The notes under the pieces are model-generated. The model worked only from the letters and a program-made list of their open reading frames with translations, did not search any database and was not told the DNA's origin. The translations under genes were made by a program, and so were the position numbers. This document shows, piece after piece, positions 1 through 64,000 of a stretch of 64,000 bases of DNA. Numbering within the stretch: the stretch's first letter is position 1; every line of letters begins with the position of its first letter. The DNA is from Tubulanus polymorphus (lineage: Eukaryota > Animalia > Nemertea). Where the stretch lies: positions 12,742,451 through 12,806,450 of the forward strand of contig NC_134035.1 of the NCBI RefSeq assembly GCF_964204645.1, written 5' to 3'.

Positions 1-1131
1 CTCATCGGTGATAACTATGAGTCCCTCGTAAAGGTGTTTGACTACAGGGGGTAGGCCTTGGCTTCTCTAGCGCAAGTCCACTTCACTTGAATGACATGAC
101 CCTCAGCAGGATCAGAATGTTTTTTGTGAATTTGTTAACTCGACTTGACCTGAGGCAGTTCGACACGAAGTTCCACCCTTTGATTTTTTAGGTCGATCTT
201 ACCAAACTAAATTAAACGTATGTATATGTTCAAACACGGACTCCTTAACAACTGAATATGCGAAAAGATCATTTGAAACATACACGGCTGTCAATAAGTA
301 CACGTAATCGCAATTGACAATCATATGGCAAAGTTGTATTGTCATCGCTGTACGAAATACATTGAGAGGTTCGAATCCGAAATTTGTGAATATTTGCTTT
401 TCCGAAATATGATTATGTTTTCGAAATAGTAAGTCTATGAATGACTGTTTTGCTATTCATTTGATTCTCAATTTGGCTGTTTGTTTTTCGAACTAACCAT
501 AAGGAATGAACGTCGTGACATCAACAGGGACTGATTAGATTAGCATTATGGCAATAGGGAGTTCAGGACTTCATGTGCAGGTAGGCATGAAAATCCCTGA
601 TGCCTGTAGATTATCACTGCAAAGTCCCGAGAATAACTAAGTAGCGCAATAAACCGATTTTAGTATATTTTTCAAATGAGACTTTTCTAGTTTTTTCTAT
701 GAAATTTCAAACAATTTCTTATCAATATTTTTACTTCACATTATATTCCGCTGTTATTGATATTTGACAATTACTGATATCGTGCAGTTTTTAACACCGG
801 ATCAATTATGCTCTAGTAATTACCACCGATCGTACGACTTCCGGGTTCTGTCTGGAAACCAGGAAAAAATATACCCGACTCATCGATTATTTTGAGGATT
901 TTCATGCCATAAAAAAATTGATGAATTCAAAATACGTTTAGTAAGTGTTTTTTGCATAATCTATTTGTCGACATGAAATAATGCTAAACGGCATTTTTAC
1001 GAAGTGGCAGCTTACATACCCGGTACATATACGATATGACATGCACTGATCATGTAGACAGCGGGTGATCTACATATAAACATCGAGGCACTGTACAAAG
1101 AAGAGCCTTTTTCATTTACAGAATAAAGATA

Positions 1132-2939
1132 ATGGCAAGAAGTCGAATATGTCTCCATTACTCGGGTTTAACTACACTATTCCGTGCTCCAGTAAGTAAT
1201 ATTCCGTCAGATACGGGTAACAGATACGGGTATAAGTTTGTCTCTTTTTCTTTTCATCTTTCGGATCGTGGTTTCCCAGACACAAGTATTGATTGTCATT
1301 TAAACTCACGACGGATCACGCCGGTCTTTATTGTCGCCGGAATTGATTATGTTTGATTGAAAGTTACGTGTGAAATCCTTAATTGAAACTAGCAAACAAA
1401 GTGTTGTCTAGCTACAATCATTGAAGAATTGCCCTGGCAATCAAACTAACACAAACTTAATCTCCTCTTCACTAATTTCAAACAACTCTTCAATATTTCA
1501 TGAAATTTCACTGCATGCTAAGGATGGCGTTTGGTATTTTAGGAGCCAGACTAAGGGCCTTGTTAAAATTTCGCTTGAGCTGTTGGTTGAATATTATAGA
1601 ATATTTGTATTTGTAAATGTGAACGGCAGGATCGGTTTGAATTTTACTCGACTTGATGGCCACCTACTGACAATCCATAGTTCTTCTCCCCATGGCTTTA
1701 GATTTAATCGTTTGTGAATGTCAATTTTTCAATCGGGGCCATAAAATTGATATACACCCTTGACAGGTATCCAGCGTTAAATAGCCTAACCTCTTAAAAT
1801 CAATTTATATAGTATGGTAGCCAATTATATGTACCGGAAGTGTTGTCTAGCTACAATCATTGGCCCGAATTGCAAAATCATTCTCATGTCATTTCATAAT
1901 GTAATAAGTTTCATTATTGCCCCGGCAATCAAACTAACACAATCATTATAATTGCCGGCACGATCATGTTTTAATCGAATGCTTCATTATATTTTCGATT
2001 TCTTATATATATTCTCTTCGAATAGAATTTCCAATTGAAATTGACGGCGACGAGAAGTAAATCCGATTTGGCGAAGGTGATTACGACGAATATCAATAAA
2101 AACTTCGAATTGCGAAGTTTAGAATCGGCGAATGAAAAGAGTAGTAATAAACCGCTTGTGATTCTATTCGCGTGGCTCCTAGCGCGGAAGAAACACATTA
2201 AGAACTACTCCGATTATTACCTAGGCCGCGGTTTCGACGTCTTGAACGTTCGTATCAACCCGTTGCAAGTTCTGTGGCCGAAAACAGCTCAGAAAGTCGT
2301 CCATCAGATTCTGGACTACGTGCGCGAGGATCGCTTGAAAGACCGACCGATTTTGTCACACGGTTTCTCAGTGGGCGGTTACCTGTACGGCGAATACCTG
2401 GTCGAGATTACCAATCCCGAAAATCAGCACGCCGATATCTGTGATCGAATGATCGGGCAGATTTTCGACAGTCCCGTAGATTTCGAGGGAATTCCGAACG
2501 GATTTTCGAAAGCCGTCACGACCAATCCCGCCGTACGTCGAGCTCTTTATTCGGGCTTGAATTTCTACGTGAACACGTTTAAAACTCACATGAAACCGTA
2601 TCAGACGGCTTCGGTGGCGTTCAAGGAAAATCGTTTAGGTTTGAAAACGTTGATTCTTTACTCGAAAGCCGACGTTATCTGCAACGTGGAGACGATTGAA
2701 AAGACAATAGCCGACTGGAGGGTGAAGAATAGTTTTGAAATTATTGCGCAATTTGGGACAGGTCGCCGCACGTCAGTCACATGCATATGTACCGCGATGA
2801 ATATGTTAATCTACTGGATAATTACCTACTGAAAATCGGCATCCAACCCGATTATTCAACCGATGACGTCATCAAAGAAAAATCTCGACTGATCGACATC
2901 GATAAATCCGTTCGGAAAGAAGACCGCCTTAAACAATAA
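1132..2939 (+). CDS. TMEM53: TMEM53-like (DUF829) alpha/beta-hydrolase-fold protein; 2 coding exons, 1-nt frameshift near 2752
   Basis: Exon 1132-1191 (ATG...CCA|GTAAGT, phase 0) joins acceptor TAG|2026 in frame. Motifs: PLVILFAWLLA..KHI..Y...Y, HGFSVGG, IFDSP, LILYSKAD. The family C-terminal motif WDRSPHVSH...Y continues in another frame from 2754 to TAA 2937-2939. Confidence 0.85.
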
Positions 2940-5166
2940 GACACGAGGCATCGTGTAACAATAGATGTAAATCGTAACATATTGAAACAATGATATCTTT
3001 AACATTAAACAATGGCATTGAATTTATATTTTATTGTTGCTGATTGTGCTGAAGATGAAGAATTCACTTTGTAGTATATGTATATGATCTTAAGTACGGC
3101 CGCGCATTGCAAATCGCAAATGGCCGATATATTTTTTAGAAACTATTCTTCATTTTAATGCATATAATCTTTCACGTATCTGTTCGACATAAGGAAACTG
3201 TTCGGCAGATTTGATGATCTTATTTTCTTTTACTCTAGAATTAGATATTGTTTTCAAACTTAATGCTATATTTTTATCGCCTTTTGTGCCATAAAAAACA
3301 CGTTTATTTTTGAATGTATATTTTATGGATTAAATACACGCGTATTCATTTCACTTAGTCGGTTTCCGGTATTGGATATTCTAATAAAGACAGTCAAATC
3401 GATATGAAAATCGAATCTTGCGTTTATTTTCTGTTTTGCGTCGGTGATGCGATTCTCCCAATGATTCCTAATGGCCCTGGCCAAATCGTCTCCGTGTGAC
3501 CGCAGCTAATGTAGAACTAAGTTCGACCTGGAACAACCTTGAAGTCAGTCAGATTATTACCCGTGAAACTGGTGGCTAAAACCTAGATTTCTGGCATCGA
3601 TGTTGTAATCGAACTAACTTGAAAATCAGGCATTACCGAGAACTGCAATACCGGATCCTGGGTGCAAATATTCTGATAAAAAGAAAAGATATTGGATGTA
3701 ATTATACAATATTCGTTCATTCAATGTTCTCGAACTGTTGACGTCACTTCAGCTGTTGCTATACACCGGGGCTGTTGTCGCCTAGGACACCGTGTGGGGT
3801 TGTTTACGCGCGTACACGGAAACGATCTATACATAATTTACGCCACACGTACCGACCGACGACAAACTGACATCGAGGTTATTACAGTACCGTATAACAA
3901 AGGTAATCAATTCACGTCTTCTTATATATAATAACATCTCTGAAATAACTGATAAACATATCAAATACATCGCTTTCGTTGTAACGAATAGAAATTCTAA
4001 TTCTGGGTAGGAAAACTTCAATTTTAGCACTCTTCTAGTCGTTGCTATTTTTTCAATTCGTGTTGAGGTCTTTCTTCGTAAACTCAATACTATCGAGGTG
4101 TCTATGCATTCGGTCTATTCTGTCGCTCCGGAAAATGAAAAAAAAAACAACAAGAAACACGAAAAATGTAAAAATTTAAAAATGATTTAGATAATGTCGT
4201 AAGAAATTGTTTGAAATTATTTGAAATTGTTTCAAAAGATTATCATTTTTATTCAGTAACTGAGTTGAAACGTTCAAGATAATCTTATCGCTTTGCCTTG
4301 CTGTTGATCGTGGATTCTTCTCTTAATGCGCAGAATCAAAAAAGTCCATTTAGTGGCTTATTTAGTTTGGACCGGGACGCGCCCAGTTCGGGCGCGTTCG
4401 GGTCAATTAATAGGTTTATTTATATCGCTTAACGAACGTCGAACTGTTTATTGTTGGTCGATTTGAACGTAACGGTTCAGTGAACCACGTCAAGCGCTGT
4501 TGTTGACAGTTCAAAATTGTCCGTGCGCACTGTCATGGCAATGATGAAAACAATAATAATATCAATATGATAATTCGAACAGTATATGCGCATTATCATG
4601 AAGCTTTCGAATGAATAATTTGGACGTTCTTCGAGTGTTTCAGTATTAGGCCTATTTTGGAAACAGTGTTAACTCAGATCATCTTTCGTATGAATTCCGA
4701 TCAAATTGGAAATTTATTAATGTTTGACCATTAAAGCTTTATGGGTTTGGGTAGTTTGGAAACGGCGTCGTGATATCCAGTAAAGTTTGTTTGGGTGTGG
4801 CTCCTAATTGACGGTGCTACCGGAATGTATCACATATACCGATGCCTGTATAATGACCTCTGATTTCTGAATGCAATCTACAACCCGGTGATAAGTCGGG
4901 AAAGAAGGCTCGCACCCTTATCCTACATTGGGTTATTCTGATTTTCTCGTTCAGAAAAATGAACTGTGCTGATCTAAGGGTCGTTTATTTAAAAAGTATT
5001 GGGTCTGCCGTATATCAAACTTTGGCCTTGTATTCAGTTTGCCTTATACCAATTTCCATAATCAAGAGTTCGTTGTTTAGATTGTAAACCAATGAATTTA
5101 ACTAGGACAATAATAAACACGTTTATCGTTTTTGTAGTTATTTCCAAATTCAAGTTTTCATCCACG

Positions 5167-5904
5167 ATGCAAGCGAAAGGAAACGAAGTCTACCCGGGAG
5201 GGCCGCCACCACCACCACCCCCGGCCTACTCGGCATATCCGCCTACGAACCCGGCCTACCCGCCCGTGAATCCGGCCTACCCGCCCGCGAATAACGTGCA
5301 GGTCATCACAGCAGGACCGAACGGTCAGATACAATACGCGGGACCCGACGGAAGAGTGCAATACGTGAACGTTCAGCCGGGACAAGTGACGGTAGGAGGA
5401 CAACCAAACGTTATCTACGTACAGCAACAACAGAGACCTACTGTGAGAAAAGAAGCACGGCGTAAAGCACTGTGCGGTATGGGAGTGGTTTTGTTAATCT
5501 GCGGTTTAGCCACTTTGATCATCAATATCGTCCAGCAAGCGGAATGGAAATGGACGGGCGCGTTTACCGGTTACTGGGCCGGACTGTTTCTTGTTGTTGA
5601 CGGTGTTATAGGTATATCGGTTTACACTGGTCGCGGCTGTAAAAACCAAGGCGCCATCGTAGCCCTGATGGTCGTTTCGATTCTTACCGCTATCGTGACG
5701 GGAATAGCCGCCAGCGTGGGCGGATCCTCGGCTACTTTAGCCATGGTACTGATGAGAATCTATGGCGATTACTTCATGCCGTCCTATGTCACTGCGCTGG
5801 TGAAGATTTTCCTGTTTACGATTGGATTTATCGTGTCGATTGTCGAGGCTTCGTTTTGCTGTAGTTGCTGTTACAGACCTATTGACGAGGAGCGGGAACG
5901 TTGA
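5167..5904 (+). CDS. MS4A/CD20-like four-pass membrane protein with Pro/Tyr/Gln-rich N-terminus; single coding exon
   Basis: ATG at 5167 follows an acceptor (tttttgtag, ~5138). AYPP repeats, then four hydrophobic segments, a GYWAGLFLVVDGVIG motif like the CD20-family FW.G motif, and a CCSCC tail. Confidence 0.7.
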   Translation: MQAKGNEVYPGGPPPPPPPAYSAYPPTNPAYPPVNPAYPPANNVQVITAGPNGQIQYAGPDGRVQYVNVQPGQVTVGGQPNVIYVQQQQRPTVRKEARRKALCGMGVVLLICGLATLIINIVQQAEWKWTGAFTGYWAGLFLVVDGVIGISVYTGRGCKNQGAIVALMVVSILTAIVTGIAASVGGSSATLAMVLMRIYGDYFMPSYVTALVKIFLFTIGFIVSIVEASFCCSCCYRPIDEERER

Positions 5905-7023
5905 ATGTTTGTTCAAAGTAATCGACTTTCATGACAGGGAAAAAGAAGCATTAAATGTGATATAAAAACAATAATTGTTTCATCGACGATGTTTTAGTTT
6001 TGTAAACTGTATATTAAAATATCACGAGTGATAAGGGGAGGGGAGGTACGAGAGGGGGGGGGGGGCGCAACGTACTTATATACACCTCAATCTGGGGCAG
6101 CTCAAAAACCACCCATGTCAGAAATTCACTATTTTGAAATATCGCGCTGTCACCATTTGATAAAACTGTCAGGTTTCACGTGTTTGTAAGTTCATTTTCA
6201 CCAAGAGAAAAGGTCTCAGGTAAAGTACAGAGATCTGTTGAATATATGTAAATACATGAACATGTCTTTTATACTAGATTCATATTTTCCCCCGATATTT
6301 TTGAAGTAATACTGACCACCTGACGCTATACTCGCTATATCATCAAAACGGTATATTTAAGTCATTCTTGTTTTTGTGTTCCTTATAAAGTATTTCTTTT
6401 TGTATCTATATAAATCAAGATTTGTTTTCGTCTCCGGGATTTTATTATGTAGTTCAGTATATCGTAAATTATGTACTTTCTCTTGCAGAAAGTATATAGA
6501 GAAATAAACGTAAGTTTCTGTTAATTGAAATAATCTTTCTGTTTCTTGATATATCCAATCTGGACTGTAAAACGTTCCCAGCATAGACCTGACCAAATTC
6601 ACTGGATATAGAATCACCACAACACGATGAACAGACGAAATCTTATCCAATTCGAATTCAAAACAATTCGATCGAGTACAGTACATAAAGACAATTATGA
6701 TAAATGTTATATATAACATGTGAGCACATAGTTAATAGGGGATTACGAGTTATTTAGAATTAGAATTCTACCAGAAAGAATACACGGACTAGGTAGTTCG
6801 GTTATTGCAGCCAGTTTGCATTAGTGATTCGCAGTTAAATTGGTATCGGTTCGTACAAGAGATCTGATGCTGTCTAAGATACTTCGTTTTAAACCGATCA
6901 CGTGGTTATCGTGGTTAACATCGAGCGATGCGGGTGATATAAATCGAATGATTTCTACGAGGAATTTGAATGCATCATGATCAAATTCCTCAAAGAAATC
7001 ACCGTTGTCGCGCTGTTGCGTGT

Positions 7024-9083
7024 TTAGTAGCGCTCGGTCGCTGTTCCGTCCTGCAGCGTCACCGACGATGACGTAACTCCGTAGTTGGTTGAATCACCGC
7101 TAGGTGGCTGTTCCGATGACTGCGAATCGCTTACGACGTCCGGAAATTGTTGCAGATTCATCACCTCGTTGTATGATGGCGGTGGAGGTTCTGATGCATC
7201 CGTAGATGAATTATGCGTCAGCGCATTGATCTTGCAGGTCATGGCCGACGCGTTGCACGGGTGTGCGCAGTGCAACCAGTCCGGAGCCTCGTCCGGTTGC
7301 GGGCCGTATACCCCACCAGGTGCGAATAAATTTGCATACGTAAATGAGGACGGAGTCTGTTCTATTTCTTCTTGTTCGTTTGTATGTGCGTCTCGTCGAT
7401 TCAATCGCTCTGAAGATAATTGAGAATGTCGATTAAAATCAAAATGATGGTGGAATCTACGCCTAGTGACAGCGTCTCAATATTCAAATCTTCATAAAAA
7501 TACCACATTTCTATTGATATTGAGGTTCGACCTTTGAATTTGAGGAAATGTATTGCGTACAATATTCCAGAGTTTTTGAGCTACTTCTTGAGCTGCTTAT
7601 TAATGAGTTTACTCTCTAAATCATATACTTGTTATAATTGTGTTATGTATCACCGGATGGCGTATCTCTATTATTACTGGTGGTCCCCGGCATCTGTGAA
7701 TATTCTTATCTATGTTCCACATTTGAAATAATGAACACGAAACGCCTAGTTGTAAGTTAAAGTTAACTGTTGAGTTGAAATAAGTTAATTTTCAATGAGT
7801 GAAATCTTAAATTTAGAAGTATGGAACTGAGTCCTGGGGCCGGTTCCACAGTCATAACTTAATACTAAAAGAGGTCTTAAATCTTAAGACTGGCCTTAAG
7901 TTGTTAGATTGGTTATAGAACTAAGCTGGTCTTAGAAAAGTCTTAAGTCTAAGCCATGACCATGCAACGGGTCTCTGAATCTTTACAACCCTCGATATCG
8001 GTAATGTGTATGTTATAAACGATAGAATCATTGATATCATAGATAACGTAGTCTTAGGCCGCGCAAAGCAAATAGATGGTTTCATTTTGTATTACCTCGT
8101 TGAGCAAGTCTTTGACGTCGTCTATGAGTGCGAATCAGTACAACTACTACACAAACTATGATCACAACAGACGACACTCCGGCCGAAATAGGTATTTTCA
8201 AAGGATTGCTATGATCGTTCTTGTCTATGTCGCCGCTAAAATAGAATTTTTGAAACACATAAAAATCCGTTGGGTAGACATTAGTTTTGTTTTTTAGTTG
8301 ATTGGGTGCCAGTAACTTACCACGAGTCCGGGTCGAAGTCAAGATTTTGATAAAGGTTGATCAAGTGGCGAGTTTTGCAGCAATATTTTGAATTGCTAGA
8401 ACCACAGCAAAACCACTCGCACTCGAAACCATTTATTAAACGTCCCTGCTTACAATACGTGCGGCAGTGTTTATGTTTGATATCGGCCGGACATTTCACT
8501 ACACCTGAAATACAAAATAGGATATATACACGCACCCTTTATCAAAACCTTTTATCTTCTGAATATTCTAAAGCGAGTTATCTTTTTTTAGTTACCTCTT
8601 TTGTTTATTTGTTTTGACACTTCAAAGGTTTTGTTCGAGCAACAAACCCTATGTGGTCCGTAATTGCAGCAGTGTTTTTGCCGAGGGCAGTACCGGGTTT
8701 TTTCGAATTTTTGAGTTAACGGGTGACAATACGAATAACACGCTGAAATATTCAGTATATAAACATATGTAGCTTGTCTTATCCGAACTGTCGCCTGCAT
8801 TAATTCCCCTATCACATCATCACTAACCTGGATCACCTTTTCGTAACGTCAAAAACTATTTATGAAAACTATTTTGGGCTGGCTCCACAGTAATTCAATG
8901 ATGTCATAGGGTGATACAGAAGGATACAGCAATTTTTAAGGGGTCATTTTTACGTTCTAAATTTTCACACATTGTATACTATATCGATCACTCAATTTCA
9001 AACTTACGGTTTTGAATCGTTGCATCCGGCAGAAAGAAGAAAATCGCGGTCACAGCAACTACGGTTAATGACGGGTAGTTCAT
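7024..9083 (-). CDS. Shisa/WBP1-like type-I membrane protein (signal peptide, two Cys-rich modules, TM, PPxY tail)
   Basis: Exons 9083-9008, 8742-8596, 8504-8321, 8235-8096, 7409-7024 join in frame through GT-AG introns (phases 1,1,2,1). Features: MNYPSLTVVAVTAIFFFL signal; C..YC...C....CC.......CC twice; TM VSSVVIIVCVVVVLI followed by RTHRRR; PPPPSYNEV. Confidence 0.75.
7836..7975. mobile_element. MITE of the GGGGCCGGTTGCACAGTC-TIR family (Harbinger-like), degenerate
   Basis: Left end ggggccggttccacagtca; internal cttaagac/gtcttaag motifs shared with 10302-10675. Confidence 0.5.
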
Positions 9084-10301
9084 TTTCGTGTAACTTATGG
9101 CATCAATAAAGTTTCTACTTAAGTGTTCCAAAATGTCGGTTAATCCTTGACCATCGGCAATGAATTACCAATTACCGATCTTAAGGATCTCGTAATATCA
9201 AGTATCACTATATATTTTCTCGAAAGCTGACAGTCCTTCAACACAGTTTATGAACTATTACCGTTTATTGCGACGATAACCACCTAAATACCAGTCTTTC
9301 TATTATATTCATTCATTGTATAGATAGCCTTCCATATAGATCATTTTTCACAGTGAATATTGTTCCTTCAAAAACAAAATCAAGGGAATTCCTATGGTTA
9401 TATATACAGGGGACATTCAAACACGCGACTTTAATGAAATAAGGTCATCTTTACAATATATTGTTGAAACCAACTATATCCAACTATATACATGATTTAT
9501 GATATGAAAATGATATATTCATCAAGGATTAAAATCAAAAGACACGACCTTTCGAATTCTTGATAAAGAAGAATTGATTTTAATCTTATAAATTCTTTAT
9601 ATGTAGGGTTTTAAACTTATCATATGAAATTAAACTTACAAAATATTATCATACGTACGTTCAAAAATTGCTATCAGCGGAGTCCGAACAAATTAATTCA
9701 CGCGATTTGATATGATGAACGAAACCGAGCTGGCCGGCATTAAACCTACAGTCAAATCGAGACGATGATAGGAAAGGTTTAAACTAAATGTTACTGAACC
9801 CTAGAAACTGCTAGTTCATCTCCATAATGATTACGGAGGAAACATCGAAATGAGAATCACGAAGAATTAGTTACTCAGTTGAATATACGCGATCAATAAT
9901 CTTATGTTCTAGTTGTTCTTCAAATTTTTCAAGATCAACTAATACTATTATATTAGCTAACACTATAGCATTCATAAAACAGCCCTTTTTCAGGTTTTCA
10001 TGTATGATCTATATAAATCATACCTGTATAGGTGTTTATTGCGTCGAATACCGATCGAATAACCAGTTCCTGTTAAACCGACTTTCAGATGGAATTGTTC
10101 TCGAATGAGGGGAATTTCCCTGAATTTCATTGGGGCCTATAAAACTCGCCCTGCATTTACAACCCGCAACAGCAGTTTTAGTTCTTTGTGACTACGAGAA
10201 ATTGCGCTTTAACTACACTAGGGGTCCATGCCTACTTCGGAAGCGATTTGAAAAGCTAAACGATCTTTCAGCATACGTTGGGTTTGTTTTCTTAAAAACC
10301 A

Positions 10302-10675
10302 GGGGCCGGTCGCATAGTCACGTCTTGGTCTTAGACCAGTCTAAGACCAACTTAGTTCTATTGCCAATCTAACAACTTAAGTCCAGTCTAAGCTCATTTT
10401 GGTTCTATAACCAATCTAACAACTTAAGACCAGTCTTAGCTCATTGTGGTTCTATAGACAATCTAACAACTTAAGACCAGTCTAAGCTCATTTTGGTTCT
10501 ATAGCCAATCTAACAACTTCAGACCAGTCTAAGCTCATTTTGGTTCTATAGCCAACCTAACAACTTAAGACCAGTCTAAGTTCATTTTGGTTCTATGATC
10601 AATCTTACAACTAAAGACCAGTCTTAAGATTTAAGACCGCTTTTAGACTTAAGTCACGACTGTGCAACCGGCCCC
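10302..10675. mobile_element. MITE with TIRs and an internal ~46-bp tandem repeat
   Basis: ggggccggtcgcatagtc...gactgtgcaaccggcccc inverted ends; repeated unit ccaatctaacaacttaagaccagtctaagctcattttggttctata. Confidence 0.75.
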
Positions 10676-10679
10676 ATCA

Positions 10680-10819
10680 GGGCCTGGTTGTACAGTCGTG
10701 ACGTACGTCAAACTGCCGTTTAATCATTCAGACTAGTGATAAGTTATTAGATCAGCTAGGACTAAGATGACCTCAGACTGGTCTCAAATCTAAGTCACGA
10801 CTGCACAACACTGGGCCCC
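10680..10819. mobile_element. MITE of the same family, adjacent copy
   Basis: gggcctggttgtacagtcgtgac...gtcacgactgcacaacactgggccc inverted ends. Confidence 0.6.
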
Positions 10820-11800
10820 GGTGTTTGAGCCGGATTAAACTCACGTAACTGTGTGGCGTATAGTGAAATACCCGGTAGACACAACCATAACTAAAACAAC
10901 GCTTTTTATACAAACAAATATCTTCATTTATTACATAAAAACTAAAAGGAATGCCGTATATTAAAGATACAATGTATAATCAGTAACTTACTGATGTTAT
11001 ATATAACAATCTTAAAATCTATACTTGTTGCACACATATCGTTCCTGTATTTTGTTTTAACAAAAATCAAATGTACATGTACTGTATACGTAATGTACAC
11101 GTGGGCTCATCATTTCAGACCAGAAACAACGTCTAATTGGATCATGTGAATCATTTACCTCATGATTAATTTTTGGATTTGGACCCATTGCCACACGATT
11201 CAAGAGTTTGCATTAGAAGTAAGAATCTATATAACTGAGTCCTGTCTCATTCATGACTTCTCTGATATTCTAAGGGCAATAACAAAACGATGTCAAATAA
11301 TACCTATATATAAAACAAGCACATGAGTTCCACATTACGCAGGATTTAAATGTGAAATATATTATTTATACAGGATATCAAAGTATAAACATTTGTTTTT
11401 TTATTCACAAAAATTTAGTCGGTTCTGACCGAAAAATGACCATAGTAGAAATCATGCAACTCAAGCTTGTCTCCTCAACACGAGTTAAGATTACATCGTC
11501 ATCGCTTGCCAGGGTTTGATTGCCTCTAGCTGAAGCTCACGCCAACACAAACCCTGGCCGCAAACCCTACAATATTGGTCTATACCTACGTTTTTAAACC
11601 CAATCGAATATTAACTCCAGACTCAGTTGCACAGATCTCGGTTGAATCGAATCTGAACTTGAGATCTGTGGAACTGCGTTCAAATATGTACAGCAAACGG
11701 GCTTATCTTACAGATAAATCTTAAGCGATATTGCACTTATTCCTGCGCTACAAGAAGGTGGGATCGATGCATAGGTTTGATTGTAGAAGGTTTTTTTAGT

Positions 11801-12118
11801 TTAGATTATTTCCATATGGACAAATAGATAAGCGTCTTTACACAGTTCACCATTTTCTTTCAGTAACGGAACATGACGATACCCTGAAAAAACGAATGGA
11901 AATAGAAACAAGTTGTCGCTTTCACAATGAACTGAATACGGTATTCTACAATGATACGCCTACGAATAATCATCTCAAATTGAGATAAACCAACCACCAG
12001 GTGGCGCAATGGGTTTTCAGTAGTAGAAAACCCAACGGTCCAATTAGCTAAATTCATTAAAACCGGCTTAGATGTATATATATATCCCTCCAATAGTATA
12101 TATAGTATTGTAAATAGT

Positions 12119-12156
<38 letters not shown>

Positions 12157-15100
12157 CGTTACGTTTTCATTCTCTAAATTTTAATCACTTCAGTGTTGTT
12201 TTGTAAATATTTGTATATACACGTGTAATAGTTTTCCTCCATATACCATGGAAATGGTTGGAGTGTAAATAAAATCGTAATCGTAATCGTAATCGTAATC
12301 GTAATCGAAAGTAGAAATTATAGTAAAATGTGCCTTATTCGGTGACTCAGAATCAGGAAACTCTGTCGCGTCGAGTCTGCTGAGGATATCTAACCGAGTT
12401 CATAATCGGGTAAATACAAGTTTTTTGAATACATGAAATTCCCTAGGGTCACTAGTGCTGAGGTACAGAAGGAATACAGGATCATCCCCGGTGGTAATAA
12501 AGGACTCGGACGTGTTTTCAGCCTTTGAAACTGGGGATTTCTCATACCTGGCATAATACATTGAAACGGTACTGTATATTGAGCGATCTTAGCGTCGCTC
12601 ATCGCGTTATCGTCGTACGCTACGAAACGAAGTAAAGCCAACTGTGGAACTTGGACGACGAATCTAAATTCTTCATTCCAAATGGGATTGAATCCTAGAA
12701 ATACAGAAACGGGCAAAATAATGAACGCTTTATAACTATCGATAAGACACATATCCGTGTTGTGATAGAGAATACCACAATGAGGAAATAAAGTCCGAAA
12801 ATGTTTCCTTGAGCTAGTGTAGCTCATTCAACGTTTCGACTTTATCCTAATAGTCATCTTCAGGAATACTGCATTCCTTGAGCTAGTGTAGCTCATTCAA
12901 CGTTTCGACTATATCCTAATAGTCATCTTCAGGAATACTGCATTCCTTGAGCTAGTGTAGCTCATTCAACGTTTCGACTTTATCCTAATAGTCATCTTCA
13001 GGAATACTGTATTCCTTGAGCTAGTGTAGCTCATTCAACGTTTCGACTATATCCTAATAGTCATCTTCAGGAATACTGTATTCCTTGAGCTAGTGTAGTT
13101 TATTCAACGTTTCGACTATATCCTAATAGTCATCTTCAGGAATACTGTATTCCTTGAGCTAGTGTAGTTTATTCGATGTTTCGATTATATCCTTATAGTC
13201 ATCATCAGGAATACTGTATTCCTTGAGCTAGTGTAGTTTATTCGATGTTTCGACTTGATCCTAATAGTCATCTTCAGGAATACTGTATTCCTTGAACTAA
13301 TGTAGTTTATTCGATGTTTCGACTATATCCTAATAGTCATCTTCAGGAATACTGTATTCCTTGAGCTAGTGTAGTTTATTCGATGTTTCGATTGTATCCT
13401 AATAGTCTTCTTCAGGAATACTGTATTCCTTGAGCTAGTGTAGTTTATTCAACGTTTCGACTATATCCTAATAGTCATCTTCAGGAATACTGTATTCCTT
13501 GAGCTAGTGTAGTTTATTCAACGTTTCGACTATATCCTAATAGTCATCTTCAGGAATACTGTATTCCTTGAGCTAGTGTAGTTTATTCGATGTTTCGATT
13601 ATATCCTTATAGTCATCATCAGGAATACTGTATTCCTTGAGCTAGTGTAGTTTATTCGATGTTTCGACTTGATCCTAATAGTCATCTTCAGGAATACTGT
13701 ATTCCTTGAACTAATGTAGTTTATTCGATGTTTCGACTATATCCTAATAGTCATCTTCAGGAATACTGTATTCCTTGAGCTAGTGTAGTTTATTCGATGT
13801 TTCGATTGTATCCTAATAGTCTTCTTCAGGAATACTGTATTCCTTGAGCTAGTGTAGTTTATTCAACGTTTCGACTATATCCTAATAGTCATCTTCAGGA
13901 ATACTGTATTCCTTGAGCTAGTGTAGTTTATTCAACGTTTCGACTATATCCTAATAGTCATCTTCAGGAATACTGTAGAACACTGTTAATACTGGAAACA
14001 GTATTCCTGAAAGATGACTATTGGGATATAGTCGAGACAATGAAAAAAATACACTAGTTCATGGAAACATTTTCGGACATTATATCTTCGTTATTATTGT
14101 GGGATTCTCTTTATATCGATGAACGCCTTGCTTTCTGTATCCCCCCCCCCCACCCCAACACTAAACTGCCCCTTCTATGTACTGACCATTATTTTTAACG
14201 ACTTTAGTTTTAGTCTTCTGTTTATCGGCGTCAACACCGTAGATTTTAACCTTCACATACGGATCTGTGATGTCGTTTTTCTTGTTTCGTGTTTTCGGTA
14301 GCTGATAGCCGCTGATGACGTTGATCGTAACGATCTTCTTCCACGACTCGTGAAACGGACCTCGCGGATCGAAGTAGACTTTACCTGCAACAGAACCGAC
14401 CGAGACGGTCATAATTACTATATACATTTACAAAAATCGTCGTTGTGCTCGTTGTTCATCGTAAAGGGGTAGAATTGTGAAACTGGTTTCAAGTTTCAGA
14501 CGGTGGTGATTTCGACAATGGATCGTTAGGAGAATATATGACATAAAACCATATAGACAGGGGTTATTAATGTCTGATCGTGTGGTCTCTCGTTTTAACA
14601 TGCAACGTGCGGCAGGCTGCGGCAGCTACGGGAGCGTCAGATATATTTGAAAAGAGTGAAGAATGATGCTTTTATAAGTTGAAAAATCATAGCAGCAAGA
14701 CGAAAATATAGAGTTAAAACCGTAGAGAGGAAAATATACCGAAAAAGTGCATTAGATATTCGGGTCGTTAATTCTATTCGAATGTAAAACTATTGATATC
14801 CATATTCCCGTGAAGAGTCGTAGATGAACCGTGTTAACCTAATATCAAACGTAAAGACGGATAGTTAATGTGTTGGTCAACCGATTTCACGGGAAATCAC
14901 GTAGCGCATCGTAGTTTAATCGGGTAAAATGAGTGATTTTGAGCGATCCATCTACTCGATGAAGCCACACAATGCGCTGACGGCGAAACTTCTATCTAAA
15001 TATAATCAATGAACACAATGAGACGAATAGCACTTCATTGGTTAACTTGTTTACTCGACGCGCGAGCCTTCGCTACTATTCTCATCATTCACTTGATGAA

Positions 15101-18100
15101 TGAAGCTACACTAAACATTAGTAGCGAAAGCTCATGCTCCGATAAACTAAGTTAACCTATAAAGTACTAATCCGTCTCTGCACCAGGCTTACGCGGTATC
15201 CTGTGTGCGTGAATAAAATCAGTTAACCTGTACAGTAACAATATATCCGTCATTACGTGTAATATTTCAACAAAGTAAATATGATATGAAAGCATAAGTG
15301 CCGGCGAAAAACTTTAGAACTTCAAACCCCGCGCAAAATACAACATAGATAATTCACAAAATTCTATGACGTCATCCGACGGTGACGTATAATGATTGGT
15401 TGGCATTTTGGGTTCTTCCATTTCGTGAGGACAAAACACTGAAAACTCACCCCTAACGTCGGTTTCTGTAACTAAGATATATATACAGATATATATATAT
15501 ATATATAGATATAGATATCAGATTCACAACTGTTACTAATGTATAACGTTGAAAGGTGATTTACGTAATTCTTACCATCGCGTAGAAAATCGGGTTTGAG
15601 CACGTAACCGGACCGTCCATTATCCCTGTATTTCCCCAAATTCAGGTGCATAGCTTTACTCGGCGTTTGGAAATTCAAGGCAACTAAAAAATCGGAAAAG
15701 AAAGTTTTTTATCTGTAAAACAATACACACATTTTAGCTGTCAGAATATTTTTTAAGGGACGAAATAGGTGCATTGGGTGGGTTCACTGGATCGGAGATC
15801 ACAACGGATACAACCACTTCCAGGACTGGTTGAAACTAGTAGATTTACTGTTACTGAAAAACGTTTGAATAGTATTCTATGTAATTATTCGCCGTCAATA
15901 ACTCTACCTATCTGACAGCCGGTATTCCACGCCACACACGGTTCGTAGTTTGACGAGTCTGTGCGACCTCCGTCCGGATAAACTCGCGTCAGAAAACGTT
16001 TGTTCGCTTTCACGAAATCGGAAGCATCCCGTTCGGCGAATTTCTTCATTTTATGCTCCACTAACGATGACATCTCATAGCTCTTGTCTGAAAAATAGGT
16101 GCTTAAACAATGAACATTTCTTCGCCTAGGACCTATAGCATTTTTATCTAGTCCAAGCATATTTTCGTACATTCAACGGTCATGAGATCATAAAATTTAA
16201 GGTTTTGCCATCAATAGGGAAAATAAATCATGTACGTGGCTCTCAGAATTTACGAATTGCTTATAATGCCGTGAGTGGCGCTCGGTCGGCGGGTTGAGAA
16301 AAAACCTGTAGATAATGCCCAGAGTGGCTCTTCACGTGTTGTAGGATGAAAAGAAAGTATTTAAAACCATTTATGAACTTGATAGGTAAAAGCTGTGAGC
16401 AATTGGATGCTGGCTATGGTACAGTGGAACCTCGTTAAGACGAATCATGTGGACAAAAATGAAATTACAGGTTTCGTATTATCAAAAATTCATATCTTTA
16501 TGAATTTTTGGTATTATCAAAAGCTAGATTGATATCAAATATCTCAGCTGGAACATGCTGGAAATAATCGTAATAAACGAGTTTCGTCTTTAGACAGAAT
16601 CGTATTAACGAGGTTCAACTGTAGGTTTGTTCGACTTACTGTTGTTTATTGCATATTCAAATCCTTTAAAACTAACACTCTTACAACAGACAACTAAATC
16701 CGACAATTCACGCGCTAATTTCAGCTTTTTGCTGCTTTTTTTACGAGTAATCTCAACTTCGTCTTGTTTTATGTCGGCGGCTTCGTCTTCGTCGCTGACC
16801 TCGGCCTCGTCGTCGGCTGCCACGTCTTCAGATGGGAATTTCTTACCCTGAACAAACACAACACCATCATCAGTCCCGTTATTTGAAAATAGCAGGTTAT
16901 AAGTAAGAGTTAACTCTTTAAGTTGAGATTAGTTCATTTGCAATTCAACCGAGAATTGAACTGGTTTCAGAAACGTTTCAGTTGCACAGTTCCCAGTTAA
17001 GATTTGACGCAGATCTAACTTCTTGAAAATGAACAGAACTGACGATGGGTAAGGTAAGAAATGCGAATCTCACGTTATTCACTTACTTTGATTAATATTT
17101 TACCCTTCAATTCGGCGGGAGATGGAAGTTGGTCTAAAACCTTGCATAAGACGGGCGTCGTGTATAGTTTATCTGATTTCAACTCGTTAAGAATTCGAAA
17201 CGACCACACGAACATTTTACGAAGCAGTAGTGAACGTATGAATTCGTATCTGTTCCGAAATAGTCAAACGAATCCGCGAGAAACGAAGACTCCGTAATAA
17301 CTACAATTCACATAAATGATAAAGCCTAATACTGCCGTACTGGGGTATTGGAGCCATGTGCCTATTTTCCACGTGGCAAGACGCTATATATACGGCCAAA
17401 CGCAATAAGTGATTTACATGACATTAACCCTCGAAGTTTGTTAATTCACTGATTATCTTTACACGTTTAAATCATTCTAAGGCTAGTCTCCAGCGCTGAT
17501 CGCATGCACACGACTCTATGGCTTAGAATCTGAAATGCACGGATTTATTGTAGGTTTTCTTTCAGAAAGGATACTGCCTAATATTTCCAGTAGAATCCTT
17601 GCCATTACTTTCTGTTGTTCTATAGAACAATGGTTCTCAAGAGACAGTATCACGGGGTAACTGTAACACAGAAATAACCGAAAAAAACTTAAAATATTAA
17701 ATTCCCAAAGATTGAAAAATATCCCAGGGCCCAGTTGCGGAACAGTCCGTGACTTAAGTATAGGTGGTCTTATCATGAGAATGACTGGTTAGCCATACAG
17801 CCAAATGGGTTGAGACTGGTCAGATTGGTTACAATAGTCTTATTTCTAAGTTGTGACTGCACAACACTGGCCCCAATGAAACAAATACACACGACGAACT
17901 TACGGCGAGGTTTTAAATGCATAAGTGTTAACGATATCGATGACGTCACGGAACCGTATTTTTGATGTCAGTGTATATCCGTGATAGATGACCGGTTCAT
18001 TATCAGGACCATCCCAACAATCCACTATTACAATAACAAAAACATCAACATATATCAAACATCGGAGGGTTCTCATATGGAAATAATGCGTTATTTTCTA

Positions 18101-21100
18101 TAATTGTCATAAATAATTCATGATTTGAAATACACAACATTCTTGAAACGCTTAAGCCCCTCAAATATTTAATTTTGTCTGATTACTACTTACTCTCGAC
18201 GCATCTACAGCCGAGTTCTAATGCTCTTATATAAGCTTCTATACTACTCATACCAGTTAACTGATTATCCATTAGATACCTACAAATCAAATTCATTATC
18301 ATTATTATGTTAATACCAGCATGATTTGTAAATTTAATCACTTGCGCTATGCCTGAAGAGGGGATAATGTAACTCCCGAAAACGTTCCCTATAATAAATA
18401 TATATTACTCATTAGAAAATGAGATTTGTACTGTTTTTGCTTCTATGGATTTTGAATTATCATTATCATTATCATTATTATAATCATCATCATCATCATC
18501 ATCATCATCATAATCAACATGGTCGTCGCGGTCGTGATCGTCGTCGCGGTCGAGGCCATCGTGATCATCACCATCACTGTAAACCTTTTCAAACGCTGGT
18601 TTTATTCGCTCGTTTACTTAGATGATTAAAATGCCTTGAATTGAGTCAACAGTTTTCAAACTTTCATCTCATTACCAGAGCTGTTAGGTGGTTGGGTCCA
18701 TGACCCGGTTCCTCAGTTCGACTCATGACTCGATACTTACGTATTGTGTGATGAGTTGATGAAATAATTACATATAGGTTCATTCATGTTGTGACAGACG
18801 CTCTTTTCATTGACGGGGTTGAAAATAGTCTGATCGTACATCATAAAAAACTGGAATCCTACAGTAAAAGAAAATCACACAGAAACAACGTTAACTATTC
18901 GTGAAGCAAGCTAATACTGGGTAAGTCGACCAACAATTGATAAATGTTCAAAGAGATCTATTCTTGTATCAACTAAACCTCGTCATAAGAGAAACGAAAA
19001 GAATTCTTCAACTAAAACCTTAAATCGTTAGAAAAATAATTCTATTCAAACATCATTAATTGTAGGTTCGCTCATCAGCCAACCGGCCATTTCTGAAAAC
19101 AAATTTGTATAAAAGTTCAACCGAACACGAAACAGTTGATTTTTTTTACACGAACAAATTCAGCGAAAAAACAATACCTTCAAAACTAAGCATACGTTCC
19201 TCTTTCACTTCGGGAGAAGGCTCGTATTGTTCGATCATCTTGTTAAGCACCAAGTCGGGTACTTTATCCTGACCTTGTTCGTGTTTGAGGAACTTTCTCA
19301 AGTCTTCAGTCGTCATGTATTGAGCGTCGTCGCTATACCTGCAATACGAATTGAATGAATACTTTGATATTTTTGTGACACTTACGAAGAGTTCCGGGTT
19401 AACTTGATTTTATCAGAAATTACTCTGTATAAGCTCTGTGTAAGCTCGAATATAATAGCATACATCCCTTTGCGTGGAAAATTAATTTTAGCTCAATGAA
19501 ACATTTCGTACTCGTTTTATGAGTATAATGTCGAACTTACTCCTCAAATAAATCCATCAATTCCTGACGTTTTTGTAGATTGTGAATAAATGCAACGAAT
19601 TCGTCCATATCTAAACTTTGTTCCCCTGATGCTCCTGGTTTCTTGTTGGTGTTCGCTGTCTGTGTAAATAATACATTCAATATTCACTAGTCGATACATT
19701 CTACGGGATCAGTTTCTTAAACTCCGTTTGTTAATCTTTGACTCTTTAGTGTTGAAAATAATCGGAATGCCTAGACTCAAATACATAACCCATATCCTTC
19801 AGTTTTAACTAAATTCCTGGACCCAGATGGACAGAAAGTGGTTTTAGATCATAAGACTGATTTACGTTGTAACACTTTTAATATAAACAAAATGAGCTTA
19901 GACTGTTCTTAAGATCTCAGATTGGCTATAGAAAATAATAAGATTTTCTTGAGGCTGACGTTAAGTTGTACTATAAACTTGTCACGTAAACAAGCCCTCG
20001 AAAAACTGTAAACAAGCCCTTGAAAAACTGTATACTCAAATACTGTATACTCAGTCTTCGAACTCGAGAAGTGGTTTTTCAACTTACCTCAAACATTTCC
20101 TCGACTTTGTTCTTTTTAATGTGTATATTCATCACCGGTAGCAGATTGTGGATTTCTTTCAGGTTTAACGAACCGTCGTTATTTCTGTCGGCTTTCTTAA
20201 ATGCATTTTCAATCCATGTTTTCAGCGGTTAAAGAAATCACATTTAAATGATATAAAACTATTCTACATCATAGATTCTAACGAAAGAATGACATAAACT
20301 GCCAACCCCTGAAAACTGCTATCAATAAGTAAATCTTTACCAGGAATATTTCATTGAAATATGAATGAAAATTTTCAAATTAATCAGTTATCAACTCAGT
20401 AATCAACAGTAAGACCTTCAGTAACCTTCACACGTCCGTACACATCAGATAAAGGATATCGATCTTTTTTCTTCGACAGCCCTACGTTCCTGTGTCTAGC
20501 TATGATGCACTTCAGTCCTCGCACCCACTTGTCACGTGTATCCATATCGGCTGCCACTAAATCTAGTGACGAAATTCTCGACGATCCGAAAAATATCACC
20601 GAAAAACAACAATCCACCTGCAATGAACGTAAGTGTCGTTTATTTTGCTCTAAGAAAAATGTGCGACCCTATAGATAGAGACGACAGGTCACTCAGAGCT
20701 GGTGAGGTACTGACCGGTATATATCTTCTGTATTCCTTGAAGGTTTCAGTATTCTGACCGACTCGAATCTCCTGTACACCGTTCAGTTCATCTACAAGAC
20801 AAAACAAAAATTCTAAAACCTGTGAATCACTTTGATAAACGTAAAATAGCAGATCTATTGACTTGAGAGTGATATCTGAGTTGGATGGTACAGTAGACTC
20901 CGCTCAAGTCAGATCTTTTGACTTGAGAGTGATATCTGAGTTGGATGGTACAGTAGACTCCGCTCAAGTCGGATCTATTGACTTGAGAGTGATATCTGAG
21001 TTGGATGGTACAGTAGACTCCGCTCAAGTCGGATCTATTGACTTGAGAGTGATATCTGAGTTGGATGATACAGTAGACTCAGCTCAAGTCTGATCTTTTG

Positions 21101-22759
21101 ACTTGAGAGTGATATCTGAGTTGGATGGTACAGTAGACTCCGCTCAAGTCTGATCTTTTGACTTGAGAGTGATATCTGAGTTGGATGGTACAGTAGACTC
21201 AGCTCAAGTCTGATCTTTTGACTTGAGAGTGATATCTGAGTTGGAAGGTACAGTAGACTCCGCTCAAGTCTGATCTCTTGACTTGAGAGTGATATCTGAG
21301 TTGGATGGTACAGTAGACTCCGCTCAAGTCAGATCGTTTGACTTGAGAGTGATATCTGAGTTGGATGATACAGTAGACTCCGCTCAAGTCTGATCTTCTG
21401 ACTTGAGAGTGATATCTGAGTTGGATGATACAGTAGACTCCGCTCAAGTCTGATCTTTTGACTTGAGAGTGATATCTGAGTTGGATGGTACAGTAGACTC
21501 CGCTCAAGTCTGATCTTTTGACTTGAGAGTGATATCTGAGTTGGATGGTACAGTAGACTCCGCTCAAGTCGGATCTTTTGACTTGAGAGTGATATCTGAG
21601 TTGGATGATACAGTAGACTCCGCTCAAGTCAGATCTCTTGACTTGAGAGTGATATCTGAGTTGGATGGTACAGTAGACTCAGCTCAAGTCGGATCGTTTG
21701 ACTTGAGAGTGATATCTGAGTTGGATGGTACAGTAGACTCAGCTCAAGTCTGATCTTTTGACTTGAGAGTGATATCTGAGTTGGATGGTAAAGTAGACTC
21801 CGCTCAAGTCTGATCTCTTGACTTGAGAGTGATATCTGAGTTGGATGGTACAGTAGACTCCGCTCAAGTCAGATCGTTTGACTTGAGAGTGATATCTGAG
21901 TTGGATGATACAGTAGACTCCGCTCAAGTCTGATCTTCTGACTTGAGAGTGATATCTGAGTTGGATGATACAGTAGACTCCGCTCAAGTCTGATCTTTTG
22001 ACTTGAGAGTGATATCTGAGTTGGATGGTACAGTAGACTCCGCTCAAGTCTGATCTTTTGACTCGAGAGTGATATCTGAGTTGGATGGTACAGTAGACTC
22101 CGCTCAAGTCGGATCTTTTGACTTGAGAGTGATATCTGAGTTGGATGATACAGTAGACTCCGCTCAAGTCAGATCTCTTGACTTGAGAGTGATATCTGAG
22201 TTGGATGGTACAGTAGACTCAGCTCAAGTCGGATCGTTTGACTTGAGAGTGATATCTGAGTTGGATGATACAGTAGACTCCGCTCAAGTCAGATCTCTTG
22301 ACTTGAGAGTGATATCTGAGTTGGATGGTACAGTAGACTCAGCTCAAGTCGGATCGTTTGACTTGAGAGTGATATCTGAGTTCGATGGTACAGTAGACTC
22401 CGCTCAAGTCGGATCTATTGACTTGAGAGTGATATCTGAGTTGGATGGTACAGTAGACTCCGCTCAAGTGCGATCTTTTGACTTGAGAGTGATATCTGAG
22501 TTGGATGATACAGTAGACTCAGCTCAAGTCTGATCTCTTGACTTGTTCGTGTAAAGTCGAATTGTGACGTCATGAGGTTGATCTAGGTGATACTCACAGA
22601 TTGGCTGACCGGGTTTACAGCACAGTTTCTTGGCACTTTTATATTCGAGGATGAAATTTTCCGTATGCATTTTAAAGAATCGTGGATGTCGCCCGCCATT
22701 TCTGATCTTGGTCAGGAATCCTCCTTTACTCGCGAATTCAACGGCTTCATGAGCTGATA
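11801..22759 (-). CDS. PLCD: Phosphoinositide phospholipase C, delta-type (PH, EF-hands, X, Y, C2); common exons
   Basis: Exons 22759-22598, 20791-20715, 20617-20460, 20217-20088, 19659-19541, 19338-19178, 18858-18741, 18279-18194, 18024-17904, 17660-17575, 17172-17087, 16847-16640, 16087-15908, 15683-15576, 14384-14187, 12694-12548, 11883-11801. Motifs: [96 protein letters not shown]. The protein stops right after C2, as in the delta class. Confidence 0.95.
12805..13977 (-). repeat. 17 x 69-bp tandem array; each unit is a predicted minimal type-I hammerhead ribozyme
   Basis: Minus-strand unit: UAUUC-CUGAAGA-U-GACUAU(UAGGAU)AUAGUC-GAAAC-GUU-GAAUA. Stem I is UAUUC/GAAUA and stem II has 6 bp. 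A degenerate inverted copy lies at ~14000-14112. Confidence 0.8.
15020..15179. mobile_element. Foldback/MITE-like inverted repeat in PLC intron
   Basis: gagacgaatagcacttcattggttaacttgtttac versus taaactaagttaacctataaagtactaatccgtctc, plus an inner pair ttcgctacta/tagtagcgaa. Confidence 0.5.
16422..16621. mobile_element. Tc1/pogo-type MITE with TA target duplication
   Basis: ta|cagtggaacctcgttaagacga...cgtattaacgaggttcaactg|ta. Confidence 0.8.
17173..17574 (-). other. U12-type GT-AG intron of PLC
   Basis: 5' site GTATCCTTT; branch TTCTTAAC 13 nt before the intron end; splicing gives ILG-N-KLYTT in frame. Confidence 0.9.
17727..17874. mobile_element. MITE of the GGGCC-TIR family
   Basis: gggcccagttgcggaacagtc...gactgcacaacactggcccc. 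Confidence 0.55.
18455..18575. repeat. (CAT)n / (CGT)n microsatellite region
   Basis: Visible trinucleotide runs inside a PLC intron. Confidence 0.85.
20218..20459 (-). other. U12-type AT-AC intron of PLC (PH/EF-hand junction)
   Basis: 5' site ATATCCTTT; branch TTCTTTAAC then cgctgaaaAC; splicing gives [19 protein letters not shown] in frame. Confidence 0.92.
20851..22545. repeat. ~28 x 60-bp tandem minisatellite in PLC intron, with an internal hairpin
   Basis: Unit gacttgagagtgatatctgagttggatggtacagtagactccgctcaagtcNgatcNNtt is aligned to the 60-nt line length. Confidence 0.97.
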
Positions 22760-23173
22760 CTGAAAATACAAACCATATCACATACATATATACAGAGAAA
22801 ACTTTTCAAAAAGTGATTTTACAACGTTCCAGGACCACAGTTCTTGGTTTGACTAAATGCGGATGTGTCGCCTTGCGATCGGTTGCAACTGGTCGCAAAT
22901 GAGCGCTTTAACCCCAACGAACACGACGCAGAGAAACTACGGAAACAGGAAACAGAAACATGTTTCCGATGTTTCCTCGTGCAACTATAGTCTCTTTCAG
23001 TCGAAAGAGTAGTGTAAGTCGATTGCGACTGGGAAAAAACACCAAGAATTGAATTATTACATCGCATACCAGCAAAAGTATATTTTCGCTATCAGTAAAC
23101 TCTGATTCAGATATCAACCGCGAACTGTGGAACTGGATCCTGAAAAATAAAATATTATTGATAATCTTATTAC

Positions 23174-23708
23174 AATGATTATAGTAATCACTGGACTGTG
23201 ATAAGTTGCTGTCCAGGCGATGAAATACGAGTCCATTTTCGACGGTTTTTATCGCCGGTTTCACGTTAAACAAACTCTCCTCGTCGCTATCCGTGCGCAG
23301 TATTACTGGCGGTCGAACTGCCAAACCATCGCTCCAATATCTATTACTAAAATCAGTCGGTTGCAGGCGTGAGAAGTGATGATCGCCGCTATCACGCCGC
23401 CTCAAATACGATAACCCATCGTTCCATTTATTACGAGTCGAATCAACTTCCTTCCTCGCATCTACACGGTGTTTAGGACTGGAGGTATATCCGTTAGTTT
23501 TATTGTTTATATTGCGCGTGTTATCGGACTGAGCGACGGGAACAAACGGACGCCGATCTCCTGATTCTGAGCTGGTTGTTGTTGTTGTCACGTCGATGTA
23601 AACAGTCACTTCGATTGACTGATCGATTTTCCGCTGCCAACTCGTGCCCGTTACATTCAAACATGGTTTCAACGACAGATTAATCTCACTTTCATCCATT
23701 ATCATCAT
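23174..23708 (-). CDS. Candidate alternative first coding exon of PLC (178 aa, low complexity)
   Basis: ATG ORF MMIMDESEINL...YYNH then T|GTAATA; 535 nt = phase 1, matching the phase-1 acceptor at 22759. Confidence 0.5.
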
Positions 23709-25639
23709 TCACTCGTCGATAAATCAATCAGTAATCCATTCCAGTCATCGTCCATCGACGAATCTTATAAAATAGCCATTTTGACATAAGATCTAGAAGT
23801 TAGGAAAATGTGCATAAAGGAAGACAGCATTTCGTCGTTTTCTTATAAATCAACAACTAATCCATTTCGATCTTTATTAATCCACGAATTTTGAAACGAT
23901 AGCCATTTTGATCTCTAAGATTTTAGAAGCTTTGTGATAAACGACCCCCAAAACATTTCGTCGTATCTTATTTCGGCATCATAACTCAATATTCCAACAG
24001 TTTATGATACTTTACAATATCCAGAAAGGAAGGTGTAATTGCTTCAAAACAATTACACATATTCCCACAGAACGCGACGTTTTGATGACGATTTTTCGCT
24101 GCGAGTGAAACAAAATTAGTTCAACAAATACTTAAACAAATAATTCATATATTTCACGACGATACAAGTGTAACATTCTGTATTTGACAGTACATACTGT
24201 CACTGTGTATAGAGTAGTATAGTACATACTGTAGCAGGTTCAGTGACTCACTGAGCGTTTTGTCGTCGTCGTTCCAATCAAATACGTTTTTAATTTTTGA
24301 AAAGAAAGTTGTTCTCTTCAAAACAACTTTTTGTTTCTCATTCAGTCGGATGTCGTCGTGACACCCGCAACGCCGTAGAAACTAGTTTACATTTATACTC
24401 AGGAGTCCTTTTGTCAAACCCAGAGACGACATTCTGATCATATCCATTTTGTATTCAACACCGATCGAAGTTTTTAATCAGGTTTCTATTAATTCTATAA
24501 TTGACAATTCGATATCTCGATATCTCGAATTCGATATTGTCCCGGTTTCGCTATTTGGAAATAAAAAAGAAATAATTGCCTATGAATTAATCCATTTATT
24601 CTTAATATATTCATCAAATTGCTCACGACCAATTCGATGGTTGTTGTGGTTAATGACTATGCAATTCGGTTCCTTATATGATGAAAATAAGCTGGAAAAC
24701 AGATTCAGAATCGGGGGGCATGCCTCGAACCACTAATCGCTGAAACAGCAGTCGTCGTAGAATTCAGGATTTACGATTTGATCGGAGAATTAGGAATTAA
24801 CGAACGAAAATTGAATGATTTAAATATGATGATGACGGGTTTTCTGCAAAGCCATTCAGGATGATGGGAATTGTAGTAAATTTAAATACCGATTCATAGA
24901 ATAAAATGCATTGACAGATTCGAACCTAATATGCCACCACTGTGTAAACGTCAAATGTGATTCAGCTCTGAAACCGAACATACGCGGACATACAATCAAC
25001 AAATATGAATTTATCCATTTATTTTGGCATTCAAACATGATTCTGTATTGTCACCACGCTTTGATTTGATCGGAGAATTAGGAATTAATGAACGAAAATT
25101 GAATGATTTAATAAGAGCGCGTAAACACGACTGCCAATTGACCTCGTAGACTGTTCACAGAAAATGCACACATAAAAACGATGAGTATTTTTTTCGTGAT
25201 AACTAGACCAACTACAGCAGCACTATTAGACCAACTACAGCAGCATTATTAGACCAACTACAGCAGCATTATTAGTCTATTATGTTCAGTTCTATACAAA
25301 CGGGCCCACGAAAAAATTGTCCGTGCCAAGAGTATAAGAGAACGTGAATGAATTATGAATGAACGAAAAATATGTTTGATACCAGTTATTCTTTAATACC
25401 AGTTATTATTTCTCAGCAAAAAAATTAAAACCCATTTCGCTCGTTGAAACTTTACCATCACTTCCTATTTGAATAGATTTAAAAAATATTTGCATAGGAT
25501 AGAAAACTAAGAATATTTTGGCAAAATTGTTTCTATATGAGTTGCGCGGTCATAGCTTAATTTTTAAGAAGAGTCTAAGACCATGTTAGATCTACGAGTC
25601 GAGTTTTAACCGTGGAAATGGCTCCTGAAGTCATCATAC

Positions 25640-25736
25640 CTTTTTTATCTTTAGATTGTAAAACCTTCTTTTCCGTTTCGCGTTCTTCTGATTTTGATTT
25701 ATTCGCTGATTTTCTATCGCGTTTCAACTTTTCCAT
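25640..25736 (-). CDS. Candidate alternative first coding exon of PLC (32 aa, K/E-rich)
   Basis: MEKLKRDRKSANKSKSEERETEKKVLQSKDKK then G|GTATGA; 97 nt = phase 1. Confidence 0.55.
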
Positions 25737-26416
25737 GTTCGAGTGTTACGTATATATATATTTATATTTGAGCTAATTCACGGTGTAACAAATTCACGCT
25801 TAAATCCTCCTCCGTTCTCGACACTTTTAGACCTTTACCAGACTTCACGATGCTGGAGACACCGGACCAAAAGGTTGCTAGTACAGAACACGAAGAATTC
25901 AAAAATTCTGAATTAAATTTAAGTTGGAATCAGCTTGTTTTCGATCACTGAAACCGTAACAACCGCAATTGTAACTGAAATCTGCGGAATTGGGTCCAAT
26001 ATGTTGAAATCCGTCTCTGCTTTGTAATGCACTGCCCAGACTGCTACCAACTAATCGCAGTAAATATTACTTATATATATACCCAGCGATTAAACACAGT
26101 TTTATGTATCTGTGTCAATCTCGATTTTCCCTAAATCAACGTCTATAATTCCAGACAATATGTGATCGAATACGTAATTTCGGCGTTGTTGCCTGGACCG
26201 CGAATTATCAACAAATAAATGCAAACACCCGCTAGAACAATACAGACATATTATCTATTATTCATATCGTATGAATAATGATTAGATCGATGATAAAAAA
26301 TTCTTTTTGAACAAACAAAACCTAGATACGAGTTTTAGTGTAAATAGAAATTTCAATTTCAAATATTTTTAATGACAACACCGTGGATCTATAGGTACAG
26401 TGGTTAGAGACTGAGG

Positions 26417-26582
26417 GGGAGAGGGAGAGGGAGAGGGAGAGGGAGAGGGAGAGGGAGAGGGAGAGGGAGAGGGAGAGGGAGAGGGAGAGGGAGAGGGAGA
26501 GGGAGAGGGAGAGGGAGAGGGAGAGGGAGAGGGAGAGGGAGAGGGAGAGGGAGAGGGAGAGGGAGAGGGAGAGGGAGAGGGA

Positions 26583-26620
<38 letters not shown>
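26417..26620. repeat. (GAGAGG)n / (GA)n polypurine microsatellite
   Basis: Directly visible. Confidence 0.97.
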
Positions 26621-26623
<3 letters not shown>

Positions 26624-26726
26624 AGAAACGTTGCATCTTTTAAGATTTTGATTTTAACTTTTTTGATAAACAAATATCATTTTCAATTTTTGAAACTTAC
26701 AATACATTGGGTGTTAATCTGTTTAC

Positions 26727-27183
26727 CTGTTCCTACTATTTTCTGGCTACCATGTCTCCTACAGCCGGTCACCGATCTACTGACCACCGCAGTGACCCCG
26801 GCCGAATCGTCGCCTCTGTTTGTCTTCGACCAGTTATTTAACCGATCATCACCGCTACGACAAGTTTGACACCTTCTCTCCGTATCGGTTTTCGGAGTCG
26901 CAAAAGTGGCCCGTGATGGCACTGTTTTCTTCGGAGGCGCCCGTTCTAGAAAGTCAGTTCGTTTGACCCACACGTCAGTTGAAGCTGGTTCCTGTAGAGC
27001 GGTCTTTTCGGGACATACCACGTACCGCGTGTACGTCATCGCTGGACGAGCCTGATTCGCGGAAGTGGGAGGATACAGCTTTGGCACCGGTTTCGGTGAG
27101 ATTTCAGCTTTCGTAAAGTTGCCATAGTGGCCATCTTGTTCGGGTGCGCGCACAGTTAGATTGTAGGTCTTTTTTCGTCCCAT
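26727..27183 (-). CDS. Candidate alternative first coding exon of PLC (152 aa)
   Basis: MGRKKTYNLTV...KIVGT then G|GTAAAC; 457 nt = phase 1. Confidence 0.6.
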
Positions 27184-29354
27184 TTTCACGAGTCTAATTA
27201 TCCGAATTCAAGTAAGGCGGCCTTCAGTATTAATCCGTCACAGCTACGGCTTAGAACTCTAAAATCGATCTATCATCCAAAGTGTTCGTACGACAAACGA
27301 ATGAACTTTCGTCTTAAACTCCGTATAAATTCATCAAAAGACTCGATAATTATAACAGTTCCATATGAAACGTATACGCACTGGATATCATAGAAACCAC
27401 ACCCTTAATAGACAACTTGGTGCTTAGAATGTATACCACCAGAAGGTCGACCTTATACTTAAAAATAACCTAAAGTTCACTTCTTGTAATACACTACACT
27501 GTTTCACCAGTGGGCCGATAATCCAGTTCTAGTGTGAAAACAATGAAACTGTGACCGGGAGTCATTGAATTTGAACTTTCTCATTTGCTTTTATGCGTTA
27601 GTGTTCTCATTAAAGACCTCGCGTCTGCGTTTAACGTTGAAAACAATTCATCAGCCCGTAAAACGTAAATATAGCTTTCTATTCCGACGAAACGGGTACG
27701 AAAATATCCCCACCACAGGGATACCACTGTTCCGAAGTTAACTCTCCCTCTCGCAAGCTCCCGGCGAAGAAGATTCGATTTCTTACATGTTTTTCGACAA
27801 AATGCCAGTATCGCTATCCCGAACAGCCTCTCTTCAGATCAGCATTACATATAATCACATATACTGCAAACAGCAATATTTTATATTGATCGAACGTTTG
27901 GTGTCCGATCACCGACGCAGCATTTCACTCGAGACATCCGCAGTCGATATACGTCACCAGTTACAGCGTACAACACGACAGCCGAACTGTCGAGTTCGAC
28001 AGGACTGTGACAGAGTCGTTACTCCAGCCTCACAAAGAAACAACCATAGCGATAACCATCACATAGCGAATTACCATGGATAAGACCGCGCTCTGTGTTC
28101 GAATTCCCGCACGAGAAACAAGTTCCAAATCACATTAACTACTAGTATATGTAATTATATCAATGAAATTAGCCCGATTCGATGTATAGATCCTCCGTCG
28201 TCAGAATTCTACAAATATATCACGGTAATGGCCGTTTGAAATCCAGCAGTGTCTGAGCAGTACAACGAGCTGAAGCTGGTGATGAGCTCGTATAGTGAGA
28301 GATGTTGAGTAGTATGAACCGCGCGTACAGAAAGCTACAGACGAACGTCACTACGCGTAGTACATGTTTCAGATGTTGTTAGATACTTGTATAACCAGAC
28401 ACAGCGTAATAGACTATCGTGTGCTATAAACTCATCAGCGAGTTGACAACCATCTGGATGCGTGTGACAATGTTAGACTTTGTTTAGCTCTTAAACCCGA
28501 CGGGTGTTTAAACACAGAACAAGGGTGGTGTGAGTTTTTTCTCGGAGGGGTACGTGTGCGAGCGAAAATATATTTTACAAATATTTCATGAAGCGAAAAT
28601 ATCCATTAGACTCGTCTTAAGTTGGTTATAGTACCATAGAACCATGAGCTTAGACTGGTTTTAAATTGTTAGATTGGCTATAGAACCAAATTGAGCTAAT
28701 ACTGGTCTTAAGTTGGTTATAGAACCAGACCAAGTTTTTTTTGGCTGAATCTGAAAAAAAAACTTAAAACGGTGTATTTCAGCTTTGGTTCATATGAAAC
28801 TTGAACAAAATATTGGAAATGAAACTATAGCTTTTTAGTCATAACTGTGATGGGATCGAGTATGAATGGCGCAACACGTTTTCAAACTGCCGATGCATGT
28901 AAAAAGTCTATAAAACAAAAGCCTATTGACTTTTTTCCGATGTTTCACCAGGATCCCTGCCGCGTTTCACAGCAGTTACCCGGAACCATCCCATCTACCG
29001 AAAAGATTGAGTATCAAGCTGCGCAAGGAATACGACTGCTGTCATTGTCTTTTCGAGAATGGATTCTTTAAGATTGGCAAGAAAAAGTTTCCAATATGTC
29101 ACAATCCCCCGGCAGTGCTGCAGCTTTTGCGCTTATTTTTCGGAATATCTAATTTTTGCTGATGACCACAAGTCTCCTCTTGATGGTCGTTCGTATTGAG
29201 GCCCATCGGGCCGAGAACTGATCAAAACTATCACCGCCGATATTACCGCGCAGTGAGTGTTATTAAGACAATTTCACCTGAACAAATCATCGAATATTAC
29301 TGCTCTATGCTTTCGAATAAATAGCGCAGTTCGACAAATGCGCTGTCACTCACC

Positions 29355-30671
29355 ATGAAGTTGTCGAGTATAGTTGTCCTGTTGATGTTGGTTTGCTGCG
29401 CCCAGGCGCGTTGGAATTGGCACAGACCGAAACCGGCATGTTCGGACATAATGATACGTATAGATGCGTGTACAAATGCTACAGGTAGTAAACTCGACAT
29501 CACCAGTCTGGAAACCGATATCAACAACGCACTCGGGTCGCCGAAAAGATTCACAGTAGGTATTTTTGCGTCTTTGAGGGTTTTTGTGCACACGTCCTGC
29601 CGGGACGGGACAGAGGGCTCATCAGATGAAGAAAAATCCCGGGAAGATAAACTATAAACTAAGAGAGTAGCGACGTTTTTACTTTTATTCTATTATATTC
29701 CGTTTTCAAAAACTAAGAGTTTGAAAATGGCTCATTGAGAAATAATTTGAATTTTAGATGGAATCATTCGCGCCCTTTTGCGAGAAAGGTTATCGGGCTT
29801 GATATTCTAAATGGCAGTTGTCGAATAAACACTATAATCAGTGTATACTGTAGATAAATGAAGAAATCCCACACTTCGAATTTAAAATTATACGATCAAA
29901 ATTTATTATTATGAAACCACAACGTTTCGGCCGTTGACTAACAGCCATCATCATTCCACCTGATGATGGCTGTTAGTCAACAGCCGAAACGTTGTGGTTT
30001 CATAATAATAAATTTGATCGTATAATTTTAAATTCGAAGTGTGGGATTTCTTCATTTATTCTTAATGGCCTTAATGAATCTTTAAAATCATATCACCATT
30101 AAAAATAGACGAAAAAAACTCCATTAGGCCACGGAAACCATCCCCTGCATAATGTATGGTGAGGCTCATTTGACAGTAAATATTATAAAGATTCCTATTC
30201 GCCGCTTCGAATTCAGTCAAAACGTAACTACCGGCTATGTTTTTCTGCGTTTTCTTCAATGATCGATATTGAGCAGCTCGGCTTCAGACGCTGTGCCTCC
30301 TTCAAGCTACAACGACCCACGAATAATTTAGTCGCGGATATTGATCGAATTACAAACCGATCACGAATTTTATTTTCTAGAATTCGCGTTTTCTCAAGAT
30401 CGTGAAAAAAGTGTCGCAATGGCTCCAGTGCGATACACAGACGAATAATTGTACGTCGACCATGTGCACGGGCACGATAAACGCCGGGGTTTTCAACTGC
30501 CACATTTACTTCAAACTACTTCAGATGTCGGAAAGAGCTACAAACACCGAATACAAACAGCCTATTGATAACATCAAAGACGCGATTGATTTGGGACCGG
30601 ATCGCGAAACCATCATCAACGAGCTTAACAAGTATAGAGTGTTAGCGAAAATCCTATCAGCCATCCGCTAA
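29355..30671 (+). CDS. Uncharacterised secreted protein (163 aa precursor, 6 Cys in the mature part), nested antisense in the PLC 5' region
   Basis: Exon 29355-29555 (signal MKLSSIVVLLMLVCCAQA; ACA|GTAGGT, phase 0) joins exon 30381-30671 (ttttctag|AAT) in frame. Confidence 0.7.
29956..29997 (+). ncRNA. Minimal type-I hammerhead ribozyme motif inside a ~206-bp palindrome (29854-30059)
   Basis: CCAC-CUGAUGA-U-GGCUGUU(AGUC)AACAGCC-GAAAC-GUU-GUGG. Confidence 0.8.
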
Positions 30672-31240
30672 AAAATATATTTGAAGAAGGAAAGTTGTTA
30701 AAGAATATATTCTTCTAAAAGCGACTTCACTTTCCATGTATTTTAGTAAAAGAAAAACAACATCTTCGAACGTCTTACTGCAGTAAAATACATATAGACG
30801 TGTATATTTACATATATGTTGCCTTTAAGATATATACGTGTACTATTCACTCATCTATTAAAATGTTGAAATTTACGTAACGAATATAGATTTTAGAAAA
30901 GGATTCCATGAAGTTTCGGTAATTGAAGAATCGAATTCAAAATGCTGTGACCTCATAAAAACGAATCAATGTAACATCTACATCCATTTTATCACGTAAT
31001 AAGTTATTGCATTAAATATTCGACAGTATACCCCTTCAATGAACGGTTTTATGAAATAAGTGGAAAAAAAGCCTAAATGAAAAGCTTGTATTTTGATCAG
31101 CTAAACCCAAAACACACGAAGCAGGAAAATCGTCTGCGTTGGGCTTTTTACATCTGCGTATTTCATCATTCAGTTACCATTTATCTATTGTTTTAGGACT
31201 TGAAAATAATTCTTTCTCATCATTCACACGATTGACTTAC

Positions 31241-31613
31241 CGTCGTGTTCACCGTCCGCGATGGCACTGACGCTACCCTGAGAATGTCGCTCGTATCGAG
31301 TCAGATAATCCGACAACAATCTCTGATAGTGAGTTTTATCCGTATTTGGGGAGAGATAATCCCCGCAATTCGGTAGGATATGATGCGCATCCGGCCGCTG
31401 TTCGTGTTCGAGAAACGGTTCGTTCTCACCGGAAATCGCGAATCCGCCATTATCGATGAGAGTTTGTGGAATGCGTTTTGATGACGGTGCTGTTGTTATC
31501 TTCGAGGCGGACGGTTCTCGTAGAACCCAAACCGGTTCGGAATCGTTCCGGCAACATTCGCAAGGTTTATAGCGAGTTTTAAATAAAGCTCGGTCACCGG
31601 TCATTCTCAGCAT
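31241..31613 (-). CDS. Candidate alternative first coding exon of PLC (124 aa)
   Basis: MLRMTGDRALF...GEHD then G|GTAAGT; 373 nt = phase 1. Confidence 0.65.
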
Positions 31614-34600
31614 CGATGACGAACTATTAATCCGATTCCTTACTGAACAGTCTCACGACGCATGATTCTCAAAGTCACCGTTACGCCTCGATTTTAGCTG
31701 CACTTTTTGATGGATTTTTTCCAGAATATTTTTTCCCGTTCGGTTCGCCTAAATATACACGTTACAATATACGTTACGTTACGCTAAACTTTAAACAACT
31801 GCTTATACGCAAAAAAAGAAAATCTAGCTGATTGATTTATACTTTACTTTACGACTTGCTGAACTAACCTGAACTAACCTGAGAGAATCTGAATACGTTT
31901 AAATGCTTATCTTTTTATAAATTCATAATGAATGATTTACAGAATCATACCTGAACTTAGGAAACCGAAACTAAAAGACACATGTATTCCAGTGATAATG
32001 AGTTATTGAGAAGAAGCAGACTAAAATCACACATTAATGTATCCTGAACGAAATATCCGTATGAAATACGATTCAAGCGAAATCCAACAATCTGAACGCT
32101 GATTCACTCAATAAACCTTCAATTTTACTTGAATTTTAAAGTCTCTTCAAAATGTGGGATTAATCTCAATTAGATATTTTCGTATCAAAAAGATTTAAAA
32201 GACTAGACGCGTCTACGACTGTATGTCAACTGTCACTGGCGTTTCTGTGCAGTAATGTTATTATTCCCCCGATACTTCACCGAATAACTGAACTTCCAAT
32301 AACGGAACCATAACATTTCCGAAACAAGCAGTCACCTCTCAACCCTCTCAACACACACATTTTAATGTCAATATTCCAATATTACAATTTCTGCATTTCA
32401 AATACATTTAGAAAAAAAACTGAAAAAGCTGATTATCAGTCACAATGGTTTGACGCATGCAGTTATGTATAATTGATGATTTTAGATTTTCCATACACGA
32501 CTGTGGTCAGTATATGTTAATGACAAGAAGTCACGACTGCCTGGGTTGATCAAGAATTAGAAGTTAAAAACCTATACGTCACGAAAGATTTGGTTCATCA
32601 ACTTATTAAGCCGGTGATGTGCAAAGATGTAACACGAAAAACATTTTTGGGAAGAATTTGAAACGAACGACATCATGTTTTTTGTTTTGTTTTCTTGTGT
32701 CTCGCACTCAAAAACGGTTCTGTTGAAAAACGTGTTTTTTTACCGCACGTATCACTTTAAATAGGAAAATATATCCGACAATTCCAATTCGACAAATACG
32801 ACTATCCGACAGGAGTTAACTATTCAACTATTTGTTTTTTTTTTCCACTTAACGAAGGAAATATGCCAGAAAATCCGAGAAGTCATCCGGCATCAAACAA
32901 TCATTGGTTTTTTTTTAAATTCCATACTACCACAGTATATAGACTCGCGACAAATTATTTAGTGTTCAGCAGTGCATTAATGCATTCGATAAAACTAGCA
33001 AGGCTAATTGACTGCATCATACTCAGTGGTCCATCCATGCGACTATACCCAGATATAGACCCGTCATCAGTGTCCTCACAGTTACAAACCATTATCACAT
33101 ACATAAATCTAATTCGATATTGTATGACGGCGACGCGATTAGAGTGAGATCCGTTCCATCACTTCCCATCTGTGGATAACTAAATTATGTCAATATTAGG
33201 GAGTTTATAGGTACTCGCACGGGTACTCAGTAGCGACATTACTCACTTATATATCATTACTCTACTCGCACGCACTAATTTAATCATTTCGAGCGTTTTT
33301 GCGCCGCTTTGGTCCCGTTTTCTATCGCGAATTTGATAAATCCCTATAGTGTTAGCCGTAGTCGCGAGCTGGATGGTCGAAGCCTCATGAAAAACTTCAC
33401 CACCGCCGCCGCGGGAATTCAAGCATTATAGATCTCAGTTTCCGCGACGGTTAGACATTATGCGACTCCATTTGCATCAACGTTTCATCTCGACAACCAG
33501 CGCTATTCGTTAGAATTTGTTTGAACAGTTCGGTATTAAGATTTGATGCGAGGGTCAAAACATCTGAAATGAACTTATCTTTCGTCCGACTTTGGAAATA
33601 CTGTAAAACGGGATCCAAATCCAGTTGCAATGTAAAATTCTAGGTTGAGTCTGACTCTTAAAACATCGGAAATTAACTAATGTTAATTCTTGACTCTTGA
33701 GTCACACTTAGGAATAAAACTCTATGGAACCAGGTTCTACCGGTTATTGCGTAATCCATCCGTGAATATTGATTCATCCATATTGTGAAACATTTGTCTT
33801 AATCTCCTCTGATCGTTGCGTTAATCCGATATTGTTCGTATGTGTATTACACACGTTTCACGCGTGAAGTAAAACGATAAGGCTAAGAAGTGATAAGAAA
33901 CCTGTACCTTTATATATAAACTAGTTGTAAAAACAATTACCAACTCCTCAGCGAACAAATCATCGGTGATGACGTGTATACGGTCGATTTTTACGGAAAT
34001 CGACGAGGAGTCAGTTGTTACTATTTGTTTAGTTTCGAACATGTTACAACAACGAGAACTATTTCAACAGTTTCCACTAGCGATAAAACACTGTAAAATA
34101 CACAGTGGAAATGCCCGTTATCCCTCAGAAAAAAGTAAAAATCGCCTAACTTCGTTACGAACCGCTTTTGAAGCTGTTAGCACTGTATAACGATATGCCA
34201 CGTCGGCGTCGGCGTCGACTTTCGTAATAGTTTTCACCACAATTCGATATCGAAAATAGTAGTTTAATTGTAAATGAACGAGAAATCATTAGATTATTGA
34301 GAGTATTTTGATAATTTCGGTAGCGATCGAGTTCTTATAAATAGTTATGGCAGTCAGATCTGCAAATGGGTCCTATGCACGATACCATACAGTTAACCAT
34401 ACATATGGGTGATTCCTATAATATTTCGTTCATTCTTAAATTTAAAATCCATTGTGGAATTATTAAAGCTATTATTATCACTAAAGCGAAAACCTATTAG
34501 ACCTAATTATATCAACAGGTGAACAAATACAATAGGGTTTCGCGAACACTTGCAACAATCCCGGTTTCGACAATACGGTTAAACCTACATATTTCTTTCT

Positions 34601-36077
34601 CTTCTCCGAGATCACAGGAAGCGAGAAGCGGAGCGGGACGTGGGATAATATTGATTTAACGAAAAGCCATTTTTGCACGTGAAATATCTGAATTTTAGTT
34701 GTATATATATCTAATGTGAAAAAAAATGTTCATTTCAATGAAAATTTCAATAAAAATGCCAACTTAAGAATATCCAAATGAATTAATATTGAATAACGTA
34801 ATTCGGCTAAGTAATATTAATGTGAGTCTATTTTCTATGGTCGCTGATTCGGGCCACGCCAAGATTTTCGATCGCGACGACAAATTTGATAGCGAGAAAA
34901 CAAGAAACATTTCTTCATTCTATTCGTATTTTCATAAATCGTCGTCTATTCTTCGGAAGAATGTCAGCGCATAAAGGTGAAAATTAATAGACAAACGTGC
35001 CTCGCAAAATGCCCTCAACAGCTTGACATTTATATGCCGCAGTTAGCTTATAAGCGGATCACATATGTTCAGGGTTTATCTATAATATTCAAGGAACTGT
35101 GGCACCAGTTGACACGATGATATCTAAATGATTGAATTAATCTCTTTGACAGAGAAAATGAAATAAAAATGAAGCCGCACTGAAGTATAATCATCTACCC
35201 TATGAATATCATATTTATGCATTCGTTTCAGGATATATAGGGATATTATCATCGCTTCATACCATTTATCACATGGATATGAATAAATATTGCAATTATT
35301 CAAATTTGTCTGGAAAACTATTATTCGGTATATGTAGTTTTGTTGTAATTTGATATGATAGATGATAGGCCCTATTTATCACAATGTCCATACAGTTTAA
35401 CGAACTGATAAACCTTGATGTAGAAAGCTTCCAACGTATCTTATATAGAGCGAGCGAACATTTTCGGGGTGCTGGGTATACAGGAATACCAAAAATGCTT
35501 TACCGAGTAATAAAATGGTACTATCACAAACCATCAAAAATATTATCCTATATATATATAGCAAAAATGCGTATTTTGTATAAAAGCATCGCTTAAATCG
35601 GAAAATGTTAGATAAAAACTAGACGAAAATAATAATGTAAAATACGGCGTGAAGTTCAAGAACTAGAACATTATGCGAATTCAAATAAACGAAATTTGAT
35701 AAGTTGCGTAAATGCGTTTTTATAACGACTTCCTTACGGCAAGTATGCTTACAATTCTCTTTGAGGAGGAGAGTTTTCAAACTAAATAAACATAATATCA
35801 CTCTCTCACTCTATTACCGCGGAATCGTTACGCGGAGTTTGAGGAGTAAAAAAAAACATCGCACCGCGAAAAAACTGCATAATATAATAATATTACACCT
35901 CAAACACCTCTACTGGAAAATGTCTTTTAATCTTGCTGCCACCAAAAAAAAACACTTTCAAGATGCTTTTGACGTTTTTAACGTCGTTTCTTTGAATTAA
36001 ACCGGATACAAACATGAAACGAGAAACATTAATTCGCTAACATTAATTTGCACGTATTTTTTTGGTTTTCTCCTTAC

Positions 36078-36159
36078 CGCACACCGTAAATAAGACACAA
36101 ACAATGAACACTAGTTTTCCGATTGTTGTGCACGGAATATGAAACTGAAATGCTTTCAT
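36078..36159 (-). CDS. Candidate alternative first coding exon (27 aa, hydrophobic signal/anchor-like)
   Basis: MKAFQFHIPCTTIGKLVFIVCVLFTVC then G|GTAAGG; 82 nt = phase 1. Confidence 0.5.
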
Positions 36160-37994
36160 CACACGGGTTTATGTACCGGATGTATGCGGCCAGTTTTAGG
36201 CACAAGCTCGAACTACCGATCACACAATCGATTCTTTTGCGACCTCGAATTAATTACTCATATTCTCAGCGATAAAGAGACTCTGAATTGAAAAAAGCCC
36301 TAAATAGAAGTCATAATAAAAAACTAACCTGCACCTACGAGCTGCTATTATAGTGTATCCACATCGAAAAAAATTAATGAATTAATATATATCCCTTTAA
36401 GCTTTTACACTCTAATATATATATATATATACAGACCCTATCGAGTATTTCCACCTGGTCATCACGGAGTTATAGAAAACATTAGCAGATGAAGCCTTTA
36501 GTATATATTGCCTACGTATATGATAGATCGGTTCGCAAAACGACTGTTTTTTCCACCACGAGGTCGCGTTCAATGATGTACGCGCACCGTAGCTGAAAGG
36601 CGACCTTCGCGTCCAATCTGCTACCGCGCTTAATTCGCTATTGATCTCATATAATAATCGGAGTCGTCCCTCCCTCGCCCGTCCGTCGCACCAGTCAACG
36701 GAAAACAACGACATATAAACACATATAAACACACACACACACACATGCGCGCGGTCTAAACACCGACTCGTGTGAATCAATGATACATATGTTTCTGCAA
36801 GTAGTAATAATATAAACGTCGATAGGAGCGGGATATCTCACGAGAGAGATCGAGAAAAGGCGCTATGTGATGAGCTTCATTAAGATATTAACGCGGGAGA
36901 CGAGCCGAGTGGCAATCTTCCGTTTTATTACTAGCTACAAAATGTTTGAAGAGCGATGAAGAATCCATTCTCGAAGTGGTGACAGCGCAGTTTCACCAGG
37001 AACTACAGCGACCCCCATTCAATTGCGGGAATTACTGAACATGTAATCAAACGATCTTAGCTTCAGTTTTATCGCTTGTCAATAAAATGGATGTCGCGCA
37101 TGTAAAACCCGCGTAGTTGTAAGACATAAGTAGCCTACATTCTTTCGCAACTATCTAGAACCCCCCAAGAATTACTTCACCCAGTCCTGAAAGTGGCTGG
37201 TTCGCGGCAGTCGAACACGCCACTGTAGTGCTCACGAGGGGGTTCAACTTGAACTGACTTAACCCCTGATTTAGGGGGTGGTCTCGGGGGTCCGGAACCC
37301 TGCCTTCCCATTGAAGTTGCCCTCTTCGTCGAGGCAGAGAAAAGCAAAGAAACTTCCTTTCGGAAATTGCGTATAATTCGGACGCAAAATGATCTAATAA
37401 CGATGGTTGGACGCCGATAGCAGCCTATGAAATGGCTGCTTCAACTGATAGAATTCATTTTCTTTCCTTCTGGTACCCGACCATACAATGTTCCTAGATC
37501 AGCCCATGCCCATGGGCTGCAATATAGCGATAGTCAACACTATAATTCGCAGTGAATAAAACAGTAATCACAATGTGTCGTAATTAAGACAATCTCAGGT
37601 TTCTGATTTTTCCACCGAAACTTGAACGAACGAAGACTGACGTTCCATTTCGTCATTTCGAAATAGTGTTGATGTCATCGGGATTTAATTTTGCTCATGT
37701 ACAACATCACGACGACGCTGTCCGATAGAAAGAAGAGTTGATTCAGTAAACATTCCGATGTAGCGCCAGGAGTGACTGCAGGGAGGTTATTGTGTACGTG
37801 TCCTGCGTTACCGATCACACTAAACAACAACACGACAAACATAACAGAATGACGTTACAGGTGAACACACGTGACCTGGGTACATTCGTATTTTGGGATT
37901 TAGAAATTGGCCAAAGGTTATTGGTCGACGGTTACTCAATCGGTTTTATTCAGCGCTGGATTGATTAACCGGGAACTTTCGTGGATGACATTAT

Positions 37995-38357
37995 CACTGT
38001 TCCCCAACCCCGCTCCTACCCTTGACACTGTTCCCCGTTCCCCGTGGAACGACCCTTGTCGCTGTTTTCCCGCTCACCGCGGAACGGCCCTTGTCACTGT
38101 TCCCCACCACGTTCCCCGTGGAACGGTCCTTGACACTGTTCCCCGTTCCCTGTGGAACGGCCCTTGTTGCTGTTTTCCCGCTCCCCGTGGAACGGCCCTT
38201 CGTCGCTGTTTTCCCGCTCACCGCGGAACGGCCCATGTCACTGTTCCCCACCACGTTCCCCGTGGAACGGTCCTTGACACTGTTCCCCGTTCCCTGTGGA
38301 ACGGCCCTTGTTTCTGTTTTCCCGCTCCCCGTGGAACGGCCCTTCGTCGCTGTCGCT
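37995..38357. repeat. GC-rich complex minisatellite (ccccgtggaacgg subunits)
   Basis: Recurring ctgttcccc / cccgtggaacggccctt blocks. Confidence 0.85.
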
Positions 38358-39044
38358 GACTTATATTAACGTATAGCTACGTTCTCGATCGAATTGAACA
38401 GCCGGAATTAGATCTTGATGAAATCATTAACTATATTCTTACCGGTTTTGAAATATCTTCAATATACTAATATATACTTGACTTAATAAATTTTACCAAA
38501 ATATATTTTGTACGGAAAGTCATTGTATGTATCTTATCTGTCTAAGCAGTTTTCTACATGATAAGCGTCAATTCGCGTTATAGATTTATCAATTTACGAG
38601 GAATTATTTATGAGAGTAAAGCTATGCGGTAAGATGAAGATGTTATAGAGAGAATGGGATGGATATATCGCGTAGTATATCAAATATCTACCCGCGTACA
38701 ACACGTGACACGACTACAAATTCAAACATAGAACAGATCAACGATAAAACGAGGAAAGAGCTTCGTGAAATGAGGACGTTATTGGTTACAGTACGATATT
38801 CAACTGGCGATTATTAGTATGATCACGGACTCTACTAAAACGTTTTAGCGTCCATGGTATGATCGACATTACTTGAGAACTGCGGTGTTTCAGCATCAGG
38901 TTCTAGAAGACTTCAACAGCAAAGCATGGATTCATTCGTTCCTAGGTATATCCGAATCTGACAACCAAACGACACGCGCGTGCCTGGTGTCACCGCGCTC
39001 ACCTGGTCACCGTTAGACAAACTTCCGAACTGTGTCTGTCGCCA

Positions 39045-39112
39045 GAGCTCACTGGTCTAGTGGTTAGCACATTAGCGGTTAGATCGAGGTCCTTGGTTCG
39101 AGTCCTGGTCAA
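39045..39112 (+). mobile_element. tRNA-derived SINE head / tRNA-like relic
   Basis: A box TGGTCTAGTGG and B box GGTTCGAGTCC, but no complete cloverleaf. Confidence 0.55.
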
Positions 39113-39382
39113 CCGTTATGGATGGGAGCGTTTTTTGTTTTTGTTTTGGCGAATATTCATATTTTTGTGTGAAAACTGCTACAGCGTTTTAGGCAGAAGC
39201 TGTCATAAGATGAACAATCATAAGGTTTTCGCCATAATTAATACACCAATGCCATTACCCAGTGCACGTGGAGGCCTACAGCTGGCGCGCGTTTAAGATG
39301 GAATATTCTTGCTAATCAACCGATTAAAACTCGAATCAGCTGTGAATCCCATAATATGACACAGTTAATAGTGAATACTCAC

Positions 39383-39413
39383 GTTCAATGAACCAATCAT
39401 CGTATTGTATCAT
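39383..39413 (-). CDS. Candidate very short alternative first coding exon (10 aa)
   Basis: MIQYDDWFIE then C|GTGAGT; 31 nt = phase 1. Confidence 0.35.
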
Positions 39414-39719
39414 CACTTTTTATTTTTAAATATATATATATATATATATCGATGACACACGTCGATGAAATATCAGCAGCTGAACAGTGTATGGTATTAA
39501 TATATTAATTAATACAAATGTTTTGTACCGATTTATTCCTACGGCTGATGATGATTGCACACATGTGCTTTTCCTGGCATTTGAATTTATCGGAAAAATG
39601 TGTCGCAGCTGTCAAAACGAAACAAAACAATGCATTGTAGCTGACTTCGAATAAAATCCTATCAAACAAGTGACATTTTCATTGCATCCATTTCCATAGA
39701 TTGTGTGGGCTTAATTCGA

Positions 39720-39950
39720 CTCTGAACCCAGTTCCACCAGTTATGTGGCTTTAACTTACTCTGAACCCAGTTTCACAGTTATGTGGCTTTAACTTTACTC
39801 TCAACCCAGTTCCACAGTTGTGTGGTTTTGATTCAACCCTCGACCCAGTTCAAGATTTGTGAGGATTTATTTTGACTCATAGCTTTGTGGGTTTTATTTT
39901 GACTCTGAACGCAATCCCACGGCTTTGTGGCATCGATTTGACTATGAACC
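39720..39950. repeat. Degenerate ~39-bp tandem repeat related to a MITE TIR
   Basis: Unit actctgaacccagttccacagttatgtggcttta contains the cccagttccacagt TIR of 44802-44911. Confidence 0.65.
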
Positions 39951-40029
39951 TAATTTCAAACTAATCACTGATATCAATATTATCTAATCCAACCGATCAG
40001 TTGATTAAGCACAAGAGTTTATATCTTAC

Positions 40030-40765
40030 CGACTCCTTCCGATTGTATCGTAGAAGATGACGCTGATTTTCGATCCCAGTTATCAAAATCGTGTCTGTTG
40101 TTATTCAACCCGTAACGCCGCGCCGCTATTCCGTTTTTGAGATCCAATAAATGATTAGTTTCAAATAGATTGTCGTCGTTGTTACGATGGTGATGGGTGA
40201 GAGGGCGGATGACCGGTCGTCCGGTGCAGATCCCGCCGGGCCAGGTATCACTAGCTCTTCTGCAGTATCCAACGTCACTATTCACAATACTCGTCGCTGT
40301 TTCAAATCGAATATCGTTGTTTGCTATAAGTTTTTCAGGGAGACCCAGACCCGACCGTCGCCGATTCGAAGTACTACATTGTAAAACCGTATTCCCGACG
40401 TTATAGACATAGTTCCTATAGGCGACCTCATCGAAAATCACCTTCGGGACGTGATTTCGTAAACATCTCGATTTTAAATCCGATTTTTGATTAGGTTCGG
40501 GATTCGGTCCGTTAGGTACACGCGTCGGTTCAGCTGTAGATGCAGTTTTCCCGTGGAACAAGTTCGCGCGATTCGCTCTGACGGAAATCCCCTGAATCGA
40601 TGACGTCACTGCGGGAATTTCGGCGACTTTCTTCAGATCAGGTCTCAACAATTTGCCGGCTTCGTTTCTCTCGAGGTATGTCTCCGGACGAGTGAGCGTT
40701 TCGTACTGATTCCTTATCGCGTAGCCTTTAGATTTACGGTTGAACTTCAGCGGCATAGTTTTCAT
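40030..40765 (-). CDS. Candidate alternative first coding exon of PLC (245 aa)
   Basis: MKTMPLKFNRK...SEGV then G|GTAAGA; 736 nt = phase 1; long stop-free ORF. Confidence 0.65.
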
Positions 40766-42312
40766 AAACAGCCACCGAGGCACATTTAGGCCCGCGTCCT
40801 TTAGGCCTGTACACGTTACGGTATCGGTTTGTTTTCGAAAGAAGACAGTAAAAATGCTTCCAAAACGGGATTTGCCCTCTATCAATCCAAAGCTCACGCA
40901 ATCGCCGGAGAAAACAAACCCGATCTTCGATAATCCATAGATTTTCTATATGCTAGGTGTTGATTGAGCGACCGAGACAAATCACACGACAGTTACAACG
41001 ATGGATTCCTGACGACACGAAACTTAAACAGCGCCGCGTAAAATTCCGATATTTGTTGATATGAAAATGCGTTTTATATCATAAGGTTTTTTATCTCGTA
41101 TAAAACGTTTGACTCTTAAACACTGGATGAATACTTTACATAATATAACTATAGATGTCAACACGTGTGCGCCTCCTTAAATATGGATCGAATACTTGGT
41201 TCGCAACGGATCCCGTTGTACATTATGTACAGTACACAGGAACAGGGACTATAGTTTACAGATTTTCTTTCATATTTGCGTAAAAAAATAAGGCGTATTG
41301 CTCTATTTTAGAAACTATAAAGTGAAGTACCTTTATTAACGAAACAAAAGGTGACACTTAGGTAATGAATTCTATGTATGTATATATAGGGGAAGGTGAC
41401 GGCGGTTATTGAGGTTGTTGAAATACATATATACATCGCGTCTGAAGGATTTTTATGTCGGAAGCATCTGCGACGGGACTCGATAACACGACGCAGCTGT
41501 GTGCGCCGTTCATTCAACTTATATCGTCGAATGAGAAGAGAATGTGCAGAAGTCGCCTCATAGCGCGTTCACTCGTCGCGCGGGCGGTACCGTCAAAAAG
41601 AAACGGCTACTTGCCACACTCAAAAAACGTGGAGAAAGATTATTTGTAAATACAACTGATCAAAATCCACTTTGCACCGTACATTCAACTTCAATGGAAT
41701 GAGAAAAAAATAAGACTTCGCGTTGACCGTCTTGTCGCGGGATATACCGTCAAAAGAAACGCATGTAGCACATAGTAGACTGTATAGCCACACTCAAACT
41801 TCAGAGAGATTTGATCAAAAACTGACCAAAAAAACCCACTTTGCACCGAACATTCAACTTGAATGGAATGAGCTGAATAAAGTCTTCGCATTTACGTGTT
41901 GGGATATACCGTCGAAAGAAACGACCGTGACACAATATGCGATTCATCCAATAGCATAAATCAACAAGTTTCTTTTTCAGTTTTGTTCTAACACGGGTTA
42001 AGCCACAGTGACAACTCTGTAACAGGGGTAAACCGTTGTTCGAATAGCTATAGACCCAAGATGGTCTCAGACTATTAGATCGGTAATAGAACTAAGGTGG
42101 TCTTAGACTGGTGTTAACGGGTTACGGGTTATGCAACAGTGAAATCTATATTATGATAAAGAGGGAAACGGCTATAGAGCTAAGGCGATCTCAGACAGGT
42201 CATAAATCTAAGAAACTGCAGCCTCTGAATGTCTGTACATACCACAGCGAACGTCACGTACTGTTTATTACTGTTTACCCGCAGACGATACCACGCGCGT
42301 ATTGGTAATTAC

Positions 42313-42400
42313 CTTCGTAGTCGTGGTCGATTAGCTGATTACTGTCCGGTTTCACCTGACTCGCATCAGAAAGCGTCATTTTCTTCCGTTTCGAAGACAT
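42313..42400 (-). CDS. Candidate alternative first coding exon of PLC (29 aa, KRKK)
   Basis: MSSKRKKMTLSDASQVKPDSNQLIDHDYE then G|GTAATT; 88 nt = phase 1. Confidence 0.55.
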
Positions 42401-42727
42401 AACAATTGCTTATATCTACCGGGTATCTATGCATTAATACTCACGACTATACTGTGAAGAAAACGCCTATACGATTGAAAACGTCTTATCATTCGTGTCA
42501 AAGATTATAATACGAGGTTTTTTCCGCCGGCCGAAATTATACTTAATCGAGGGCGGTTAAAGTCTAATTCAAAACTAAAGAATCGCTCTGAATAATATGT
42601 ACTTAGAAGTTCGGCTTCTTAAGAAATTATGTTTATCTTATCTTGTTTATATTATCTTAAGTATTTACCTTAACTAAAAAAATTCGTACCTTCGAAACAA
42701 ACATTATTTAAGAACCGACCCCCAATA

Positions 42728-42806
42728 CAGCCTATCAACAGCCTATCACCAGCCTATCAACAGCCTATCAACAGCCTATCAACAGCCTTTCACTAGCCTA
42801 TCACTA
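42728..42806. repeat. 11-bp tandem repeat (cagcctatcaa)
   Basis: Directly visible, about 7 units. Confidence 0.85.
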
Positions 42807-43692
42807 TCCTACCTGTCTTACTGTTAACTAGGAAAACCACGAATAAAATTCAAACTCGGGAAGATACATAAGAAAAATCCATTGCTATGCTTAGTTATAA
42901 TTAAAGACGTTTTTAACGGTAAACTCGAATAGTCACGCGTCGAACTATTGATGTTGTCTATCCAAGTCGTATATTGCATGACTTTGATGTATATATTCAG
43001 CAACAGCTTGTTCAATTTCATTTGAAGAGAACTCGACTCAGATCTTTTCTGAAGAGCTTTAATTAAACTATTCACGCGGCGGAAATTGAATTTTGTATGG
43101 ATATCGCCGAAAACTGGGACTCGGTCTGCGCTGGCGCGCTGCAGATTCATTAGTCGAAACACGCACGGAAGTCGCATCACACAAAACCATTCAATCCAAT
43201 TCATTCTTTATTGACGCCGCTCAATATGCCGTTTCGTTTGACCCACAGAAAGTTGTCCATGCGCTTTGAACGCGAACTCATCGAAAACAACTTGCACCGT
43301 ACGTTGACAGGTTTCAGTCGGCAGCTGGTCCGATTTCGCGCAGCGAGCGTTCATAAAGTAACGCACCCAAAAATCTTACGATTTTATCATCAAATTTTCT
43401 ATACGTTTTGATTCACACAAACAGGCGATTTTTTTAGTTTGATACATTTAAAGTACAGACATAATCACCAATACATCCTCACGTGAAGGTACGTAACTTT
43501 CTCCCGTTACAACCCTCAGCCCCTCAGCCCCAATTTCCGGGTAACGGGTCCGTGCCAAAAATTAGATCCCCCTCCTTCCAAAATAGCTACGAACGTTTTG
43601 GACTCTCTCGTAAAATTCGAATCAATTTTCGAGATTTAAATCGCAACAAATAATACATGAATCGGTTACAACTACACAAAATAGACTCTTAC

Positions 43693-43882
43693 CTTTCGAA
43701 TCGACGCGTTTGAGTATTTTGGTGCCGCGTCGAGTCGACCGGCCGCTCTTCCTTTTGAATAAACTCCCTCGACTCAACCGTCTACCAGCCGACGAGCGAC
43801 GTCGTTTAGTCGACACTGGGGGAGACGGTTCCGCATCTGAAGCCTGTATTGAACTGGTCAGTCCTACAGACTCACTCGCCAT
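43693..43882 (-). CDS. Candidate alternative first coding exon of PLC (63 aa, polybasic)
   Basis: MASESVG...KRVDSK then G|GTAAGA; 190 nt = phase 1. An upstream acceptor (~43977) and donor (~45091) suggest a 5'UTR exon. Confidence 0.65.
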
Positions 43883-44801
43883 ATTCAGCGGAAATATCTA
43901 CCAGACGGTTGTCTATACGTTTTAATTGATTCTTACTAGTTTTTTTCAAAAATCGAATTCTCGCTTCTACAAGTTCTACAAAAACAGAAAATTAAAATCA
44001 AAATGGTGAATGTTTGAATCGGAATAATTTGGGAAACCATCGCGATGAAATTTGCTTTAGAATTAGGTCCGTAGCGTGAATGATTTTGTTGGCGATTCTT
44101 AATCGTCGAAATGTGGACCACTTTGACAATAACCCTGTTCTCAAACACATTACCACCTGATACTTCTATAAGCCCGCCGCACACAGCATAACATTCATTT
44201 CACCAAAACAGAAAACACGTTTTTCACAAAGAGTTTTTTGTAAAACGTTTTTCTCTCTAACGAAAAAACGTTCAACGCACACGACACGGCATAACAAAAA
44301 CCCCGAAAACGAGGAAACGGTTTTTTACGTGCCGTCTGGCTATAGTTGTAACTAAACCCAGTGCCGTGTTTTAATTTGACACCATCCCCTCGACGAGTTC
44401 CGAAACGAATAGTTGAAACTTGTGTTTATCGAATACACGGTTTTGTCACCACCCTATAAAACGATATTCATACAGATACAGACTTTGCTGATTCACTGAG
44501 AGATCAGGTATCATCGGGTGTATTTATGATGCATGTGTGTGACATGTTTCATCCGATAGTAAACAGAAATACGACACAACCGATGAAGAACTAAAAAATG
44601 TATATTTCAGCAGTATGCGATCATACATACATACATGCATTATACACTGTCGGCAACAACGCTTTCAATAGATTAACACAAAAATAGTGTATAAGCAGAG
44701 ATACAACAACTAAAATCTGTTTTACTGACGTTTTGGAAAGATTTCTTCTTTCCATCTTCAGATATTGATGAAAAATAAATGACTGGACAGTGTAAACCTC
44801 T

Positions 44802-44911
44802 GGACCCAGTTCCACAGTCAAGAGTTAGAGTGAACTCTGAGTTAAAATTAGTTCATTTTCAAAGAGTTAACTCTGAGTCAAATCTTAACTCAGAACTGTG
44901 GAACTGGGTCC
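44802..44911. mobile_element. 110-bp MITE (GGACCCAGTTCCACAGT TIR, CWG-type flanks; Harbinger-like)
   Basis: Near-perfect TIRs; a second copy lies at 63631-63740. Confidence 0.8.
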
Positions 44912-47332
44912 AGGAGATGGAAAAAAGAAACGTCAGGATAACGTCAAGATTCTAGTTGTTGATTCTTCATTTTTGCGGTATCTTTGTATACGAAAGCTCC
45001 TGCACTTGTTCAGCAGTTTTTGTTGTTGTTGTTGTTTTTGTTACAAATTAAAAAAAATTCTTAAAAACATACAGACCGATTTCACGTTTACCTGAGCCAC
45101 AAATCCTCGATTTCTTCGGCTTCGTTGTTAATCTATTACGACAACAAGTTCTATATTATGAACAAGGAAAGAACTCCAAATATTGAGACAAGGTCAAATC
45201 ACTGGTTTCCAATACTGCATGATCGATATATTCGCCAATAAGTACAAATGAAGATATATCTAGGTTTGACCGGTTTTGATTCAAGAATCAGTTTCAAGCA
45301 AATAATCGATAAGATTATCCCTAGCTTTTTAGCCTGAATTCCTTGAAATAACTGAAATTCTCTTCGATCCAATATAAGGAAGGTTTATATCATCAAATCA
45401 ATCGACAGAGCGTCTTTAAAATTCCCAAACAACAACAGTACTCATAAACAAAAAATTTGAGAAAAAGGAAAAGCGGTGATTGACAAAAATCAGATTCTAC
45501 TGATTTTGTCGGTAAATCCGAAAAAAATTTAAAATTCAAAACGGTATGAACAGTGCGTAGATTTTCTTCTGAGAAATCCAATTCCTAAATAGAAAACTAA
45601 AACAGTTTCTAGAAATCCAAGTGAGAACGAATTACGAGAGAACAGTTTAGATATTCCTACGATTCGTAGATGAGAGAGAAATCGCCAGTTGAAAACAGAT
45701 CTCCAAGAGACTAACGACACCGTCTTCCGACGAGAAATCCAATTCGTGTAAATGTGAAGTGTCTATTGCAGCCGTCTGAAGTAAGTTGTACTCCTGACGT
45801 CACATCCGAGTGTCATATTATACAACACATTTATATATATATGTATATAGACATCCATCTTGTCATAGTAGACGAGGAGAAGCGAGTTAATATGTCACCT
45901 TACTGTCGTATAAACGGTTTCTATCTATCAACACGATGATCAATACACATAGTCAGAGACAGGTATAAATATCATCGCTGTTATCCTCGGCAGCAAATAG
46001 AGATACCGCTTGATAGAGCGAGACGCGGCAACAACTAAACTTAAAACATCATCGGAAAGTCATCAGCCATGTTTTATGATCGGTATAGAGTGACATACAC
46101 TGCGCGAGAGAGAGGCAGAGCTTAGCACGATTTTCGTTAATGGGAAAATCACCGCCGGCTTTACGCCGTTCTATATATAAACGACGCTATTGATTCTTCT
46201 CGGTTCGATTCTTCTCTGTGACGGTGGTGACATTTAACTTTTACCTCTCTCTCCCCTTTCTCTACCTTTGTTTCTTTCGCAATCTCTAACCATCCCCCTC
46301 CACACCTTTCAGTTGTGGTCCTCTGCTCTACTACACGACGTTCGAAGCGTGAGATATGATTTATACCGACCGCGGATTAAGTAATAAGGTGATTAAGTCT
46401 CTCCGTGTAGCCGCATGATCTTGTTTATTTTCCTTTCCCCCCATAACCCTTACCCTAATCTTAATAATAATGTTCAATGATGCAGCATCTTATTGGAGAA
46501 ATAAATTTCTATCTTTATATTCTTACGACATATGTCTTATCTTATGTCTTGTCTCTTAGCTATGTTAAAATCGTAGTTCTTCGATTTTACCACATTTCCT
46601 CATTAACTGCGATGAACACAATTTTTTGTTTCTTTCTTCTTATTTTCAAGTAGATTTCAATGCAATTTACAACATCACTCAGATATTGTTTATCGATATA
46701 CAGCCTCACCTTGTTTACGACAAGACGATACTGTCCTTGCAATCAATCTATCTTACCTTGTTTATTGTTAGTATCTCTCATTTTGCCTTGATTAATGTAA
46801 CCAATCCCTCTATATTCCTTACCTTGTTTAGAGTCTATCAGATTAATCCATCTCACCGGAGCACAGAACGCCCGCGTATTTTATATATATTTGATGAGTT
46901 GCTGTGATTTAATGGAGTTCCTAAATATAGCTCGACGCGTTACAGGCCCCTGAAAAACCTGCCAGCATCGTCACCACCACCGACAGCAGCGGCAGCAGCA
47001 TCATCATCCAGCTACAGACTACAAGACTCTGGAGTCTGGCGAGTAAGATCGATTTGACTGCTGAACGAGTGAAGAAAAATATCTGAGGAGTGACGACGAC
47101 GGTGCGTAGGTCACGCACACACTGTCTATCCAGGGGTTCACTTCCGGTGTGAATTCTGCCGGGATTTTAGAGTGAAATAAATGTTTTGATAATTTATCCA
47201 AAATGTGTACAAGTAGAACGATAACCACACTCAAACGTGGTGAACAGATGATAAGATAAAAACCCACTATTTACAAATTAAAAGAATTCTAAAATCGAGA
47301 ATTCATTTATTGATACAATCTAGAATATAAGA

Positions 47333-47376
47333 ACACGACGTTTCGACTCACCCAAGAGATCATCATCATCAGGTGT
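47333..47376 (-). ncRNA. Minimal hammerhead ribozyme motif in foldback element 47248-47454
   Basis: ACAC-CUGAUGA-(UGAU)GAUCUC-UUGGGU-GAGUC-GAAAC-GUC-GUGU. Confidence 0.6.
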
Positions 47377-48480
47377 ATTTAGATTGTATCAATAAATAAA
47401 TTCTCGATTTCATAATTATTTTAATTTGTAAATAGTGGGTTTTTATCTTATCATGTGTACAAGTAGTCTCAACGCGTAACCGAACCTTTATTATGCATCA
47501 ACAATAATTGTAATTGATTTTTTTAAGGAGGTAAGGTTGGTAGACGTGGATTTTGCTTTCAACTGAGGCAGATTAATTTCCTCTTTAATAAAATTGTTAG
47601 TCCTCTTTACTATTAAGTTGCTACAGAACTTGTTAAACATGACAAATATTTTATCAATGCACACAGTTCAACTCGATACCTCATTTTCCTCACAGAATTT
47701 TGACTGATCAGATTCAGTATCTAAAAAAAATCTATTCGAACACGTAGGAAAATATTGTAGGAAAATATCATCAGAGGGAATGAGATCGGGTGATCCAGTG
47801 ACTTAGATTAATGTCATTATAGCTTTTCGTTCCATTTCAATATACCATCTTCGAGCAAACTTCCAGATCTACCCACCTCACCCCCCCCCCCCACCTCCAA
47901 ATGTATCATATATAGTTAATGAATAATTAATCTTTTCAGTTTCGGTGCCATAATTTTGAAACATCCTGTATAACTTGTGATGTGATGAATTAAAAAGGCT
48001 AATTGCTATGTGGACAGATTAGATGAGTTTAATGAACGACTCAAAGGCCGCCTCGATCCCCCAATTACATCATCAAATCGCATACGAATGGTCTTCAACG
48101 CAGCCATAAATAGAATCACGTACAGGTTATCTGATGACGTCATAGGGGGTCTGGGAGGTAGCCATTCGTTATTGAGAAAGGTAGTAAGTTCATTTTATCG
48201 GTTAAAAAGCTTTCGTGATACAACGCTTACAAATTCAATGTTACGCTATTCAGTTAAACCATGAACTCGCAGCTCCTCCCAGATCAACACGATACACAAT
48301 ACACAATACACAATACACAAATCCCGTTAAATTTGTGACGAACACAAAACAAACTAGTTTTGTTCCATCATCCTTCATCGATCGCGGCTGCAACAGCATC
48401 AGGGACGTCATCGCCATCCAGTAACGGTTGCTAATGGTAACGATTAAGTATCACCTTAACGAATTTACGAAAAGCGTGCT

Positions 48481-48990
<510 letters not shown>

Positions 48991-50162
48991 TTTTTGCCAA
49001 AAGGACGGTTTTGTAGAGAGAGAAGTATATCAAGTCGTTAAAAGAGTTATTTCTTCAGTTTTTCTCTTTCCAACTTTCTGTTCATATTAAAAGTCGTCGA
49101 CTATATATCGGAATGAATAAATTAATTAATTTTCACAAATACATAAGTATATACGAGAACATTTTTGATTAACGGTTCAACATACCGATTAACATATTTG
49201 AGAAGGACACCCCCAATAAATAAATCTTTCTCATAACTTGTGGAAGTGGGTCCAAGTGGCCACGTCGGAAATCCTTTAGTTTACGCAGTATCGATATCAG
49301 GGGAATAATCATAAACCTTAGACACCTTTGTCACAAACGAACCTCTCCATGAAAGCTTAGCTACACGTGATAATATTCCGGTGTCGCGAATGAGTAGAAT
49401 ATGTTACACAGTCGTTATCAGCCGGGCTCGCTCGCTCCTTAAAGTACAGAATATCCCTGCGGAGATGATTGCATTACGCGCTACTATAAATATCAATCTA
49501 GAACTATTAAACAATCATTCGCCTATAATATACGGTGATATCTACTGACGATATGGCCGCCAGGTACCAATTACGATTTGCAGTTAAAAGGCTCGCGACA
49601 ATGGAGTCATCGATTGAATATAAGTTTATCAATAGTTCACCTTGGATATATCAACGTAAATGTAAATTCAATTTGGAACGTCATCAACCGCAGCTGCAAC
49701 AGTTCGTTTTATTTAACCTGTTACAGGTCGTAGTAGCGTAGGTCGCGTTAATTGACCACAGATACCGACCGGCGCTGAAACCAGAGAGGTGCCCATTTCT
49801 CACGAAACTAAGTGAGCGTCGCCTCGGAAAGCGGTAAAATTCGATTCTGGCGCGTTTTTTAGATATGAACAGGGTGGAGTCGACTGTAGTTCATATTTGA
49901 GGAGCGCGTCTCTGTAGAGAAAATCTCTAAAAGTTTCGATACAAATAAAAAAAAGTCGAAATTAAATTTCTTCTATCGCATGTCATGACTTCATGATTTC
50001 GTCGAATCATCGGCTATTTGATGAATTGAATATGTTGACGCCTCCTGCCGATCGCTGGTCATAAAATCACTTAGTTTAGAGCGAACATCCCCAGTACAAC
50101 TTTCAGCGTCAGTCACCGCACACGGATAGTTATTACTAACGATTCTAAAAACGAATGCAGAA

Positions 50163-53100
50163 ATGAACGTTTCGCTCGTGTTTAAAATCGGTGTGATTTT
50201 GATATCGAACAGCTATTCGCCGTACGATATGGAAAAATCAGGTCCGGCTATCGACATGGCCGTCGACAGGGTGAACAGGCAGTATCTGAATGACAGCTAC
50301 AGGCTGGAAACTGTGAAAATTATACACGGTTCTGTTTGCGACGCTACTCGAGCTCCAGGTAAATAAATCACTTTTATCTCTTTCTTCTCTGCTGATAGAT
50401 TATGATTTGTTTTCGCTTGCTTTATGTCGTTCGTATCATGGTTTCCCGAGACTAACTCTGTTCGATTGTTCATTTAACATTAACGAAGGGATCACAACCT
50501 GAAGTTTTGTCCACACACTGTAGGCATCATAATCAGGCGATGAGCGAAGATAAAATCAAGGAATAGTTCATATCAAATAAGAAAAAACCTTTCGGGGAAT
50601 TTCTTTCTTTTTTGCAACTAATAATTCACAATTAAAACTGTTTTCAATCTTTCCGTTTAAATTCAACTAACACTATCTTCTACCAAAAAAATTGTTCATT
50701 TCTTATAATTCACACAGAAAAAGTGTTTCAACGGGAATATGACTTGTCGATCGCGAAAAGAGTCACGTGGTAGGGATGAGGATATAATTTGAATGACAGC
50801 AGGGAATATTTCATGATAAACAATTTTCATTTCAAATTACTGCAATGATTAATTCAAACCAACCTGTGGTGACGCTGGTGACGCTAAGTTTTCAATATAA
50901 CACGATATTACATTTGAATAAAGGTCATCAGGTTGCAAATGAAATCGTCTACGATTCGTTAGGCTTCAAATTGAAAAGCATAGTTTCAGATTTTTGATTG
51001 AATTCTTTATACAGTTATTGTAGTAATGTTCTCTATATAGGAATAGCGGCTGATTTGTATCATAGAGATCACGTAGTTGGATTGATAGGTCCAGCATGTA
51101 CCTACGCGTTGGAGGCATCGGCCAGTTTGGCAGGATATTGGAATATTCCGATTATAACAGGTAAACAAACTAAATAGCTAAATTCTTCTCAGTAGAAAAA
51201 CAGCACAATCAAAAATATATGAATTTCTCATAGATCGCGGCAGTAACTGTTTCGTTATCCTAATAACATATAATAGTTATTTAATCTTTGATATGAATTT
51301 TAAAATTTGTTGATTTTAAATATTAGATTTCATATTTTTCAAAATTTTACGTACATACAAATAAATGGACTTAATTTAATGAGAATAGTGACGTTTCGAG
51401 TAGATATTGCTATGAGCTATTTCTAAAACTTTTATAAAAATAGCTCATAGAATTGGGTCGAAACTGAGTCAAATGCTGTTTTAGAATTTCCGTCTTTTCT
51501 TCAACGAATTTTCATATTTCGTGTCTATATCTCGGGCTTATATACATTTTTATGCATCGGGGTTATTAGGTCTGGGCGACGGCGGTCAGTTCAAGAACAA
51601 GACAATCTATCCGACTCTAACCCGTATGGCTTACTGTCAATGCCGTTTGAGGAAGGTTTTCGGGAGCGTTTTCTCCGAGTTTTCCTGGACTAAAATCGCC
51701 CTGATTTACGACCGAAGTCACCTTCACTCGTCAGTACTGGGCGAGACGTTAGACGTGGGTTTGAGAAAGGGTAACATCTATCCGCATGTCGTCCAGTTTT
51801 ACGGAAGTCAACAGTCGTCATATAAGGATTTATTGAAAGAAGCGAGCGAACACGCCAGAGGTGATCGATTCTATTCATTTACTGTATTTACCCTACATTA
51901 CTCTTATTAAACTCGTTAAACTGTTCGCTTTTACCTCGCACTCATTGAAGTCCATGGTTTTACAGAGAGCCCGATGTCACAACCAAACCCATAGGCATCC
52001 CTTAGCAATATAAGATTCCACATTAAGAATGAGGGGAACAGGGGCGGATCCAGCCTATTGCTGCTACCGCTTTCACGGTTTTAGAAGTGCCCGTCTATTT
52101 ATTCAAGTTATGGTTGAAATAATTTAAAACGGCCAATTTGAATAATCGAAAATGGGTTAACTTCTTATTTCTTATGAATGATTTTTCTCTAGCATGTCAG
52201 ATTTTCTGGATGCCCAAAATTGACTCAGATTGCATCAATCCCTAAAAATTCAAGATTTTCTATGATATATGTACCCTTCCATAGCTGAGCAGTACTCAAA
52301 AACCTAGGCTAGATCCACCACTGAAATAGTCAAAAATGTTTCCTTTTGCTTCCTGAGATTTATAAAATTTTGCCCGGTATAGATTTCGTTTAAACGCCCG
52401 TTGTTTGATACTGTATATATGATATTATATTTCACTGCAGTGATAGTTCTAAGCGTATCGGGTGATACGGTGCGGGCGATGATGCTCGAGGCGTTAGATC
52501 TCGGTTACATTAACGGCGATTACACGTTCATGGACGTGGAACTATTCGAGTTCGACGGCGACTATTGGGGAAATCACTCGTGGTCGCGAGGAGACGACAG
52601 AGATCAGGACGCTAAACGAGCGTTCGAAGCGCTGTTACGGGTGGCTCTGTACGAACCGAACAGCGAGGAATTTCAGAACTTCTCCGACGAAGTTAAACTC
52701 AGAGCCGAAAGAGATTACAATTACACTTTCGGGGATGAAAAGGTTCGTACATTAGCCAAGATGATTTCAACATCTAAGTCACCCTACACCTTCCTATAAC
52801 GGTATAGTATAGAGCCCCTGATTATGATCTACTATACTACGCTAGACTTCTTTCCTCCCCGACCCTCATTAACTGAATTATCATTTTACTTAAGTTAAAG
52901 ACTCGCGAACAATAACTACGAATAATTGTATCGATTCAAGAATTCAATTACCAGCTGCAACAAAATCTATGTTTCCGATCGTAATTCTTAAGTTTTATAA
53001 TTGGTGACATCTAAAAAAAAAATCTTTAAAAGTTTATTCTTAAGTAATTTAACCTAATTGATTTATCAAATTTTTAGGACATAATTTTATATAAACTGAC

Positions 53101-56100
53101 AATGGCATATAGATTATTCATTAATTTCAGGTGAATTTCTTTATCGGCGCATTTTACGACTCAGTTCTATTGTACGGATTATCGCTAAACCGATCTCTTA
53201 CTGCCGGTAACGCGGCGCTGATCAAAGACGGTTACAATTTCATTCGTCGCGAAATGTGGAACCGAACTTTCGTCGGTATCACCGAAGACGTGTTCATGGA
53301 TAAAAACGGTGACAGAGACACGAGTTATTCGGTTTTAGATATGGATCCCGTCAGCGGAAAGTTCAGGGTAAGCATGGATACCACTCTCAAACTTATCGTC
53401 GTAACCATCACCGCTCACCGGGAATAATCTTACCTTTAAAAACGTTTTATCCTTAATCGTAACGAGATACTTTGAGTCGGTTTTTAGTCGGTAAAATCCT
53501 TATTATAAATGAAAAACGGTTATAAATGAAAAACGGGTCCGAAATATTTCATCAGTTTATTTCGACATTCCAACTACATCCTAATTTAGTCATCTTCGTG
53601 AAGATCATATTGAGTATCATGTTAGATATTCCGAAATATTTCCTGAGTTTATTTCGACATTTCAACTACCGTAGATTTAGTCATCTTCGTGAAGATCATG
53701 TTAAATATTCATGAAAATTCCGAAATTAGGATTTAGTCAAAACAAACTAAAACTACTCGAAATAAACTACAACTAAAGGAAACATTCCTGACTCGTCTTT
53801 TAGTAATGTATAGGATTTTACCGTATTAACGACGTCTTCGTGTGAAAAACGTATATTCTATTTTGATGAAACCAAACTCATGCAGTTTGCGTTTCGGCTG
53901 TAAACTTCTCTTAGGAGTGTTGTTAACGATACGAGTAAAGCTGCTGTTCGTCATGAACTAAAGTGAAGCGCAGTCAGATAAACCCATTCTCTACATACGT
54001 TTTTACAAATAACAGAAGTTCTGATTGCTTAAAACCTGTTTTGAAATTCAGTTAATTCAAATAAAACAGGTCTCGGTTAGAATCATGACTTTTAAAACAT
54101 TGGAAATGATTTTGACTCAAACTTTGTTTTCGTGGAATTGGGTTTTGCGGAGTTGCGGTAAAACATTCGATGTATTTTACAAAATTGCATTACTAGAAAA
54201 AGATGATAATCTAAGATATCTTAGAATCGTGTTGATTGTGTTATTCTATAGGTGGTTTCGAATTATTGGGGAGACAAACCTGGGTTTAATGCGGTACCTG
54301 GCGTTTCGATACACTGGCCCGGGGGTAGGACAAGCCCACCACCTGATGTACCGCCATGCGGCTTTAAAAACGATAATCCACTGTGTCAACCTGAAGGTAA
54401 AGTAACGGAAGATACGAGATGATCTAAAAGTTTACTTGTCTGTCTGTTTCGAGATTCTAAGTTTAAAACCGACTATGTACACGATTTAAATGATTAAAAA
54501 GCGATTTTTTTAATTAAAAATCAAAGTCAAAAGACACAAAATTTTGAACTCTTTCTATAGATCATCGTCAGGTGTGTTATAACCTGATGACCGTCGTTAA
54601 CGAAACGTCGTGCCTTTTGATTTTAATTTTGATTCGTTTTTAATTTTTTGAATTTTGTATATTGTGGGTTTAAAACTGATAATCTATTCTCCACGTCAGA
54701 GTGTACCGGGGCTATTCCGACTATTTCTAGATTTATCTAAGTCCCGTCTCCATCAGTAAAACTGTAATTAATTAATGGGATTTAGATAAATCCCAAAACT
54801 TACAGACATCATGTGAATTGTAAAATATCATTAGGAAAATAGATTCTAAAATATCATCAATTTTGAGATTATTCATTAGAAGGTAAAAATTCCAAGAAAT
54901 TCATTACAGAAAATTCCTATCGCTCAAATTTCTTTTAAATTGTTCATATTTCTTTCAGAGAAATTATTGTCCCTAGCTACAACTGTAACAATCGTCGTGT
55001 TAGCACTATGTCTGTTCTTTACCGTAGTCGGATTCTTGATTTACAAGTAAGCATTCAATATTCATCGATTTCATATTCAAACAAATTAATTCCGAACCGA
55101 ATTTCGTTTCTTATACAAATTACGTTTTTACTTCTTTCGGCGGCGTTCACAGAAAAATGAAATACGAGAACGAACTGTCGAACGTATCGTGGCTGGTGAA
55201 ACAAGACGAGATATTACCGATGAAAGTTACCAATAAAATGAGTTCTGCTTCGTTGAAATCGATCAAAACCCAGAGCGAAAAACAAATATACACGGCGATA
55301 GCTTCGTGCCGGGTCAGCGCCAATTTAAACCGATCAATTTAACCGTCACACGTCTCCTCGTCTGGGAAACCAAACAATTAGCGAATTACTTAATTATTTA
55401 CGTGTCTTGTATTACAGGGTACAAGAGTAACTGTTAGGAATTTCGAAGATCGCGCTGTCGTTTTAGATAGAGAATTTATGACAGAAATCAAACAGGTTTG
55501 AATTGACGCTTCAATGATATATTCGGGATTCTTAGTCAAAACCTGTAGTTTCATCTCTAATGAACCGATTTCCCTGATTTTGATATGATATGATTTATTT
55601 TCTTCACGAAAATTTTTACAACTATCAAAATACATGAGATAGTCTATTTACAATATGGAGAGTGACACCGATTTTCAACTTGGTGAAATATTTACCGCAG
55701 TCCCGACGCTACCGAATAAGGTGCAGATTCTCTACTTTATTCCGGATGCTTATTCGCTACAATGCACTATGGGCGAAAGCTCGTGATGATTTCTGATAAA
55801 ATCGAGTTAACCTACACTAGAATACCTACTCATTTACCTCATGAGCTTCTCTGGTAGTGAAAGCGCGTGATTCTAATGAATCAACCTACACAGTACTAGC
55901 TACCTGTTGACTTTCTAACGAAATCAACCTACACACTGTTTACTCATTTTCCTGATGAAGTTTTTATGCACTAGTATAGTGAAACCTCCTACTTCAAACG
56001 AATTCCGTAAACCTCCAAAGTACTCCCTATTTTTGTATATTGACTCGATATCGAGTTCACGCGGCTCCACTACATCACTTTTCGCAATCTTGTACTGTAA

Positions 56101-59100
56101 TATTCCTATAGTTTCATTATTATTCTTTATTATTCTTTATTCACGAATTAAATTACACTAGAAAATTACAACAAGATATAATATAATAAAATAATGTAAT
56201 TCAAGTCGATGGACACCAGGAGAAGTTACAAACTTATATCCATAAAACATGGCCCTGGCGCCCATAGAAATCATCTCATCTCAATTAAATCTTTCGATTT
56301 CTAAGGATTGATTCGCAACGTTTTTGTTTTTCTAATCAATCATTGCAAGCGATTATAATTTTAAATGACAGGTTAGAGGTATGAGGAATGAGAATATAAA
56401 TGCGTTCGTCGGAGCTTGTTTGGATTCGTCGCCAGTGAAACTATTGATGGAATATTGTTCAAAAGGAAGTCTTCAGGTTCGTAATATCCGACGATCTCGA
56501 AAACAAAAACAAAAAAAACCCACGAATTGATTCATAACAAACAGACGAATTTCCGTCGAATTCTCAGTCAAACCAATTTCTCAATCTCTAGAATTCTGTC
56601 TTGTAGGATATACTACACAATGAAGCGATGTTGTTGGACTGGGATTTCAAGTTATCGCTGATCGAAGATCTCGTTAAGGTAAAGCAACCAAACACACTGT
56701 TTATACGGGCTACGTCGTTACTTCCTCGAGAATCGGTGTAGATACTTTTCCATATCACATGTCCAGCTTCTATCAGGGGTTGAGATTCCCCGCGTCAGCA
56801 ATCATTATTTGTTTACACTTGTTCCGTGACGTGAGATTGACGTTTTATGCTGACGATATCGTAACTTTTTTCTGACACTTACAGGAGGCGGCTCTTAATG
56901 AAGGTAATCTGCTGTAAGTTCTGGGTTCTCGTGGCGTTCGTGCATCTTGTCGTGTACCATTCACCCCTCCATAATGAGAGACCGCGGACGCTCTCAACTC
57001 AACGCGTGTCGATTTTATATACGACACCATTTTATAATAGAAATCGTGATATTTCAAATTATAAACTCAATTAACGCCGACAAAACGTTCGACTCGGATA
57101 TCGATTGGTACATGCTTCAAACCGCAACGAAAAACGATGTAGTGAGAAAATCGTGCAATCGAATAAAATCGTTCGGTTTCCGTTTAATGATTTCTGCGCG
57201 TTTGATCTATAAATTCAGAGTCTAGGCATTAATCGATGTTACAATTGTGTCCCAATTACCGCGGTATGACGACCGGTAATTGGAATAATTTGCTTCACAT
57301 CTCACCTCATAGTATAGGTTTTTCTATACATAGAACCTACACACCGTAGACGCACCCGCAGAAAGGCTTACCTTAAACCTACCGCGGTTGTGTTCTCGGT
57401 GCCCATGGCTTTACTTGTAGAGATGCCACTTTAGTAAACTATTTGTGTATTACTTTCACCAAGAACCTAATACCTGATGTGTCACAGTACCACAATTGGG
57501 TACCTTAAGATTGTGGAGCGCGGTAGGGCACAGCGGGTTCATACATCTACTTGTGAACGTCCTGCCCTCTCTTTCCTTCACCAAGAACCAAGTCTGATGT
57601 GTCCCACAGTTGGGCAAAAAACTAGGATCGTGGAGTGTCGCAGAGCGTCCACTGTGGATACAACCACTTGCAGGACTGGATGAATTACTACCCTACCTCA
57701 TTACGGTTCCCCATCTATTTACAGGGAATGTGTTATTTACACAGTTCATCGCTGAAATCTCACGGAAGACTTCACTCGTCAAACTGTGTTATAGACAGTA
57801 GATTCATTCTGAAAATTACTGATTACGGAATTCCGTCATTGTTCACTAGTAAAAACAACGACAATTTCAACTATAAAAGTAAGCAAAATTATCAGCTTAA
57901 AGCGACCAGTGATATTATCGTATTGAAATTAGCTTCGATCACGCCGACCACATTTACATGTCTACAGTTATATGTTCGTAAACCTCACTGTGTTGCCCTC
58001 TAGTCTCTAACCCCGTCCAGTGGGCCCAACTACTTAGACATGAACGCAAATTGAAGATATAACCCCTTATCCTATACAGGTGGGAGTTTCCATATAAATA
58101 ACGATGATGGGTGACGCAAATTCACGAGAGGATGTTAATAACCCCCTCACTCTACAGGTGATAACTTCCTTAAAGATAATCATATGGTGATGGATATAGC
58201 AGACAAATAATAACCGTAATTTAGAATTTGTCGTTCACGCACTGGCTGCCACATTCAAACTGAACCTTACTGTGTGTTACCCTGCTTCTAATAGTTAAGT
58301 TGGCCAAACCAAATCTGAACGCAAATTCTTGCCGAGAGGATATAACCCCCTTATTCTACTGGTGGGCGATGCCATGCAGATCATAATGATGAGAATAACT
58401 GACAAATAATGATATTACCGCCGTTGACAAACTGGCTGCCTCCATCTGGTTATCAACAACAACTGGTAAACACTCTGTTCGTACCATATTTCAATACCCT
58501 CTAAATTTTTCGTAGAAAATCTGTGGATCGCGCCCGAACTACTGAGACAGTCAAGTCCGGTGAACGGTACACAGAAAGGCGATGTCTACAGCTTCGCGAT
58601 TATTCTCGAAGAGATCGCTCATAACGGCGGTCCGTTCGAGGAGGAGTCGACCACTTTATCCGATAGAGGTAAAATTCATTTCAATGAAATATATTCAATC
58701 AGTTTGAATCGATCTTCTCCGAGTCTCGAATTGCGTTTTACAGAAATCGTCGAAAAAGTGGAGAAAGGACATTTTCGTCCGTCTGTAGCCGAGGGTTTGT
58801 GTTCTGCGGAAATGCTGGAATTAATGAAGCAATGTTGGGCTGAAGATCCACTGATTAGACCTGAATTCACAGCTATTAAACAAACTGTACGCAAAATGAA
58901 CAGGTTAGAGGTGACCCTGGTGCCAGTCAGTAGTATAGACTGTACCAAAGACCCAATTCCGAATTTGTCACTGTGACTTCATAATCACGATTACACGAAT
59001 TTCTAAACTGTCGCTCCAAGTTCTGGTGGTACAATTTTTGTATCTTATTCCATCGTAACACAGAGTACTTTTTACAATAAATATGAGAAAATGAAGACAA

Positions 59101-61544
59101 TAACAATTGTCATTACAGAATTATAGAAAACCATCAGAATCTTTGATCTAAATTCGCTCGTTTATTTGCAGCGGTAGAAGTGCAAATATTCTGGACAATC
59201 TATTGAGACGGATGGAACAATACGCGTCGAATCTAGAGACACTGGTTGAAGAACGAACTCTTGAAGTGATCGATGAAAAGAGACGATCGGAAGAGTTGTT
59301 GTACGCTATTTTACCCAAGTAAGTTTTTCCATAGTTGTACTTCTTAATTTGTAGATACGAAAACAAACTTTTGAAACATAATTTAGAAAAAGTGTCAATT
59401 TTTATATTTTGGAAATCATTCAAATCAAAAATTATAGCTGTTGTTTCAATTGATTTGAATTCTTCGTATTCATTTTCTAAAAAGCCGGTCACTGGGTCTC
59501 GCCAATCCAGGGTTTATGGGTTCAAACCCTGGTGGCGACAGAGTTTCTTGGTCGAAGGTTATTCTCTGGTCTCTCCCCCATTGGGAAAAAAAAAACATCG
59601 AACCCGCTAATAATGCCCTACGTGGCGCTTAGCGGGTTGGGGATGTTAAAAAAAAATTTTCTAAAAAGTTGTGAGATATTCTAATCACTCAAATATTGAA
59701 TATCATATATTTTTGTTATACAATTTTCTTATTCAGATCTGTTGCGCATGAGTTGATTGCTGGTAAAACTATCGAACCGGAAAGTTTCGAATCAGTAACG
59801 ATTTATTTCAGCGATATCGTAGGTTTTACCAAACTATCCGCAGAAAGTTCACCTATACAGGTTAGTAGAGGGGCGTAGATGAGATATCTAGCCCAATTTG
59901 AAACCGATTTCCACCGAATGAGTTGTGGAGAAGCTATGTTAACAATCGGACAAGTACTTTGAAGATTAACAAGATTTTATTAAATTGGCGACCTTTCCTA
60001 GCCTACGAGCTAGCGGTGTGGGCGAATGGTCAGAGCTTTCGACTCCGGGAAGCCAGGTCGTGGGTTCGAACCCCGTACCGTAGTGTCCTCGGCCGAGACA
60101 ATGAGTAGGTATCTGGTTCTCTGATTCTTTTTATCAAATATTCTAATATTTTCAGGTCGTAAACTTTTTGAACAAATTATACGTGTGTTTTGACGCTATA
60201 ATCGGCGATTTCGACGTCTACAAGGTATGAATAATTACACTATACTTTACTGAACTTTAAAGACAAATAGGGAGACCGGTCATGTATAGCCCTAGATCAG
60301 CTGAGCAATGATTTAAATATCCGTTGATGAATCCTAGATACCTCATTACTGATATAGGTAGAAACGATTGGTGACGCCTACATGGTCGTGTCGGGCCTAC
60401 CGGTTAGAAACGGCAACCAACACGCGGCCGAAATCTGCAGAATGGCGCTGAAAACACGTCACAGCGTCGAATCTTTCCGGGTCGACCATAGACCACAACA
60501 TCAGTTACAAATACGAATTGGAATACACTCTGGTAATACGTCTTATTCATAGATAAGAAATTGAAACGATAAAAAAACTGTAACGATAAATTCTGATTAG
60601 GAAATCATTGTAATCGTGTATGTTTTCATTTAAGTTCAAGGTTGATAATAAAAACTGCTAATTGGCTCCATATGTCGTGACGTCACTGTAAACGATTAAT
60701 GACGTCACAATGTTCCGAGGTCAAATTTTTATGAAAGTCTATTTCATGAAATATTTATCCATTTATCAAAAATTTCCTGATAACGAAGTTCGTCATCCCG
60801 ATATTATTTTCAGGGTCATTATAACGAAGGTTACATAAATGATTTTGTCTATTTGCTATTATTTTCAGGGCCGGTCGTAGCGGGTGTGGTCGGGTTGAAG
60901 ATGCCTCGTTATTGTCTGTTCGGAGATACTGTGAATACCGCGTCCAGAATGGAATCGAACGGACTACGTGAGTTAAAACGCCCAAACAAACTAATATAAT
61001 AGTCACACACTAAGAAAATATGATATAAAATACATATTCGCTAGATCGTTAGAATACGGCCCATTTCTATTTCAGCTCTGAGGATACATCTGAGTCCATG
61101 TACGAAATCGATGTTAGACGAACTAGGCGGCTTCACCACATCCCAGAGAGGAGATATTGAAATGAAAGTAAGAAGCCCGCAAGCAACAGGAGCCGTTCGA
61201 ATTTCATTTAGTTATGAACTCGAACTTCGAGAGATTTTGTTGTAAAGACCATGACTTAGTCATGTGAAATGAACACTGTTACCGGCATGGTCAACTAACT
61301 TATCATTCGATATTCGCTTTTCAACTAAAACTAGCTTCATATGCAGCTACACTAACTCCCACTATTTCTGTCCCAACAGGTTTATATTCATTCATGACTG
61401 AACTACGTCTACCCCCGAAGGACATTGATTCCCAGAGAGAATAAAACTGGTTTATTCGGAATTAATCTTGATGTTTTATCCACTGTTTTATTTCAGGGCA
61501 AAGGAATAATGAGCACATATTGGTTAGAAGATATCGGATACTAG
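50163..61544 (+). CDS. Receptor guanylate cyclase, natriuretic peptide receptor (NPR-A/B)-like
   Basis: Exons 50163-50358, 51041-51160, 51570-51860, 52441-52742, 53131-53367, 54252-54396, 54959-55046, 55153-55312, 55418-55495, 56372-56476, 56607-56678, 57725-57878, 58516-58668, 58744-58903, 59172-59318, 59737-59860, 60156-60224, 60358-60532, 60869-60967, 61076-61167, 61497-61544. Domains: ANF-receptor ([13 protein letters not shown]), [12 protein letters not shown], kinase-homology ([15 protein letters not shown]), cyclase ([38 protein letters not shown]). The true start is unresolved. Confidence 0.93.
52039..52323. mobile_element. MITE-like element (CAGGGGCGGATCCAG TIR)
   Basis: caggggcggatccagcc...ggctagatccaccactg. 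Confidence 0.6.
54461..54678. mobile_element. Degenerate hammerhead-bearing foldback element
   Basis: Imperfect palindrome centred on tcatcgtcagg...cctgatga...cgaaacgtcgtg, ending tgtgggttt like the other copies. Confidence 0.5.
60008..60085 (+). mobile_element. tRNA-derived SINE head
   Basis: A-box-like TGGGCGAATGG and B box GGTTCGAACCC. Confidence 0.5.
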
Positions 61545-63630
61545 CCGGATACGAGCCTATTACTGGTGGCCACAACTTCAAGGTTCCACTACATTCCAAA
61601 ACTTATACGTTCAATAATTTCTACATGTAAGACCTGAGCGTCATATTATATTCCAACGGGAACAGAAATATTTTCTCTACACTTTTCGAGTGAAATTATA
61701 TTTCGTAAAATATGAATAAAATCATATACATGTTTTACTCACTTGGTTTTTTGTATTCGCCCTTTCCTATGAGTTGGAGCGGGTCTATCTACTTATACAT
61801 CCGTCTTGTGGTCGTCTGACTTACAGAGTGTCAACTAGAATGGTGAAATAACCTATGGCTTCATATTGTTCAATTTATTGAATATCGTGTAGAGAGAAAG
61901 AGGTCGGGTTTAACTTCTCCCGCGCAATGATTCAAATGATGGCAAAGTGCCCAACCGGTGCTGGTCAAAACGAAATGAAATGCATTTTTAGCGGATTTAT
62001 CTTTCAATCTTCACGCATTGAAACCGAATTCAAAAGTATTTAAGATGATTGCGACTTTTTACGGTTTCAGTAGATCCAGGGTCAGGCTGCAAGGGAAGAC
62101 AGGGACCCAGACACCCGAAACCACTCCTCAGATCGGCCTATTAATCAACAGTATTTCATGCATTAACCTATTATGTAAAATCTTCATTATTTCATTGATT
62201 ACAAGCAGTTAAAATTCAAATCAATATTAAAACATTTCTATGCACAAGTTCATTTATCTTCCACTGATTTATGTTACAATTGTATTGAATATTTGTGACA
62301 ATGAATTAAATTTTTCATCCGCTATCGATTCATTATTGTTTGCAAACCACCGCGGTTTGTCTTATTTTCATTAATAAAAAGTGATTGAATTTAAAGAAAG
62401 TGTCGTTCTATCGGTGAAACAATCTAGAAAAAACTGTGGTTTCTGCTTACTAACACTATGAATTGCAACATTCAAACATGGAGTACTCTTATTTGGTGGA
62501 CGATTGTGCATTCAAGCGGGAAATTATTCACATATCATTTAATAAATCCTCATAGCCGATATTCTCTTCTTTCGGATACTTTTTACCGTTTTCGTTTACC
62601 TTAGATATCAGCTGAGATATGATCGTTTAAATAGATGGTATCGTTCGGCAATATTTGTGTTACCTTACATGTGCGGTTCGGTGCGCGTTTCCCTGTCTCC
62701 CTTACCCCGAAAACATATTCTCTGATACGATTCCACTATTTCTACTCTTTTGAAACTAATCTGTCATGGAAAAATTGCCAGTCAGCGCTGTTTTTTAGAG
62801 AATTTCAGAATTTTGCCCGAGTCCGGCCCGCCAATCGGTAAATAGTTTGTCCAGTACGCTGGTTAAAAGTGTCTGGCAAGCGAGTACGATGTTAGTTCGC
62901 GTTTTCCCCGCTATCGTTATGCATAGGGGCAGCACTAGACGGTCGAGATCTGACACCACTGTGGCGGGCGAATTAAAGAAAAGTAGTGTTAATTGCCAAT
63001 TCCATCGACGGCAATGCTTTATTTAGTGACATTATTTGTTTAATAAGAGGCTATGGTAAATGAATTCTTATGTATTGAGTGGTGCATCTAAAAGTCTTGC
63101 AAAAAAGTGTCCTGTGCAGTTAGCTCAGTTATATGCTATATTAATAAGTGGATGACTTGGAACCAAGTGGTTCGAAACCACCTCTGGCGTTGGCTGTCAA
63201 GACACATATGTGGACTAAGCTCAGCTTAGTCATGTTGTGATTAATAAAAACCAAAAAAGGCCCCAGCCGTCCCTTAAGACACACAAGGGTTACAATGTTA
63301 TCTGCAGTAGGCCAGGGTCGTAAAACTATCAACCTGGAAAAAACTTAACTGTTCGCATGATAACCTCACTTGTCTCAGAACAATTTAAGTTAAAAAACAA
63401 TAAAGAAATTTGTGTCAGTTTTTTCCAATCATTTTTATTCCATTGATGTATTACAATATAATTCCACCATTCATTGTGTTGTTGTTATCATTGTGATGTC
63501 ATTGTTTTTTTCTTATTACATAGTATTTATCATACATTTTTAAGTCATGGCGCGTGTAACGACGACTTGCGACTTAAAAACTGAACCTGAATATAACACA
63601 AACAAGTCTTATAAAAGTTGTTAAACATCA

Positions 63631-63740
63631 GGACCCAGTTCCACAGTTGTGCGTTAGAGTTAACTCTTGAGTTAAAGTTAGTTCATTTTCAATGTTTTAA
63701 CCCAGGGTCAAATCTTAACTCAGAACTGTGGAACTGGACC
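63631..63740. mobile_element. 110-bp MITE, same family as 44802-44911
   Basis: ggacccagttccacagtt...aactgtggaactggacc. Confidence 0.8.
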
Positions 63741-64000
63741 CTGTAGACCAGACTTAATCCGGATCAGTTTAATCAGACGTGTGATCTAATCCAGATATCA
63801 TTTACGGCACATCTATACATAAATATGTTTAATCCAGAGTTCTGATAAACCGGGCTGCTCAGTCATATCTTAGATTTAAGACCACACTAAGACCATTTTG
63901 GGTCTATAATGACCAATCCAAAAATTTTGGACTGTTTTTAAGATTTGAGACCTAAACACTTGTGGACTTGGGTCACGACTGTGTTACTGAGCCTAGGCCT

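Follow-up and report, generated by a model that had tools for sequence, protein, structure and literature searches.

At least five alternative first coding exons, and perhaps seven, precede one PLC-delta core in gene models of the nemertean Tubulanus polymorphus

The window analysed here, a 64,000-nt stretch of the Tubulanus polymorphus genome, spans the 5' half and the core of a PLC-delta-1-like gene on the minus strand. We consider it very likely that the 21 kb upstream of the PLC-delta core contain alternative first coding exons which are spliced to this common core. Judging by gene models, at least five such exons serve a single core, and there are perhaps seven; five are already in the public RefSeq annotation, and two further ORFs, of 245 and 152 aa, are probable members of this series by their sequence properties.

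A delta-class core with a common phase-1 acceptor

Delta-class PLC enzymes combine an N-terminal PH domain, EF-hands, X and Y boxes and a C-terminal C2 domain, without further regulatory domains. This domain order (PH-EF-X-Y-C2) is found in the encoded protein P0001, whose precomputed Pfam domains comprise PH_12, EF-hand families, PI-PLC-X, PI-PLC-Y and C2, whose exons all map exactly to the window, and whose best named relatives, without exception PLC delta-1 or delta-4, show 43-48% identity across 99% of the core. The 90% cluster of P0001 is made up of six RefSeq isoforms, X1-X6 ("PLC delta-1-like", XP_074659937-43), of 927, 920, 873, 812, 781 and 778 aa. Exon structure and agreement with the public isoform models are observed directly: X1-X6 all map exactly onto the window, with 748 residues in common after five different first exons.

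The core is encoded by 18 constant coding exons on the minus strand, running from 22759 down to 11801 and covering the PH, EF-hand, X, Y and C2 regions. The first of these (22598-22759), in which the PH domain starts, is in phase 1 at both ends and provides the common acceptor of the first exons; the other 17 (11801-20791), placed by exact spliced mapping of the six proteins, continue to the stop codon and include a 21-nt microexon (15471-15451) that is skipped by X2. In agreement with the original prediction, the exon beginning at 22759 has no start codon and requires one base from upstream (phase 1); it lies behind a pyrimidine-rich ...ttttcag, and its 3' end at 22598 carries the donor TCT|GTGAGT, again in phase 1. 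When this PH exon (22759-22598) was compared with 1.84 billion representative proteins, the sole match was P0001, at residues 180-232.

Two introns of the core are of the U12 type, the consensus of which is a /RTATCCTT donor together with a TCCTTAAC-like branch site 10-15 nt before the 3' splice site. Intron 20459-20218 (AT-AC) has ATATCCTTT at its start and, towards its end, TTCTTTAAC followed by 10 nt and AC; intron 17574-17173 has GTATCCTT and then TTCTTAAC followed by 12 nt and CAG.

Five first coding exons in the RefSeq models

The proposed layout of variable first exons before a constant part is borne out by the RefSeq models, in which five first coding exons, distributed over six proteins, are each joined directly to 22759. 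More than two donors are thus used in these models, and the defining feature of multiple variable first exons, at least two alternative first exons joined to the same acceptor, is present in them.

All five lie on the minus strand. The most distal, the first coding exon of X4 (43693-43882; 63 aa plus a split codon, by exact mapping of P0004), ends in the donor AAG|GTAAGA (10.3 bits) and encodes a very basic tail (pI 12) with clusters KRRR and KRK and 29% Ser/Thr. That of X6 (42313-42400; 29 aa, exact mapping of P0003) has the donor AAG|GTAATT (7.5 bits), a codon-usage z of 2.0 and a KRKK in its tail. The X3 exon (31241-31613; 124 aa, exact mapping of P0006) ends in ACG|GTAAGT (10.3 bits), 4 codons before its frame closes, and its ORF contains a second in-frame phase-1 donor at 31430. 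The X5 exon (25640-25736; 32 aa, exact mapping of P0002) has the donor AAG|GTATGA (7.4 bits), a codon-usage z of 2.5 and a tail that is 41% Lys/Arg. Closest to the constant part, across an intron of 414 nt, is the exon shared by X1 and X2 (23174-23708; 178 aa, exact mapping of P0005 and P0001); its donor ATT|GTAATA scores very low with the generic matrix (0.1 bits), and its frame stays open for 87 codons into the intron beyond the annotated donor (P about 0.006). Donor scores throughout are rough, the matrix being an approximate metazoan one.

Four further candidates absent from RefSeq

The original prediction listed about nine alternative N-termini, a count that the analysis does not support. 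Five are the annotated exons above, two more are plausible, and the remaining two fare less well, one being weak and one at chance level. None of these four was among the members of the 90% cluster, where annotated isoforms should fall, and all are on the minus strand.

The more distal of the plausible pair is a 245-aa ORF at 40030-40765. Its open frame of 308 codons is longer than any obtained in 200 Markov simulations (longest 286), ATG-ORFs of at least 150 aa being expected by chance about 0.04 times per strand of the upstream region; its codon usage gives z = 2.0 (p about 0.02), and its phase-1 donor TCG|GTAAGA (7.3 bits) lies 2 codons ahead of the frame end. The other, at 26727-27183, encodes a basic peptide (152 aa, pI 10) within an open frame of 174 codons, has the highest codon-usage score of the long candidates (z = 3.0, p about 0.002), and carries a phase-1 donor, CAG|GTAAAC (7.5 bits), 13 codons ahead of its stop.

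The weak candidate, at 36078-36159, encodes a hydrophobic peptide of 27 aa (maximal 19-residue hydropathy 2.1) before the donor GCG|GTAAGG (9.4 bits). Chance should supply about 0.27 candidates of this class, counting ORFs of 25 aa or longer with donors of 9 bits or better in a single phase, and its codon usage is not significant (p 0.08). The fourth candidate (39383-39413; 10 aa, donor AAC|GTGAGT) is indistinguishable from chance, with about 1-2 such short ATG and donor pairs per phase expected in the interval.

Phase-1 ORF and donor pairs exceed chance on the coding strand

All nine intervals (9/9) begin with ATG, are free of in-frame stops, have a length of 1 mod 3 (phase 1) and are followed by GT, as originally described, and the phase-1 donors of all nine match the phase-1 acceptor of the first common PH exon at 22759. 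The accompanying argument that five long ORFs would all be phase 1 with a probability of (1/3)^5 does not hold, the donors having been chosen post hoc and the five ORFs picked from 21 on the minus strand with 60 aa or more. We instead scanned for ATG-ORFs with minimum values of 9 aa for length and 7 bits for the donor, for which a 3rd-order Markov simulation gives a chance expectation of about 2.1 per phase. The minus strand yielded 6, 10 and 2 matches in phases 0, 1 and 2, and the plus strand, under the same thresholds, 0, 2 and 1; raising the thresholds to 60 aa for the ORF and 8 bits for the donor left 0, 3 and 0. The excess of ATG-ORFs with donors in phase 1 of the minus strand is real relative to both the simulation and the plus strand.

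The long ORFs of the upstream interval are likewise far above chance length in Markov simulations. A codon-usage test, which has low power here (core exons 0.10 +/- 0.13, null -0.07 +/- 0.17), gave scores for both long unannotated ORFs that were equal to or above those of annotated exons; the annotated first exons of X1 and X4 scored like the null.

Other origins of the ORFs were considered. Four long ORFs (40765, 31613, 27183 and 23708, named here by their first base) are single-copy in the 268-Mb genome, and we rejected a transposon or repeat origin. Chaining as consecutive exons is rejected by exact mapping for the five annotated exons, and is unlikely for the remaining candidates, given that most ATGs are preceded by in-frame stops and that in-phase acceptors are lacking. 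These stops lie 0-13 codons upstream of most candidate ATGs; ahead of the 40765 ORF the frame is open for 60 codons, but the acceptors there are all poor (0.50 pyrimidine). No Pfam domain was found in the candidate peptides or in other ORFs of the interval that would point to a competing gene, and no Rfam family reached its gathering score over the whole window. The models thus contain neither chained ORFs nor, by Pfam, another gene in the interval, either of which would have spoken against the original reading.

Acceptor-like sites upstream of the first exons

With an acceptor matrix trained on 17 sites, no acceptor-like AG was found within 400 nt upstream of 6 of the 9 candidates, among them X1, X5, X6 and the ORFs at 40765 and 27183. 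With the same small training set, acceptor-like sites were detected upstream of X3 (AG at 31950, 9.8 bits), of X4 (a strong AG at 43975, 12.3 bits, 93 nt ahead of its ATG) and of the 39413 candidate (AG at 39608). X3 and X4 may therefore follow non-coding 5' exons. X4 is the most distal exon, and a divergent neighbouring gene begins about 7 kb beyond it. Presumably the first exons have separate promoters.

Unrelated, partly basic tails

The nine tail peptides are mutually unrelated, as predicted: an all-against-all BLASTP gave no significant pair, with a best E-value of 0.14 in what is a tiny database. No Pfam domain was found in any of them. Weak BLASTP matches to the PH regions of relatives, which might suggest degenerate PH duplicates (E 0.003-0.9), are inconsistent in order and, in so tiny a database, were taken as noise; Pfam also detects no PH domain, and we rejected this reading. 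Protein searches limited to 0.55-1.75x the query length returned no homologue of the 245-aa or the 178-aa tail, and the ESM Atlas gave no usable match for either, both being recognised equally poorly by the language model (1071 and 1122, where typical known families reach 2300). The blank for the 245-aa tail is uninformative about its expression, since the annotated 178-aa control tail is equally blank. BLASTP against the tails of relatives' PLC-delta proteins showed no homology between species.

By sequence comparison, then, the tails appear lineage-specific and free of domains, and several are strongly basic. No homologue of any tail was found that would show purifying selection on them. For tail function, as for the expression levels of the isoforms, we infer rather than observe: most likely the tails modulate membrane or nuclear localisation, or the regulation, of the PH-domain enzyme.

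A model for isoform choice and its alternatives

In the mechanism that we propose, the 21 kb upstream would hold a series of first coding exons, each with its own ATG and phase-1 donor and without an acceptor. Whichever of them is transcribed from its own start site would therefore be spliced to the sole phase-1 acceptor at 22759, and first exons downstream of the one used would be spliced out within the intron. The isoforms would share the same catalytic core and differ in a tail of 29 to 178 aa (perhaps 245 aa) directly before the PH domain.

How many exons take part is a separate matter, and it is quite possible, though not our preferred view, that only the five annotated ones are real and the other four are chance ORFs, exon relics or untranslated intron. 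These four have neither homologue nor domain, about two phase-1 matches are expected by chance in the interval, and the candidates are missing from the six-member 90% cluster, which would have absorbed them; isoform numbering, moreover, follows length from 927 aa down, with no slot for a 994-aa or a 901-aa form. However, chance would very rarely produce open frames of 308 and 174 codons, the codon usage of both long ORFs is coding-like (p about 0.02 and 0.002), both have 7-bit phase-1 donors 2 and 13 codons ahead of their frame ends, and the content of an annotation depends on the tissues sequenced. We think it somewhat unlikely that the first exons merely provide alternative promoters for transcriptional control, with tails that are neutral, young and unconstrained by-products and not targeting tags. 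Dense basic clusters of the kind found in three short tails (KRRR/KRK, KRKK, 41% Lys/Arg) are typical of segments directing to membrane or nucleus, relatives also carry basic or myristoylation-type (MGxxxS) tails at the same position, and ORFs of 124-245 aa are unlikely to last without selection; such neutrality would nevertheless fit tails that lack homologues and domains, have low language-model recognition, are unrelated to one another and to relatives' tails, and in X1 and X4 show null-like codon usage.

Two further readings concern the nature of the exons themselves. The "first" coding exons, or a part of them, could be internal and mutually exclusive, lying behind one shared non-coding leader and promoter, as the strong acceptor-like AGs at 43975 (X4), at 31950 (X3) and upstream of 39413 would allow; the six distinct proteins also occupy seven consecutive accessions, and the spare number may belong to a transcript with another 5'-UTR. 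Since an acceptor-like site within 400 nt upstream is lacking in 6 of 9 candidates, among them X1, X5 and X6, and since X4 is the most distal exon with the divergent neighbour gene about 7 kb further, we regard this as unlikely. Very improbable, in our view, is that the ORFs at 40765 and 27183, possibly with the 266-aa frame 23708-22911, are orphan genes nested in the intron. Their lengths above chance and the 87 codons by which the 23708 frame stays open beyond its donor (P about 0.006) are what such genes would produce, but no matching protein of 135-430 aa or 98-311 aa occurs in a database that includes the species' RefSeq proteins, exact mapping shows the 23708 ORF to be a first exon of PLC, codon usage beyond its donor is non-coding-like, and phase-1 donors sit right at the ORF ends.

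A more speculative extension of the alternative-first-exon model, which we hold to be doubtful, is that the upstream 21 kb act as a capture zone, in which any intronic ORF that gains an ATG, a phase-1 donor and a start site would become fused to PH-EF-X-Y-C2, yielding at least seven lineage-specific, possibly de novo, tails of up to 245 aa, two of them still absent from the public annotation. If so, the enzyme would be located or regulated differently with each tail. With its orphan tails, the locus may be a natural case of the birth and capture of new coding first exons. The location and regulation of PLC-delta depend largely on its N-terminal PH domain; five to seven interchangeable tails placed before it would, if the model is true, be a compact means of routing one core to different membranes or compartments, depending on the cell.

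Relation to known first-exon systems

The class to which the locus is closest is described in PMC1885805 as several alternative first exons, each with its own donor, that share a single acceptor in the constant part. PLEC1, NOS1 and the glucocorticoid receptor are given as genes whose multiple variable first exons are unrelated in sequence (Zhang, Haws & Wu 2004, as cited in PMC1885805). The predicted likeness to plectin stands: as in the plectin/NOS1 type, the Tubulanus variable exons are mutually unrelated and joined to one acceptor, and in plectin, too, the first exons encode different N-terminal tails. The Tubulanus case differs in being a PLC-delta gene of a nemertean, with orphan tails and with first exons known from gene models. 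The likeness also drawn to protocadherin and UGT1 extends to tandem first exons upstream of constant exons, as in protocadherin alpha/gamma and UGT1A, where, according to PMC1885805, the 5'-most transcribed donor is joined to the first constant acceptor. It goes no further, in that variable exons of protocadherin/UGT1A are paralogous duplicates, each a whole functional domain, under birth-and-death evolution, whereas the Tubulanus tails have no detectable mutual similarity and no domain, and their exons are not paralogous duplicates. The Tubulanus gene would work similarly to those clusters but is not a cluster of that kind.

Among relatives in RefSeq, Lineus longissimus delta-1-like (X1-X5) has 3 alternative N-termini, with similar N-terminal differences among its delta-4-like proteins (X1-X3), and the sea stars Patiria miniata and Acanthaster planci have 2 and 3 N-termini of PLC-delta. 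In alignment, all share with Tubulanus the switch point directly before the first PH-domain strand, as well as the core layout PH-EF-X-Y-C2, and their tails are short and often basic. The relatives have two or three N-termini of 1-49 aa, whereas in Tubulanus five of 29-178 aa are annotated and the total may be seven, with lengths of up to 245 aa. This agrees with the original remark that no PLC-delta with so many N-termini has been described; a literature search turned up no paper on alternative first exons or promoters of PLC-delta. Because Lineus, the two sea stars and others share the layout at the same position, it is ordinary, and only the number is high: the arrangement is common in animals, already occurs at this PLC-delta position in other phyla, and involves no new mechanism. 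The value of the Tubulanus locus lies in being an unusually rich and well-defined example, which also offers two candidate exons, of 245 and 152 aa, for annotation.

Six annotated isoforms join five first exons to one PLC-delta core

Translation of the first common exon of the PLC-delta gene (22759-22598, minus strand), where the PH domain begins, gave a 53-aa peptide with a single match among 1.84 billion representative proteins, at 100% identity to residues 180-232 of a 920-aa protein (P0001, isoform X2). The 90% cluster of this protein holds six RefSeq proteins (XP_074659937 to XP_074659943) from the palaeonemertean ribbon worm Tubulanus polymorphus, named 1-phosphatidylinositol 4,5-bisphosphate phosphodiesterase delta-1-like isoforms X1-X6, with lengths of 927, 920, 873, 812, 781 and 778 aa. 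All six were placed on the window with zero mismatches by spliced exact mapping, the 22759 exon being followed by 17 further exons and a stop codon at 11801. As predicted, the common exon has no start codon and needs a phase-1 donor, since it opens on the second and third positions of a codon; its acceptor is preceded by a pyrimidine-rich tract with a terminal cag, and the donor at its own 3' end, TCT|GTGAGT, is also of phase 1.

The mapping located the first coding exon of X1 and X2 at 23708-23174, that of X5 at 25736-25640, X3 at 31613-31241, X6 at 42400-42313 and X4 at 43882-43693, all on the minus strand and all spliced straight onto 22759 in the RefSeq models, which means that the public annotation already models five of the nine candidates. 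Alternative variants in the NCBI pipeline are derived from transcript alignments. T. polymorphus has been the subject of several transcriptome studies. The original prediction had envisaged about nine alternative N-termini on one core. Rather than one or two donors reaching 22759, or ORFs that chain as consecutive exons or belong to other genes, five separate first exons join it in these models, which bears out the kind of arrangement proposed and five of its nine exons; two more are plausible and two are unsupported. X1 and X2 differ solely by a 21-nt microexon (7 aa; 15471-15451, minus strand, from the spliced mapping) between the Y box and C2, which X2 skips and the other five isoforms keep.

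Two of the annotated first exons have further features. The frame of the X1/X2 exon does not close at its weak annotated donor, ATT|GTAATA, but runs on for 87 codons into the 414-nt intron (22911-23173, minus strand), a stretch with P ~0.006 by stop-codon frequency but with non-coding-like codon usage; if this intron were retained, the product would be 266 aa long and lack the PLC core. The X3 exon holds a second strong phase-1 donor at 31430 (CCG|GTGAGA, minus strand, 9.7 bits on an approximate scale), with which the X3 tail could be 61 aa rather than 124 aa.

The candidate exons occupy the 5' region of the PLC gene

The next gene upstream, a receptor-type guanylate-cyclase-like gene on the plus strand (exons at ~51500-59000, with ligand-binding and kinase-homology-like ORF pieces), is divergent and starts at ~51.5 kb, so the 21-kb interval ahead of the common exon is the 5' region of the PLC gene. 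Among the candidate peptides and other ORFs of this interval we detected no Pfam-recognisable gene and no transposon protein, and a search of the whole window placed no Rfam family in it. Repeats include a (GAGAGG)n microsatellite at 26413-26621, shortly beyond the 3' end of the 27183 candidate exon, and a tandem repeat of 108/144 nt at 38019-38353; several spurious long ORFs, on both strands, are generated by the repeat arrays. An antisense 100-aa ORF (29355-29657, plus strand) has a signal-peptide-like hydrophobic N-terminus and no Pfam match, and may be due to chance.

Phase-1 donors are enriched on the coding strand

All nine upstream intervals (9/9) begin with ATG, are 1 mod 3 in length and run without an in-frame stop to a GT, as had been described. 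Donors are of the GTAAG/GTGAG/GTATG kind in 7/9 candidates, and the predicted junction codon is GTA (Val) in seven and TTA or CTA (Leu) in the other two. The accompanying argument, that five long ORFs all ending in phase-1 donors have a probability of (1/3)^5, does not hold, because the donors were picked afterwards and the five were chosen from 21 minus-strand ORFs of at least 60 aa. We therefore surveyed the interval from end to end with no candidates preselected, counting ATG-initiated open frames of at least 9 aa whose terminal donor scores at least 7 bits. The minus strand gave 6/10/2 combinations in phases 0/1/2, against about 2.1 in each phase in third-order Markov simulation and 0/2/1 on the plus strand; a stricter scan (donor at least 8 bits, ORF at least 60 aa) gave 0/3/0 on the minus strand. 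Bit values come from an approximate metazoan donor matrix and are only rough; the asymmetry between strands and phases is clear all the same. Open-frame length departs from expectation as well: none, or almost none, of 200 simulations reached the 308 and 266 codons of the frames seen here (95th percentile 195 codons, longest 286), and three ATG-initiated ORFs of at least 150 aa lie on one strand of this region, where a model trained on sequence with the candidates masked predicts ~0.04.

Two unannotated candidates are plausible first exons

The four remaining candidates are missing from the six-protein cluster, and since isoform numbers descend by length from 927 aa, there is no slot for forms of ~994 or ~901 aa. 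The longest, of 245 aa (40765-40030, minus strand), lies in the 308-codon frame, well above chance in the 200 simulations, and its phase-1 donor, TCG|GTAAGA, stands two codons ahead of frame closure; in codon usage the candidate resembles coding sequence when set against simulated ORFs (z = 2.0, p ~0.02). The 152-aa candidate (27183-26727, minus strand; donor CAG|GTAAAC, with a stop 13 codons further on) has the top codon-usage score among the long candidates (z = 3.0, p ~0.002). Each is present in one copy in the 268-Mb genome, and both equal or beat the annotated exons in codon usage (z of 0.5 for X1, 1.7 for X3 and 0.2 for X4). It is plausible from these sequence properties that both are additional first exons, perhaps expressed in unsampled tissues or stages. 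The hydrophobic 27-aa candidate at 36159-36078 (minus strand) has a strong donor (9.4 bits, roughly scored), but support for it is weak because ~0.27 chance matches of its class are expected. The 10-aa candidate at 39413-39383 (minus strand) belongs to a class that yields one to two random matches per phase, and we treated it as chance.

The 5' sides of the candidates bear on whether they are first or internal exons. For most, an in-frame stop lies 0-13 codons 5' of the ATG, and the stretch between the two offers no in-phase acceptor. A matrix trained on the gene's own AG acceptors (n=17) detected nothing acceptor-like in the 400 nt ahead of X1, X5, X6, 27183, 36159 or 40765. It did find acceptor-like sites 5' of X3 (31950, 9.8 bits) and of 39413 (39608), and a strong one at 43975 (minus strand, 12.3 bits), 93 nt ahead of the X4 ATG. 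X4 and X3 may thus be preceded by non-coding leader exons, and the 43975 site suggests another non-coding 5' exon beyond it. Seven consecutive accession numbers cover the six distinct proteins, which would fit two transcripts encoding one protein.

The tails are unrelated and often basic

An all-against-all comparison found no similarity among the nine tails, the peptides that stand, or in the unannotated candidates would stand, directly before the PH domain, in agreement with the prediction. None (0/9) carries a Pfam domain, and no homologues were found for the 245-aa and 178-aa tails among targets of 135-430 aa and 98-311 aa, respectively. Language-model recognition was low and about equal for one annotated and one unannotated tail (1071 and 1122). 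The X4 tail has a pI of 12, KRRR and KRK clusters and 29% Ser/Thr, the X5 tail is 41% Lys/Arg, the X6 tail contains KRKK, and the 152-aa and 245-aa candidate tails have a pI of ~10. From composition, we infer only that basic clusters adjoining a PH domain that binds phosphoinositides would be likely to influence localisation at the membrane or in the nucleus.

A shared layout among PLC-delta genes

The Tubulanus core is 43-48% identical to PLC-delta-1/delta-4 of Lineus longissimus, Owenia, echinoderms, a hemichordate and vertebrates. Counted among cluster members, alternative N-termini number three in Lineus delta-1-like (49, 19 and 15 aa, the longest opening with an MGxxxS myristoylation-type motif), two in Patiria and three in Acanthaster, and Lineus delta-4-like has N-terminal differences of a similar sort. 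In alignment, isoforms converge at the same point across species, directly ahead of the first PH-domain strand, indicating that PLC-delta genes widely share a variable-first-exon/constant-core layout at this intron. Tubulanus differs only in how many N-termini it has (five annotated, possibly seven) and in how long some of the tails are, and its tails are not homologous to those of its relatives.

The observation itself is real. A passage of PMC1885805, citing Zhang, Haws & Wu 2004, presents multiple variable first exons as a well-described mammalian class, with protocadherins, UGT1, plectin, NOS1 and the glucocorticoid receptor as examples. The Tubulanus locus, known here from gene models, operates like this class. 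The likeness proposed to plectin stands as the closest; those to protocadherin and UGT1 do not, because the variable exons are not paralogous domain-encoding duplicates. Our literature search found no paper on alternative first exons of PLC-delta, and the locus is a rich case of a known architecture, mostly in public annotation already.

Introns of the constant core

A tandem array of 28 copies of a 60-nt repeat (20852-22545, 95% matches) takes up most of the intron that follows the 22759-22598 exon. The core also contains two U12-type introns on the minus strand: an AT-AC intron at 20459-20218, with donor ATATCCTTT and branch TTCTTTAAC 10 nt ahead of the terminal AC, and a GT-AG intron at 17574-17173, with donor GTATCCTT and TTCTTAAC 12 nt ahead of CAG.
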